A stretch of 63,205 nt of DNA, the filler included, from Dimargaris cristalligena (Eukaryota): assembly GCA_003614675.1 (NCBI GenBank). It is 6 parts of 6 records of this genome, joined end to end, with 100 filler letters (N's around TTAATTAATTAA, not from the genome) between each part and the next. Parts side by side here need not be neighbours in the genome. Positions count along the whole stretch, not along the records: positions 1 to 10,472 come from ML003177.1; 5 more parts are not named here. One strand, written 5' to 3'. This document shows positions 1 through 63,205 of the stretch, in pieces. Numbering within the stretch: the stretch's first letter is position 1; each line of letters begins with the position of its first letter. The notes under the pieces are model-generated. The model saw only the letters and a program-made list of their open reading frames with translations, was not told where the DNA came from and did not search any database. A program made the translations under genes and the position numbers.

Positions 1-3000
1 GGCCGGCCTCTTCAAAATGTGACCAACTCAGTGGTGGATGACCAGCTTCAATTGGTGCCGGTGGGTGTTCCTGGTGAGTTGCTTATTGGGGGGATTGGTC
101 TTGCCCGCGGTTACCAAAACCTACCCGAACTAACGCGAGCTAAATTCATCGATAATCCCCATGGCCCCGGTCAAGTCTACCGGACTGGTGACCGTGTTCG
201 GTGGCTCCCCGAGGGCACAATCGAATTCCTGGGCCGTATTGACAACCAAGTTAAACTACGTGGGTTTCGCATTGAGCTCGAGGAAATTGAGCAGGTGGCA
301 GGGTGCTTCACCGGATTGAGTAATTGTGCAGCCAAAATAATCCAGAATACCTTGGTTCTGTATACCAGCCCTACTTCTTTAGATCAGGAATCTCTTAAGA
401 ACTTCTTATCCAGCCGCCTGTCTAAGCAAATGGTCCCTCAAATAATTGTCCCAGTGACTGAATTTAAGTTAACTGCTAATGGCAAGTTAGACCGCGATTC
501 TCTCCCGCCAATCGACCATCTTTTAAAGCAACACTCCACGACAGATTTTGAGGAACATCCATTATCAGGTATTGAGAGTAGCCTTCGACAGGTCTGGGCC
601 CAAGTCTTACAGAAGGACCCAAGTCAAATAACAGCTACAGACCATTTCTTTAAAATCGGTGGTGATTCAATCTCGGCTATTCTACTTGTGTCCAAGTTCC
701 AACAGCTGGGATACCAATTTATGGTCCCCTTGGTCTATCAGTACCCCAAACTAGAACAACAGGCCCAGTACCTTCAATATGAAACTAGCACAATAGCTGA
801 TATAGGCTTAGCCTACCAGGTCCAAGCCAAAGGAGATGTACCCCTCACACCCATTCAGCATTGGTTTTCCAAACTTCCATTTAAAAATCCTAGCCATTTT
901 AACCAATCCTTTTCTTTCAAGGTTGACCTCCATTTCCCACTATCCCATCCTACTCTTACCGATGCTATTGTTTCCTTACTTAACCATCATGATATTCTGC
1001 GAGCAAGATTCCAACTCGGTGATAATGGGCAGAGTTGGATTCAGTTGATCCCTACGGAGGTGGCCACAAACACCGATTTTCTGGTATTGGAGAAGACTGT
1101 GGACCCTGATGACTATTCAGCCTTTATTCTAGAAGTCCAATCGAGTCTCAATCTAATTACTGGCCCAGTAGTTGCTGCAGCACTTATCCACAACCCAGCT
1201 GACCTACTCAGTACCCAATTCTTCTTCACTATTCACCATATTCTGGTGGACTTAGTTTCCTGGAGGATACTCATTGAGGATTTAAATTCACTATTGCTTA
1301 GCAAACCCCTTCCACCAAAGACAATGTCGTTCCAAACCTGGGCTACCCAATTGGCTGATTACTGCAGTACTCTCTCCGCAGACATTTGGCCTACACAGAT
1401 GGATCCCAACCACCCAATCCCCGATATCTACTCTCTACTACCTCCACCAGAGATCAGTATTGAGGATTATCCTGTAGCCCGCCTCTCTGTGTCTTTGGAT
1501 TTTGATGCTAAGTCTACCAACACTCTTATTTTCCAGCTAGCCCCCCAATGGCGAGTTACCCCTCAAGATTTACTACTGGCCACATTTGCACACGCCTTTT
1601 CTACTACCATTGGAGTCAACCAGATATCATTGTGTATGGAGGGTCATGGTCGGGAACCCTGGGCTGCTGATCAAAATATCACTCGTACTGTAGGTTGGTT
1701 TACCTCCCCCTATCCATTGGTACTCCGAATCCAACCAGGACAGTCGCTCTTGGAGCTTTTGCAACATACAAAAGAGGCCTTACAGACAATTCCAGGCAAA
1801 GGATTCATTTACTCAGTAATCAAATACATGCCAGGTGTCAATACTGATGAGAGGTGTAAACTGATAGCTAAGATACCTGAGAGAATGGATGTTCAATTCA
1901 ATTACTTTGGTCAATTTACCAACTCAGGTACTCCCCAGAGTGGTGATCCACTGTCTATTGAATGGTCTAATTCCTTTGGACTACATGATTTTTCATCTCA
2001 GGACTTTGTCATTTTTGATCTCAACCCCATGCCTGCAATTGTTGATAACTCTCTCCGGTTGATTATGGAGTATAACCCCCGGGTTTACCACCAGGATATT
2101 ATTTCTAGGATTATGGCCAAATGGCACCATAATTTGGCTGAACTTACTAGCCTGGGTGTACAGTCTGAAAATATAATATCTGAGCCTTTGCTTACTAAGT
2201 ATGACTTCCCACACTTATCTCTCTCTGATACTGGGTTCCAGACTGTCTTGGCCCAAGTACACCAAAGAGACATTCCCCTAGCCCAGGTTGAAGATATATT
2301 TCCCTGTATTGCAGTCCAGGGCGGCCTTCTCATGAACTTATCTTCAGACCCATCAATGTACCTTGTCCAAATGGCCATGAAGCTAACTGGCCAACTTGAC
2401 TGTGATCAACTGATTCAGGCCTGGGCTTCTGTAGCCAACCAGCACTCTCCCCTGCGCACAGTATTCATTGAATCACCCAGTACTCTATCCCAGGGGTTCC
2501 TCCAAGTGGTGCTATCCTCTTTACCCACTTCCTGGACTATTGCTGTTCAGCCTCTTGATTCCCTTGAAACATTTTTTATTGAGAATCGACAGCAGGGATT
2601 CACCCTCCAAGAACACATGGTCCGCAATTTTGTGTTCCCCACTGCTGATAGCCAGGTTTATGATATTATTATTACTATCCACCACTCATTAATGGATGGC
2701 TGGTCATTACCCTTGCTCCTCCAGCAGTGGATGGTAGCCTACCACAATCCCAAATTGGCTGTATCCCCACCCCCTACCAGCTTTACAGCAGTTGTTAGAT
2801 ATATATGCCAATCAGATCCCACATTAGCTCAGGCATTTTGGACTGACTATCTACACAATGCTAAAGCTACACCAGCCCCCTTACTGTACCCAGATTATAT
2901 TGGTTCACCAGGTCATGCATCTTATTCAACACTACTCAATATTTCCAAAGCCCAACTACTCCAAACAACTCAAAATCTTGGTATATCAATAGCAACCCTA

Positions 3001-6000
3001 CTCCGGGCTGCTTATGCCTTAGTTTTAGGTCAACTACTTAACCAAGATGATGTGACTTTTGGTGTAATTCTATCAGGTCGAAATTTAAATATCCCTGCTA
3101 TAGGCCAAGTAATTGGGGCATGTACTAATACAGTACCATGCCGGGTTCACCTAAACAGCTCTCCTCTTGAAGTATGGCTACAATCTCTCCATAAGGACCA
3201 AGTAGACATGATTCCTTTTGAACACTCTCAACTTACTGATATTTTCCAGTGGAATAGATTAGGTCAGATTAAACCACTGTTCCATACACTCCTAGGTTTT
3301 GAGAACTTCCCTGACCTAGTTTCAAGCCAATCTAACAAAATTGCTCTATCAGATATTATTATACATGAGTATACCCATTATCCTCTAACTGTCAATTTTG
3401 TGGAACAGCCCTCCTTTATCCAAGTAAAGGTGTCTTACAGTACAGCTGTATACTCAGAGACTACAACAGCCCATCTAGTGGAAATGATCCAGGCAGTTCT
3501 AGAACAAATAGTAGTGTGTGATCCCCAGACCCCAATTAAACAAATCACTCTTAGTAACCCAATAGTGCAGCTATCAACAAATGACCAAATACACAATGTT
3601 TTCAGCCCTTTGTCTGTCCTAGGCTCTCAATCACTAGCTCAGGTTTGGGACAGTATTGTTACCAATTATCAAGACCATTTAGTCTACCAGAGGGATGACT
3701 CAGTACTATCAGTTAGTCAGCTCAATCTTCAGGCTGATTCCCTTATAATATCTACTAGCAATATAGTTACAACCTCTCCTCCAACTATTATGGCCATTGT
3801 GGAAGATATTGCCCAACTATTTAATTATTTAGTAGCAGCTATCAAAATGGATATTTGCCTGGTAGTTCAACCATATACCATAACTATTGATCAAATAGCC
3901 CAATGTTTAAAATTAACCAAGGCCCAAGTACTGTGGCTCCCAGACTCTTTCCCTGATGAGTTCCTAACTTACTTTCCTAAGAATACTAACCTAATCAAGT
4001 TACCAACTTATGGTACTACTGTATCCAGTTCCAATTCTGAGTCTACCCAACAGTATATGGCTAATACTAGTAGCCCTGGTATTAGTTTAAAGTTCATATC
4101 TAACTGGACCCCAACTGGACCTACACTACTTACTATTGACAGTACACAGGTCACCCATGCCATTGCCTTAGCTGAATCATTCTTCAGTAATAGGGATATA
4201 CTTACATATGATCCCTCATTAGATCTTGGGATTCCTGAATTATCATGGCTTACTCTATCATGTCTACTATTTAGTACTACTGTAGTATTACCACAGACTA
4301 TTAACCTAGGCCAATGTCATATTACCCCTGCCCATATACTTACCCAAGAAACCCAAAATCCTGACCAATTAGCACTTGTTAATCTGTCCCATATATTGCC
4401 ATCAAATATCATTCATTTAGATTGGCTATCACTTTCTTGTCTAGTCTATAATGGATCATTATTCCATGGGTACTGCATAGTACCTGGGAGTCAACTAGCT
4501 ACTTTCACTCTACCAATTATGGGTGATTCAGTAAGGGGATTTCTATTAGCAGCTGTGGATCCACAATGCTATCCCTGCCCTCCTGGGGTACTTGGCTACC
4601 TAACATTTTCTAATACTGATAACCTTAGTCATATTCAACAAAATGGAGACCTTGGCCTTGGCTACTATACTCCAGATAACCAAATTCACATTTTGGGCCC
4701 TGAATCCCAGAGGGTGAATCTCCAAGACCAGCAAGTACACCTTGGTATACTGGAGCAAGCTTTCCTTCAGGCTGGGGCTATTTATCCCAGGGCCCTAGTA
4801 TTGCCCAATGGAGAATTAGTAATTGTAGTTGATTCTGCAACTAAGGAGGAATTATCCCAGTTGCAGGCCATAATAGTTCCACCTATTATTCCTCAAGTAC
4901 TTACTCCTGATGTTCTTGTATCTACTAAGCAATTCCCCCATGTGGCTGAATATACTGGTCAGGCTAGGCAAAATATCTACAGCTTTGCCCAGGCATATCT
5001 TACTACACTTATACTACACTCAACTCTATCTCTATCAGAATCTGAGTGGTGGTTAGCTGTAGTTATTAATGAGCTACATTTACTCTACCAACCAATTACC
5101 AGTTCTCCTACTACCACCCCTCTACAGTCTATTGAGAATTTTAACCTAGCCCAATTAGAGTACTTACAACACTATATCTATCAGAAATATTGTATTAGAA
5201 TAGTACTAGGTGATTTAATTACAGTCAACAAACTCCAACCCTTAGCCAACTTTATTTCCAAGCAACTTAGTTATAATCAGATTACAGCTTTCAGTGGCAA
5301 TATCTGTAATATGATACCCAGCCCCCTGGTACTCCCATTTATTCATAGTCAGCCAGTTAATGATTATCAACAAAGGATTTGGTCCCTTAGCCATTTACAC
5401 CACTCTGTAGTAGATTTCTATCACAGCTGTACAATTTCTTTAACATCCACAATTCAGCTACCAACTATTCAAAAAACCATCAATCATATAGTTGCTACTT
5501 ATGAAGCTCTCCGGTGCCAATTTAACTTAACAACTGGTGTATTAACTTGCCACATTCTACCAACTATCCATATTAATGTAAAAGAGTACCAGAGTCCAGA
5601 CTATTATAAGTCAAGTATTAAGAACTTTAGTCCAGAAGATATTTATTTTGACCTTGAAAAGGGTGTGCTTATCCAGGCTAAACTATACCAGTATCCTAAC
5701 CCTTCTACTGGTAGTACTCAATCTCATGTATCCCTCTATATACATGAGATAGCTGGTAATACTGTCTTTTTTGATCAGATTGTTCATGAAATTTACCAAG
5801 ATTTATCTACCATTGAAATAGACTACACCCAAATTATACCTGCCAGATACAGTATTGAATACCAAGATCCCTCAAGTCAGGATCTGGAATACTGGCTATC
5901 ACTAATTAAAGATGCACCTACTAAGCTGGCCTTATACTTAGATAGACCCCACCCTCCAGTACCAACCCTACAATACTCCATGGTCAAATCTAAACTAAGC

Positions 6001-9000
6001 ACATCTTTGGTTACCTCAGTGTCTGGAATGGCCAATCCTGGATCAAACTCACCTGGTGAAAATTGGTTGGCAATATTATCCACCTTTCTTCATCAGATAA
6101 CTGGTCAAGATGAACTCCTTGTGGATTTTAGTGATTCATCTAGCCAATCAAGTACCAATAGGTTTGGGTTAAACATTAATTCCCTCTCAGCTCTACCAGT
6201 CTGGGTAGGGAGTGATTGGCCCACTAGTATCAGCCAATTAGCTAATGAACTACATAATCAGATCACTAAGTCATTGGATCACTATATGCCAAGCACTACT
6301 AGGTTGGCCCAACTCTTAGACTACTCCACAACTGACCAAATATTGGGCCTATCTAGGATCCACTTTTCAATCAACCCCAGCTCACCTAATGATTCCAGGT
6401 CTGGTCCTACTCAATACCACTATCCAACCAAACCCAAAACCATATTTACCTATGACATTGAGCTAATAGTCCAAACTAATTCAATTTCACCATGGTGCCA
6501 ATTGCACTATAACCTGGATGTTTTTGAACAATCAACAGCTGAGCGCCTATTGAAGAATTTTATTCATTATTCAAAATCCTGTATTAGTCCAAATCAGCAG
6601 TGGCCAACTACTTCTACTGTCTGTCCTGAAGAAGCTGAAATTTTACTTGAGGGTTTTGCTTTAGGAAAAGTTAGATCTGGTGAGCCTACAGCTAAGTCAC
6701 CTCAGGGGCCTTTAGAGCTATTCTGCAAGGCTGCTGGGATGTACCCTGATTCTATAGCTGCTGAGTTTGAAGACCAAACCTGGACCTACCAATACTTAAG
6801 TGACAGTGTTTGCAATGTTGCAGCAGGTCTACGGAGGGCATATGTCCAGCCTGGTGATAAGATTGGTGCTATTGTTACCAACCACCCCAATACACTGGTA
6901 GCAATATTGGCAACTTGGTATATTGGTGCTGTATATATACCCATGGATTCCAAGTTACCAAAGAAGCGTCAGCAATATATTTTAGAAGCAGCCTCATGCC
7001 AATGGGTTCTAAATGCCACAACTAAGGTTATCCAGTGGCCAGGTTCCCTGATTCTATCTGAACTATTAGAAGCTACTGAATGCACTAACAGTGGCTATAC
7101 GATCCATCAAAATACACCTGACGACCTTGCCTACATTATCTTTACATCTGGGTCAACTGGGCTTCCCAAGGGTGTTATAATAACACATAACAACATCAAT
7201 CATCACCTCAACAATCATATTTTCTATGATTTTCAACAATCAGGCACCCGAGTTATGGTGGGTGTCTCCCCCAGTTTTGATGTGTTTTTCCTTAATGCAT
7301 TAATGCCTATTTGCCACGGGTCTACTGTGGTCTTTCCTGGGGATAATTTAGTGGACACACTAAGCCAAGTGGATTCATCTTGCTTGGTACCATCAGTTCT
7401 CAGCCGACTTTGCCCCTCAGATTATCCAAACTTAAAAACCTTATGTTTGGCAGGTGAACCCCTCAGCCGTAAATTAGCTGACAGTTGGTCAGCTGTAACC
7501 ACCCTTTGGAATGGGTATGGCCCAACTGAGGCAACAGTTATTAGTCATTTAACCCAAGTAGCTGCTACTGGCTCAATCACCATTGGCTGCCCCATTCCCA
7601 ACTACCAGTGCTATATCCTAAACTCCTATATGCAGCTGGTACCCATTGGGACGGTGGGTGAAATTTACATTGGGGGTGTTGGTGTCAGTCCAGGCTATAT
7701 TAATCGACCTGATCTAAACCTAACCAAATTCCCAAAGAACCCTTTTACAGGTAAGGGCACACTGTATGCCACTGGTGACTTTGGTCGATGGCTACCCAAT
7801 GGTGAAGTAGAATGCTTGGGGCGAATGGATAACCAGGTAAAACTTCGGGGATTCCGGATTGAGCTGGATGAGATAGATTATTACATTTCCCAATTTCCAT
7901 CAATCCAAGCAAATGTCACTGTGGTCAGCAAGAATAATGACGACAAGGTTATAGTATCATATTTTGTACCACAAGCTTATGCAAATCAAACAAAATCAAC
8001 TGACATTGATCAAAGGTGTTACCACAGCAATACTTGCCTCATTTCCGATCTCCGAGGATTCTTAAAAGAACAACTTCCCAACTACAGCATTCCTAGTGTG
8101 TTTATACCACTTTCTGAGCTTCCACTATCAACAAATGGGAAAGTGGATAAGACCGCTCTTCCTTGCCACAAGGCTGCCTTAAAGTCTATGATAAGTCAAC
8201 AAGTGGACCCAGTCTCTGGGGGAATTGTTAGTATAGTAGAATTCGCTGACCAACTAAGAGAGTATAGTCCTACACAGAATACCCTTAATAACATTTGGCA
8301 GCAAACCCTTGGTCTGGATTCCATGATTCCCCTGCATACCAATTTCTTTGACTTAGGAGGCCATTCAATTTTAGCCACTCGGTTGGGCATTCAGGTTCGC
8401 AAGAGTTTTGGAATTGATATTCCAATTAGCTTGGTATTCCGGCAGCCCACTATTTATAGTATGGCTGCTGCAGTGGACCAGTTCAATCAAGCCGCCTCAA
8501 ATATTACAACTAATATATTGTCTATTAACAATGCTGTGGCTCGTACAGTTTCTTCTAAACATCCTCCAGTCCAATCTTCACCGAACCCAAGTACTCAATA
8601 CTCAAATGACCTTAATACGCTAGTTGGGCAACTTCCACCTCCATTGTCCACAATGCAGCTCAACCATAACAATGTACCATTTGTCTTTTCAGAACGAATC
8701 CGGACTGGGGAAGCCCCCATATTCTTCCTAACGGGGGCCACAGGCTTCCTGGGGGCCTTTATCCTAGCCCACCTACTAATACGCTTCCCAACGGCCACTG
8801 TGCTATGCGTAGTCCGTGCCCAATCTCCTGAGCATGCCTTTAATCGAATTAAGTCAAGCAGTATTAATCATTTGCTATGGCAATCCCAGTGGAATATCAT
8901 AGCATCTGAAACCGATTCTCAACTCGGCTGTAAAATTGGCTATGGTAGTAGACAGGTCCGTGTGGTTGTAGGAGACCTATCCCAACCACGTCTGGGAATT

Positions 9001-10116
9001 ACCACGGCTGAATGGCAGTCACTAGCACGGGATGTAGATGCCATTATCCATAATGGGGCATTGGTCCACTGGATGTATCCCTATAGCAAGTTCCGATCCC
9101 CTAATGTATTGGGCACTCTGGCAGCCATTGACCTGGCCACCACTGACTATGTTAAGCCACTACACTTTATCTCATCTCTCTCAGTCTTCAATAGTAGCCA
9201 CTATATCGAATTATCTAGGTCCAAAGATGATGTGGCACTATTTGAGGGCTTGTCTGTGAATTCTCCCTCATCAACATCTACCATACCCAGCGAGACCCAA
9301 TCCAGTATAAACTCTGGTATTCTAGAATCAGATGGCCTAGAAGGTAGTCGGCATGGCCTTCCCAGTGGTTATGATCAGAGTAAGTGGGTAGCTGATAAGC
9401 TTATTCTCGAGGCTCGGGCTCGTGGATATCCCTTCACCATCATTCGACCCGGATTTGTTGTGGGATCAAGCACAACAGGGGTGATCAATACTGACGATTT
9501 TCAGTGGCGCCTTGTTAAGGGATGTATCCAACTGGGAAAGGCGCCTGTCCTAGATAATGAGATTAATATGTGTCCGGTCGATTATATTGCTGAGTTGGTG
9601 GCCGAGGTGGTTGCTCAACCAGAAGCCCTGGACCTGGGAATATTTCATATTGAATCACCCACCCGGTTTAGCTATAGTGATATGTTTGGCCAACTCCGTC
9701 TATATGGATACAAAGTCGATTCGATACCCTACACTCTCTGGTGCAACCATTTAAAGGAGGCCACGGACAAGTCAATAGAGAATGCCCTTTACTCTGTCCT
9801 ACAGTTTGCCCAAGGTGATATGCCCAAGGACACCCGACTCCCTATTCTAGATACCAGCCATACCCAGGCCCTCTGCCAAATTGGGGGTATGAGTTGTCCA
9901 CCCATTTCTAGCTTGATTGGCCTCTATTTAGCGTATATGGTAAAAGTTGGATTTTTAACCCCACCGACCCTAAGTATACTTCCTGATGCTAGGGCAAGCT
10001 GTCAAGAGGTAACCACAGAAACCCCACCCAACTCTCACATGACAGTAACTCGACAGGCATTGCCCCAACTCCCCATGGAAGTGAGTGTGATGATCAACCG
10101 AAATAACCGAATTTAG
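1..10116 (+). CDS. Non-ribosomal peptide synthetase, 5'-partial: A(C-terminal part)-T-E-C-[degenerate A-T-C]-A-T-R (terminal thioester reductase)
   Basis: Intronless 3365-aa ORF that begins mid-A-domain at the contig edge. A motifs GELLIGG, YRTGD, QVKLRGFRIELEEI. T1 FFKIGGDS (~658). E domain HHILVDLVSW (~1234), EGHGRE, RTVGWFT, FNYFGQ. C domain HHSLMDGWS (~2680). Last A: YIIFTSGSTGLPKG (~7141), NGYGPTE. T2 FFDLGGHS (~8344). R domain TGATGFLG (~8731) and YDQSK (~9370). Confidence 0.96.
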   Translation, partial: GRPLQNVTNSVVDDQLQLVPVGVPGELLIGGIGLARGYQNLPELTRAKFIDNPHGPGQVYRTGDRVRWLPEGTIEFLGRIDNQVKLRGFRIELEEIEQVAGCFTGLSNCAAKIIQNTLVLYTSPTSLDQESLKNFLSSRLSKQMVPQIIVPVTEFKLTANGKLDRDSLPPIDHLLKQHSTTDFEEHPLSGIESSLRQVWAQVLQKDPSQITATDHFFKIGGDSISAILLVSKFQQLGYQFMVPLVYQYPKLEQQAQYLQYETSTIADIGLAYQVQAKGDVPLTPIQHWFSKLPFKNPSHFNQSFSFKVDLHFPLSHPTLTDAIVSLLNHHDILRARFQLGDNGQSWIQLIPTEVATNTDFLVLEKTVDPDDYSAFILEVQSSLNLITGPVVAAALIHNPADLLSTQFFFTIHHILVDLVSWRILIEDLNSLLLSKPLPPKTMSFQTWATQLADYCSTLSADIWPTQMDPNHPIPDIYSLLPPPEISIEDYPVARLSVSLDFDAKSTNTLIFQLAPQWRVTPQDLLLATFAHAFSTTIGVNQISLCMEGHGREPWAADQNITRTVGWFTSPYPLVLRIQPGQSLLELLQHTKEALQTIPGKGFIYSVIKYMPGVNTDERCKLIAKIPERMDVQFNYFGQFTNSGTPQSGDPLSIEWSNSFGLHDFSSQDFVIFDLNPMPAIVDNSLRLIMEYNPRVYHQDIISRIMAKWHHNLAELTSLGVQSENIISEPLLTKYDFPHLSLSDTGFQTVLAQVHQRDIPLAQVEDIFPCIAVQGGLLMNLSSDPSMYLVQMAMKLTGQLDCDQLIQAWASVANQHSPLRTVFIESPSTLSQGFLQVVLSSLPTSWTIAVQPLDSLETFFIENRQQGFTLQEHMVRNFVFPTADSQVYDIIITIHHSLMDGWSLPLLLQQWMVAYHNPKLAVSPPPTSFTAVVRYICQSDPTLAQAFWTDYLHNAKATPAPLLYPDYIGSPGHASYSTLLNISKAQLLQTTQNLGISIATLLRAAYALVLGQLLNQDDVTFGVILSGRNLNIPAIGQVIGACTNTVPCRVHLNSSPLEVWLQSLHKDQVDMIPFEHSQLTDIFQWNRLGQIKPLFHTLLGFENFPDLVSSQSNKIALSDIIIHEYTHYPLTVNFVEQPSFIQVKVSYSTAVYSETTTAHLVEMIQAVLEQIVVCDPQTPIKQITLSNPIVQLSTNDQIHNVFSPLSVLGSQSLAQVWDSIVTNYQDHLVYQRDDSVLSVSQLNLQADSLIISTSNIVTTSPPTIMAIVEDIAQLFNYLVAAIKMDICLVVQPYTITIDQIAQCLKLTKAQVLWLPDSFPDEFLTYFPKNTNLIKLPTYGTTVSSSNSESTQQYMANTSSPGISLKFISNWTPTGPTLLTIDSTQVTHAIALAESFFSNRDILTYDPSLDLGIPELSWLTLSCLLFSTTVVLPQTINLGQCHITPAHILTQETQNPDQLALVNLSHILPSNIIHLDWLSLSCLVYNGSLFHGYCIVPGSQLATFTLPIMGDSVRGFLLAAVDPQCYPCPPGVLGYLTFSNTDNLSHIQQNGDLGLGYYTPDNQIHILGPESQRVNLQDQQVHLGILEQAFLQAGAIYPRALVLPNGELVIVVDSATKEELSQLQAIIVPPIIPQVLTPDVLVSTKQFPHVAEYTGQARQNIYSFAQAYLTTLILHSTLSLSESEWWLAVVINELHLLYQPITSSPTTTPLQSIENFNLAQLEYLQHYIYQKYCIRIVLGDLITVNKLQPLANFISKQLSYNQITAFSGNICNMIPSPLVLPFIHSQPVNDYQQRIWSLSHLHHSVVDFYHSCTISLTSTIQLPTIQKTINHIVATYEALRCQFNLTTGVLTCHILPTIHINVKEYQSPDYYKSSIKNFSPEDIYFDLEKGVLIQAKLYQYPNPSTGSTQSHVSLYIHEIAGNTVFFDQIVHEIYQDLSTIEIDYTQIIPARYSIEYQDPSSQDLEYWLSLIKDAPTKLALYLDRPHPPVPTLQYSMVKSKLSTSLVTSVSGMANPGSNSPGENWLAILSTFLHQITGQDELLVDFSDSSSQSSTNRFGLNINSLSALPVWVGSDWPTSISQLANELHNQITKSLDHYMPSTTRLAQLLDYSTTDQILGLSRIHFSINPSSPNDSRSGPTQYHYPTKPKTIFTYDIELIVQTNSISPWCQLHYNLDVFEQSTAERLLKNFIHYSKSCISPNQQWPTTSTVCPEEAEILLEGFALGKVRSGEPTAKSPQGPLELFCKAAGMYPDSIAAEFEDQTWTYQYLSDSVCNVAAGLRRAYVQPGDKIGAIVTNHPNTLVAILATWYIGAVYIPMDSKLPKKRQQYILEAASCQWVLNATTKVIQWPGSLILSELLEATECTNSGYTIHQNTPDDLAYIIFTSGSTGLPKGVIITHNNINHHLNNHIFYDFQQSGTRVMVGVSPSFDVFFLNALMPICHGSTVVFPGDNLVDTLSQVDSSCLVPSVLSRLCPSDYPNLKTLCLAGEPLSRKLADSWSAVTTLWNGYGPTEATVISHLTQVAATGSITIGCPIPNYQCYILNSYMQLVPIGTVGEIYIGGVGVSPGYINRPDLNLTKFPKNPFTGKGTLYATGDFGRWLPNGEVECLGRMDNQVKLRGFRIELDEIDYYISQFPSIQANVTVVSKNNDDKVIVSYFVPQAYANQTKSTDIDQRCYHSNTCLISDLRGFLKEQLPNYSIPSVFIPLSELPLSTNGKVDKTALPCHKAALKSMISQQVDPVSGGIVSIVEFADQLREYSPTQNTLNNIWQQTLGLDSMIPLHTNFFDLGGHSILATRLGIQVRKSFGIDIPISLVFRQPTIYSMAAAVDQFNQAASNITTNILSINNAVARTVSSKHPPVQSSPNPSTQYSNDLNTLVGQLPPPLSTMQLNHNNVPFVFSERIRTGEAPIFFLTGATGFLGAFILAHLLIRFPTATVLCVVRAQSPEHAFNRIKSSSINHLLWQSQWNIIASETDSQLGCKIGYGSRQVRVVVGDLSQPRLGITTAEWQSLARDVDAIIHNGALVHWMYPYSKFRSPNVLGTLAAIDLATTDYVKPLHFISSLSVFNSSHYIELSRSKDDVALFEGLSVNSPSSTSTIPSETQSSINSGILESDGLEGSRHGLPSGYDQSKWVADKLILEARARGYPFTIIRPGFVVGSSTTGVINTDDFQWRLVKGCIQLGKAPVLDNEINMCPVDYIAELVAEVVAQPEALDLGIFHIESPTRFSYSDMFGQLRLYGYKVDSIPYTLWCNHLKEATDKSIENALYSVLQFAQGDMPKDTRLPILDTSHTQALCQIGGMSCPPISSLIGLYLAYMVKVGFLTPPTLSILPDARASCQEVTTETPPNSHMTVTRQALPQLPMEVSVMINRNNRI

Positions 10117-10401
10117 AGGATTGAGCATCAAGAGCGGGCTCTACAATTCATATACTCAGAAGTTGCAATACCTTATCATTACACTTGATCAATGCATTTT
10201 TTCTTGTCAATTCACATGCAATCATGAAATTATTGTATTCTAATCAAATAGAAAATAGAGGTTGTTATAATTCTGAAAATGATCAGAAAATGGTAGGTTT
10301 TTCAAAATATATTTGAATATGATTGTGGAAGTGTAAGTGGAAGTGCCATAAGTGGCTTTAACAAATGCCCGCATTTGTTTTTATTGAGATAAATATAAAT
10401 G

Positions 10402-10472
10402 TGTTGTGGTCACAATCAATACCACAAGGTAATATAGCCTGATAACCTTATCAGGGCCAACTGGAGCAGTCT
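10402..10472 (+). mobile_element. End of an LTR-like repeat (family A2), cut by the contig end
   Basis: Begins TGTTGTGGTCACAAT and is nearly identical to 31420-31490 on another contig. It shares the TGTTGTGGT terminus with the LTR at 32145. Confidence 0.75.
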
Positions 10473-10572
10473 NNNNNNNNNNNNNNNNNNNNNNNNNNNN
10501 NNNNNNNNNNNNNNNNTTAATTAATTAANNNNNNNNNNNNNNNNNNNNNNNNNNNNNNNNNNNNNNNNNNNN
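10473..10572. other. Artificial contig spacer (N44-TTAATTAATTAA-N44)
   Basis: 100-nt N run with a central six-frame stop linker, repeated identically five times in the window. Confidence 0.98.
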
Positions 10573-10738
10573 ATATTGGATTACTTTGGTTAAAAACTTT
10601 ATAAAGTTGGTTTTATTAATATTTTCATTTGAGTGACAAACCAGTTTGCCTGGAGAAGCCACCCTGCCCTTTTGATATATTTTTGTTGTTTATTTTAGTG
10701 GCCTGACACCACCACACTGTGACACCACTATTTACCCA

Positions 10739-10741
<3 letters not shown>

Positions 10742-10770
<29 letters not shown>
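10742..10770. repeat. (AT)n microsatellite
   Basis: Perfect AT dinucleotide run. Confidence 0.9.
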
Positions 10771-11387
10771 CTGCCTACACTGTGGCATACACAAAAGCTA
10801 ACAAAAAATATTATTCATTCCTTTATACTCATGGTTTGCATTAAAAAGCCCACCGTTTTTTCCTTGCTTCTAAAAGTCTGACCTATTTTTCAGTAGATTC
10901 CCAGTTATTCCATCTTGTTCCATTTTTTGACCTTTCTCTACATCCTTTTTCTTACACCTAGCAGCCCCTAAGGCTCTTAGGATGGCTACATAAGTAACCA
11001 GTGAATTCCTGCTTGTTTGAAAAATCAATCATCATTCATTTTATTTCAAACTCAAATTCCACAATTCCTTAAACTCAGTCCTGATTTTTTTATTGATTAT
11101 TTCTTATTATTTAAAACCACCGTTTCTTATATTTATTTTCAATAAAACTCTTGTGTCACTCATTATATCCTCCTCCCATCCTCCATCCAATCCACTGACC
11201 ACCCACCCCCTCCAAAACCCCACCATATCAACGTCCAATTCTGCCCTAGTCTCATCCCACTCTGTGAACCTCCCATCTTCTGCCACCAGGGAGCTGGCCA
11301 CCACAACTTCAGGCTGTGTTGATAAGGAGGCCACTGCCTCCTTGCGAATCCTGAAGGCTGCTAATAATAGGCTGGATGTCCCAGGTA

Positions 11388-12468
11388 GTACATATGCTGC
11401 CCCGGATTTTAGTATGGCTAAGAAGGCTACTAAGAAAGCAATGGACTTTGGAATCAGCAAACCAATACGCACTTCAGGTCAGGCCCCATAGTTTTTTACT
11501 AGTTCCAGGGCTACCTCCAAACTTCAGTGGTCAAGTTGGTGGTAGGACCACTCGTCCAAACCCTGAGCCAGGGCAATCCGGTCGGGACAGAGCTGGGCGC
11601 AGTCAGTGAAGAGTTGGTGAATGGGCTGGTCGATTCAGTCGACGGGTTCCTACATGCGAGAGAACTTCATAAGCCGGTTGGTTTCCCCGGGACTAACCCA
11701 GGGAATATCTCATACCAGCATAGGTGGGGGACCATCGGAGTTGGAGTTGGGGTGGGAAGGTTCAGGTGGGCCTGGGGCTAGAGACTTATAAATCATCGCC
11801 CATTGGCTGGCCAACTCCTGGATTGCTGATGTCTGGTACATGGCTTGGTTAAATATGATACCCACTGCGATGGAGTCGTCCCACAGTTGAACATGCACCA
11901 GTAAGTGTGCCCCGCACCAGACCAGCAAGTCCGCCAAATCTGGGCAGGTATCACCTCTGAACCCGTGGTGGGATCCATAGCCGGGGGCCACCGGGATAGG
12001 ATGGGCGCAGGTAGTGTCCGCAGAACTACAGCATAAGAGAACCTCGGGGAACATGCCATCGCCTGCGTTGGGATCGAAACTGCAGGCGGGGGTATCCGGT
12101 CCAAGCTTAGTAGCCCAGGTATCCGGATCAACACGATACAAGCACAGAGTCAGGGCAGGGTCATCAGGAACAACTGAGTGGTCGACTTGATTAAAGGCCG
12201 AAGCCTTCAGGAGCCCGTAGGCTATATTTGATTGTTTGTAATAGCGGCTCAATAGCACGGCCAGAGAAATATGCGCAACAGACTGAACATTGGCAAATAA
12301 AACCTGATCGGTGGAATCGATAGGGATTCGGTGTACAGCGGTTTCAAATCCAGGCCGGATCGATCACTGGGGCTTGGCCAATACCAACCCGGCACTTGGT
12401 ACAAACTCGGCAGGCACGGTTAAACGGCAGCCGGGAAGATCAGAGGGGCTGGAAAGGGAGAGTGGCAT
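11388..12468 (-). pseudogene. NRPS-like pseudogene (partial C-like region plus start of an A domain), truncated
   Basis: One frame from ATG 12468 reads ...LAVLLSRYYKQSNIAYG...IHQLFTDCAQLCPDRIAL...WSYHQLD...RIGLLIPKSIAFLVAFLAILKSGAAYV (A1/A2 motifs). It contains six in-frame stops and no frameshift, and similarity ends just after GAAYV. Confidence 0.85.
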
Positions 12469-15400
12469 GGTGAAGCTACGAATAGGGAGGAAGGAAAAGT
12501 ATTTTGAAAGTTTTAGACTAGGTAGTGGAATGGCCAAGTAAAAGGGATCTAGACGAAATCAAAATGTTATGATTACGAAAAAGTGCGTATCGAATAAGGC
12601 ATCACTTTTGGAATTGGGGGTAATGAAACGGATGTCCGGAAATATGTTAATTTAAATACGTTGCGCGAATTTCGGTGAGGCCATTCAATATGGGTGAAAA
12701 GCACGAGGTAGTGGTCGTAGATAAGCGTCTTGACCCCCAAACCAGAACATCGTATAGTGCCGAGTGATAGTCGGCAAGAGTATGTTAAACGTACTTTAAT
12801 TATGACTTTAACTATCACTTGTAACTTCAGCTTCAGTCATTCGTGAATCGAGGTGGAGGATGGCGGCACCCTTCTCTATTTTTAGACCTAGCGCCCTTTG
12901 CCGGTCATCTATAATACCTATGGTCAGTCTTATCCCCAGCCGGACGCATTAGGCTTTCACAGAGCATTGTCCACCTTTTCGGTGGCCCATTACACTGGGA
13001 TATAGTTAAAAAAAATGGCTTACTCCAAAGGTATCCACGACCCAATCTTTACTGTCGAACAGCGACCGCGTCCAACGGGAATTGCCATATGTTTAACTGA
13101 ATCCTTTTCTGCGATACCTCTTTCTGGGTCCAATGTATTGTTGGTATCCCGCCTACCAATATGGATCGGGTGCGATTGAATGTTTTGGCATGGGGTGTAT
13201 CAGCACAGTAGATAACAACATGTAGTAGTGATAAAATTGAATAAGGGATCGTATTCAATATGACACCAGGTCTTCTAACATTAACGAAGCCGACGGTCTG
13301 TGGTTGATAATAATTGATTGGAGACAGCTGCTGAGCGTCCAAGCCACATTAGTCGAGACAATTGGTCACACCTGAGGGTACGTCGAGGGACTCACATTCT
13401 CCGCTATCTACATCCTAGACATGGGCTGTAATGAAGGGGCCAGGATCCGGAGATGCTAAAAATATATCGATGAGGCGACCGCCACGAACGTACAATGGCT
13501 GAAGTTTCGATCCAATAATAGTGCCTTCGTAGAAATGGCTTTGGGCTTGGGAATCCTTGGGGATTGAGCTTGGCAGATTAGGGAAGGCTGGGGGCAATCC
13601 GAGACTCGAATAACGGCCAAATAGTGCAATGACCGCATGGAACACGCCTCTGCGATATAATGTAGGCCCGGTGGGTCTCGCCCCAAATTTCCGCTGGCTT
13701 TAATAAGGGACGCTCTACTAATAACTTGGTTCGACCTGCTGTCTCTAACACTTTGGACCACGACCCTACCGATCCGTTGCCGAAAAAGACCATAATATAA
13801 GACTAAACCAGATCCAGAGGGATCGATCAACCCTTTACCGGCAGTATGAACAGTAGCATGTCCAGCAAAATACGCACTTTTACCGTGAGGTGGCGAATTT
13901 CCCCCTTTGAATGCCATAGGATCAATTAAGAGTGATAATGATCCCTATACACTCATCAACACTAAAACCCCGGATCTTTAGGGGCTATACCGGAACGACT
14001 TAGTGTCTAGTTTACGCGAATACCCGTTTTTCCATTGAACACCTATTATCATAGTTTAGAAGCGGCGAATCATTAATAGGCTAGATGCGGCTGATCCCGG
14101 CCTATAATGTAGAAAGAGCCACCTTCTGAGTGTTTAGCGAATCGAAGAAGTTACATTATAAACTGTTCATCATTCGTGAATGGCGGTAGGTCTAAAACTC
14201 AAGGGATTCCCGTAATTTTCTACACCAGAGTGGTGGGGTAAAAGGGGATGCGTAATGGGATCATTAGTAACCGTTAGTACTCAACCCCCAGGTTCGAGAA
14301 AACCACATCACCCGGGACATTTATCCCTCGGGCTGAATCAGTCGGCTTATTCCCCGGCGGGTTAAAGTAACTGGGCAAGAAAAAATGCCTGATCCAACCC
14401 AATGTGACATAGTGAACACCTTTTTTAATATTATTTTCGGGCATATGCGCAACAGTGTAAGATCAAGGGGTTAGACTGTGCGGTCCGCGATGGAATCATA
14501 ATAGTCACGAATGCACTTATAGTATTACTACACCGTTTATTCCCATCACTAAATCCTAACTAAAGAAATCCCACCCCGCCCTCCTCTTACTCCACCAGGA
14601 TTATCCGTGCTCGTATCGCCATAAAAACCATCCACCACTAACACAGTATGATTAGTCGCGATCGCTCCCATTGGAAGCCAAAAGACCTCCGGATTCCCCA
14701 CTTCTCACTCGCGCTCCCTCTTTTCCCCGTCACCTCATCACCCTTATTCCCAGGGCACCTCTACCTGAGAACCAACCACCCCTATACCCCACTTTTAATA
14801 AAAATTGGACCAATCACATTGGGTTTCAATCTGGGCGCGTGACCCATTTACTGTGACTTTGACTCCGCGCCCCCTTAATTTTCAAAAAAATCACTTACGA
14901 GAAGGCATATGGGGAGAATGTATCAGTGAAACCAAAAATTCATTTAATCGATTCACATGGACAGTCTCCCTCTCCCCTACACACACCCCAACTTTTAGCG
15001 CACCATAAGGAGGGACCTTCCACTTCCATGATCTAGTATGCCATATTTTGCGATCTGGTCTAAGTTTACCTCCTGGCTTATTGTATTGTAGGGCCGGCTT
15101 TCGGCCACCTACGCCACCAAGGGGCATATTGGCCTAATTCAATGAAGATTAGGCGCACCTGCACCCGCTCCTTGTCCTTCCCCGCTCCCCATCTACTCAA
15201 TCGTTGACAGCAGCACACACACCATTCTTTAAATGGCGCCTATCATCCATGGCGTGGAATCGTGGACGTTTCCGAGTGGGTCGGGGTGGGCCCCACCAAC
15301 CACCACTAACCTTCACCGACATGTCCTCGTGGTGGTGGTGGTAAGCGGGGCACTCCGCAGAATCCAGGAGTTCTATGATTGGAAGGCGGGTGGCATGACC

Positions 15401-18400
15401 ACCTATGGTGACAGGGCGGCGCAGGATTGGATCAGTCGGCCTAAGCTAATCCTCGAGTGAAAGAGATATATATATATATCACTATAGCCAAGGAAGAAGG
15501 CCTTATCATCTTATACACTGTCAAAATCCTCGTAGCGGTGACTGACTGATTTAGCTGCTGGGCTTTGATCTGTTATGTCGCCATTGACAGCCTCGATGTG
15601 ATACATACCTTCAGGGAATCGTTTCTTCACATGCACACACGGGTACTTTCCCTCCTCCCCTTCAGAATGGAGTTTGAACGGCACCATTCCTTTTTGGTCG
15701 ATAGGTCGACTAACCATCAATGACGGACAATGTCCGACCGCTGAATTTAAAGTGCTTTCCGGATTAGCAACGTCATTTCGATGCACCAGTTCGTTATAGT
15801 GTAATCTACCTTATACCCCCAGGGTTCCCTTCTTTCATTGGTATTCGTTAGAGTTTGAGTTTAAAGCAGGTCTTTAAATCAAGCACCCTCCTATGCCCGA
15901 AATCGATGGCGGAATAACGTCATATTCTCGGCCATTCTTTGTCAGCACTATTAGTGAGGAGTGTCTGGCGGATCACATCGATCATGTTCGCCCGCGACTA
16001 GTTCAAACAATCGTTTCCTTGATACGGCACCGTCACTTGGTAATAGACAGAGTAGGCCTACACCGGATCAAAGTAGCTAGGGCCTAACTTGATCTTTAGC
16101 CCTAGTGTAAGGGCTTCATGGTGTAGAGGGTGTTTCGCCAGGCCCTCAAGGAAAGTAGATAAAGAGCGAGACTTGCACAATTCATAAAAGTGGAAGAAGT
16201 CCCCCCATACCTTTCCCATTATACAATACAGGGATTCTACTGATCTACTTTATGGTTCCAGTATATTAGACATAAGGATCGACTGGAGTTTTTTTTTCTG
16301 TTCCAGGCGTTCCCTTGTTACATAATGAAAAGTATATGGAATACGCCGCCCTCGCCCCTTCACTTCCCATTATGCAATTCCATCAGAGCGTGCTAGATAG
16401 TTTTGGCCCACTCCGAATTTTAGAATCAGAACATTCTTTAATTTAAGTCGGCGAATCTACTCACATTGGGGAGGTGTGGCATTTAATCAGATATTACAAT
16501 CGGCTTACGTCCACCACTCATTAAAATGGCCTGGCGGGATATTTCGACAATTGCCGCCCAGCCTTTTACAGAATGCAAGGTTCGGTCACTAATAAATTAA
16601 CCAGCTATAATACCAAACTTGCCACCACCCAGCAGCCAGCCCCACTTGTCACACTCATACACACGCACACACACACACTCAATCACGCCGGATAACCCTT
16701 ACCCCAGTTTGTGCGGCCCAGTGACCTGGACAATCGACGGCCATCAGGGTCACTACAATATATATATAATACAAAAACAAAGGGTTAGATACGATTATCG
16801 AACCTGCGCACCCCTGGAATATATAGTGGATCAATTAATGAGAGTGTGGTTTATTCTGGTATAATTCCCCAGTCGTTTACCCCAACCCAGCTCGATACCC
16901 TTGAATGTTCGATGCTCGGTTATGAATGTTTAAGTTTAATTGTCGGGATTTTATCCCCTCACTTACCATTTCCCCACTCCTTCCCTCCCACCTACCTTTC
17001 TCTTATTTACACACCCTCACCACTATTATTACTACCTTATTCTTCCATACCCTTTCTCCACCACATTACTACAGTGTAAAAAACCACGTCATGACACAGT
17101 AGGGGACCACGCTCACTCGACCCTGGCCATGATCCAGGCACCCCCACACACTAGAGTTTGGTTCGGTTGTTCAATGACCCAGTTCCATTACAGATAGGAT
17201 ACACACTTCTTAATGATAGAAGACTAACGGACAAGTATACATTGACAACTAGGGATCAACTACCCCACTGGCATTAAAGTGTACCATTCACCAACATCAC
17301 CGCCACCACCTCCACTTACTCCCCCCAGCGCCAAGATGTTTTGAAACCCCCCCCGACCTTTAGTGTCTGTAAACACCGGTGAAGTTACCGCTACTGTTAT
17401 TGCTACTGCTGACATGACCATTACTGATCATGGCGCTGCCAAGGGTAATGAGGAACGGCCAGTGGTTCCATACTCCCATCCCTCCACCCTTCCACATCCC
17501 TGATACATATCCCTTGACAACCCCATATATACGATTACCAATGTATCACAATAGTGCATTGGGGCCAATTCCCACCCTTCCCCAACATCCTTAGTTTCTC
17601 GAAATGACCAATGTTACACCAAAGGGTCATCGAGTCCACCGGTTCGATGAGCCATGTATAAGGCTAATTTCATATAGCCAAGCCAAGCAAAGTAATGAAT
17701 AAAATAATAAAAATAAAATGGATCGTGTGATTTGCTTGGGTGGGGGGAGGGAGATGTAAGCGGGGAACTCTAGTTGGTGGAGGAGCGGTGAATGGAAGAG
17801 GGAAATGGAAGGGGAACAGCACCATAGGGTATAGTGCTCACCCTTTGCACTGACTACAAACTAGGGGGTGGTGGTGGGTCCAGGGATGATTTCCTAGAGA
17901 GACCAATGCTATTGGACTAAGGATGGGGTGTGGGCGGGGGAGGGGAGGGGATAGTGTCTACGGCGATGCTGATGATTGAATTAACTTGAAAATCACGGTC
18001 GTCCACACTTTGATCTTTAAGGCGAGAATCCTTTTCATATTTAAGGCTAGTGAGTGGGTTAATCTTCATGAAGGGCGTCCCGACAATAAACTGAAAGGAT
18101 GATGAATGCTTTGTTAAAAGAGATAAACGCATGGAAATGTAATCAAGCGATTCGATACGGCGGGTAGAGTGGTGACGAGGAGACGGGAGGGGAGGAGACA
18201 AGGGGAGAGGAAAAAGAGGAGGAGACATGGGCTAAAATTAGATACTGCGGTTATTTCTGGTTCACGGTTGATGCGATGACCCTGGATTAACTTTAAAGGA
18301 CGGGCGATTCAAACTAGCCAAGACGTGGCTGTAAGACCTTTACCAGAATCGAAGAATGGACGGTGGCTCTTTACGAGATCATGATCTCGGGGAATGACGC

Positions 18401-21042
18401 TTTTGTGTAGGTATAATTCGGTAGTTCCGGATACTGGCATTTGGCAGAACTTTCCCGGACTTTCAACTTCAACTTCACGATCGATTGATCTCTTTCCATA
18501 GTTGCGCCTGGCTATTCGCAACAATAGGTTTTCTGGGTTGAGAATGTCTCCTCAGATACCTACATATACACCACCCAAGAGGGGCTGTTGGCCTAGTTGT
18601 GGAAGCGCACATGGAGGGGAATGCCTTGTGACTGGGGCTTGTGAACTATTTTCCCCATGCGCTTTTACTGACCCATTCCTTTGATGGGGGTTGGGTTGGG
18701 TTGTAAATAGGTACCCCCGATCTACTGGTCCCCATTTCCGCTTCCTTGCGACCTACATCCGACCCCCGCCGACTGGGTTGCGGGATAGGGGTTGGTCAAA
18801 ATTATAAGTATTTCTATTAGAATCATCACTGTGATTCAGGGGTACTTTACCCTGCCTTTCGTGGTTGCCTCCTCCCCACCTACCTACCTACCTACCATCG
18901 CCTCGAACACCCAAAAACAACACGATATGCCAACAGACTATCTTCAAGGGAAACAATACTATAATAATGTCAAGAACCTGGGTCAATGGGCGGGTTGAGG
19001 GAGGCGGGAAGGTGAGAAAAAGGAACATGGAAAAATCCTAAGGAGAACCGGAGATTGAAGGAGTAAACGAATAATGAACCAGGGCAGTGTTGGCCCCAGC
19101 TGTCCGGTAATGCAATGCAACCCTGCCTACCCGACATTGCCTCCCCCCCTGGGTTTGATTATAATTTGTAGTATAGTCTCTCTCTCTCTCTCTCTCCGCC
19201 AGTCGTGTTCATTTTAGGTATCTCCATCCCCCTGGAACAGATGATGACTGACCGAAATTAAACCAATAGTAATAAAAAATTGGGTTTGCTGAGGACTATA
19301 AGGAAGGCGCGGGAATAATAGATAAAAACGTCCCGAACGATTTCGCCCCTATGGTGTCCAACGGGCCCATTCACACTATCCCCTCCCACCCTTGGCATGG
19401 TATGGCACCGGCCTCCTTAACTATGGATCCGCTATATTTGGTTACCGCAATCTTGATTCGAATTTACCGTTCCATGGGTAATTGGGACCGGCCAAGTCCT
19501 CACCGAGTTTTTATCCACCCGGTTCGGTTCCCAGTTTACGGGACTTGTCGATTTAGCGCGCCGCGGATAGTAGTAGCGAGCGACATTCACTCCACGGGGC
19601 TGTAGCCGTTGCATAGTAAGTCGGCAGCCACCATGTCTGCCATTGGTCTTGGCCCGGCAAGCAGCAAAAATAATCAGTGGAACGGAGGTGGGCGATCAGC
19701 TGGAAGTGATGGTGAAAGGAGGAATGGGGTTAGATTGAAGCTTCCGTGGCCGGCTCCCCCCTCCCATTTTTCTCTCTCCATATATTAAAAGTGTGGTCAA
19801 ATTTGTAATTCCAAGGCTATTTTGATCCGTCGGTTTTTTTAAAGTACGGGAGAACTAACTTCAGTTCGACTGGCGAACGCCGAATGGTAGATTGTCGGTT
19901 TGGAACCCCTTCGCCATGCCGCGCTAATACTACAATATGCCCTGATGATGTCGCCTGATATTGACCCCTTACTAATGTGACCAGCTGGTGGTGGTGCAAT
20001 GCATCTTTTTTCTAATAACCTGATATCCACCGCTTACCCTCAACCTTGCGATCCCACTAAACTGTGCGTCGGTGTTGCGATACGAGAGAGGGGGAGAGAG
20101 AGAGTGCGTATGTTTATGTGTGCGGATGGGTGTGTATGGGTGAAGGTACCCCCATACGTACGTATTGCGACGTATCCATCTCACTGATGTCATCTTGATA
20201 TCCTCAGCCCGTTGCACTGCTAATGGGCCATTTCATTTTAAACTGCCAGTCACTCCCATACATTGCCACGATGTTGGTTGTACCCCCTTTCTTCTGCCCG
20301 CAACCCTAAGCTCACTGTCTCTGCCGTCGCCGCAGTGGAAGTTAGCTACAATACCCCCCCACCCCAATACCCCCCGACACTGGCCCCGGCGCCGCCTCGT
20401 TCAGCCAACACTGTTACCGGTACGTTGTTGCTCATAATAGGGGGGGGGTAAGTAATGATCCCAATGAATAGAATAGAAAGGTGTGTGCACGCGAGTGTGT
20501 GGGTATAAATCTATAGGTGTATTTGTATATTTCTTATTTTTCACCCACTTGACTTCAGCCAGGCTGGTCACCTGGGGTTCCGCCCCCCCCCCCTCCCTCA
20601 TCTCGCTAGCCGGGGATATCAATGGTGCCGGGATGAGCCGATTAAAGGGTGGCGAAGGAGGAAATAATGAAGCGGGAATTAGACCGCCTCGCTAGAAGGT
20701 AATGGGGTAGACGACGGACAAGTTGGGTGGCGGGGTGAATGAAGCAACGTTCACGCGCCGTCTGCTTCTCCCCCGCCCGCCGCCTTCATCGGCCGGTGGT
20801 CAATAAGAGCGATTTTCTAAATACATTGATCCCACTGGTTTAACAGTTGAAATTATTAATCAAACAACTGGGTGCGACCGCCATGTATAGGTGGAGAACA
20901 GGAAGGGTAGCGGTGCTATTAACGACAGACATGTGTTTGTTCACTTCCTAAAGCGATCATGGTGATGGGGGGGGGGGGGGGTTTGTCACCCCTTGGTTAC
21001 GAAACAAACCCCCCACTAGGGAAAATGGTGAAGGGGGCGACT

Positions 21043-21142
21043 NNNNNNNNNNNNNNNNNNNNNNNNNNNNNNNNNNNNNNNNNNNNTTAATTAATTAANN
21101 NNNNNNNNNNNNNNNNNNNNNNNNNNNNNNNNNNNNNNNNNN
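21043..21142. other. Artificial contig spacer
   Basis: N run with TTAATTAATTAA. Confidence 0.98.
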
Positions 21143-21265
21143 AGTATAAATACTCCCCCTTGCTGCCACCTCTTGGAACAGCAAGTCTATCATTACCTTT
21201 CCCTTTTATCACCTATCTTTTCAAATAAAGTTCAGTTTTCAAGGATTTAAGTTCAGTTCTTTACA
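21143..21265 (+). mobile_element. 3' part of an LTR (family C)
   Basis: TATAAATA, AATAAA and a ...TTTACA end. A reverse-complement copy lies at 52551-52669. Confidence 0.75.
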
Positions 21266-24200
21266 CCATCCACCCATCCCTCTCTATACACTAATGCATT
21301 ACTATTCATTCACTTTAGTATGCTTAGATAGCTAGCATTGGCCCATATATAAAACCAGGTATTAGTCAAATATATATTTACATAACATCCATCTACAAGA
21401 TAATGGGGAAGATGACAATAGTTATAGGCATGCATAGGCCTGGGAGATGGCATTATTAACCATAATTTCTGTGGATCCGGAGTGCAGATGGCATCGAGAT
21501 ATAGAAGGTGGATTTAACAATAACCCAATGAAGAAGCAAATTATAGATAATAGCAAGCTGAAGAACTAGTGAGTAATTACCAGGAAATGTCTAGGGGAAT
21601 TAAGAACCCGGTTAACAATTGGTAGGCATATCTTTACCAATTCCACCTGTTCCATATCTCAGGCCAGTTGACATATGCCCAAAACATCAATTCATTTTGG
21701 ATGACATTTCACATATCTAAACCCAAATGCAACTTAATGCAGACACTTTCCAATACAAATTACAGTTTTTACCTACTTTTATATTTTCTTTTTAATCTCT
21801 AGGAGGGTCTTGTATTTTCCTTCCACTAATATGATAATTATATAATCATATAGTAGTTTGGCTGTAAGTATTGGTGGTAATGTCTAAAGCAAAAAGGATA
21901 TGCAAACTAGGTCTGGGTTTCCCAGTGTGCAAAAGAGGCTAATATTGGTGCTCATGAGAATTAGGCAAGGTACTCAATATAGTAATTAAGTTGGTACAGC
22001 TGACGAGGGATACACCCTATTAGTGTGACTAGTCACACTTGTCTTGTACCAGAGTCCATAAGCCGGGTTTTATAAATACCATAGCTATGGAAGTTGTTAC
22101 AACTAGGTCTGATCAGCAGATAACATAAGAGGGGGGGTGTTAATTAGGGTGTCTGAGCATGTAGTGCTATGACCAGGGATGAGCGTATAAGGTGATTATA
22201 TAAATCAGGGAATATCCCGTTGTAAATAGGGAGAGAGGTACTTATGTACTGCTGCATAGTGCAGGTTTAAGGGAAGCTTATTCCTATCAATTCCTTTATC
22301 GGGTCTACCAAACCCCAGATCATTACTATATATATGTTAGAAAACCATCTCATCCCGAGTGTGGAATACTCTTCCCGATGCGGCACATGCTCACTGGCCT
22401 CCTATTGGTCAGATTTTCTCTAATAAAAACAACCACGGAGAGCTTAATCATCTCCTTGTGGTTCTTTCCTACTCTTATCTATTTTTGACATGCTTTATTA
22501 TCAATCTCGGATTATCATCTACGAGAGAACTTGCGGTTTTTCCAACAATATATCCCTTTTAAAACCGAAACGAGCGCTAACACTGAACTCGCAGCCTAGA
22601 GCTAGCCACTATCTCTGAAACTGTGGGAGAAGACGGTATTTTCTAAGCTATGAGATCATAAGGTGTTGAAGGAGAATGGTCGAGACTGGCGAAATCATCG
22701 TCAACGACCATTCGACGCCTATTACAATTATTCTATCTTAATCTTACAATTCAGGTATAAAAACCCGCATATTTTACTCCCTAGTTCGAGGAACAATCCA
22801 CTGAGAAAACGAACTAGTCATATATTACCGATTATACCGCACTTATTTACAAATAAATATTCTTTTAAAAAAACTTATCCATTAAACCAAAAACTATCAA
22901 TTTTATTACTTTAACAAGGCCGTCGAAGAGCGAATATAAAGTAGCCACGGTCCCTGGGTTCGAAATATATTCATTCCTTTAAAATAAAACGATTTACCAT
23001 TTTTTAAAAAAGTTATTTCAATTAATTAACATAACACCATGTTCCGTTCCAAACGTCCGTTCACTGGGAGCCCGGAGGTGTCTCTTCCGCCATCTCCATC
23101 CCGTCCCTGCTCACCACTTGAACGGTTGTTTCCGGCCTCCTCCTCCTCACAGACCGGTGCCCTTCAACCCGACAGGGTCACGCCGAACCCTCCCGGATCC
23201 CCGGGCCGTGGTACTACACTTATACGCAGACACATGGCACTGGAGGTTTGTCCAATTTTTATAGTGGCGGTGCCCTAAAGTTATCTACTGGTATTTATAG
23301 TATCTTAATGGACCTTCAATGGGTATTTGTTTGGATGAGCAGTGAAGGTGAATGTAATGCTAGTCGGCGCTACCAATAGGGTATTAGGGTCTACGAATGT
23401 GATAAATGGGCGCGGCGCTCTTTTGAGAACGAGTTGGCACTTCTGTGGAGAGACCCCGGCTTACTGACAGGGGGTGCTCAAGGAAGTAGTGAGACTAGTA
23501 ATTGGAGATGCTGGAACTCTAGGACACCGATTGACTTGGGTGCAGAACATAATATGTAACAAATGTCGATGTGTTCGGAAAAACCAGTTAACGTAATGGT
23601 GGTGTTTATTACAGCATGTTATTCTCGTCAAAGGGCTCAGCTCTAAATAGACATCTTATTTCCTTCGCAGGATTCTGGTGTCTTTAGTGGGCGAATTAGA
23701 ATGCTACAAAGATGTCATTACTTTGTGAAAGAGATAAAAATAGCTGCAATTGATACAATACCATATAATAATGCGCTGAAAGTAGATGGATGAAGGAATA
23801 CAGTACTATATCGCAATGTTAATTAGAAAAATATCAAATACCCGAGGCAGACTTTAACGGGATTAGGTATTTGCCGCTACAAATAAATCCTAACATGTTG
23901 GACAACACTATATACGTAAAGAAACCCTTTGAGGGTTGGCTTATGTTGAATAGCTGGTTAGACTGGCATCCCTGGTTAAAGATGTATTTACTACTCATTT
24001 TCCAATGTAAAAACTATTTGAAATATGTTCAACTGCATCGGGTATCCCGGGATAATTTGGGGTGTGCCTTTTAAAGCTGCCGTAGCGCATTTACAGGGAT
24101 CCAACAAAACAATCGCCCATTAGAACTCTCGCCATGCCTATTAAGCCTTGTGACCCACCGTTGATTGATTTTTTTTTACTGAATAATGTCGAGCAATGGC

Positions 24201-24502
24201 TTCCGCCATACGGGTTCCTGCTATCCCTCGCATCATCTGACAAGGTTAGGTATATGCCAATTAGAATGCATGTATATGTGAAGGTCCCGCACATTGTACA
24301 TTTATCAAGTGAATATCCGCCAAGAATGGCCTGGTAAACTGTGCCCGTTTTTAAACAAGGTGTAGAGGCTGAGTGGTGAGGAATCGGCAGTAGGGCAGGG
24401 GGAGGAAAAAGGCGTCCCCCAGCTGATCAAAGTCATCCGTGCGTAGAGTGGAAAGCCACAGAAAGAAGTAATAGTAGATTTTGGGGTAAATCGACGGTAG
24501 TT

Positions 24503-25574
24503 TTAGGCCTTAATGGTTTCCGCCTCGGCTTCCTGGGCGGCCAACCGCTCCTCTTGGCGCTGCTTAACGTCCCAGTTGTAAACCCGGGCAGTATTCACTT
24601 CCATCGTTGTGACTTGTTCCCGTAGAAACTCGACATCCTCACTAGTGGTTTCCAGGGTTTTAGTGGCCGTAGCTAGCTTATCCTTCAGGAGAGCCTGGGC
24701 TTCGGTCAGAGAATATTCGAGCATCACGTTCGCCTGGAAGGGAGAGATTGGGACATCCGGAGAAGACATGGTGCAGTTCCGTTGTAGTTATGAAATACCG
24801 ATACAAAGGCAGGTTGGAGGTTAGAGATCTAAGCTGGACGAGAGGAGGCGTGGTGGAATAGAGTAGACTACATGGTTCATAATGTAAGGGAAATTACGCA
24901 ACTTACTCCGAGCCATAGGTAGACCTTGTCAGCGGACTCGACACGGGCTTTGGCGTAGCAAGTATCGTGGAGTTCGAACTGGGTATTGATGACCTCTCCG
25001 GATTCCTAAAAGCGGGGAGTGGGTCGGATCAGAGTATAGTGGATATAGAACCGGTTGGTTGATTTATAATCTGACGGATCCACTGAAACTACAGGTCTGA
25101 CCCAGTGGAATGGAATGACAAGTAGTTTCCCAAGGTAATTGCACCAGGGGTGGTGACCCGAACACAGTGGTTCAAACTGGGGGGAGGGCTAGCTAATAGA
25201 ATTTCGCGAATGTTACCTGCTTGGATATTAAAAAGTCAACCATGGCCAGGGTCTTCTTAATCTCCGGCACCTTGCCCTCGAGGGACGCCTTCCGCTGCAT
25301 GGTGTTGTTTTCCATAAACTTGTACTTGCTCAGGGTCTCGGCGAATTTTTTGAGGGTTATTTCGGCCGACTCGTTATTTTGGAGGTACTCGCCCACATTT
25401 TCCTGTTGAGAAGGGGGAGAGGGGGGGAGTGTTAAGGGAGATAGGCGACCGGGGAAGTGTTAGACAGGTCTAATGAAAGGAAGGAAAGGAGACCCAGACC
25501 GGAACAGGGAATGTTTGGCTGGAGGTACCTACAATGAACGGAGCCAGGGGGATGCCTCGGGGATTGGATTCCAT
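24503..25574 (-). CDS. PAC10: Prefoldin subunit 3; exons 25574-25533, 25402-25217, 25005-24907, 24733-24503 (185 aa)
   Basis: [17 protein letters not shown]...KYKFME...|[11 protein letters not shown]...VYLWLG|ANVMLEY...[25 protein letters not shown] introns in phase. Confidence 0.93.
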
Positions 25575-26200
25575 CTGACGAGAGATTCAATAAGACTGAC
25601 GAGGGGTTAATTAGGGTAAGGAAACAAATGCACGGATAAGGTTAATGGTTAGGGAGGGTTGGCTCAGGCTCTTCGGAGGAGGTACTACTACTTACTCCCT
25701 TTCTCATCTTTGATGGTTCCCTCCTTTCCCAGTAAGCGGGGGCTAAAGCGGGGAGGGGGAGGAATAATCACCAGGAACATCATTTGACTCCCCCCGATTT
25801 TCCCGCCAGCTTCGTGGATTCCTGCAGCCACCACCACACCAGCAAGAAGAGTATTCCAGCCTCTCCTCCTCCACACAGCTATAATGCTAGCCCCGATTCA
25901 TCCGACCAGTCTCCAAGCCTAGTTTCTTTCTCTTTCGCCTAGTCTTTTTGTCGAATTATATTGTCCAACGGCCCATTAGGGTGCCCTCTTTTCGCTATCT
26001 GTGCCTTTTTATATTATTCCTGCCATCTCCCTCGGCTGTGTGTCTTCTCCACAACCAAGCTTCCACTCTGACTCTTCTCACTCTCACTCGCACTCTCTAT
26101 CTGTAACTAGCTAATTTACCACTGTTCGTTGAACAGATTATCCTTGCCCCCCCTCTTTCCATCTACACCAGTACCACCGCCACCACCCGTACCTGTAAAT

Positions 26201-26573
26201 ATGACCCGTGGTAACCAACGCGACCTCGCTCGGGAAAAGAACCGTAAGAAGGCCGAAAAGGCCGGGAAGGCCAGTAAGACCAAGGACGGCCGCTCTCTCA
26301 TCCAGAAGAAGGAAGACGACGCCGCTATTATGCGCGCGAAGCAGCAGGTAAGTAGTTGTTTCTTTGAGTGCAGTATAATGGATATTATATATATGTAAAT
26401 AGCTTCCCTTAACCACCACATCGTTCACCCTCCACTGTTATATCAGGATCAAGGCATTCGAGTCTCCTCCATTGACCGTTGCTAATTAATAAACGGGCTA
26501 TTTTACCTACCTCCTTACCATAATCCCTCGCTAGAAAAACGCTGAGAAAGCAGCTGAGCCGGCGAAGAAATAA
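26201..26573 (+). CDS. SERF/4F5 family small basic protein; exons 26201-26347, 26535-26573
   Basis: MTRGNQRDLAREKNRKK...DAAIMRAKQ signature, with a GT-AG intron. Confidence 0.9.
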
Positions 26574-27676
26574 TCTCACCGAATCCAGGAAAGCGGCGGT
26601 GCGAACTCCAGGCTCATTAGCACTCAGCCGCCTCGGCAGGCTTGCGGCGCGACCGGACCGGGACTTTCACATTTTTTCACATAAATATGATTCCGGCTAC
26701 GACGCAATGCGACCCTTTTAATTTTTTGTTGGATAGTCCCTAATATCTACGGCTGGCTTGGCCGCCCGCTTCTATACTGTCTTGTTTAGATACCTCCAGG
26801 GTTAGTAGTAGTAATAAGTGACTAAATAAATTCATTCTCAAATAGGCATTTCAGCCCAGACCATTTTCTTATTTTTAAATTCATTCCTGTTTGGCTCTCC
26901 GCCATGCTTAAAATCCTGTGGCGGTCACCCCACCATTGGCTATACTGTCACTTTTTACTCAGATCACGTGGATCCATATGGTTTAGAACATAAGCGGGTG
27001 ATAAACATGGCCAATCGTAACGATTACCACTTCTACTTCTATGAGCACTAGACCAAATACGCGCTGCCATATCCCTTTCAAGTAATAGGCGGGGAAAAGA
27101 GGAGGAACCTGACCTACCCCAACCACCCAATGTTCTCCGTTACAAATTGTCGTCCCAGCGCAGCTGCATTCTGATAGATTACTAAACTGATTATGGGTCC
27201 CCCGAATCGCACTTGCCATTATCAAAGTAGGGAGGGGGAAATTTCAGCCACCCTCTCAAGCTAACCAAAACCCAGGCCCAACATGTAATCTCTTCTGGCT
27301 AAAGCAGTTTAAAGTCTGTGAATAGCGCGATGTGAGTTAAAGAGGAGGTGCCAGCTAATAGGGGGTTGGACTTAACCACCACCCACCTTACAAGCCCAGG
27401 CCCACCGCCAGCGCTTGCTTTGCTGCAGGTATGGTCTGGGGCACAGGAGGGGGGATTCCAACCACCCCACTGAATCTGGAGGATATACCTTAGTGGGACT
27501 TTGCACTGGCTTGAATCCTTTCAAACCAGGTCTGATCCAATCTCCCCTCTTTCTTGAATCTATCCCCACCGCTTAGCGTCTCCTGATTCCTTCGGCTAAG
27601 CCTGTTCCATTCTTTTCCTGCCCTTTTTATTGTATCCCCCAACCCAATTTCATTACCCTCTTTGTTGCTTAGTTCC

Positions 27677-29108
27677 ATGACCCCTTTACACGCCTTCGCC
27701 GCCCCCCTGCGTGCCGCCTGGGCTCGGCCCAACTCGTTGCTGGCCCGTGCCCCCCGGTCGTCCACCCGGCCTCTACTGGGTGCCACTGCCCCTCGTCTGG
27801 GCGCTCTGCGCACCTACGCCACAGAAGCCGTTGCCACGCGACCCAAGAAGATCCCCAACCTCAATAGTACCACCGCCGAATACCAAGTGGCCGAGGATGA
27901 CTTCACCCCCCCCGGACGAGGAGCCCACCGCCACGCTGACCAGTGTCAAACCCTACACCATCAACTTCGGTCCCCAGCATCCCGCCGCCCACGGGGTGTT
28001 GCGCATGATCCTAGAACTGGAGGGTGAACGCATTGTCCGCGCTGACCCTCACGTCGGTCTGCTCCACCGCGGTACCGAAAAACTCATCGAGTACAAAACC
28101 TACCTCCAGGCCCTCCCTTACTTTGATCGGCTCGACTACGTGTCCATGATGACTAACGAACAGGCCTATTCGCTGGCTGTGGAAAAACTTCTCAACATTG
28201 AGCTCCCCGAGCGCGCCAAGTACATTCGTACCCTGTTCGGGGAAATCACCCGCATTCTGAACCACATCATGGCCATCACCACCCATATTATGGACGTGGG
28301 CGCCCTGACCCCCTTCTTGTGGCAGTTTGAAGAGCGGGAGCGTCTGATGGAGTTCTACGAGCGGGTATCGGGTGCCCGTATGCACGCCGCCTACGTCCGC
28401 CCCGGCGGAGTGACTTCGGATATGCCCATTGGCCTGATGGACGACATCTACACCTGGGCCAAGGTGTACGCCGACCGTTTGGACGAAATGGAGGACGTGG
28501 TCTCCGGAAACCGTATCTGGGTGAACCGGACCAAGGATATCGGTATCCTGACGGCCCAGCAGGCCCTGGACTGGGGTTGCTCTGGAGTCATGTTGCGCGG
28601 TAGTGGTATCCAATGGGATATCCGTAAGGAAAAGCCCTACGACGCCTACGACAAGGTCGAATTCGACGTGCCTGTCGGTACCCGCGGCGACTGTTACGAT
28701 CGGTACCTGTGCCGTATCGAAGAAATGCGCCAGTCCCTCCGCATCATCCAGCAATGCCTCACCCAAATGCCCGACGGCCCCGTCAAGGTTGAAGACTGGA
28801 AGATCGCTCCGCCCCCGCGGGTCCACATGAAGGAAAATATGGAGGCCCTGATCCACCACTTCAAACTCTACTCCGAGGGCTTCTACGTGCCACCTGGTGA
28901 AACCTACACCGTCATCGAGGCCCCGAAGGGTGAATTCGGCGTCTACCTCGTTTCCGATGGCTCCAATCGCCCCTACCGCTGTAAAATCAAGGCCCCCGGT
29001 TTCGCCCATCTGGCCGTCACCGAAACGATGGCCCGCGACCACATGTTGGCCGATATGGTGACCATCATTGGTACTTGTGATTTGGTGTTCGGTGAAGTCG
29101 ATCGTTAA
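27677..29108 (+). CDS. NDUFS2: NADH:ubiquinone oxidoreductase 49-kDa subunit, with an apparent frameshift at the C8 run 27906-27913
   Basis: [37 protein letters not shown] and C-terminal DLVFGEVDR. The Arg/Ala-rich presequence from ATG 27677 is in a different frame from the conserved core. Confidence 0.95.
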
Positions 29109-30017
29109 GTATTGATCGGATCTATCCATGACCGGTGCAGGGAAGGGGGGCGGTGGGGTGGTTCTATCACCTACTCCATCCGGTGGAGTTTCAAGGGGTG
29201 CCTTGAGGAACGATTGCTTGCCAATCTCCAGGGTTACTTCATACATCTACATTTGGATATCATTTTATTTTTATTTTTATTTACTTATACTCTTTATTTG
29301 CATCGCCCCCTTCCAAGCACCTCGTTATTTGTTTGTCTTCTCAGCGCCCTTTCCGTTTTCGCAGCTATTATTTAATGTCCACATAGATAAATCATGACAG
29401 CAAATGTTGTTCGTTGAATTTATAAAGGGCCACCAGCCTTGTATGTATCATTACCGGTTTGTGGGTGGGGGACTGGTTTCAGGTGAGGCTGCGTTGGGTT
29501 AACAGGTCATTAAACTTGCCTATCCTCTTTGAACACCTCAATGACAATGCCGTGTCCGCCACTGTAATGGCAACAGCGACTCTGCACCAGAACTAATTTT
29601 ATATTGATTCAGGTCGTTGTATTTAATTCGAGATAAAAATAGATGGAAAGAGGTCGGGTGGCTGGTGCCGAGGCGGAAAGTTGGTATATGGTGTGGGTAA
29701 TTATAATTGGAAATGCGATAAACAAATGGTAAAACAACAACAACAACAAGCAAACTAGGCGCAGATGCTCATTCGAAAACGGCGAAAGATAGATCCACAG
29801 AATAGGTAAAAGTGGAGGGAAGAAAAGCTATCAACAGCAGTATTTGGCCTATATAATTATATGTATTGAAATAAATAGGCGAAAAATCACCTAGGTTCAC
29901 ACATATGTATGTATATATATATACGTGGATAAGGTTGGGCGGGGTCCCTCGTATTTGGGGGAATGGGGCCGATAATGCATCAAATGTATCCATCGAAGCT
30001 CACGAATATGAGGCTAT

Positions 30018-30698
30018 TTAGGCATCCTTCTGAGCCCCGGCGGCCGACTGCTCGACCAATACACCGACCTGGGGGTATTTACTAGTAAACAAAGCCTCCC
30101 AATCACGCAGAGCCTCACGTTCGTCATCCGCCAAATCTGCCAGAGTATCCAGGGGCCCATCCACATTGGGCAGCATATCCTTTTCGAACGAACCCTTGGC
30201 CAGACCACGGGAAGCATCATGACCCGCGAAGTTACCGTAGGGGCCCTCCGGACCGTAGAAATTGGCGCCCTTGGTCACGTCAAACACCTTACCATTGACC
30301 GCCATGTAAATTTTGGCCGGGGCCGCCGTAGTAGTAGTAGCGGAGGAAGAGTCTTTCGCGACAGGTGTTTCAACGCTCGATTCGGGGGCCTTTTGGACGG
30401 TACCGTTGAAGGCAAGCAGATCGCGCATGGTGAATTGACGGAACTCGACGGTTTCGGGGTGTTTCGGTTGGGCGGGGGTGGCAGTGGCGGACGCCGAAGA
30501 CGAAGTTGAAGCCGTAGCTGCGGTGGCCGGGCCGGCCCGTCTATGCCCAGCGGTCGAGGCATGAGTCGCCGACGAGGAAGTGGCGGCACTGGGGAAGAGG
30601 ATGGTACGCAGCATGTACAGGAGGACCGCGACCAGCACCCAGTGGGTAGGGTTCTCCTTAAACTGGAGGACAAGGTTATTAAGGAATTCCGGAAGCAT
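30018..30698 (-). CDS. DAP1: Membrane-associated progesterone receptor family cytochrome b5-like heme-binding protein
   Basis: N-terminal TM segment; IYMAVNGKVFDVTKGANFYGPEGPYGNFAGHDASRGLAK...W...F..KYP.VG.L. Confidence 0.92.
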   Translation of the reverse strand: MLPEFLNNLVLQFKENPTHWVLVAVLLYMLRTILFPSAATSSSATHASTAGHRRAGPATAATASTSSSASATATPAQPKHPETVEFRQFTMRDLLAFNGTVQKAPESSVETPVAKDSSSATTTTAAPAKIYMAVNGKVFDVTKGANFYGPEGPYGNFAGHDASRGLAKGSFEKDMLPNVDGPLDTLADLADDEREALRDWEALFTSKYPQVGVLVEQSAAGAQKDA

Positions 30699-31419
30699 GG
30701 TAAGTGATGAATGTACAGGTCGTAGCAATGCTAATAGGAACAATGAGGCCGGAATTAGAGGGGGGGAGTGAAAACAAAGTCTATTGACCTATCGCAATGG
30801 GGGTATTCTTCGAGGTCCTAATCGGAGAAAGAGGTGGGAAGGGAAGAGAAGTGGAGAAATGGGGAAACAAGAGGAGGAGGAGGGTTACTTAGATCTTATC
30901 CTGAAGGACTTATGGAAGCGCAAGGGTGGAAGGCCGAAGCCACCCAAGGTAGCTTAGTCAGTCGTTGGTCTTCCATGTTGTCAGGGGAGCAATATTCCTT
31001 ATACCAGCAAAAGGGTTGGCGGGATGGGAAAAAACCTACACCATTACCAAATTAGGCCTATTGGCGGCTCTAATAATGCAGTCCGCCTTTCCCATGGCCC
31101 TGGTACTGACAGTTTAGTAAAGCGAACTACTAAAATCATAAAGTGGGCCTTGACCCAGGTTTATACATATATTACCAGTTGAAAATTGGACATTTAACAA
31201 CTGAGACCATGCTCATATGGGGGAGGCTCAGTAAGGCAGTATAACGAGAAATCCGCTAGATGAGGAAAATATTACTGGCTGAAAATGCATCTACCACCAA
31301 CTTGTTAACGTATTCAATAAATCCAAGTAAAGAGAATCCCTCAATCTCTTTATGGCCCGCCTCTCGTATTATAGCTTAGATATTATTCTTTAAGATCGGG
31401 AATTCTATTTATAATACTC

Positions 31420-31590
31420 TGTTGTGGTCACAATTAATACCACAAGGTAATATAGCCCGATAACCTTATCAGGGCCAACTGGAGCAGCCTCAGTCTAGTG
31501 GGAAAAACTAACTGGCTAAGGGAAACACGCACTTTGGCGGGGACAATTCTTATCTGATCTTCAGATAGGGACAACTAGGACAACCGGGGA
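31420..31590 (+). mobile_element. End of an LTR-like repeat (family A2), cut by the contig end
   Basis: Begins TGTTGTGGTCACAAT and matches 10402-10472. Confidence 0.75.
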
Positions 31591-31690
31591 NNNNNNNNNN
31601 NNNNNNNNNNNNNNNNNNNNNNNNNNNNNNNNNNTTAATTAATTAANNNNNNNNNNNNNNNNNNNNNNNNNNNNNNNNNNNNNNNNNNNN
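31591..31690. other. Artificial contig spacer
   Basis: N run with TTAATTAATTAA. Confidence 0.98.
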
Positions 31691-32562
31691 ACTATTTGGT
31701 GTTTGGTCGCCACCCTCGGATACCTGGTGACCGAATTTTACCATTATTACTGGAGTCAGATATCAACACACTACAACACCATGCTCGACAACATATACCT
31801 AGTGTTCAAGGACATCGCAAATGTGTATTTTCAATTCGCCAACTCACACAAGCTCGTATCTGACAACGATTCTGGAATAATCAACCCCGACCTCACCAAT
31901 TCAAAGTTGATGATGCTGTTTTGTTACGAGATCCCACAGCTCGATCTTTACAATCCCATTGGTTTGGACCATTCCGAATCCACCAGGTTTTACGATATAA
32001 CACATATCTGTTAATGTCACCTAACATGACCATCAGTCCCATTCCTATCCACGCCTCCCGCTTGAAACCAGCTGTAGTATCGGATGCTAACTATCGCGCC
32101 TGGCATTTACCCCCGCGGTATATACGCACCCTTGGGGAGGATGGTGTTGTGGTAGGACCTGAGACCACTTAGTTAACCATAGTATTCCTTTTCTATTTTT
32201 ATATCCTTTTATCAACGAAGTCCTGATTTATTATTTTATAGCCTTGCAATATCATAGCAAGTGAGAAATACATCAAATACCACTTACATTTATATTTAAT
32301 ATCATCATTAGCCAGATATATTCGTAAACTCGTCATTATTTATCAATTCAAGCAGTAATACCATGTAGGTTGAACTTCAACCACCTCCTAAGTATAAATA
32401 CCTCCAAGAATCGCAACTTTTAATAAAATATCTCTTTTTTCATTCTTCTGAACTGTACCGGCAGTTTTGCCTACAGTTATCTTGAGTCCGATTTTACTAT
32501 ATCTTTTGACAATAAGGCATTTTCGCCTATTATTATATTAGTCACTCTGCCACACCACAACA
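31691..32562 (+). mobile_element. 3' end of a Ty3/gypsy LTR retrotransposon: integrase C-terminus, polypurine tract 32134-32144, 3' LTR 32145-32562
   Basis: SLQSHWFGPFRIHQVLRYNTYLL...IHASRLKP (GPY/F module). GGGGAGGATGG sits directly before a 418-bp LTR bounded by TGTTGTGG...CCACAACA with internal TATAAATA and AATAAA. Confidence 0.88.
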
Positions 32563-32574
32563 ATAATATGCAGT

Positions 32575-32646
32575 GGCTCGGTGGTTTAGTGGTATAATAC
32601 TCCCTTAGGGTGGGAGTGGTCCCGGGTTCGATTCCCGGCCGAGCCC
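32575..32646 (+). tRNA. tRNA-Pro (anticodon AGG)
   Basis: Acceptor stem GGCTCGG/CCGAGCC, anticodon arm CTCCC-TTAGGGT-GGGAG, T loop GGTTCGATTCC, followed by T-run terminator. Confidence 0.97.
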
Positions 32647-33359
32647 GTTGTTTTTATTTTTTCCTCTTTCCTTCAAGTCTGTACCGTATTGCTTTTAAAA
32701 TGGGCCTAGGAAAGACGGTTGATTTTTGAATGATTTTATGTTTTTGTTTTTGAAGGTATTGTCTATAGGGAAACTTTTGCTATTTGTATTTGCCTATAGT
32801 TTGAAGGGCTGTCTAGTTGCAATTGGGAGAGAAAGCAGTCCTTACGTTGAATAAATTGAGCCTCCTTCTGTAAACTTATGCTTTTCCATCGGACCAGTGC
32901 TTAAAGGTGAATTAGTCTTTAGTGGGGTAGTTTAAGGGGTGGGAGGGCGATCTTTAATTACTTGGGTGGGTTTTGATTTGGCAGTGTTTATTATTTAACC
33001 CAGCGTGGTTATCAGATTGTTGTTGAAATAGTGTAAATTAATTATATTTCTGAACTGTGATTGGACCCGTCGTGTGCAATATTCCACGTTAACGTAACAA
33101 CCCCCTTATCCCTGAATTCTCGCAAGGACTCTTATATTGTGTCACTTGTGTTGCCCTCAAGAGGTGGGCTATGCATTTGGGTCCAGAATCTACTATACCT
33201 TTCCCCGCCATTGGGTCACACCAGTTCTCATTCCTCCGATGCTTCTATAATTCAGCCCAGGTGGCTTAGCTTGTGTTCTCTCATTCCCTTAATTTTATTA
33301 GCGCGCTGCCATTTGCTATCCCCACGCGGATTATCCCACTTGTTTATATTGCGTCCAAC

Positions 33360-34077
33360 ATGGCACATTCCACCTCCCAAACCAATTCTGTTGGCCGTTC
33401 CAGTTCGCAGCCACCAACGGTAAGTACCTCTCTCTCTTTCAGCTCCACCCCAAACCCCGACTGGCCCACAAGACTTACAGACGTGTCCGGTTTTTCTCCA
33501 CGCAAAGCCGCCTCTGGTAGTAATACAACCTCACCCTTGTTTACCCTGCTGGTCCGTGTATATTACTTAGCCGTTCCATGGTATTTTCCAACAAGCGGAG
33601 GACAATCTCAATGATTTATTAACCCGCAAAACGGAGCTCGACCGTAGTTTGGTAAGTAATTGGTATTCTTATATGACGTGTGTGGGAAATGCACGTCGAA
33701 CCTTTCGCTCTTTAGCAATACAAAGAATTGCGTTGGTTAGCAACATTAGCGCTTCGACTAAAAACCTGTTTTCTAACGGAAATCCTTTGTATTGTAGGCT
33801 ACGCTGGAGGCATCGATCTTTGCCTACGAAGGCACATACTTAAACGATACCTACCCCGGCAATATTATCCGAGGATTTAATGGCTACCTAGCCAAACCCG
33901 TTGAAGTTGAATCGCGTCCAGTTACCGAAAAAGACCGGATTTTTTCTAACTCCTCGTCGACTTATAAACAGGTAAATTGTTTGCGACTCATTATTTATAG
34001 CGTGGCGGTCTTCACATATCCTTTCACTCAGCTTACCCCTGGTATCACCTGGCCATTAGCTATTGCTCTCCAACTGA
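33360..34077 (+). CDS. EAF6: NuA4/NuA3 histone acetyltransferase subunit Eaf6; exons 33360-33419, 33571-33651, 33798-33971, last exon uncertain
   Basis: LLTRKTELDRSL|ATLEASIFAYEGTYLNDTYPGNIIRGFNGYL...DRIFSNSS; canonical splice sites. Confidence 0.85.
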
Positions 34078-34668
34078 ATGATTAATTGTAAAATCTACTG
34101 GAAAATAGCTAATTTCATGATATTTGATATTCTTTACGGCGGGTTGTTATCCGTAGTCCCTTGAAGTGAAAAAACGGGTAGATCAACTTTACCCCAAACT
34201 GAACCCTTCCGATCATTACCAGGCGGCGGCCCGAACTTACAAACCCCTTGGGCCAGTAGATCATGCGAAGAGACGTAGAATCAGCCCGACCCCCCATTCA
34301 CCACGAACAACGAATCGCCTCTAAAGCAGTATTCGCCCTCTTTGGCCTGGCGGTTCTAAAGGCGTTGTACTTCATATCATCAAAATATGGCGCTATTGCC
34401 ATTTAATCACTTACTTTACTAAAATACCTAGGCAGTTTTATATGATCTTTCAGGGTCCCTGTGATTTTACCTGTCTCCATGATATTTGACGGGGTATTGG
34501 TCAGGATAATATCACCCATTGCCTACTTTTCTTATGTGGGATGAGGATGCTACCAACATAGGACCAGTACCTAGCGTTTTTGCACGAAAGACGGGCTGGT
34601 AAACCATTTTGGATTAGCAATAGATCATTTTAATAAAAACCGATGGTAACTGAATCCATCCTAGCTGT

Positions 34669-36900
34669 CTACACTTTCTTGCGCTTCTTGATTTCACGGA
34701 GATATTGGGCGCCTGTATCGTTCTGGTCGTTGAAAAATTCACTATTTAAACCAGGACGAACATTGGTAACACATGAGCAGTAACAGATCAGTTAGAATTA
34801 CAATGGTAATAAGCTAAAGGGTTCCCTGTCAGTCTGCCGTCAAGGCATCCCTTTATGCCCATGCAATAACCACCAAGGGCCATGATGTCGCTTCAATTAT
34901 ACCCTAAGGATTTTGCCGAATGCCAGGAAACGTAGGGTTGAGGTATTTTTAAGCATACTTACAGGATTGGATCGTGTGATTCAGCGTCTGAGGTGGGTCC
35001 ATCTTTACGTTTAGCGAACGGCGGCGGGGCGGCAGTGACCGGCTTATTCGTCTCCACCATGACCCCTTCATCAGTGCGATACATGGTCGGCGAGTCAAAT
35101 GCGCGAAATCCACTGCGTTGGTTGGACTTGACCTCAAATCCGTGTCGAGTTCGTTCGTGCGTTTTAAGACCACTGGCCTTCTTGGTCATTGGGTCGATAA
35201 AATTCATCCCGGTGGTTCTATCAGCCAGGCAAGATATTATGGGTAATTATTTCCTCAAAGAGGTTAGTGTAAATCCAATAAGGGAACCCATGCAATAAGA
35301 AATATCTAATGCACGATGAGCTGACTGCGATACCATACGAGGCCAAGCACATTGTGAAAAGTAGAATAAATAGATAAGTTCTAGTTCTAACCTGGCGGTT
35401 CCCCACCAGTACTCGACTGTTAATTTATACCCACGAGAGGTATCACAATAGCCGACCACCATCGGGGATCCGTTGGGTTATATACTTACCCAGTAGCGAA
35501 TTCCATGCGGGACGCCTTAAATTGTCGGAAAGATGCCTCCAAGTGGTGGGCACAGAGATTGCACTTCGATCTAGTTTATCAGATGGTGAAAATACAATAC
35601 ACTATGTTAGTTGACCGCCTAATTGACATGGGAAATGTCCTTAAATGGTGATGATTAGTCTCAAGGTCTCACCGGAGGCCGGGTACGGGGGTTGTAAAGG
35701 GATAGCTTACTTATTAATCGGTACGGGGCAAGCCCTCTTACCGGTCGACAGGTGCGTACAGCGACCAAGGTCGGTACTTTGACCGATAACGAGAAGTTGG
35801 GATCGCGAGTTTATGGATAGGCCCAGTGATTGTTGTTTCTAATGTTACATCGCCGAAGAGAGAAGGGGACAGGCAATAAAAGGCAGTGGTGTCAGTCTTC
35901 AGGTTCAACTTAAACCACAGTGGGCCCAGTGTGAAAAGTAGAACTGTCAGCAATCAGAAAAGACCGACGGGAGTTGTGGTCCGGTAATGGAGTGACAAGA
36001 GAACATATAAAATAGGTTCGTTTTTACCTCTGTGGGCTTTAAGAACCCTGGGTTCAGTATCGCAATAATATGGCCGTTTTTTAATTGGTCTTGATCCGTT
36101 TTGAATTCAGCGTCCGAGCCGAACAGAATCAGGTTGAGGTTATTCTCCTTTAGATCCGTTAGCTTAAATGACCGGTAGGACTGATCATTTTTGGACTTTT
36201 GGATGGAGCCGACTTCCCATATTACAACGATGGTGACCCAATTGCCAGTGACGGAGTTATGTACGGAGGGGGCTTTGATTTTGTGGATGGGGTGGATAGG
36301 CCAGTGTCGCATTCTGGCGTGCATATCTTTGACGGATATACTGCGGTTGCTGATAAGGTTGTAATAAAAAGGTGCCCCGAGAGGAATAGGATATGCAATT
36401 CTGGTATGAGTATGTCCCGATTGACTAAATATGCAAATGGCCTCTAAAAACGGAATGCTGTTTCGTTCAATCAACTGGGTCAAGTGGAAATAACGACTGA
36501 AGCTGACAATATCCTCCAGACTTACCTTACACGGAACCCGGAGTATGGTTCGATCCTCTCGTCGGTCCAGGCCAGGATTTTCGGATGGTGCGAGAATTCA
36601 GCAATCGCTGGCCCAACGGCCTGGTCTATAGTATACATTACAAAGAGCTACTGGTATTAGTGTGTGTTCCATCAACATTGGTGTCTAATGACCCATACCG
36701 CTGGAAGATTGCCGCAAGAGCCCTGGCTGGCGAGGTCTGGTAAAGAATGGGGGACCTCATGTCGTTGACCTACTGAAATCCTTAATGATTGGAACTTGCA
36801 CGTGGTCCTTCCGGCGATTGACTTTGGCCTGGCGGAGCTGTTTCATTTTATCCAAGAATGTGGACTTGCAGCCGGTACCGCTCGTCGAAGAAGTAGCCAT
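34669..36900 (-). CDS. MCM10: DNA replication factor Mcm10, multi-exon; 3' end uncertain
   Basis: IEPYSGFRVR; OB fold GNWVTIVVI...FKLTDLK...IIAILNP; zinc finger LLVIGQSTDLGRC...C...IN|..CNLCAHH...RMEF assembled across GT-AG introns. Confidence 0.85.
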
Positions 36901-37544
36901 GGTTGGAATATAAAAGCGGGGTTTCGGGTATTGAGACAGTAACAAGCACTGGTGGCCAGGGTCTGTCTGTTTTATTAGTTAGGGATACACCAGGACAGTT
37001 GTGGAGTACTAATGAGCATGGGTAGTGGCGTCGGCCTAACAGCTTGGTTATACTAGACTCTCGGAATGTGGCTGCAATGAATGCGAATGAACGGGATTGT
37101 TTATAGTCGGCGGTTTGGTAAACAGAGGGCTGAAGGTTGAAGCAGAGTATGTTTGGGAAGTCCACCCGCTTTGTTGCTATTGGGAACTGGAGTGCAGATA
37201 CGATTTTACTCTCTCCAACCGCAACCAGCTCGGCCAGATCACATTGCAAGAGCCAGTCAGGTGGGCGAATGAGAGCAGCTCCCAGGTCCTGTTATTTAGA
37301 CCCATTTGACACTTCTACTTGGTACAGGGTAAGGCTGAGTGACTCACAAAACAGACCATGCCAGCCAGAGTGACGACATAGGAATATATAGCGGGGACTG
37401 CCCACACCCCATATCTTTCAACTTTCCTTGCCCCGATTCCAACGAATACTCCTCTCTGTTAATACATACATACGCATTCTCCAAGCGTCAACCTATCCGC
37501 TCTCTAAGTAGCCCTCGACAACTCACCCAAACTACTTCGTTACC

Positions 37545-38951
37545 ATGTTGGTTGGCCTGCGCTCCTCGTCCGCCCTTTGCTCCAAGGCTGTTGCCGCGAC
37601 TCCCCGCGCCCATGCGCTTCGGTCGTGGGCTTCGTTTTCGACCCAGAGGGCCCCGCCACCGCACTTCATTACCCTTCGGGATCTAACAGGTCCCCAGATC
37701 GGCTCGTTGGTCCAATCGGCCCTCCAGTTCAAACACATGTGCAAGGTAGAGGGCAAGACGGCCCACCCCGATCTGCCCCTCAAGGGCCAAACCCTGGCGA
37801 TTATGTTTTCCAAGCGGTCTACCCGTACCCGTGTGGCCACGGAGACGGCCATGGCCTATTTAGGGGGCCAGGGGCTGTTTCTGAGCTCCCAGGATATCCA
37901 ACTCGGTGTGAACGAGTCTCTGCGGGACACCAGTCAGGTGGTGTCAAGCATGTGCGCCGGTATCATGGCGCGGGTGGGTGCGCACCGCGAAATTGAGGAA
38001 CTGGCCCACTATTCGAGCGTGCCCGTCATCAACGCCCTCTCCGATACATTCCACCCGACTCAGATCCTGGCGGATCTGATGACCATGCACGAAGTGGCCG
38101 TGGCCGAGCGGTGCCCGCCGGGCACCTTGCCCCACGAGGTGAATTTCCGGGACACCCTGCAGGGCCAGCGGGTCGCCTGGGTGGGCGATGCCAATAACAT
38201 TGTCTGGGAAATGATGATGGCTTTCCCTAAACTGGGAGTTGATTTGGCTGTGGCCACGCCCAAGGGTTACGACACGCCTGCGGTCCTTCGAGAGACGGCG
38301 GCCGGATTTGCCCGTGAACACCGTACGCAGGTCGCCTATACTCAACACCCGGAGGAGGCCATCCGGGACTCCCATTTCATCGTGACCGATACGTGGGTGA
38401 GCATGGGCCAGGAGGCCGAAAAGACCAAGCGCCTGCAGGACTTCAAGGGCTACCAGATCACCCACGATCTGATCAACCGGAGCCAGCCCCACAAGGACTG
38501 GAAGTTCATGCACTGCCTGCCGCGTAAGCAGGAGGAGGTGGACGATGCGGTAAGTTATGATTGGGACTTAGTTGAATTTTATTTTCAATAGTCTTGCCCC
38601 TGCGATTCTCTACGACCTGACATCCCCTTCGGGAAAATCACACCATCCAATCTAGCCTATAATACCCCTGTCCTGTTTGTTTGCATTGCGACATCTTGGA
38701 GTGATCCTAATGGAGGTACATTTTGAAAGGCGGATAACTATTCTATTCAAGTGAAATACTAACTCTAACTGCCACGCTGGGTCTAATGTATGATCTTGCT
38801 ATAATCTATTGCTATTGCACCGGTATTGTTGATTGATGCGGTACTATAGGTATTCTACTCGCCCCAGTCCCTGGTATTCCCAGAAGCCGAAAACCGCAAA
38901 TGGACGATTCTGGCGGTGCTGAACGCATTGCTGGTCAACAAACGTTATTAA
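37545..38951 (+). CDS. ARG3: Ornithine carbamoyltransferase with presequence; exons 37545-38549, 38850-38951
   Basis: [36 protein letters not shown]. Confidence 0.96.
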
Positions 38952-39764
38952 TTCATTGATCACGCGTGTTACGTTACATGGTCCACCAAATTAATGTAAT
39001 AAAGCCATTTGGATGATGGTGCTGTCCAATACTCTGCAGGCCGATGCGATGATGGATGGCTGAGAATGGGAGCCGGGGCTCTGAATACACTGAGCACTGG
39101 AGAGAGGAATAACATTGACGGAATGGTACGCTTAACAGGAGTGGTTGAGCCAGTGCCTGTCCCCCTTCCCAGTTATTGAGAAGAGATGTAGGAATGGCCC
39201 CAGGAACCCACTGTTGATTGATTAATGTGGTTATGATCCCCGCCGAATCAACAAGCCCTAACTTCCCCCCATGCCAGCTCGTATCATTAGCGGGGTGATT
39301 GGCAGGGGAGAGAAGGACTCGGCCTGCTTTGTTAGGGACATCACAGGTGGATCCGGTGAGCTGGAAATGCACTGTTCTTTGGGCACTTGTGGATGCAGGC
39401 GGAGTTGGTCTACAGAGAAAAACCCTCCCGAAGCGGCTGGGCTTATTTGGCGGAGGTTCCCGCTGCTCCGACACATCTCCTTTTTCTTTTCTACCCCGCC
39501 GCGTGTTTTGTTGTTGCAGGTGAGAATCTGCGTGCTTGTCTATATTCTTTGTAAAGCATTCCTTCCATTCCGTTGTTGTTGTTGAACCTTCGCTAGACGA
39601 AACGACTCCCCGCTGCCCAGTCCACTCCCCTTGCAGTCGCACATTTGTACCTCCTCATTCGAACCGTCTCCCGCCTCATTCATCTCATCCGTCACTCGCT
39701 CGCTGTCCCACCAGGCAGCGCTCCCCATTCTCCCACCCCGCATTTCCGTGCGCATAGTTCCGCG

Positions 39765-42131
39765 ATGGCCGGCCTTCCGAGGGACCTGGTCTATGCCCCG
39801 GTATCGGTACTCGACCCGGCTCTCATTCGAGTGCTGTTGGTGCCATTAGGCCGCATTTCCCAGTCCCAATTCAATCGCTATGCCCAATTACTGAAACAGC
39901 ATCGGGCGATTTGTCCCCGAGAGAAGGGGTCAAACGCCACCCCCGAGCTAGCCTCCACCGAGGCCATGATCCCGAAGGTTTACTTCAAATTTGCCGAAGC
40001 CGTGGCCCACGAATACGACCATTTGGCCCACCTCCAAACCCATCGGCAAGTATTGGGGGTTATCGGCATCATGCAACTGGACCCACCCTCCACACGGGCG
40101 ACCGAGAACGGAACCGACGGGGCAGCCAAGTCCGCCCAGGCCATCCTCGAAGCCGGACACGAGCAATTCCTCACCATCCTGGAGAAATTCCCCACTGCTC
40201 TAGTGAGCCGTTGTTTTGCCTTCCGGGAGGCCTCCGGTAGTGGACCCGCCTCCCCCGCCGTCGAATCCACCCCGCCCCGCGAACGACTGCCCCGATTGCC
40301 CTCGGTTCGGGGGGTACTCCTCGTCGATTTAGAGGGCCAAACCGGCAGTGCCTCTAATATCGGGTCCATTATGACCAATTTCGCCCAAACCATGGTGGCC
40401 GCCCTCGAAACAATGACCGCGGGCCTCGAAACCCAACATTACATCCCCCCGAGCAGTCTATCCGTCATGACCAATACCCCCGCGGGAGGTGCCTCCCACC
40501 CCACCCAGCGCTCCCCTACTTTTGCCTCTTTTTTCAAGCAGCAACTGTCCGTGGGGCCCCGGGGGCAGTCGCCCTCGCAGGACCCCACTAGCGGAAACCT
40601 GCCCGCCGATATTCGCCACCAGTCGGCTGCCCCGGCGGCAGCTTCGTCCCCCTTATCGCTATCCAGCCTTCTTTCCCCCGCCGCCACGAAACGATCCTCC
40701 GCTCTGCTCCCCAACACCCAGCAGGGTCAGCAGAGCCGGTCCCTGGGTAAAATCAAGAAGCTAATGGGCGATACATGTCTGCTGGCCGGTAAATTAACCG
40801 AGGCCATTTCCCATTATTCATCGTCCATTGAACACAGCCAAACCTACCAGGACCACCTGTGGCAGGCCGCCGCCTTCGAAGGGTATAATGCCGCACTGCT
40901 TCTGTTGACCTTTCGCGCTTCGGAACGGGCCCTACTCATGGCGCTATTGTCCAACCCCCTGCCTTCCCTTGCCTCGGGTGTGCTTCCAGCCGATAACTAC
41001 CGTCCCCCTTCCACTCCCCCCGGTAGCCAGCTCTCCGCCGCTGCATTGAGTTACCCCTCCACCCACCCCACGTCTGGGACTAATGGCACCGGACCCAACC
41101 CCTCGCCCCCAACTGCAAGCCTTTCGTCCCCCGGGACGGCCACTACCAATCCGGCCGGTGGTAATCGGAACCGTGCCTCCACCAAAACCAACACCAGCGT
41201 ACTACAGAGTAGTCTCAAAAACAGTACCCAGTTGGCCTACTTCGTCCTCAGCGAAATCACCGACAAATACCGGGAGATTCCCGTACTCTACGAGCAGTCC
41301 CATATTTTTTCCATCACGCTCCATATAGAAGCCTGCTTACGTATGGCCCACCTGATCCTGCTGGTCCGTCAGACCGGCTTTACCGAAAACACCCTGCACC
41401 GCCTGGTCCAATCGGTCACCCAGTCACCCGCAGCGAGCCAGATCCCTCCCACGGCATCCCCTAAGCTGCCGAAAATCACCAAGGCCCACATTACCGAGTG
41501 GGCCCTCCGGGGCTGGAACGAGGACGCGATTATGGCGCTGTCGGTACGGGAACAGCTCCTGGTCATTCAGCGCCTGGTGCCCCTCTTCTATACCACTGGC
41601 CTGTATCGGAAAATGGGCTTCTTTCTCTACCAATTCGTTTCCATTGCGGGTACGGTGTTAGACGACACCCCCACCAGACTGCCCGGGACCACCCGCCGGC
41701 AGGTGGATTCGGCCGGCCGCCCCGGGCCGGTGTTAGGCCGGGTGTACGGGGAGCCCTTCCAACGGGCCATCGATCGGCTGTTAGCGGTGTACCAGATGTC
41801 CCGCTTTGAGCCCATGCGGAAGAGCCCCGACGGTCACCAGCTGATATTCGACCCTTTTACCGTCCTTCGCGCCACTGAGGTCCATTTACAGACGGAACAG
41901 TCGCTAATCACCACCCCAGGCCCAGTATATTCAGAGTTGAACGCCTGGCGCAGTCTGCAGATTGCCAGTCTCTCCGAGGCGGTCAAACTAACGGGCGTCC
42001 TGGATATGGTGCAGACCCACGTGGTATTGACGCTTATGCTAATCTGCCGCCAGTTACCCCCGTCGACACCGGGTACTCAGCGACCCGAACTCCAGACTAA
42101 ACCCACTGACCACATTCCTTTTTGTTCCAGT
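39765..42131 (+). CDS. TRS120: TRAPP II subunit Trs120/TRAPPC9, 3'-truncated by the contig end
   Basis: IRVLLVPLG, QTHRQVLGVIGI, GKIKKLMGDTCLLAG...DHLWQAAAFEG, G.YRK..F. Confidence 0.85.
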
Positions 42132-42231
42132 NNNNNNNNNNNNNNNNNNNNNNNNNNNNNNNNNNNNNNNNNNNNTTAATTAATTAANNNNNNNNNNNNN
42201 NNNNNNNNNNNNNNNNNNNNNNNNNNNNNNN
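42132..42231. other. Artificial contig spacer
   Basis: N run with TTAATTAATTAA. Confidence 0.98.
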
Positions 42232-43464
42232 ATGGAAAGAATGGGTTAAAGGGGAGGGAAAAAAAACTGGTTATACCAGAAAAAAAAGCCACTTCATACC
42301 CTGCATAATAATAATAATAGTAATATAATTAGTGTGGCTTATAGGGGGACAGTACACCTTGCCACACCGGGGGGTACAATATGGTGCTATACGGCCTGAT
42401 ATGACAGCGGTCATATCGGTTGGATTAGGGCAGATTAGGAGGGGCGACAATTGAAAAGAATAATAGTATTAAATAATATGAAAATCATTGGGTAGATGTC
42501 TGTTGGTTTTCCTTTACAGGATTCTGTCATCTTTTATATTTGAAATCAAATACAATAACAATGCTAAAGGTACAACTTACAGTGTCTTTGGCAGAGTCTA
42601 TCGTGTAGTCACAAATAGCTCTCATTCAATCCACCCCGGTCAAGGTTGGGTGTGGTTTGTGTCCAAACGGTAGCTGGCATTATAACTAAAGAGGGAGGGA
42701 TAACCAAAGTTATCTGTAAGAATAGCATTGATTTGCCACAGGCAGTATGGAGATTAATAGTCGTTTAGGCTTTACTGGTACAACTTCCCCCACAGTCCTT
42801 GGTTGACTAGACCAGATAACTAATTGATGAGACTTCCGAGCACTCTGATGCACAGCCGCCATACAGTGGCTTCTTGCTTGGGCTTATTTCATAATTTATA
42901 ATGGGAGAGGTAGTAATACTCGTCTTTTAAGAGCTTTCCGCTTACTAGGCTGATTCTGAGCAAAGGCTTGAACAACCTCGAAATCAGCTGTTCTTACTGC
43001 TGCCTATGGGGAAACAGACGGATGCGCCAGGACCATCTATGCTTGGGAATCTAAATAAGGCGACTGGCTAACTGAACCCCTGGGGGTCTTATTGACTGGT
43101 CCAGCTAAAGGCCATGAAGAAGGAGTCCATTCGTAAACCATGCGTAAGGAATAACCACGTATGGGCGACTCTCAAAGGCACAAGATAGTCAGTGATAGAT
43201 ATTTAAAATAGCCAATGTCCAGCGTAATACCAAGGTGATCCTAGCCTTAGGTGATGAGCCCCAGGACTAGGTATCAGAGACCTGTTTCCCCATATATACC
43301 TGACACTTTTTCCGTCCCGGTCCGTGTTTCACACTATGAACCACCCCTACCCCTACTGCTACTACTACTACCACCTCCCATTCTACTACATTCCCTCACT
43401 GCCTTCATTCCTGGACTCTCCCCATTCTCTACCAAGCCCCCACCGCCCTTTAACATAAGCCACC

Positions 43465-44768
43465 ATGGCTCTTTCCGCCGCCGCTACTCGCGTACTCAGC
43501 AATGGTCGCCATATCCCTGTGGTAGGCTTCGGGGTCTACGAGCTGCCAGACAGCCTCACCACCACCAACTTGGTGAAGAGTGCTCTACAGGCCGGATACC
43601 GCCATATTGACACCGCCGCCGACTATGGGAATGAACTGGAAACCGGTCGTGGTATCCGCGAAAGCGGTATCCCCCGCGAAGAGGTACGTAACAAACTATA
43701 ATGGTGTTCTTAACCATGTACTAGCCGTCTAAATAATTGCCGAGGCCCTATGGTTGTCGGTTTCTAATATACCTATAGTAGAAAGCTGCCCTATTTATAA
43801 TATAACTTCACGTATTTCTATAGAAACCATTTAGAACATCGACGAACTTTCGATTAGGCCTTCTTGATTATTCGCTATTTAATTGTCCCTCAACATGAAA
43901 ATGGCTTAATCTTACGTAAACCGGGAATGCGCCTCTATTTCATTGATCAGATCTTCGTGACCACCAAACTGAACGACCCCGACCATGGCTACGATAAAAC
44001 CATCAAGGCTTTCCACGATAGCCTAGGGAAATTGGGCCTTGGCTACATCGACCTCTATCTGGTCCACTCCCCCAACGGCGGGGCCAAACTTCGCCAAGAG
44101 TCCTGGCAGGCCATGGAAAAGCTCTACCACGATGGGCTGATCAAGAGTCTAGGGGTTTCCAACTACGGTATCCACCACCTCCGGGAATTAATGACTTATG
44201 CCCAAGTGTTGCCAACGGTCAACCAAATTGAGCTCCACCCCTGGCAAACCCAGCCCCAAATTGCCCCCTATTGTCAGCGGCACGGTATTCAGGTCGAGGC
44301 TTATTCGTCCCTGGCCCGGGGCGAGAAGGCCACGGACCCCATCCTGCAGACTCTAGCCACCAAATACAACCGGGCTTGGTTTCAGATTCTAATCCGCTGG
44401 TCCCTCCAGCACGGCTACATTCCACTGACTAAAACTGCCACGGATTCGCGCATCCCCCTAAACCTCGAGGTCTTTAATTTCACGATTGTTGAAGAGGATA
44501 TGAAGGCCCTAGATGATTTGAACGAGGACCTTCACCTTGGTAAGTACAATGATAATATCGCTATTATTATGATGAACATGGTCAACAAGTTCGGAGATTC
44601 CTGTTCTTGGATCGTTAGACTCCAATAATCTGCCCAGATCACCCCTGTTGCCGGAATATTTCCAATTGGCACATTATATAAGCTTTGATCAGCTAACACT
44701 TATGATGTGGGTTTGCATTGGTTTTATTTTTATTTTTATTAGAATGGGATCCTACTGTAGTCGCCTAG
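43465..44768 (+). CDS. Aldo-keto reductase; exons 43465-43683, 43951-44539, 44743-44768
   Basis: GYRHIDTAADYGNE, IFVTTKL, YIDLYLVHSP, GVSNY, VNQIELHP, C-terminal WDPT. Confidence 0.94.
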
Positions 44769-45322
44769 CCGTCCAATCGAAGAGAATTATATTATTATTA
44801 GATATGGCTTAAGAACTCGTTGGTTTGCATTATATATATAACCAGCAGAGACAGTCATCAATATATGAACCCCTGTTCAATAAATATGCGGTGGACCATG
44901 TCAATGATTTCGCCTGAGGTTGCTTTGACTATGCGGAATCGGATAACCTGGAAGTTATAGGAGGTACACTTTAAGAAAAATGCGCCGTGTCTCTTGGATT
45001 AATGACGAGCTAGGTAAGGTGTTTTCCTTCATGGGGCACTTTGAGTGGGTGTATCTAAGATATACAAAGTGCAGTTGGGCCACCACGTCACTAGAGCGAT
45101 GGTTCAGTCCACCACATATATAAAGTCATATTAGGGAACTGGAGTTTCTTAATAATACACCGAGATAAAAGTACGGTTATTTATATAACAAAATGGCCAA
45201 AAGACATTCATATGTTTGCCATAGACCCATTTAACGGATTGGTCAAGTGCCGAGTAGTGCACGATCAAACCCAAGTATTATGCTTGCGTCTCGCCGTGCC
45301 TTTAGGATCTAAATAGCGGTCA

Positions 45323-46249
45323 TTAAATTTTACATGAGGGCCTAGCAATAGTCCGCTGCAAATAAAGGCCAAACACATGCGTAACCAAACGATCGGTAGT
45401 CAAATCGGAGTGCCCTAGACCACCCCAAGGCATTTTATACATTGCGGATATCTATGGTGTTTTTTTTGCCAGCGGGGAGTTCGTGGTTTAGTTACATGGG
45501 CTGTCCCGAATGACTGCCCACCCCATCCACCGACATAGCAGCGGTGGTATTATCGGCGATACGCTTGAGGTCCTCCGCCAGGGCTAGGCTCCGTTTGTTT
45601 CGATCGTCGTTCCACCGGCCACACTCAGCCATGACCTTGAAGTTAGGCGAGTTAATGGAGGTGCCCAGGTGGCCGGACTGAATTACCGAATCCTGGAACT
45701 TTTCAATGGTGGTGGTGAGTTTGGTCAAATCATCTGGGTATGACAGATGCGCAGAATTCATGGTAGTTGATATTCAAATATAGACTAGGTGAATGAAAGG
45801 CAGGGCAATAGGGGAATGCTTCCCTATAAAGGGTAAATTGGCGGAGAATTAAGCAACCACGCATTGCACGACATGTCTCTCTACCTACCTTGGGCCTGGT
45901 TCAGTGGGTAAGGTATCATTAGAGCCTGTTGCCTTTGGGGATTAAATCATGGCAGCAGAGGGTAAATAGGTAGGTAAGGCGGTGTGCACACTGGTTAATG
46001 AGCGGAGCTGGGTCGGGTGAGAAAGTCCAGTCTCATCGCAGTCCGGGCAGGGGCTTCCAATGCCATTTCGAACGGAAAGCAGGCCGTAGTCTTTATGATA
46101 AAGAAAGGGTCGTTCTTCTCTCCACGGATAGCTTACAGTTTCTGGAAGAGCTCGGTACCGGCCTGTTCGATGGAGTCGAGCTGGCTCAAGAGGTCTTCGC
46201 AAGTGGCTCGCTGGCTGGGCAGCTGGTGACGGTCGTTTAATGGGGGCAT
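45323..46249 (-). CDS. Hypothetical small multi-exon protein; start uncertain
   Basis: GT-AG-bounded segments join in frame: ...LLSQLDSIEQAGTELFQKL|QQALMIPYPLNQAQ|DDLTKLTTTIEKFQDSV...ADNTTAAMSVDG|RTIARPSCKI*. No family recognised. Confidence 0.45.
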
Positions 46250-46853
46250 GGGGCTCGGCGACAGTAGGGGCAGGAGGCTCTATTCAGAAGACAATGGGAC
46301 AATGAGGAGAGTTGAGCCAAAAGAGGTTCAAGTATCCTCATTGCCTTTCCGTAGTTGACCACCAGTTGCTGCTCATCCAACCTTCGCTTGTTAAGGGAAC
46401 AGGGGTGTTTCCTTATGGTCATGCTCGCACCAACCCGGTGGATACACGTGACTTGCATAAAACCGGAGTTTATTGGCCCATATTGTAGCTCCACCAAGGA
46501 GAGGGGAGGCCCTCCCTATACTAGGCGGTCACTTCCCCATACTTAGTATCTCTTTATTTTCGCAGGGAAAACGAATTTACAACCAAAGCCTGAAAAAAAG
46601 TACGGCTTGGGTAAATATAGTGAAAGTAATAGAGAGTAAAAAAAAAAAAGATGAAATAATCATTTATATGTAAAGTAGGAAAAGTTCGGGCGGTACGGTA
46701 CATTGACCAGAAACTAGGTGTATTTTTACCAGCACCCCATGCCCTACTCCATTGCTCCATTTCTTCTTATTACTCTCTCCTAGCTGGGTGTGCCCTTTCC
46801 GAACCTCCAAACTACCTCCCGTTGCCCGACTCGCCTTCGCGCTCTAATCCGCC

Positions 46854-49800
46854 ATGGGGTTTAAGAAACAAACCGGTAAAGGTCGGTTGGATAAGTACTA
46901 CCACTTGGCCAAGGAACAGGGCTACCGTGCCCGTTCCGCGTTCAAGCTTATCCAACTGAACAAGAAATTCAACTTTTTGTCGTCCGCCCGCTGCGTGGTC
47001 GATCTGTGCGCCGCTCCCGGTGGTTGGCTGCAAGTGGCCAAGAAGTACATGCCCGCCTCAAGCGTCATTATCGGTATCGATTTAGCCGCCATCCGACCCA
47101 TTCCCGGGGTCGTCACGTTTGTATCCGATATCACCACCGAGAAATGCCGGACCCAACTCCGCGCCGAACTCAAAACCTGGAAAGTCGATGTAGTTCTGCA
47201 CGACGGTGCCCCCAACGTGGGTGCCGCTTGGGTCCAGGATGCCTACAGTCAGGCCGAATTGACCCTCATGTCCATGAAACTGGCCGTGGAGTTCCTGGCC
47301 AAAGGGGGTACCTTTGTAACCAAGGTGTTCCGATCCAAGGACTACAACAACCTCATGTGGGTGTTTAACCAGCTGTTCAGCAAGGTCGAGGCCACCAAGC
47401 CCCCATCCTCGCGTAATGTTTCCGCCGAAATTTTCGTCGTGTGCCGCGGTTTCCTTGCCCCCAAGAAACTCGACCCTAAATTCGTCGATCCCAAGTACGT
47501 GTTCAAGGACCTCGACTTGACCGAGTCCACCGCGTCCAAGACCAATATTCTCAAACCCGAGGTGCACCTTCGCCAGCGTGACGGTTACGAGGAAGGTAAC
47601 TACACTCTTTTCAAAACCCTGGAGGCCATTGATTTCGTCGAGGCCAATACTCCGGTTGACCACCTGTCCCGGTTCAACGCCATCGAATTCAAGTCCGATG
47701 CCAGCCGGAAACTGCTCCAACTTCCTGAACCCCCCAAGGATATCGTGGAGGTGTGTGCTGATCTCAAAGTCCTCGGTAAACGGGACTTCAATGCCATCAT
47801 TAAATGGCGTAAGGCGGTGCGTCTCCTTCTGGACGCCCAGAAAAAGGCGGAAGCCGCCGCCGCCGCCGGTGTCGGCTCCCAGGGGGAGGAGAGCGACTCC
47901 AGCTCCAGTGATGACGATGAGGATGAACTGGACGCTCTGTCCAAAGCCGAAGCCCGCCGTCAAAAGCGTCTCCGCCGCCGGACCAACGAGAAACGTCAGC
48001 GTACCGTGGTGCGCATGCAGATGAGTATGACGACCCCGGTAGAATTGGGCCAGGAGGAAGAGGCGGGCAAGGGAACCAGTCGGGGGTTAGCCACCGGCGT
48101 GGGAGCGCCCGGCTCAGCCACGCTGTTCAACCTCCGCGCGACCGAGGCGAACGCGGGTTTGAAGCGCCTCCGCCACGGCGATATGGAAGCCGTTGATCTG
48201 GACGTGCTGGAAGCCGGTAGTGCCGACGAAGATGTGTTCGCCGACCGGGTGGGTCTGGCCAACAGCCAGTTCGAACTGGGTGACGAGGAGGGTAACAGCT
48301 CGGATGACAACGTGGACGAATTGGAAAAGCAACTCGACTTCCAGTACCGTGAATACCAAAAGCGTCTCCTCGAAAAGAATGCCAAACTCAAGGTCCAGCA
48401 AGAACGGTTGCAGGAGGAGGAGTTTCGGGGTATCGATGATAAAGATCTGCCCCAGTACGACTCGGACAGCGATGCGGAACGTATCCGGGCCGCCAAGGAG
48501 TACGTGCCCGAAGACTCGGACTCGGACAGCAGCGATTCTTCCGCGGACGAAGCCAGCGAGGACGACAGTGACGACGAGGTGGATGACACCTCGGCCACCA
48601 CCACTACTACTAAATCGACAAAGCGGAAGGGCCCTCTCGTGGTTAAAGCCAACGAAGACGGCCAGCTCGTCCGGGGCGATGCCTCCGCCAACCTACCGGC
48701 CAATCGTCTGACCAAGAAGGCCGCCTTGTGGTTTAATCAGTCCCTTTTCGAAGGAATCGACGAAGACGAAGATGACGACGACGAAGAAGAAGAAGGGAAG
48801 GATGTCGAAGGCCAATTTAGTGACATTGACAATATGAGCGAGTATTCTGACGCCAGTGTGGACAGCGAGGGTGGAGATGATGAGATGGAAATCGTGCCCC
48901 AGGCTCAGCCCGAATCTTCGGACGAAGAACCCACCAAGAACAAGAACAAGCGCAAGGCCAAGGCCGCTACCGAGTCCAGCAAGCCGGCCAAGAAGGCCAA
49001 GAACCAGGTCACCGGGGACCAATCCGATGAAGAAGTCTGGGACTCTAATAAGGTGGACGATACGTCCAACCGGCGATCCAAAGGTAAATACCGGACTGCA
49101 ATTATATCCTGTACTCAAACCCCACTAGTTTGCTCTCCTACCCGAGGACCAGCATAACTCCACTGGATCTACTCTATTTCGTTATCAAATTTGGCGTATT
49201 CTTTTAAAATCTGTAATGTCAATTACTAACCATTGTATCACTTTGGAAAATTTTACTCCCGATGCATAATAGATCTGGATCTTGTCACCCCCGAGGCTCT
49301 AACTCTGGCCCACAACTTAATTAACCAGCGGATGACCAAGACCGATCTTCTTAACCAAGGGTTCCATCGCTGGGCGTTTAACGACACTGAAGGACTTCCG
49401 GAATGGTAAGTTATTATTTTCAATTACATTAGAACGTACTCTAAAGGTTTCAAATGACCTGTCCTTTACTATTCCCAAACTCGATTATGGCGAAGCTTGT
49501 TACAGCGGGTCATTGGGGTTTGGTAACCCGTCAGATTCCACCCACCCTTATGCGTTGACTAATACCTGCCATACTGTTGGATAATGATTATCCTTGTTGT
49601 TGTTATATATATATATATATATATAAATGTTCTATTCCCCGAACTTCTATAGGTTTGTGGATGACGAACAAAAGCACCGTGTTCCCAACTTGCCCGTCAC
49701 CAAAGAAGCTGTTCGGATAATGCGCGAGAAGATGAAGGCCCTAGATGCCCGACCAATCAAGAAGATCGCCGAAGCTAAGGCTCGCAAGAAGATGAAGGTA

Positions 49801-50342
49801 GGTAGCGCGAGCATGCCAATGTCATTTTACAAACAAGACAATTTAACATGAATTTTCGAAGGCAATTGGCCCTGATTGGTACATATACCTCCTCTACACT
49901 GAGCCTATACTATGCTGTGGGCTATTGTCGGGGTCATACTGGTGTATACCTATACTCTCCCCTAGATAGAGTTATCTTCGCCTTGAATATCATTACTAAC
50001 TCATATTTCTCATGGAATCTATATTACAACCTACCTTGAACCATCCCCCACTCTCAGGTTGCCCAACGGATCAACAAGATGCAAAAGACGGCCAATGCTA
50101 TTGCCGATAACGAGGACATGACGGAGCGTGAGAAGGCCTCAACAATCCACAAGGTCCTCAATAAGCAGGTCAAGAAGGAGAAGAAGATGCCCGCTCTGGT
50201 AGTGGCCCGTGGTTCCAACCGAGGCCTGAAGGGACGGCCCACGGGTGTGAAGGGGCGCTACAAGATGGTCGATCGCCGGATGAAGAAGGAAATGCGCGCG
50301 ACTAAACGTAAGGAGAAGAGCAAGGGCAATAAGCGCAAGTAG
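46854..50342 (+). CDS. SPB1: 27S pre-rRNA 2'-O-methyltransferase Spb1/FTSJ3; exons 46854-49083, 49273-49405, 49653-49797, 50058-50342
   Basis: [81 protein letters not shown]. Confidence 0.97.
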
Positions 50343-51047
50343 GCCAACTATATACAACACTCTACTGTTGGTCTAGAAGACTTAGTATTTTTTATTATTT
50401 TACTTCTGGTTTCACCTTTTCCCGTATGGAGAATGTTTTAGTTAGCTTCAAAAAAACCCTGTAACTTTCTAGTAACATGCTGCATTTCCGTAATCGATTC
50501 GCATCTTATTAAAAAACAACAATGACATAAGTTACCCTTTCCTTTAAGTATCCGGTAAATAGAATATGGATCGTTGCTCTCGCTTTTGGCTGCATGGTTT
50601 ACCCGCTTCATCTTTGGTGAGCTCTAGTATCTATAAGCGATTAGACATTCATTCAGTATTAATGTTTCTCATATCGTATCCTCGGAGTTTCTTTCAATTT
50701 TATAATATATCAACGCCATTGGTTATTTCATAAACCTGTTAATTAAATAACTGGACTTATTGAAAGAAAAAAAAACACCTGGTGAACCCCAGCTATCTAC
50801 CTCACACCATGTGGTCCAAGCGAATTTCTCCTTTGGATTTCTTTGGAACCGACAACCCTATATTTGACGTTATATGCCTATACGTCATGTATCTACACAG
50901 TGGACTTGAGTGCGATACTTGAATAGCCAACCATTACGACGTGAGCTACTCCAAATTAATGTTGGATGAATTTGATACAAGAATATATAAAAACTACGGT
51001 TAAACTAAGAATTGGTGTAATAGTAACTAATTCGTTTAGATTTTTTT

Positions 51048-51166
51048 AGTTGTGGCCATATGTTGGATTGTGCTCCGTATCCCGTTAGATCTGCGAAGAT
51101 AAGCTCCAATCAGTTAATTTAGTACTGAGGTGGGTGACCACTTGGGAATAGTTAATGCTACAACTT
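51048..51166 (+). rRNA. 5S rRNA gene, dispersed copy
   Basis: ~119 nt. Helix I AGTTGTGGC/GCTACAACT, GGCCATA, CCCGTTAGATC, AGTACT...TGGGTGACCA...GGGAA, followed by a T-run. Confidence 0.9.
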
Positions 51167-52344
51167 TTTCTATAATTTTATTATCTATAAGTTCTCAGTG
51201 TTAATAGTCTGGGGAGCTATCCACACTTTTTAGACGTCTATTATAAAAACAGCACTCAAGAATTAATCCGAGGAATTATAGTGAATCCTAACTGTGTTTA
51301 TTTATTTTGTAGGACTAAGAAAGAGCAGCATACTAGCCATAAGCAAGGGAAGTATACAATATATGTAATAAGCATTAGTAGTGAATCAACATTGGCATAA
51401 TGAAATAGGGTATTACTTAGGGGTCCAGGCCCCAACTTAGTAAGCCATTTACAGTTTTAAAAAATTCTATTTGGTTCCGACCCACAGGTCTGTCAGGCAG
51501 GTCGGCAGTCAGTGAGTGCCCATAGTAGGTCAGGTGTTGTGGGGAGGTTATAGATAGATTCACTAGCCACCTTGGTATGCAATTAGTTTAACCCAGCTGT
51601 ACCATGAACTACCTAATTACCCAGCTCTGTCATTCTGAACAATCCCAGTACCCCATCTATATTATATTCCAAGACCTTTATGAATAGGATTTACTTCCCT
51701 CATTTGGGCAGTTTCAAAATGTCTGTATATGTTCATAATTACTACTGTGCCTAAGTAAGAGAAACACCTGACTCAGCTATAACACATGAAATGTTACTTG
51801 GATTGTGTGCATTTTTTAAAAAAAAATTGTAACCCACTTATCTTATCACCAATTACTTATTCAAAGACTTGCAACTTAATGGGCTACCTTGTCATTGAGT
51901 ACCATGTCAGGTTCTGCTCATATGGACATTGTCATTAAACAGCTCAATGGAGGAGCATACCCTTAGTCATTGCAACACTGCCTGTTTGAACTAATTCAAA
52001 ACTTGTTTGATCCCCATATTGGCATGCACAGTGGGTTTAGCTGAAGCAGCCACTCTAGAACTATGACCATGGCTTTAAATTCTTGCAGTTTTTAACTACA
52101 GCTAACTTAGTTATACTTACCTAACCCTGCTTTGTGTACTGCCATGGACAGCTGAGCCAAGGCCACATAAGCACCCGTACCAGTCACCAATCCAAGAAGT
52201 AGTCATACTTTGGACAGATTTGAGGTCCCCAGATGATAGATGAGTTAATTCTATGGGAATAGTCCAGGGCTAAAAGTGTTATCCCATTTCTTTATACAAG
52301 CTGATTCTCCTTTTATTCAGCTTTCCAACTTATTATTTTATTTA

Positions 52345-52550
52345 TGTTGGCCTTCCTAATCTGACTTAATCCAGTCCTAACAATCACCTGTCCTTATTAG
52401 GCCTTATAGTGCCATATTAACCCTCCCATAGTCACCCCCAGTACTATGGGGTCATCTTTTATTAACTAACCCCACTCATTCCAACCCCAATGCTTTGCAC
52501 CCCAAACACTCAGCTTGCTGATCCAAGACTCTTCCAGTTCTCATGAGAGT
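52345..52550 (+). mobile_element. 5' part of an LTR (family B), interrupted by family C
   Basis: Starts TGTTGGCC, aligns with the 53011 and 61993 copies, and breaks off after CATGAGAGT. Confidence 0.8.
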
Positions 52551-52669
52551 TGTAAAGAACTGAACTCAAAACCTTGAAAACTGAACTTTATTCGAAAAGA
52601 TAGGTGATAAAAAAGGAAAGGTGATGATAGACTTGCTGTTCCAAGAGGTGGTAGCAAGTGGGAGTATTT
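52551..52669 (-). mobile_element. LTR end (family C) nested in the family B LTR
   Basis: Reverse complement of 21143-21265. Confidence 0.8.
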
Positions 52670-52769
52670 NNNNNNNNNNNNNNNNNNNNNNNNNNNNNNN
52701 NNNNNNNNNNNNNTTAATTAATTAANNNNNNNNNNNNNNNNNNNNNNNNNNNNNNNNNNNNNNNNNNNN
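52670..52769. other. Artificial contig spacer
   Basis: N run with TTAATTAATTAA. Confidence 0.98.
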
Positions 52770-53010
52770 CATCATAAAGTAAGTAAACCCTTTTCACAGC
52801 AGAAAACTGGCCAATGAGGGGCTGTGCTTAAGAAATTTTCTGAGCTGTCCAGGAATCTGGCAGGGGAAGATGCCCTTTTTGATATCTTTTCTTCTTTTTT
52901 AATGAAAACTAGCTCTGGGAAGGCCCTATTTGCTAGGTTAGTTAGGGAATCCCCCTTTTTTTAGTATTATTTTATCTGTAGTAGACTGCTTCCAATCTGC
53001 CAATCACCTT

Positions 53011-53596
53011 TATCAGCCTGCCTAATCCAACTTAATCTGGACCTAATGCTCACCCATCCTTATTAGGCCTTATAGTGCCATATTAACCCTCCCCTATAGT
53101 CACCCCTGGTACTATGGGGTTATCATTTATTATATAACCCCACTCCTTCCAACCCCAATACTTTGTATCCCAAATACTCAGCTTACTGATCCAAGACTCT
53201 TCCAGTTCCCATGAGAGTCTTCCCAATATGAAGTTGTCCAGTCAGACTCTTTTACCTATCCATACCCTAGCCTTACTAGTATTCCCTTGGGACCTCCCTC
53301 TGGAGTTGTCCCTGTGTATATATAACCAGGCCCCCACTGGGACTGGTTCAATTCCTTAGCTTATTCATATCCCCCAGTTTACCTCAATAAACTCTATATA
53401 CTTATTCCCCCTTATGCTAACTAGTAAGTGTGTCTGCTGCATGTCCCTGGTATTTACCTGTATCTGTCCTTTATTGGTTAGTATTATGCCCCATCCTAAT
53501 GCTAGTAGCTTGCTTGGCCGAGTCTAAGCCCCACCTACTGTTAGAAGCCTATCCTCGGGACTCTTGATGGACTAAGAGAGGTTAACCCAGGTAACA
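53011..53596 (+). mobile_element. Full-length LTR (family B)
   Basis: Colinear with 61993-62572, ends GGTTAACCCAGGTAACA, has internal TATA and AATAAA. No target-site duplication seen. Confidence 0.82.
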
Positions 53597-54356
53597 ATAT
53601 GACAAATTTTATGAGAAATATTCCACGCCTTTTGGGAAGTCAACTCCCAATTTATTATTTCATACTCATGTTAATGGCCATGTGTTGTGATGATATTATG
53701 ATGGTATTCAAACTTGTTAATGACTTTATGTATTATTTATAATGACCAATTTATGATCTCAGTTCAGGGAGCCCTCTTTCTGCAATGGAAAACAATATTT
53801 CATTCATAATTCCTATTTTCCTTCATGATTACTACTATTAAAAATAAAAACCAATACTCTATTTCTTCACTCAAAAGTACATAAACACTTAAAATTTCCT
53901 TTTCAATGTTGCGCCTCCCCATTTGTTCCTCTGGACCTAGCATCCCATCTTTGTCTGGCCTGGGTAGACTGCCATCCACGCCCCAGTTCTCTGCACTTGA
54001 GCAGGGTATGCCAACTCGTATTTCGAATCCTAGTGGTGGATTAGATGACCCCGACGCTAACACAAATGCATGGTGGAAAATAATTTGTAGCCATTAATTA
54101 TCCAGAATTAAATATTTATCGACTAGTTATTGGAGGCAATCTGATCCGACATTGGTCAGGCCGAATAAGTTAATTACCCGGGGATTTATATCACAGTTAG
54201 GGGCTAGTTCGCTTTCTGCTGTTTGGTGGAGACTGACATTGGTATCATTAACCGTTGATATGCGATAGATGGTGAATAATTTTACTTTATAACCTATTTT
54301 ACTGTTTTAACAAACCGCAACTGGGTCACGATAGACATGACAGTAATCCGACCAAA

Positions 54357-55247
54357 TCATGATTTCCGCCCCATATACAACCCCGTATAGTAGCCAGCGT
54401 AATACCATGACATAAGTAAGTTGGCCAGCTCGGGATCATCTAGAAGTTGTGAGGTGATCCGCCCATACAGCAGGGATAATTTACACAATGATAATTAAAT
54501 GGTTGTGATTAAAAGGTACTCAATTGGTAGCTGGTATAGGACTAGCCCTGATAAAGGCAGTATGCCTCTAGATATCACTCAGCCGTCTATTCAACCAACA
54601 GAGCGAATTGTTAATGTAATATTATAGTTGGACTTACTCGATGGTCCCATATTAGCGATTCCCGCCATTGGCTTATTTAGTTGACAAGTCCGATTCAAAC
54701 GTCAATTCCAGGGCCAGATATAGTAGATGTTAGTATCCAAAAAATATGCAATAACCCAATAAATAAGAAGTGCGGGCAAATTATGTAATTGGGTGACCGG
54801 TGAAATGCAATAATAATCAAAATAGTCTACAGGTCTGTGGCTCCTTAGCCCAAATAGCGAACGCTGTGACTTTACCTGATCCGCGGACTGGTTTGGAATG
54901 TATTGAGCGGGGAAGGTAGGGAAAGGCAAAGGTGGCATGGGCATACTCGGCCCTGGTGGTAGAGGGTGCTGATATGCAGGTTGTGGTTGGGCTTCCTCCT
55001 CTCCCCCTTCTTCTCCCACATCCTCTTCCCCGCCTATCCCCTCGTCCTCCAGCTCTTCATATTCATAATCTTCGGCCTCGTAGGCTGATCCGAGTTCAAT
55101 TTCATCTCCTTGAGCGTCCTGGTCCAGCTTATACGGACGACCGTGCTCTTCGCGATACTCCTGAAGCGAGCTCTCCCAGGCCTGGATGAGTTCGGAGTCG
55201 TCCCAGGCTCCATCCCCTTTTTCGGAGTTGGCATTGGCTTTCCGCAT
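54357..55247 (-). CDS. SMN1: Survival motor neuron (SMN) homologue; exons 55247-54876, 54671-54638, 54439-54357; an upstream exon is possible
   Basis: [17 protein letters not shown] (Gemin2-binding motif), Pro-rich linker, YG box [15 protein letters not shown]; intron phases are consistent. Confidence 0.88.
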
Positions 55248-56473
55248 GACTCTGTCTTAGGGGGGGGTCACTATTAAGGGGGGGGATAAACACGTGGGTA
55301 GTTGACTCGAGTACCAGCGGGGATTAGTATAGTACCCAATCCAGTTGAACCCTTTCGGAGTTAAATGGCGTAATACGGATGCGACAATAGGCTTTTCTTG
55401 AGGGGACTGGGGGCATGCGGGTGTTGTATGGCAAATGGAAGTAGAAACGTTAATGAGTAAGGAATGTGGGTATTCGCAGCCCTATTCACAGTAACAGTAG
55501 TAGGAGGGGATAGATAGAATAAAGTGTGATATTGAAAAACCATTCCTGGGAATTCAACCATGGGTGAGACATTCGGGACACTTCGAATTCAAGATATCCC
55601 ACACGTGACCCAAGCTTACTCTCTCTTGGTGATTATAGATGCCCTCCGCCCAGGAAAAGGGCTAGTAGTTGAAGACAAGTGCTGGCCGTGTACGTTGTTT
55701 ACCAGGCCGCCACCCCAGCTTACCATTAAACTAAACGTAAATATGAGCGATACTGTTCGAAAGAGTACCCATTAATATTAAAAAGAGATTTCATACGGGC
55801 AGAGTGTAGTTAAGAAGCCGGCCTATGCATTAGAAAGCAAGCAATGGCCTAGAGTATATGTATATATAACAGTATTGCAATAAACTCGGTATTTTACAAA
55901 GTTAATTGGAAATTGAGATGGTTCATTTTCTAACAGCATACCACGAAGTCTTTATATTTTTTTGGAATCCATATGGGAGTAGTTCAACCAGGCTGTATAA
56001 CGAAAAATCCACTTGATGAGGCAAGTACTACTGGTTGAAAATAAACATCCCACCGATTTTCCCATACGCATAACAGTTAAAACCTTATACAACCGAGCTG
56101 AACTTCACCCATATGGTTAGGCCATAGGTAATCTGCGAAATAATCCCCCCGTTATGGTAAACAAAATAAGCCAACCAATGACACGCTCTCTTTTGTTTAG
56201 ATATCTTTTGGGCTCTCCCTTGAGCTTTTACCACTCCGAATTGTATTATTTCCCACATTTTTTAACCTTCGGATGGCCAAATGGGGGGTACCAGGAGATT
56301 GGCTCTGCTCAGCGGGTTGCCTCGTTAAACGGATATCACCACAAAGCATGGTATGGGCACGATTATTTTTATACACGTTTCTGGGTGTTTACTATTATTT
56401 AGTACTTTTGCATATTAATATTGTTTTTCGACCTGTAACTTAAGCCGGCCATTGTAACGCATTACCAACCACC

Positions 56474-57466
56474 ATGGGGATTCACGGACTTACCAAGTTG
56501 ATCGGCGACAACGCTGCTTCTGCCATTGTCAACAATGAGATCAAAAACTACTTCGGACGGAAAGTGGCGGTTGATGCGTCTACGTCGCTTTACCAATTCC
56601 TGGTAGCCGTCCGGCTTGGAGATGGGCAGAACCTTCAGAATGAGGCCGGGGAAACCACTAGGTAGGTAGTTAGGACTAATCTAGGTCCGTGCTCAAGGCA
56701 TGGGCCGAGTTTGTTCGTAGGACATTTCGCATACCAGAATCATGGGTAACGTGGGGAAGTGATGTCCTTTCCCTCCCTTTTGGAGGTGCTTTGTAGGCTT
56801 GGCCGGCTGACTAACTTTCGATATCCGAAACAATGGACCCAATTATTCACCATCACATCTACCATATACTCCATACCTGGGCTTCTCTCTATTCTTTTAA
56901 TACTCGTGTGTGGGGCTATGGAACCATTCATGAAATTCCCTACTTAGCCATCTTCTAGGTATGTTCCACCGAACCATCCGGATGGTAGAAAACGGGATCA
57001 AACCACTCTACGTGTTCGACGGTAAACCACCAAATCTCAAATCGGGCGAGGTAAGCACAGTACAATCCACCAACTCATAGCCATACCCGAACAAGCTTCC
57101 TGCTAGAGTCCCTTAGTCTATAGTACTGTATATACTTTATTTCTAACACCCTATACCATTGCGTAATCACTATTTCTACCCGTAGTTGGCTAAGCGTATG
57201 GAGAAGCGGAAGGAAGCTAACAAATCCCTTGAAGAAGCTAAGGAAGCCGGTAAGTAGTGATTACCCGGAGGCCTGTGTTGGTTATCTCTGATTCCAAATC
57301 AATAACCGAATCGGCCAACTGAACATTGCACATTTTTTTTTGATAATACGTTCACCCTACGTATTGACATGGCCATACCATCGCCGTACTTCCAAGTTTC
57401 TAGTATGGGTACTACTTTCCTCCAACCTATTCCACTTGTTGCTGACCCCCCTCACCTCACCTCTCC

Positions 57467-57499
<33 letters not shown>

Positions 57500-58449
57500 A
57501 TATATTCAGGTGATACGGGATTGGTTGACAAATTCACCCGGCGAACTGTAAAAGTGACTCGGGAGCACAATGAGGAGTGCAAACGTCTACTCAAGCTCAT
57601 GGGTATACCCTACATGGACGCTCCCTGCGAAGCGGAGGCCCAGTGTGCCGCACTGGCCAAGGCAGGAAAAGTGTATGCGGCGGCGTCGGAAGATATGGAT
57701 ACGCTCACTTTTGGTTCACCGGTTCTGCTACGCCATTTGACGTTCAGCGAGTCCCGCAAGATGCCCATTGGGGAATTCCACCTGGATAAGGTATTGGAGG
57801 GACTCGAACTCAGCCGGGAAGAATTCGTCGACCTGTGTATTCTGCTGGGCTGTGATTATTGCGACTCGATCAAAGGTATTGGTCCCCACCGCGCCATTAC
57901 ACTAATCAAGCAGCACCGGTCCATCGAGAAAATCCTCGAGAACCTGGACCCTAAGCGCCACCCGGTGCCCGAAGACTGGCCTTTTGAAGGCGCCCGGCGG
58001 TTATTCTTGGAACCCGAGGTGGCTGACCCCACTGATTTAAATTTCAAATGGGAGGCCCCCGATGAAGCGCAGCTCATAGCCTATTTGGTGGGTGAAAAGG
58101 GGTTCAGCGAAGACCGAGTCAAGCGTGGCCACGAGAAACTCGTCAAACACTTGAAAACAGCTACTCAGGGTCGACTTGATGGGTTCTTCAAAGCAGCCCC
58201 GACCCCAGCGACGGGAGCTAAACGCAAGGTATGTTGTTCGACTCTGCCCCCCTCCCTCTTTAACATAGATGTCGGCATCGATGGATTCAGATTCAGTCGG
58301 CTTGATCCACTACCATTTTCGATTTGCCTATTCGCCTGGACTCATTCCCGATGACTTGATCCTTTTTACATTAATAGGCTAATACGAAGGACGACAAGAA
58401 ACCCGCGACGAAGCCCACTAAAGCAGCACCAGGACGTCGTCGCAAATAA
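56474..58449 (+). CDS. FEN1: Flap endonuclease 1; exons 56474-56661, 56948-57050, 57186-57249, 57510-58228, 58378-58449
   Basis: [50 protein letters not shown] box QGRLDGFF. Confidence 0.97.
57467..57493. repeat. (TA)n microsatellite in a FEN1 intron
   Basis: Perfect TA run just upstream of the 3' splice site. Confidence 0.85.
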
Positions 58450-59469
58450 TGACTAACCATGTTCTAAAGATTCGCTTTTGTATTATCCCTTCAGTTTACG
58501 AAGTATCGGGGTCGGGCTGTCGATAATGACATTAAATGCTGGCATCCGGCTGGCAGAGGAATGTAATTCATAATCAGCGCATAGTACGCCATGCGGGTAC
58601 CATTCTGTCTATAAATAAACGACCCGTGGGCCGTGGCCTTTATGCCTGTATGTAGCAGCCCTTTTCGGAATGCCAAGCTATGAATTCGATGAGATGGTGG
58701 GTCCTGTGGCATTAGTGTATATTTATTCAATCATTCTACAATGCGCCCCCCCCCGTTACGTTCACGTGTTCGAGGGATGCGCGGCGGGAGGGGGCAAGTC
58801 GTCGCCTACTACGCGAGACGACCTGTCAAGGCCGTAGGGGAAGCCGCTGGTGTCTTTCCCATTGCCTTTTCAGCTGACAGCAGGCTGCTTGTCACACCGT
58901 TTTTTGTGTGACACCAACTCCATTGTCTAGTGAGGGATCGAGTGAACTACCAACCAAGTCTAAGTGCTCCTCGGCGGGCTTCGGCGGATATCTTCGCTTG
59001 ATAAGTAATACAGGGGGGTCCAGTAACTCACCATTACATGCAGGCGCATAAATAGCCGGGTTTGCTAATATAGAGCGTTAGCCTTTACCAACAACGCCCC
59101 CCCCCCACTGTTCAGGTCTCGTCACTAACCTTAGTAAAACCCTGGTCCATATTAGTTGGTCTCTCCGTTCGGTGGCTCCACATTTCCCTCTTCTTTTACT
59201 TTCGTTGCTGAACCTTTCGGAGCGTGATTGTCTTTTACTTCCCCTTCCTGTTAGCTACCGTTCATTGTTCTTCTAAGTTCACTTTCGCATTCCTTCCCCC
59301 AGGCCCCTCTGTTTTACTTAGCCTTAAAGCATATACTCACTGCCGCGTTTCAGCACTGGGCCCTCCGTAGATATACTATTACATTCCCCTGCCCTACTCC
59401 CCCCATTTCTTCGATTCGGACCTGTGAATGCCCCTGGTTTAACCTTCGCTCATCACCCTACTCGTTCTA

Positions 59470-61425
59470 ATGGATACCTCTCCCTATGAGCGGTACGCCC
59501 GAGCGACTTCCGTCAGCTCCCTCTTGCTAGAGGATTATGTGGGCCACCTCGGCCAGCTCCGTCAGGAACAGGAACAGCAGCCCACCGAACCGCCTCCGCT
59601 GAACCTCCTCACCACTACCCCCAAAAACTTTACCCAGTTTGTCAATAAAATCGGTCCCATGGTGGAGCTCCACAATATTCTGGTCGATATATTTTCCTGG
59701 AAGAATCCGTGGCGCACTGCGGAGTGCATGCTCGTGTTTACCATTTTATGTAAGTCCGACTAGTACCAATATTGCCGTAATCGTCCCCTATCTCCTGGCT
59801 GGAGCGCCTGTGAAATACGGCCCTTGCGGTGTGAATAAACCGCAATGGGCGGTGCTTCGTACAAAAAACCCAAACGCGTTTAGTCGAGTTTCTGGGCATG
59901 TGATGCTGGAAGCGTCGATTTGACCCGTCTATTACCCACGGCCCCATATCGATGGCCGCTCCCTTCATAAACCCTTCCTATTATTTACTCAACCCTACGC
60001 CATTTTATTATTCATACACTACTGATCCCCGCTACCCATTGGTTTTTGAAATGCCACTTAGGTCTCCGGCCCGTACTATTCGCCCTCGTACCGCTACTGA
60101 CCATTATCGGCATTATCGTGCGCAATTACTATAAGATTTTGCCTGAAATAGCCGAAGGCTCTCGGTCTGGGTCCCCACCCCCCAGTCCAACAAATGGCAC
60201 TGTCTCCGGATTCTTTAGCGGCAGGTCTTCCTCCATCTCCCCCGGCAAATCCAAGTCCAAGAGTAAAAAATCCAGTGGCGGCCCCTCCACCATGTACTCG
60301 AACCGCTCCGCCTCGAGTGTCTACGCTCAGAACATGCAGTTTATCCAAAACATCATGGGCGTCATGTGCCAAATGGAGGAACAGGTTCGGGATGCCCTCA
60401 AGTATCTAGACTGGTCTGATCCTGACTCCACCTGGCAGATTCTTTTAGGTACCGCCTGTTTTATTCCCGTGGTGGCCCTAGCGACTGTGTATATCCCCTG
60501 GAACTACGCCTTCTTGGCCATGGGCCTGTGTGCCCTGGTTGGAAACTCCCTGTGGGTTCGTGCGTTGGTTCAGACTTTATTCCCATGGTTGTGCTACCAT
60601 TGGGCAACCGCCCGAATTCGCGCTCCCGTCAGTCTGGGCTGGGCTAAACCTCGCCACGCTCTAACCAATTTGACTACCATCCAGCAGCGGCCTGAATCAG
60701 TCCGAAGCACCCCGGCTGGTGGGTCGACCGCCACGCTGATCCCAAGCCCATCTGCCACCTCGACCTCTACTCCCAGCGCCGTGCTTAAGATCGTGGTATT
60801 CGAAAACCAACGCTGGTGGGCCGGTCTCGGTTGGGTGCCGCACCTTTTCAGCTCTGAGCGGTCGCTGTGGAGCGATCTCAAGGGTAAGATTAAAGCCAGC
60901 CACAAGGACAATATGGTCCCACCCAAGGGGTACGCTTGGGACCCGACCAGTGTCTGGTCCATCTCCACCACCTGGTCACCCGATGTGCCCATCACCGATT
61001 CCCAAGGCTGGGTCTACTCGGATAATCACTGGAAACGCCCGAAATCAGCCGGTTCCTTGCTCACTTACACCCGGCGTCGTAAGTGGGAGCGTTACGCCTT
61101 GGCCGCCGCGCCGAATCGACCCAGCCGCACCAGCTCACCTACCTCGGTGGGCCCCGCTGCCCCAGCGGATGACTCCGATGCCCAGACCTTTGTGGACGGC
61201 CGAAGCCTTAATTCCCAAAATGATGCGGACAGTAGTCATGCCCCCGGCTCGCCTGGCGAATCGGAGACATCGAGTACTCCCAGTACCCCTTCCACCGAAC
61301 ATCGGGCTAAGCCAACATTTCCCCTGGGTTCCGACGCCCGCCAGTTAGCTGCCCGGGCATCTTCTCCGGTGCTATCAAACACTACGGTGATAGCCCAGAG
61401 TGTTCGGGGAGCCCCGTCCCCTTGA
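59470..61425 (+). CDS. Pex24p/Pex23-family integral membrane peroxin with dysferlin (DysF) domain; exons 59470-59749, 60062-61425
   Basis: IFSWKNPWRT, NMQFIQNIMG, LDWSD, TM segments, FENQRWWAGLGW, GWVYSDNHW, YTRRRKWER. Confidence 0.88.
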
Positions 61426-61992
61426 TATCCCAGTCCCACTGCTGATCCGGCATCCGCCTAGATAATAGAATACGCTACTCTTGATAAATTCTACTATTCC
61501 TATGCTATATCGTCCCTTGTTTTTTTTTCTTCTAAAAAAATACCAACCCCTTTATAGCCCACTGTGGTATGCCTCGCAGAAGAAAATCTGCCTTCTTCAA
61601 CCGATATCGGATTAATACTTTCTTCTCACCTAACTCCCCATCGAGCCCATTGTCCTGATTCAATTTACCGAATGATTAATGTAAATATACAAGGACTGAT
61701 TGGTCCTTAAATATCATCTATTAGGTTCTACATATGTGGCATCATCGGAAACACGATATGGTATACGCTGAATAGTTCTCGAAATACTATATAGACCAAC
61801 TATCTAAGTGCATGGGATCTTGACATTGAAAGCAGAAACCTATTCTGTTTAAATCTATAATCATACTATTGAGAGGTTTGATTCCAAATCCCGGATTAAT
61901 AGGTAGCTTATAGCACTGGGTAGAAGTGGTAATTTGATACCAGTGGTATTATTCAGTAAGCCATAACTGAGCCTTTATTGCCACTAGCTCCC

Positions 61993-62572
61993 TATTAGCC
62001 CTCCTAATCTAACTTAATCCAGACTTAATGATTGTCTACCCTTATTAGGCCTTATAGCACCATAGTAACCCTCCCATAGTTACCCCTGGTACTATGGGAT
62101 CATCATTTATTATATAACTATTCTCCTTCCAGCCCCAATGCTTTGCACAAAATACTCAGCCTACTAATATGAAGACTCTTCTGGTTCCCATGAGAGTCTT
62201 CCAGATATGAAGCCCATCTGGTTATCTATTTATCTATACTATAGTCTAGTAGCATCTCCCCTTGGGACCTCCCTCTGGAGCTATCCCTGCATATATATAG
62301 CTGGGCCCCCTTAGGACTGGTTAGATTCCCTATCTTATTCTTATCCCCTAGTTTACCCTAATAAACTCTCTATATGCTTACCCCCTTGTACTAACCAGTA
62401 AGTATGCCTACTGCATGTCCCTTGTATAATCCAAATGCCTAAGCCTTACTAGTTAGTGCTATGCCCCCATCCTAATACTAGTAGCCCACTTGGCTGAGTC
62501 TAGGCCCTGCCTACCATTAGAAGCCTATCCTTGGGACTCTTGATGGACTAAGAGTGGTTAACCCAGGTGACA
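61993..62572 (+). mobile_element. Solo LTR (family B) with 5-bp target-site duplication CTCCC
   Basis: CTCCC at 61988-61992 and 62573-62577 flanks a 580-bp repeat ending GGTGACA. Confidence 0.88.
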
Positions 62573-62898
62573 CTCCCTATTAAAGATACAGAGTAGTTTA
62601 TAACTAATTACATATTTAAGGGCATGCAACTTGGTGATCTATCAAAATTTAGGCCAGAAATAAGTGAATGTTATAGCCAAAAGCTAGTTCAGAGAAAGAG
62701 TAGTTAGATAAATTGGTTGAGGCCCTTATCTACTGATGTCTGCCCAAAAAATCTACCCAATATGAATGGTTGCTAAATTTGTTTTAAGAGAAATGTAATG
62801 CTAGGTAACTCTATTTTGTAACTAGTAAGTAGATACATGCTAAAACAAGGGTAATTTAAGTGTTCAAAGTGATAGTGAACTAAATATTGATATAATAC

Positions 62899-63205
62899 TG
62901 TCACCTGGGTTAACCACTCTTAGTCTATCAAGAGTCCCAAGGATAGGCTTCCAACAGTAGGCAGGGCTTAGGCTCGGCCAAGCAGGCTACTAGCATTAGG
63001 GAGAGATTAGTACTAACCAATAAAGGATGAGTGCAGGCTAATGTAAGGGATGTACAGCAGGTACACTTACTGGCTAATACAATGGGTAAGCATATAGTGA
63101 GTTTATTGAGGTAAACTATGGGGGTAAGAAATAAGCTAAGGAACTGAATCAGTCCCAGAGGGGCCTGGTTATTTATATGTGGGGACTGCTCATAATGAGG
63201 GGTCC
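62899..63205 (-). mobile_element. LTR (family B), inverted copy, truncated by the window end
   Basis: TGTCACCTGGGTTAACC... is the reverse complement of the family B 3' end. Confidence 0.85.

Follow-up and report, generated by a model that had tools for sequence, protein, structure and literature searches.

Neurospora-type RIP leaks into genes beside repeats, as in the effector diversification of Leptosphaeria, and the Pucciniomycotina (Microbotryum, rusts) show a TCG-targeted hypermutation of transposons. Degenerate adenylation (A) domains occur in fungal NRPSs, e.g. in ferrichrome-type siderophore synthetases. CpG maintenance methylation in fungi is of the DNMT1-RFD/DNMT5 type and is described for Basidiomycota in the available parts of PMC7862722 and PMC13297926. 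According to the same part of the latter source, 6mA is dominant in early-diverging fungi and 5mC lies mostly on repeats, while gene-body 5mC is largely lost in fungi, so that a methylated, still functional gene would be unusual. A literature search yielded no report of 5mC for Zoopagomycota (Dimargaritales).

For the mould-parasitic Dimargaritales fungus Dimargaris cristalligena 27 NRPS genes are reported (available text of PMC6784888). This expansion is described there (Ahrendt et al. 2018) as two lineage-specific clades with modular synteny, the genes being mostly alone on short contigs. The main text of this paper and of Reynolds et al. 2023 (PMC9866270), as far as available, makes no mention of CpG depletion, a dead module or compositional subclasses. 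The gene described here belongs to that expansion and its closest named proteins are those of D. cristalligena. It lies in a window of 63,205 nt, i.e. the whole stretch of DNA that was analysed, which consists of six separate, unlinked contigs of ~10.45 kb each (10472, 10470, 10448, 10441, 10438 and 10436 nt). Hence the housekeeping genes in the window serve as controls from the same assembly and are not, as the first-pass annotation had assumed, neighbours of the NRPS gene. The sequence of the NRPS contig was recovered from Logan contigs: those of three runs match it with 0 differences, and those of one run from a second study show 2-4 differences each.

The features are summarised in Table 1. 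The ORF is open throughout as claimed before, with 0 stops. It shows the modular A, T, C order and a releasing domain typical of NRPSs (Condensation x3, AMP-binding x2, one of them cut by the contig end, PP-binding x2, NAD_binding_4). The layout is A(C-terminal end)-T-C-C-[A-T]-C(degenerate)-A-T-R, whereby the bracketed A-T is dead. The 5' border of the CpG-free stretch falls in the C-terminal part of Condensation domain 2.

Table 1. Features of the NRPS contig and of further contigs in the window.
Feature	Position	Strand	Remarks
NRPS ORF, 5' end cut by contig end	1..10116	+	3371 codons, stop codon 10114-10116
Carrier (PP-binding) domain 1, aa 195-258	583..774	+	E 2.6e-12
Condensation-family domain 1, aa 278-719	832..2157	+	
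Zone of saturated silent-site CpG loss	1801..7800	+	surviving CpGs mostly conserved Arg CGN codons
Condensation domain 2, aa 764-1185	2290..3555	+	HHSLMDG intact at aa 894
CpG-free stretch	3143..6543	+	sole CG at 5512, CGG codon of Arg 1838
Relic adenylation-thiolation didomain, aa 1209-1755	3625..5265	+	no Pfam match; collinear with functional A-T domains
Condensation domain 3, aa 1808-2215	5422..6645	+	weak match (68 bits); HHxxxDG degenerate (HEIAGN, aa 1915)
CGG, Arg 1838, conserved C-domain motif EALRCQF	5512..5514	+	sole surviving CpG
Adenylation domain 3, well conserved	6727..8142	+	AMP-binding aa 2243-2566, AMP-binding_C to aa 2714
Carrier domain 3, aa 2762-2825	8284..8475	+	
Terminal reductase domain (NAD_binding_4), aa 2910-3199	8728..9597	+	E 1.5e-65
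CpG-poor repeat, 3' end of contig 1	10151..10472		many loose-ended contigs pile up
Contig linker 44N-TTAATTAATTAA-44N	10473..10572		
AT-rich, CpG-poor stretch beside broken NRPS fragment	10573..11121		GC 0.32, 1 CpG
Fragment of another member of this NRPS family, contig 2	11389..12429	-	matches N-terminal aa 13-347 of relatives
Further linkers (n=4) of 44N-TTAATTAATTAA-44N type	starts 21043, 31591, 42132, 52670		
CpG-poor dispersed repeats, ends of contigs 5 and 6	51269..53912		linker 52670-52769 within span
CpG-poor repeat, end of contig 6	61892..63205		80-88% identical to 53329-53596

The first-pass annotation had seen a single CG (~5512) between ~3150 and ~6540, which is exact: CG dinucleotides occur at 3142, 5512 and 6544 with none in between. 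Successive CGs are thus 2370 and 1032 nt apart here, against a window-wide median of 14 nt. Region 3150-6540 (the core) has a GC content of 0.391 and a CpG o/e of 0.008, while GpC o/e is 0.84. To obtain a null expectation, the 1130 residues of this region were re-encoded with resampled synonymous codons, 2000 times under each scheme. This predicts 168±10 CpGs with the codon usage of the control genes, 90±7.5 with that of the ORF ends and 44±6 (minimum 26) with that of the core itself, against the 1 observed. At codon junctions of the core 0 CpGs are found versus 44±6 under own-usage resampling. The hole is thus confirmed as real and is due neither to chance nor to codon usage.

CpG o/e amounts to 0.01 in the core, 0.17 in the saturated flanks, 0.46 in the ORF ends and 0.08 in the repeats, compared to 0.83 in the rest of the window. 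Both ORF ends and housekeeping genes had been taken as CpG-rich; this applies to the control exons (0.68-1.06), whereas the ORF ends are themselves depleted (0.28-0.55). In the core CpG is the only depleted dinucleotide of 16, every other one being at 0.84 or above. CA and TG show a symmetric, modest excess (1.14/1.16 vs 0.97/1.00 in the rest of the window), and TpA reaches only 1.13. The ratio (CpA+TpG)/(ApC+GpT) is 1.17 in the CpG-free stretch, and the classical RIP signature was not found there, CpA and TpG being above 1 and not depleted. These data support a CpG-specific loss of the transition type, as the proposed C-to-T process would require.

Silent sites reveal that the process extends further than the hole. 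The fraction of C at NNY|G is 0.00 in codons 801-2200 and ≤0.03 in codons 601-2600, versus 0.37-0.55 at NNY|H in the saturated zone, and NCG codons are absent from codons 601-2200. Silent CpG loss is therefore saturated at ~nt 1800-7800 and partial over the entire ORF. In the control exons (n=10) no such avoidance exists (C fraction 0.67 before G vs 0.65 before non-G), NCG makes up 19% of NCN, and CGN accounts for 93% of the Arg codons, AGR for 16/235. Before non-G, too, third-position C is less frequent in the core (0.37-0.42 against 0.45-0.60), which implies some AT drift without CpG specificity. Conserved arginines are encoded by 14 CGN and 3 AGR codons in the saturated flanks, and by 3 AGG and 2 CGG in the core (border codon aa 1048 included). 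Since silent loss is saturated well beyond them, the sharp borders at 3150 and 6540 are not the edge of a mutational process but the end of selective protection of conserved Arg CGN codons. Moreover the depletion is deepest in the middle of the gene and not beside the 3' repeat, hence simple spreading from this repeat does not fit.

Replacements were counted by protein comparison with P0002, one more distant D. cristalligena paralogue or orthologue, over 2601 aligned sites, so that their polarity rests on P0002. R>Q/H occurs 47 times vs 6 in reverse and GNN>ANN-type replacements 103 vs 58, whereas non-CpG-type C>T replacements show no excess (64 vs 65). At the 53 Arg positions of P0002 in the core the window copy has R4, Q16, H8, Y6, W1, C0 and 18 others. 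The core had been described as poor in Arg and rich in His, Gln, Ile and Thr. This holds for Gln and Ile, at 7.8% and 9.0% compared with 5.2% each in aligned P0002, and for Arg, at 1.5% compared with 5.0%. The increase is only marginal for His (3.3% in P0002, 3.6% here) and Thr (7.7% and 8.4%).

The window copy shares its composition with P0210, P0212, P0214 and P0215 (R 1.8-3.3%, (Q+H)/R 3.2-5.5), in contrast to 16 other Dimargaris NRPS proteins or fragments (R 3.8-5.7%, (Q+H)/R 1.4-2.75). Within this Arg-poor clade R>Q/H is common to the copies at aa 754, 755 and 865, while replacements at aa 803, 864, 1002, 1011 and 1048 are copy-specific; aa 864 is Q in three copies and W in P0215. The family is multi-copy as stated before, also at the DNA level: named paralogues reach 77-90% aa identity, and contigs 80-95% alike occur in the same runs (in run X1 86/134 matching contigs are below 99% alike, many at 80-95%). 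Summed cover by contigs at least 80% alike, which is not the same as copy number, peaks at nt 1-3150 and is minimal at 3501-4550. Per bin it correlates with CpG o/e in X5 (Spearman 0.51, p 0.005); in X3 the coefficient is 0.28 and not significant. The idea that depletion tracks copy number is not supported: cover by similar contigs is lowest over the hole itself, and family pairs at 80-85% aa identity exist that are not depleted of Arg.

A3 (TSGSTGxPKG) and A8 are adenylation core motifs and GGxS is the carrier serine motif. All three are lost in the relic A-T didomain, with ISNWTPTGPT at the expected A3 site. A Pfam search of aa 1201-1800 gave no match at E<=1, the didomain scores 3 bits against an HMM of functional A-T domains, and merely 14 matches at E<=0.001 exist among 1.84 billion proteins. 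Comparison of the family profile of the relic with functional A-T using hhalign nevertheless results in a probability of 99.8 (E 2e-27, 519 columns), and a fold search agrees with this homology (predicted model, mean pLDDT 59.6). Identity to P0002 drops to 20-41% precisely at aa 1200-2200. HHxxxDG of Condensation domain 3 is degenerate in 7/7 family sequences aligned there (window copy and six relatives). The CpG hole coincides with this ancient, inactive and family-wide module of relic A-T and degenerate C domain. Like other degenerate A domains of fungal NRPSs, the modelled relic seemingly keeps fold and assembly-line position with its core motifs lost. Different from those, the carrier serine and the next C-domain motif are degenerate as well, the protein ends in a reductase, and the dead-module family was found solely in Dimargaritales.

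The fragment of a second family member on contig 2 is broken. It contains 6 in-frame stops (5 TGA, 1 TAG) in 347 codons at a CpG o/e of 0.64, and its similarity to the family stops at 11389. One TGA corresponds to Arg in 4/4 aligned D. cristalligena paralogues. That the intact ORF has no stop in 3371 codons under far stronger depletion corroborates the earlier claim of selection against nonsense changes. The CpG-poor repeats together hold 14 CpG in 5625 nt. At the end of contig 1, 10393-10472 is 91% identical to 31411-31490 (end of contig 3), and one repeat pair on contig 6 flanks ordinary genes. These repeats had been named LTRs with the same depletion; the depletion is present, the LTR identity is not supported, as 20 ORFs of the repeats revealed no retroelement domains.

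The most plausible reading in our view, with a probability of roughly 60%, is that the CpGs of one NRPS clade decayed by a methylation-type process, the outcome of which purifying selection filtered. A real, selectively maintained NRPS gene would have been exposed for long over its whole length, together with at least four close paralogues and dispersed repeats, to a CpG-specific C-to-T / G-to-A pressure as expected of 5-methylcytosine deamination in CpG-methylated, repeat-associated DNA. Silent CpGs would be lost throughout the interior of the gene, and Arg CGN codons would be kept only where arginine is needed, i.e. in the C, A, T and R domains that are conserved. As translation has to continue into the C-A-T-R domains downstream, nonsense outcomes (CGA>TGA) would be purged. 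Non-silent changes would be fixed chiefly as mild ones (R>Q/H, V>I, A>T, D>N, E>K, G>S). The total hole of 3.4 kb may then represent this pressure meeting an ancient, catalytically dead module with few protected arginines, which would persist as AGG and one CGG, the last CpG left. The data themselves show the CpG specificity of the loss and how far it extends, the direction of the replacements, the filter by selection, the dead module and the distribution over the clade. 5mC as the cause and the reason why this clade is the target are inferred, the former from the mutational signature. The locus resembles the 5mC decay of fungal repeats and repeat-associated genes by its CpG-specific, strand-symmetric loss with gain of TpG/CpA, by repeats with the same signature and by ordinary genes left untouched. 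It differs in that a long, still open coding gene and a paralogue clade are affected and not transposons alone, in a fungus belonging to the Zoopagomycota, and in that 5mC decay is recognised here by its signature.

An unlikely but conceivable explanation is a RIP-like or MIP-like process triggered by homology, which would hit duplicated NRPS DNA in the sexual cycle and mutate (or methylate, then mutate) CpGs in bursts, and the hole would mark where one duplicate was struck hardest. It is in line with the multi-copy family, with a paralogue clade carrying a common signature plus copy-specific hits after duplication, with the CpG-poor repeats and with TGA being 5 of the 6 stops in the contig-2 fragment. 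As in Neurospora and Leptosphaeria, transitions affect duplicated or repeat-adjacent sequence, amino acid changes in a secondary-metabolism or virulence-type family are a possible by-product, and a broken member with premature stops exists. However, the target is CpG and not CpA as in RIP, the substrate index is not lowered, the ORF has no stops, and some duplicated members are spared. The least cover by similar contigs lies over the hole, and AGG at 3/5 conserved core arginines means transversions and time, pointing to slow change instead of a burst. Moreover RID is described as restricted to Ascomycota (PMC13297926, available part). Regarding context, a parallel with Pucciniomycotina would be a CpG-directed C-to-T hypermutation of repeated DNA outside Ascomycota. 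TCG/CGA is not depleted among surviving CpGs here: T precedes CG at 0.36 in the ORF ends (n=99) and 0.32 in the flanks (n=19) vs 0.27 in controls, the saturated core being uninformative. Taken together, the interpretation in the first-pass annotation is partly supported.

Improbable in our view is a gene-conversion mosaic, i.e. uniform decay with conserved ends later partly refreshed from less decayed paralogues and a diverged dead module that could not be converted. The distribution of similar contigs would suit it, and P0210 appears mosaic-like (89.6% identical at aa 748-1160, merely 56% at aa 1-426). It would account for the gradient but not for how the decay arose. Summed contig depth does not equal copy number, silent CpGs are gone already at nt 1800-3150 where similar contigs abound, and the gradient in total CpG is largely explained by selection on Arg codons.

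Recent gene death, with a frame open by luck and rarity of stops from CpG decay, is quite improbable. Only CGA yields a stop by CpG transition, dead module and degenerate C3 motif suggest lost function, and the public gene model ends at aa 971. No RNA run was among those listed with this sequence, which argues neither way. On the other hand CGA makes up 15/46 CGN codons at the ORF ends, so that with ~53 Arg positions in the relative ~17 CGA would have been lost from the core; as one half of neutral CGA decays should yield TGA, the chance of no stop would be ~1e-5. R>C/W is found in 2 cases vs the 47 R>Q/H, indels vs P0002 are few across 2700 residues, and catalytic motifs are intact in C2, the third A domain, T3 and R despite saturated silent decay. 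The degeneration of dead module and C3 motif is family-wide and old and is thus not a mark of recent gene death.

That the gene is simply AT-rich and weakly expressed, biased in composition or codon usage but free of CpG-targeted mutation, is hardly credible: its GC (0.36-0.47 vs 0.45-0.60 in control exons) and its share of C-ending codons (0.37-0.55 vs 0.65) are below the controls, but GpC is not depleted and the own-usage resampling refutes it, unless selection acts against CpG itself.

CG dinucleotides of contig 1 were located at nt 3142, 5512 and 6544 of the NRPS ORF, with none in between. The resulting CpG gaps of 2370 and 1032 nt are the longest and third longest of the window, in which the median CpG-to-CpG distance is 14 nt. 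Over nt 3150-6540 the GC content is 0.391, CpG o/e 0.008 and GpC o/e 0.84. The frame (nt 1-10116) is open over 3371 codons, its 5' side running past the window start. The first-pass annotation had noticed a near-solitary CG at ~5512 within ~3150-6540 and an ORF that stays open, and both observations are confirmed. A null for the CpG count was obtained by drawing synonymous codons anew for the 1130 residues of this segment, 2000 times under each scheme. The single observed CpG compares with 168±10 expected under the codon usage of the control genes (housekeeping exons elsewhere in the window), 90±7.5 under that of the ORF's own ends and 44±6 (minimum 26) under that of the core itself, a scheme in which CpGs are possible at codon junctions only. 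Since all three expectations far exceed the observation, the blank is due neither to chance nor to codon usage, and the presumed loss beyond codon-usage expectation stands.

CpG is the sole depleted dinucleotide among all 16 (0.01 in the core, 0.17 in the saturated flanks, 0.46 at the ORF ends, 0.08 in repeats and 0.83 in the rest of the window), and CA and TG are raised jointly where CpG is lost. The direction of replacement was read from 2601 residues aligned between the window copy and its relative P0002. R>Q/H changes outnumber the reverse by 47 to 6, in agreement with the earlier idea that the Arg poverty of the segment stems from CGN changes. A similar skew (103 vs 58) is seen for the replacements that G>A at the first position would give (V>I/M, A>T, D>N, E>K, G>S/R), and non-CpG C>T-type replacements are in balance (64 vs 65). 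At the 53 core positions where P0002 has Arg, the window copy shows R 4, Q 16, H 8, Y 6 and W 1 times and C not at all. That C, W and stop outcomes are so rare is best explained by selection and not by strand bias, because silent routes are saturated on both strands. Contigs of the public DNA run X1 placed on the window differ from it by C>T 283, T>C 222, G>A 224, A>G 227 and 479 transversions; by these totals T and A are not enriched in the window copy relative to its look-alikes. Among the 40 of 1937 differing places listed, 6 involve CpG in either copy, a sample too small and from too few contigs, and 8 of 16 C>T/G>A changes are in CpA/TpG context, which is too few for a spectrum.

Mutation was separated from protein constraint by the C fraction at third-position pyrimidines preceding G versus A, C or T. 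The fraction before G is 0.00 in codons 801-2200, stays ≤0.03 throughout codons 601-2600 and reaches 0.12-0.30 at the ORF ends, compared with 0.37-0.60 where A, C or T follows. Codons 601-2200 contain no NCG at all. Ten Pfam-confirmed control exons on other contigs show no such avoidance (0.67 vs 0.65); NCG makes up 19% of their NCN codons, 93% of their Arg codons are CGN, and their CpG o/e is 0.68-1.06. The mutational domain therefore spans the whole ORF and is saturated at nt ~1800-7800. Thus the control exons are CpG-bearing as first described, whereas the ORF ends, listed with them, are themselves depleted, and 3150-6540 does not delimit the process. Most CpGs left in nt 1800-3142 and 6544-7800 belong to Arg CGN codons whose positions are conserved in the relative P0002 (14 CGN, 3 AGR). 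Within the hole, Arg is encoded by 11 AGG, 4 AGA and 1 CGG; the conserved arginines comprise three AGG and the CGG of Arg 1838, which lies in the conserved C-domain 'EALRCQF' motif and forms the sole CpG at 5512. The borders first seen therefore mark where selection ceases to protect CGN codons.

CGA accounts for 15 of 46 CGN codons at the ORF ends. By this measure we infer that ~17 CGA codons were lost from the core, half of which would be expected to become TGA, so that an open frame by luck has a probability on the order of 1e-5. As ~17 such losses without any stop are improbable, the frame has been kept by selection. A natural control is the NRPS fragment of contig 2, which has accumulated six stops at only moderate depletion (CpG o/e 0.64) compared with none in 3371 codons here, and the suggested removal of nonsense changes is borne out. 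One of its TGA codons aligns with Arg in 4/4 D. cristalligena paralogues. The similarity of this fragment stops abruptly beside an AT-rich, CpG-poor stretch (10573-11121).

The hole largely coincides with a poorly recognisable part of the protein. Pfam gives A(C-terminal end)-T-C-C ... C-A-T-R, and aa 1201-1800 have no Pfam match even at E≤1. A HMMER search with aa 1191-1810 among 1.84 billion representative proteins matched just 14 proteins at E≤0.001, and D. cristalligena NRPSs make up the top five. When the core was compared with the functional A3 domain by BLASTP, only insignificant fragments aligned; phmmer against PDB sequences gave no more than a weak Txo2 match (E 0.025). In contrast to these single-sequence searches, the family profile of the segment aligns collinearly with the functional A-T didomain profile (hhalign probability 99.8, E 2e-27, 519 columns), so that the profile was required to recognise the homology to A-T. 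Other residues stand in place of the nucleotide-binding motif, the A8 region and the carrier serine motif. In the AlphaFold model of the relic domain (mean pLDDT 59.6) the first structure matches are NRPS adenylation domains (LgrA, Txo2, GrsA; E 1e-14 to 3e-16, TM 0.3-0.4), which at this model confidence is only supportive of an A-domain origin. The C domain that follows reaches only 68 bits; HEIAGN stands in place of its HHxxxDG motif, which is degenerate in 6/6 relatives aligned there. Given this motif loss in relatives too, aa ~1190-2215 represent an old, family-wide dead module. Identity to P0002 per 100 residues is 42-78% in aa 1-1200, 20-41% in aa 1200-2200 and 43-68% in aa 2200-2700, with few gaps.

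NRPS relatives were found only in Dimargaritales (Dimargaris cristalligena, Dispira parvispora, Tieghemiomyces parasiticus). An Arg-poor group consists of the window copy and the named D. cristalligena fragments P0210, P0212, P0214 and P0215 (R 1.8-3.3%, (Q+H)/R 3.2-5.5), the latter three being 76-79% identical to the window copy. In sixteen further Dimargaris NRPS proteins or fragments, R is 3.8-5.7% and the ratio 1.4-2.75, in several of them despite 80-85% identical partners. From the protein sequences, the decay marks one clade and not every duplicated NRPS; an action on multi-copy NRPS modules, as initially assumed, would concern this clade but not the sixteen others. R>Q/H is common to the group at aa 754, 755 and 865 and copy-specific at aa 803, 1002, 1011, 1048 and 864. 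At aa 864, Q occurs in three copies and W in one; a CGG codon can decay to either. The decay therefore predates these duplications and then went on independently. Polarised with outgroups, 19 changes are derived in the window copy and 29 in P0210, its closest named paralogue (29 ambiguous), of which only 3 and 4, respectively, are CpG-compatible, so most of the shared signature is older than their split. P0210 is 89.6% identical to the window ORF protein (P0001) over aa 748-1160 and only 56% over aa 1-426. This contrast suggests recombination or gene conversion among family members, and gene conversion may contribute to the CpG gradient. In each of the four DNA runs, large parts of the ORF are covered by contigs 80-95% alike, most thinly at 3501-4550. 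Bins with more cover tend to have higher, not lower, CpG o/e (rho 0.51 in run X5, 0.28 in X3); summed contig depth is not copy number and tells only which parts similar contigs cover.

Taken together, the sequence data point to a long-term CpG-specific transition pressure of the 5-methylcytosine kind on repeats and one NRPS clade, filtered by purifying selection (probability roughly 0.6). Decay would reach completion where the dead module gives little constraint. The first-pass annotation had left methylation and a RIP-like C-to-T process side by side. A RIP-like trigger shares the C-to-T transitions, but these are confined to CpG and the CpA signature is absent, not all duplicates are affected and the AGG re-coding fits poorly; we consider it improbable. 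Equally doubtful is an extension of the methylation reading, in which a heritable CpG-methylated state, or a CpG-specific duplication-triggered mutator, attached to one NRPS-expansion clade would serve as a built-in diversifier. Such a state would pass to each new duplicate and steadily rewrite the proteins (Arg->Gln/His, Val->Ile, Ala->Thr etc.) while selection held the frames open; it would then act on secondary-metabolite enzymes and be more than a silencing scar.

To our knowledge, the early-diverging Dimargaritales are practically unexplored with respect to cytosine methylation. Should 5mC be confirmed, this would be evidence that in Zoopagomycota CpG methylation has persisted for long over a gene clade that is translated and under selection. 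It would show mutation pressure and domain-level constraint jointly shaping NRPSs, and the CpG map could read out which assembly-line parts still matter. In the sections consulted, Ahrendt et al. 2018 (PMC6784888) count 27 NRPS genes in D. cristalligena; these fall into two lineage-specific expansions, show modular synteny and for the most part sit singly on short contigs. For Dimargaritales, Reynolds et al. 2023 (PMC9866270) give 25-89 genes of NRPS or NRPS-like type. Reviews (PMC7862722, PMC13297926) place CpG maintenance methylation on the transposon-rich DNA of Basidiomycota and RIP in Ascomycota, with 6mA dominant in early-diverging fungi and gene-body 5mC generally lost in fungi. The sections consulted of these four articles contain no mention of CpG depletion in these genes, and the literature searched yielded no report that NRPS genes of Dimargaris or Kickxellomycotina are CpG-depleted or carry 5mC. 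The public gene model P0206 (979 aa, window 1-2934) follows the ORF to residue 971, continues with 8 unrelated residues and excludes the CpG-free part and everything downstream. As it ends just before the hole, compositionally decayed NRPS genes of the family are probably under-annotated and under-counted.

The window comprises six whole contigs sorted by size (10472, 10470, 10448, 10441, 10438 and 10436 nt), the NRPS contig first, joined by six-frame stop linkers (44N-TTAATTAATTAA-44N) at 10473-10572, 21043-21142, 31591-31690, 42132-42231 and 52670-52769. Inference from genes 'neighbouring' across linkers is therefore invalid: the housekeeping genes once taken as local context of the NRPS (TRAPPC9, Spb1, NDUFS2, Pex24, an XPG/FEN1-type nuclease, OTCase and others) lie on separate contigs and are same-assembly controls only. 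Dispira proteins share 88-89% identity with the NDUFS2 exon. The CpG-poor NRPS stretch recurs with 0 differences in contigs from three public DNA runs; in a run from a second study each contig has 2-4. No RNA run was among those listed as containing it. The same 80-nt repeat lies at the ends of contigs 1 and 3 and thereby links the NRPS contig to the other pieces of the window; many loose-ended contigs stack at 10400-10470 in all four runs.

Features located in the window
Feature	Position	Strand	Contig	Remarks
Second NRPS family member, N-terminal 335 residues	11389-12429	-	2	six in-frame stops (5 TGA, 1 TAG)
High-copy repeat	10151-10472; 31411-31490		1; 3	directly 3' of NRPS stop codon; end of contig 3
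Dispersed CpG-poor repeat copies	52347-53600, 61995-62572, 62895-63000			direct and inverted, 80-91% alike
5S rRNA gene	51048-51166		5	93 bits; directly before CpG-poor repeat block
tRNA gene	32575-32646		4	

The CpG-poor repeats had been annotated as LTRs. Their depletion is real (CpG o/e 0.08), but 20 ORFs within them contain no retroelement domain, which leaves the LTR assignment unsupported. The dispersed copies are not two LTRs of one element, as those on the last contig lie either side of ordinary genes (SMN-like, XPG/FEN1-type, Pex24). The sole match among the 20 ORFs was an AMP-binding relic, which revealed the second NRPS fragment. Contig 2 also carries an (AT)n microsatellite near its start (10742-10770) and a G run of ~16 nt near its end (20967-20982).

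Follow-up and report, generated by a model that had tools for sequence, protein, structure and literature searches.

The window analysed here, 63,205 nt of DNA of Dimargaris cristalligena consisting of six contigs joined by N spacers, begins with a gene for a non-ribosomal peptide synthetase (NRPS) whose last module is very probably a mosaic: an adenylation core (A-core) of NRPS type continues into a diverged Asub-T-R block (adenylation subdomain, carrier and reductase) from the fungus's own Lys2, which would have been captured once and then duplicated with its host gene, and which putatively releases the product by reduction. D. cristalligena is an early-diverging fungus and an obligate mycoparasite. 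NRPSs that terminate in a reductase (R) and the shuffling of domains are already known; here, if the reading is right, it is possible to name the source of the release unit, the host's own Lys2, and to place the cut site at the hinge between the A subdomains.

The NRPS lies in a single open frame (1..10116, frame 1, plus strand, 3371 aa), in which all the strings quoted in an earlier note on this DNA were found. Its 5′ end is missing, the truncation being the 5′ end of the contig itself, which is only 10.5 kb long (10,472 nt) and runs on for 356 nt beyond the stop codon (10114..10116), to 10472. The domain order, all on the plus strand, is (A1)-T1-E-C2-[degenerate A-T]-C3-A3-T3-R. Of the module-1 adenylation domain the end part (A-core tail and Asub, 1..510) is present, where positions 345-383 of the Pfam AMP-binding profile match at aa 1-38, and this start is colinear with the D. 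cristalligena NRPS P0128 from P0128 aa 568 at 63% identity. Then come the carrier T1 (583..774, Pfam PP-binding, aa 195-258) and a Condensation-family domain (832..2157, Pfam Condensation, aa 278-719) that is probably an epimerase (E); it carries the motif HHILVDLVSW, of a type that we take to be typical of E domains. An epimerase had been claimed for this gene before, and the family and likely identity of the domain agree with that, but its TIGR01720 score of 52.7 bits lies below the cut-off of 74.2. Condensation domain C2 (2290..3555, Pfam Condensation, aa 764-1185) is followed by a degenerate A-T module, X (3619..5265), for which profile searches gave no match to any Pfam or NCBIfam family. 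On comparing six paralogues with an A-T module alignment by hhalign, it was recognised with a probability of 97.9% (525 columns, 11% identity); its A3 and A8 core motifs are lost, the GG(H/D)S carrier motif is lacking, and its identity to five D. cristalligena paralogues is about 33%. Condensation domain C3 (5347..6645, Pfam Condensation, aa 1783-2215) leads to the last module, which has an NRPS-derived A-core (6688..7818, assigned by segment BLAST and the careful tree described below; Pfam AMP-binding at aa 2243-2566; TIGR01733 337.5 bits, above the cut-off of 317.4). The A domain, a carrier with its serine (GGHS) and an upstream condensation domain are thus found with the reductase in one polypeptide. 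It may be noted that the housekeeping genes at 27-61 kb of the window were rejected as neighbours of the NRPS, as the six contigs are unlinked.

The change from NRPS to Lys2 sequence falls in a narrow zone. On aligning the module-1 tail with the last module (101/297 identities overall), a hand count found 53 matching columns out of 97 as far as ...RIEL(E/D)EI and only 48 out of 200 beyond it, which bears out the earlier observation that the last A domain resembles module 1 up to A8 and then diverges. Mean identity in a sliding 20-aa window, with six Dimargaris NRPS modules and four Dimargaritales Lys2 proteins as references, fell for the NRPS modules from 0.5-0.8 before aa 2610 or so to 0.1-0.4 after about aa 2620, and rose for Lys2 from 0.1-0.5 to 0.4-0.76, so that the switch is sharp and lies between these two positions. 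The Lys2 equivalog model TIGR03443 likewise matches no more of the protein than aa 2587-3325 (nt 7759-9975), with profile positions 678-1362 of 1390 covered. The sliding-window profile and a bridging contig place the crossover zone at the A8 motif GRMDNQVKLRGFRIEL (7819..7866), and the start of 7820 given previously differs from the junction by no more than about 10 codons, judged by sliding-window identity; both parents have a conserved A8, which prevents a closer placing of the exact crossover. In a tree of the Asub only, Lys2 and the five NRPS rows discussed below group at 100* and the Dimargaritales NRPS Asubs are separate at 97*. A crossover in or at A8, at the hinge between A-core and Asub, as the note had proposed, is supported by these two analyses.

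The two halves differ in their relatives. In segment BLAST the A-core shares 48-57% of its residues with A domains of paralogous D. cristalligena NRPSs, while against D. cristalligena Lys2 it reaches 21.9% identity and 72-73 bits, a rank of about 454-457 among 489 subjects. Beyond the junction the Asub (7867..8175, assigned by Lys2 identity and the Asub-only tree) is 51% and the R domain (8725..9957; TIGR01746; Pfam NAD_binding_4, aa 2910-3199) 51-58% identical to Dimargaritales Lys2, the latter reaching 57.7% with D. cristalligena Lys2 P0242; the carrier T3 (8284..8475, Pfam PP-binding, aa 2762-2825) shows 55% identity with that of D. cristalligena Lys2. A likeness to Lys2 by chance is ruled out by the E-values of the profile and homology searches (1e-170 to 1e-250). 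The strings that the note had given as those of fungal Lys2 do match the consensus of 47 Lys2 rows, which reads HNGALVHWVYPY, GYGQSKWVaE and NtDDF.WRLvKGC, and the T3 string FFDLGGHSILAT equals this consensus exactly. The functional residues are also in place: NGKVDK is conserved in Asub with the A10 lysine intact (K2714, nt 8140-8142), T3 has its phosphopantetheine serine (S2789, nt 8365-8367), and R has both the NADPH motif G2912-x-x-G-x-x-G (GATGFLG) and the catalytic Y3124 and K3128 (Y-x-x-x-K, GYDQSKW). As a whole, the protein scores 642.3 bits with TIGR03443, below the curated cut-off of 1030.1 and with the profile only partly covered (17 reference Lys2 proteins gave 1146.7-1832.8 bits); also, in place of an aminoadipate-type A-core and an N-terminal ADA part it has an NRPS A-core and a full C domain upstream. 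Therefore it is not a Lys2 orthologue, and alpha-aminoadipate reduction by this NRPS is unlikely given its foreign A-core.

The mosaic is shared by a family of paralogues. The query corresponds to the public D. cristalligena protein P0002 at 762/762 aligned residues, and in four paralogues the TIGR03443 match begins at the same profile positions, 615-678. That the graft was the founder event of a five-member family, with four or more copies in a single genome, is supported by these sequences. The public gene model for P0002 excises three in-frame GT..AG pieces (36, 90 and 72 nt, at 8227-8262, 8569-8658 and 9217-9288) within the Lys2-derived part, so the earlier description of the gene as intronless is unproven, even though the frame is open over 10,116 nt; should the three pieces be genuine introns, the protein would lose 66 aa but no motif. 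Upstream of A8 the gene is colinear with P0128, P0224, P0131, P0140 and P0149, the Pfam-less module included (segment BLAST), and this order together with an A-core in the Dimargaritales clade puts it in a lineage-specific NRPS family of the Dimargaritales. In the paralogues without the graft, further C and A domains lie downstream of the homologous A domain, and a reductase domain, which was looked for in these five, was shown in none of them. An expansion of this kind, with 27 NRPS genes, is described for D. cristalligena in the available text of Ahrendt et al. 2018 (PMC6784888). A search among the public proteins of D. cristalligena found the separate, intact LYS2 that the note had asked for: P0006 scores 1672.7 bits with TIGR03443 (cut-off 1030) over the full profile length.

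As for how such a module might work, the NRPS A-core, being the adenylate-forming and substrate-binding part, would choose the amino acid; the mobile Asub of Lys2 type would finish the adenylation and then swing to load the Lys2-type carrier, onto which C3 would move the upstream acyl or peptidyl group. With NADPH, the R domain would then set the chain free as an aldehyde, using the two-electron chemistry of Lys2, and this aldehyde could be further reduced or cyclised. Joint transfer of Asub, T and R would preserve their co-adapted contacts. The A10 lysine, carrier serine, GxxGxxG and Y-x-x-x-K motifs are intact in all five copies, which makes reductive release plausible as far as motifs can tell. 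A peptide aldehyde or alcohol with a D-residue, as previously suggested, may be the product, but this is weakened by the degenerate A-T of module 2, whose core motifs are lost, and hence the enzyme may depart from simple colinear operation. Indeed, the gene could be a real chimera that is decaying or non-colinear and makes no peptide aldehyde, T-R being inactive or used otherwise, e.g. on a single amino acid. The absence of A3, A8 and GG(H/D)S from module 2 agrees with this, as does the low identity of C3 and X between paralogues (about 33%, vs 55-60% for E and C2); yet the frame is open throughout, the five paralogues have all kept the degenerate module, and the conservation of the Asub, T and R catalytic motifs in five paralogues that are about 50% identical argues for purifying selection. 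We therefore regard decay or other use as unlikely, though it deserves to be kept in mind, and retain the mosaic with putative reductive release.

The phylogeny of the two halves is incongruent. In the careful Asub-T-R tree (39 rows, 653 columns) the query and P0002, P0003, P0008 and P0009 form one clade at 100/100, whose sister is the Lys2 P0242 of the same species (100/99) and which is nested in the Dimargaritales Lys2 at 100/100. The bacterial NRPS-R rows split from the Lys2-type rows at 100/100, in a set whose reference R domains were picked by similarity to the query and from which distant Dikarya NRPS R domains are absent. An exclusive clade of all 24 Lys2 rows is rejected by the AU test (dlnL 426, p-AU 6e-8), where it may be noted that the group tests were chosen after the first tree was known, which formally weakens these p-values. 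In an exhaustive search, for which the best 150 of 117,479 matches at E<=0.001 were considered and in which giant NRPSs with summed Asub-T repeats dominate, the only new entries among these 150 were unnamed Lys2 rows. The careful A-core tree (38 rows) gave a different placement, the query lying within the Dimargaritales NRPS A domains at 100/100 as sister to P0128+P0131 (100/98). The AU test rejects a grouping of the query A-core with all Lys2 A-cores (dlnL 44, p 5.6e-4, with the same formal reservation), and forcing it beside the D. cristalligena Lys2 P0242 is rejected at dlnL 345. One protein, P0251, was omitted from the A-core and Asub trees, as the A8 pattern missed its motif, and was handled separately. 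Descent of the Asub-T-R from within the Lys2 clade and of the A-core from Dimargaritales NRPSs is thus supported by both trees that the note had called for; its donor, generic fungal Lys2, holds as to Lys2 but is to be narrowed to the fungus's own Lys2 lineage.

The phylogeny indicates that one recombination in the D. cristalligena lineage replaced the downstream modules of a longer ancestral NRPS by the Lys2 block, and that the chimeric gene was then duplicated, so that one genome now has four copies or more. Evolution was faster after the capture: counted from the split, the query has accumulated about 0.74 changes per column, vs 0.078 for Lys2 P0242, and a long stem branch after capture would fit adaptation to a peptidyl substrate and a C-domain partner. 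The same sister relationship of the NRPS T-R clade to D. cristalligena Lys2 alone could also come from conversion between paralogues, or the transfer could have gone the other way, with the Lys2 of D. cristalligena taking its T-R from the NRPS family. Nevertheless, the Lys2 Asub-T-R rows, the nested NRPS rows aside, group largely by taxon (Kickxellomycotina, Dimargaritales, Mortierellaceae, chytrids), the P0242 branch is short, as is usual for Lys2, and those of the NRPS copies are long, and an identity of only 51-58% between NRPS T-R and Lys2 speaks against recent conversion, all of which makes reverse transfer or repeated conversion highly improbable as against capture from Lys2.

The joined DNA was also checked against sequencing runs, of which five were found, with no RNA run listed among them. 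A 759-nt contig (7254-8012) spans the junction with 0 mismatches in runs X1, X3 and X4, of which X4 is from a second study, and run X5 gave a 704-nt contig across it; the junction is therefore bridged in DNA runs from two studies, and the sequencing depth is similar on either side. This matters since an assembly or amplification chimera, with a false join at the conserved A8 between an NRPS A domain and a Lys2-like gene, would have some circumstances in its favour: the piece in the window is a short contig, most D. cristalligena NRPS genes are on short contigs according to the available text of PMC6784888, and the Logan contigs break at 7135-7283 and 7983-8016, flanking the junction, where the word depth rises 2-3 fold. 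But besides the bridging contig, the passage from NRPS-type A5-A8 to Lys2-type Asub-T-R recurs in three more paralogues, located on different contigs of this assembly, and the Lys2-like part, being only 51-58% identical to the true LYS2, must be a separate locus, so that an artefact is hardly credible. The last alternative, an ordinary NRPS terminal reductase that resembles Lys2 merely through the ancient common ancestry of all thioester reductases, has negligible probability, for although generic models match as well (TIGR01746 300.5 bits against a curated cut-off of 213.35, MxcG 426 and AusA 354 bits) and the best solved relative of the R domain is bacterial (the MxaA R domain, 4u7w), the block nests beside the Lys2 of the same species with the bacterial NRPS-R rows apart and an exclusive Lys2 clade rejected, keeps Lys2-specific strings, and scores about twice as high with TIGR03443 as with the generic TIGR01746.

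Capture from Lys2 may not be confined to Dimargaris. In multimodular NRPS-R proteins of Mortierellaceae (P0243-P0249) and in Calcarisporiella P0251 the terminal T-R nests in the tree beside the Lys2 of its own lineage, at 99/96 and 100/100 respectively, and a single clade of all captured T-R (Dimargaris, Mortierellaceae, Calcarisporiella) is rejected (p 1.6e-6, again subject to the post hoc choice of groups). Nor do the joins lie at one point: Mortierella retains an Asub of NRPS type, and its Lys2 part begins about 120 aa past A8, while Calcarisporiella P0251 has an NRPS Asub and then a second Asub of Lys2 type, its Lys2 block starting just after A8 on the Lys2 side. The Mortierellaceae and Calcarisporiella NRPSs thus appear to have taken T-R from their own Lys2 independently of Dimargaris. 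That Lys2 is a recurrent donor of release modules, used independently in at least three early-diverging fungal lineages, seems rather likely to us, and as part of this reading the NRPS-side joins would fall at two natural points, the A8 hinge in Dimargaris and after the NRPS's own Asub in Mortierella and Calcarisporiella. If so, a housekeeping enzyme would be a standing source of parts for secondary metabolism, and the two join points would be nature-tested fusion sites for NRPS engineering.

The Dimargaris gene would in any case be a clear example of primary-metabolism parts recruited into secondary metabolism, seemingly repeated in two other fungal lineages, and a natural hybrid A domain that is duplicated and conserved suggests that the fusion point tolerates a swap between parts whose cores are about 22% identical. 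It also suggests that a mycoparasite may make reduced peptides, so far unexplored, such as aldehydes, alcohols or cyclised imines; to our knowledge the 27 NRPS genes of D. cristalligena have no known products. In PMC6784888, as far as its available text goes, only A domains are analysed and a Lys2-derived end is not mentioned. A Lys2-derived NRPS reductase is likewise not mentioned in the openly available text of PMC6784888, PMC7466969, PMC9365243, bioRxiv 10.1101/2020.08.21.262279, PMC8070225 and PMC9866270, and a search of openly available articles found no description of such an NRPS end.

On comparing the protein with known systems, it has in common with fungal Lys2 (TIGR03443; ADA-A-T-R) the Asub, T and R, by descent, along with the carrier-serine, NADPH and Y-K motifs and the signature strings, but it is an NRPS without the ADA part and the aminoadipate-type A-core, having C domains and further modules upstream instead. 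With R-terminated NRPSs, namely myxochelin MxcG, aureusimine AusA (A-T-C-A-T-R) and myxalamid MxaA, it shares the C-A-T-R logic and, as predicted here, reductive release; AusA-type dipeptide aldehydes cyclise to pyrazinones. Unlike in these, the release unit would be of other descent than the assembly line, coming from a primary-metabolism enzyme of the host, Asub included. The five colinear paralogues of the D. cristalligena NRPS expansion show no reductase domain and continue with further C and A domains. Finally, the Mortierellaceae and Calcarisporiella NRPS-R proteins are comparable in their end but would represent independent captures with different junctions.

The query gene is an open reading frame on the plus strand (nt 1-10116, 3371 codons in a single frame) whose 5′ end lies beyond the contig edge. 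Pfam and NCBIfam profiles were used to call its domains, all on the plus strand: the 3′ remnant of an A domain (aa 1-38 and onward), T1 (aa 195-258), a condensation-family domain (aa 278-719), C2 (aa 764-1185), C3 (aa 1783-2215), a terminal A domain (aa 2243-2566), T3 (aa 2762-2825) and a reductase (NAD_binding_4 in Pfam, aa 2910-3199; TIGR01746, 300.5 bits). The domain at aa 278-719 looks like an epimerase (motif HHILVDLVSW), its TIGR01720 score of 52.7 bits being below the 74.2 cut-off. The roughly 550 residues between C2 and C3 (3619-5265 of the window, plus strand) have no Pfam or NCBIfam match. From the hhalign comparison of this stretch and five D. cristalligena NRPS paralogues with an A-T module alignment (97.9% probability, 525 columns, 11% identity), we take it to be a degenerate A-T module. 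It has lost core motifs A3 and A8 as well as the carrier motif GGxS. It is kept at ~33% identity in five D. cristalligena NRPS paralogues, with LAQLE and SE.EWW as common strings, and might be bypassed, have a structural role or be loaded in trans.

Because the window is made of contigs joined by N spacers, the gene stands alone on its 10.5-kb contig, which is consistent with the statement in PMC6784888 that most D. cristalligena NRPS genes are solitary on short contigs. The six contigs are sorted by size, from 10,472 down to 10,436 nt, with spacers of 44 N, 12 nt and 44 N at 10473-10572, 21043-21142, 31591-31690, 42132-42231 and 52670-52769. Housekeeping genes later in the window were rejected as neighbours, since they sit on other contigs and say nothing of linkage.

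The C-terminal part of the protein resembles fungal Lys2. The strings quoted in the earlier note, and the contrast it drew between the terminal module and module 1, are present and real; by hand count, 53 of 97 columns are identical between these two modules up to the A8 motif and 48 of 200 beyond it. TIGR03443, the Lys2 equivalog model, is matched by aa 2587-3325 alone (positions 678-1362 of its 1390) at 642 bits, double what the generic reductase model scores. On comparing the query segment by segment with 498 other fetched proteins, the main A subdomain (A-core, aa 2230-2607) showed 48-57% identity with D. cristalligena multimodular NRPSs and 21.9% with D. cristalligena Lys2 (72-73 bits, rank ~454-457 of 489 subjects). 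Identity to Dimargaritales Lys2 was 51% for the C-terminal A subdomain (Asub), 55% for T and 51-58% for R. In sliding windows of 20 aa, averaged over six NRPS modules and four Lys2 proteins, identity up to ~aa 2600 was 0.5-0.8 to the NRPS modules against 0.1-0.5 to Lys2. The window starting within the A8 motif GRMDNQVKLRGFRIEL is near parity (0.72 and 0.70), and from aa 2620 the values are 0.1-0.4 against 0.4-0.76, linkers excepted.

Separate trees of the two halves, as proposed in the earlier note, were then compared. For Asub-T-R, a quick tree of 72 rows and a careful one on a 39-row subset retaining every group (653 columns) were concordant. The query and four D. cristalligena T-R paralogues (P0002, P0003, P0008 and P0009, accessions all from one assembly) form one clade (100/100), sister to the D. 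cristalligena Lys2 protein P0242 (100/99) and nested in Dimargaritales Lys2 (100/100), itself within Kickxellomycotina Lys2; six bacterial NRPS-R rows separate at 100/100. Forcing the 24 Lys2 rows to be exclusive cost 426 lnL (p-AU 6e-8). In a quick Asub-only tree (54 rows, 122 columns) the five Dimargaris rows fall within the Lys2 Asub clade (support 100) and 13 NRPS Asubs of Dimargaritales group separately as a clade (97); therefore, the graft takes in the A subdomain. For the A-core, a quick tree of 58 rows was followed by a careful one of 38, after dropping 20 long-branched or redundant rows. Here the query lies within Dimargaritales NRPS A domains (100/100), sister to the reductase-less NRPS paralogues P0128 and P0131 (100/98), and the Lys2 A-cores are set apart as a clade (100/100) whose stem is 2.68 changes per column long. 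A constraint joining the query to the Lys2 A-cores cost 44 lnL (p 5.6e-4), and imposing the Asub-T-R topology (query with P0242) cost 345 lnL. The two trees conflict, and therefore the halves differ in history, with the R/T region siding with Lys2. It should be noted that the groups for topology tests were named after a first tree was seen, and that reference sequences were chosen for their similarity to the query, which leaves remote Dikarya R domains unrepresented.

The junction is also found in DNA sequencing runs. Nucleotides 7300-8400 are present in five DNA runs of two studies. On matching runs to 6400-9400, a 759-nt contig (7254-8012) spans the junction with zero mismatches in X1, X3 and X4, the last from the second study with depth ~160-170 on either side, and a 704-nt contig crosses it in X5. 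The Logan contigs of all four runs end at 7135-7283, 7983-8016 and 8260-8289, places with a 2-3 fold rise in word depth. These are stretches common word for word to paralogous NRPS genes, which probably explains both the fragmented assembly of this family and why the paralogue gene models all begin near one point. An assembly or amplification chimera is very unlikely because junction-spanning contigs occur in runs of two studies and three paralogues on other contigs carry the same junction. The P0002 model is identical to the query Asub-T-R at 762 of 762 aligned residues. It begins at an internal Met and leaves out three in-frame, stop-free pieces with GT..AG ends (8227-8262, 8569-8658 and 9217-9288, plus strand; 36, 90 and 72 nt), perhaps short introns, perhaps insertions with respect to Lys2 that homology-guided modelling spliced out; the P0003 model lacks a 57-nt piece overlapping the third. 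A separate intact LYS2, for which the earlier note had called, was found in the D. cristalligena protein P0006, which matches TIGR03443 over its full length (1672.7 bits, cut-off 1030.1); the same holds for each of the 17 reference Lys2 proteins tested, all above that cut-off. For the four paralogous T-R proteins the scores are 569-640 bits, with profile starts at 615-678. Trees, junction DNA and the separate LYS2 thus bear out, with refinements, the proposal of a Lys2 Asub-T-R joined to an NRPS, and the query block very probably originated by capture from Lys2.

The trees show two more putative captures. The T-R of Mortierellaceae multimodular NRPS-R proteins is sister to Mortierella alpina Lys2 (99/96; P0243, P0246 and P0248 in the careful tree, P0245 and P0249 added in the quick tree), and in Calcarisporiella thermophila the T-R of the NRPS P0251 is sister to the Lys2 of the same fungus (100/100). 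Placing every fungal NRPS T-R row in a single clade is rejected (dlnL 377, p 1.6e-6), so the captures would be independent. The junctions also differ from that in Dimargaris. In Mortierella, the last A-core and its Asub cluster with NRPS domains of Mortierellaceae and Mycoavidus, and Lys2 identity climbs to 0.7-1.0 only ~120 aa past A8. P0251 has a tandem Asub at aa ~3600-3720, in which a complete NRPS Asub with its own A10 is directly followed by a Lys2-type Asub-T-R; the latter block starts just past the Lys2 A8 position (56% identity over 670 aa). In 30-aa windows, identity between the T-R of the five Mortierellaceae proteins and M. alpina Lys2 is 0.7-1.0. In the same five, the Lys2 string HNGALVHWVYPY reads HNGAaVNGvlPY, nearer to the bacterial NRPS-R consensus, which may be a convergent substrate-pocket change. 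Separately, P0285 (2046 aa) and P0333 (1930 aa), one of them from a eukaryote transcriptome, combine a Lys2-like A-T-R with Pfam PF05222 (alanine dehydrogenase/PNT N-terminal domain) and may be Lys2 fused with a saccharopine-dehydrogenase-like enzyme.

In their accessible parts, reports of NRPS expansion in D. cristalligena and early-diverging fungi use A-domain trees only (PMC6784888, PMC7466969, PMC9866270), Mortierella NRPS papers describe TE-terminated enzymes without mention of a Lys2-type reductase (PMC9365243, bioRxiv 10.1101/2020.08.21.262279), and a Mucoromycota survey notes the overlap of NRPS and LYS2 labels without a Lys2-capture interpretation (PMC8070225). A full-text search of the main texts of open-access papers found no Lys2-derived NRPS reductase described. 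R-terminated NRPSs are known; what appears new here is a release unit with its A subdomain traceable as a capture from the host Lys2.

The A10 motif NGKVDK, the carrier motif FFDLGGHSILAT and the GATGFLG, S-S/T and Y-x-x-S-K residues are intact in all five copies, which also keep the Lys2 signatures HNGALVHWMYPY and NTDDFQWRLVKGC; the nearest solved structure to the reductase is the MxaA reductase 4u7w. Reductive release is plausible on these motifs. The NRPS A-core would select and adenylate an amino acid with the Lys2-type Asub assisting, rotation of Asub would allow loading of the Lys2-type carrier, C3 would append the upstream chain, and the R domain would release it as an aldehyde with NADPH, as Lys2 does with aminoadipate. 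Capture of Asub, T and R together would keep their co-evolved contacts, leaving the carrier contact with the C domain and the reductase pocket to be adapted. Consistent with such adaptation, the careful Asub-T-R tree puts ~0.74 changes per column between the split and the query, compared with 0.078 for Lys2. Beyond the homologous A domain the NRPS paralogues run on with further C and A domains, and therefore the graft would have both shortened a longer ancestral line and added a release step. With module 2 degenerate, the enzyme might make a di- or tripeptide aldehyde, or something less regular. The AusA model matches the query at 354 bits, which recalls the dipeptide aldehydes of AusA-type enzymes that cyclise to pyrazinones.
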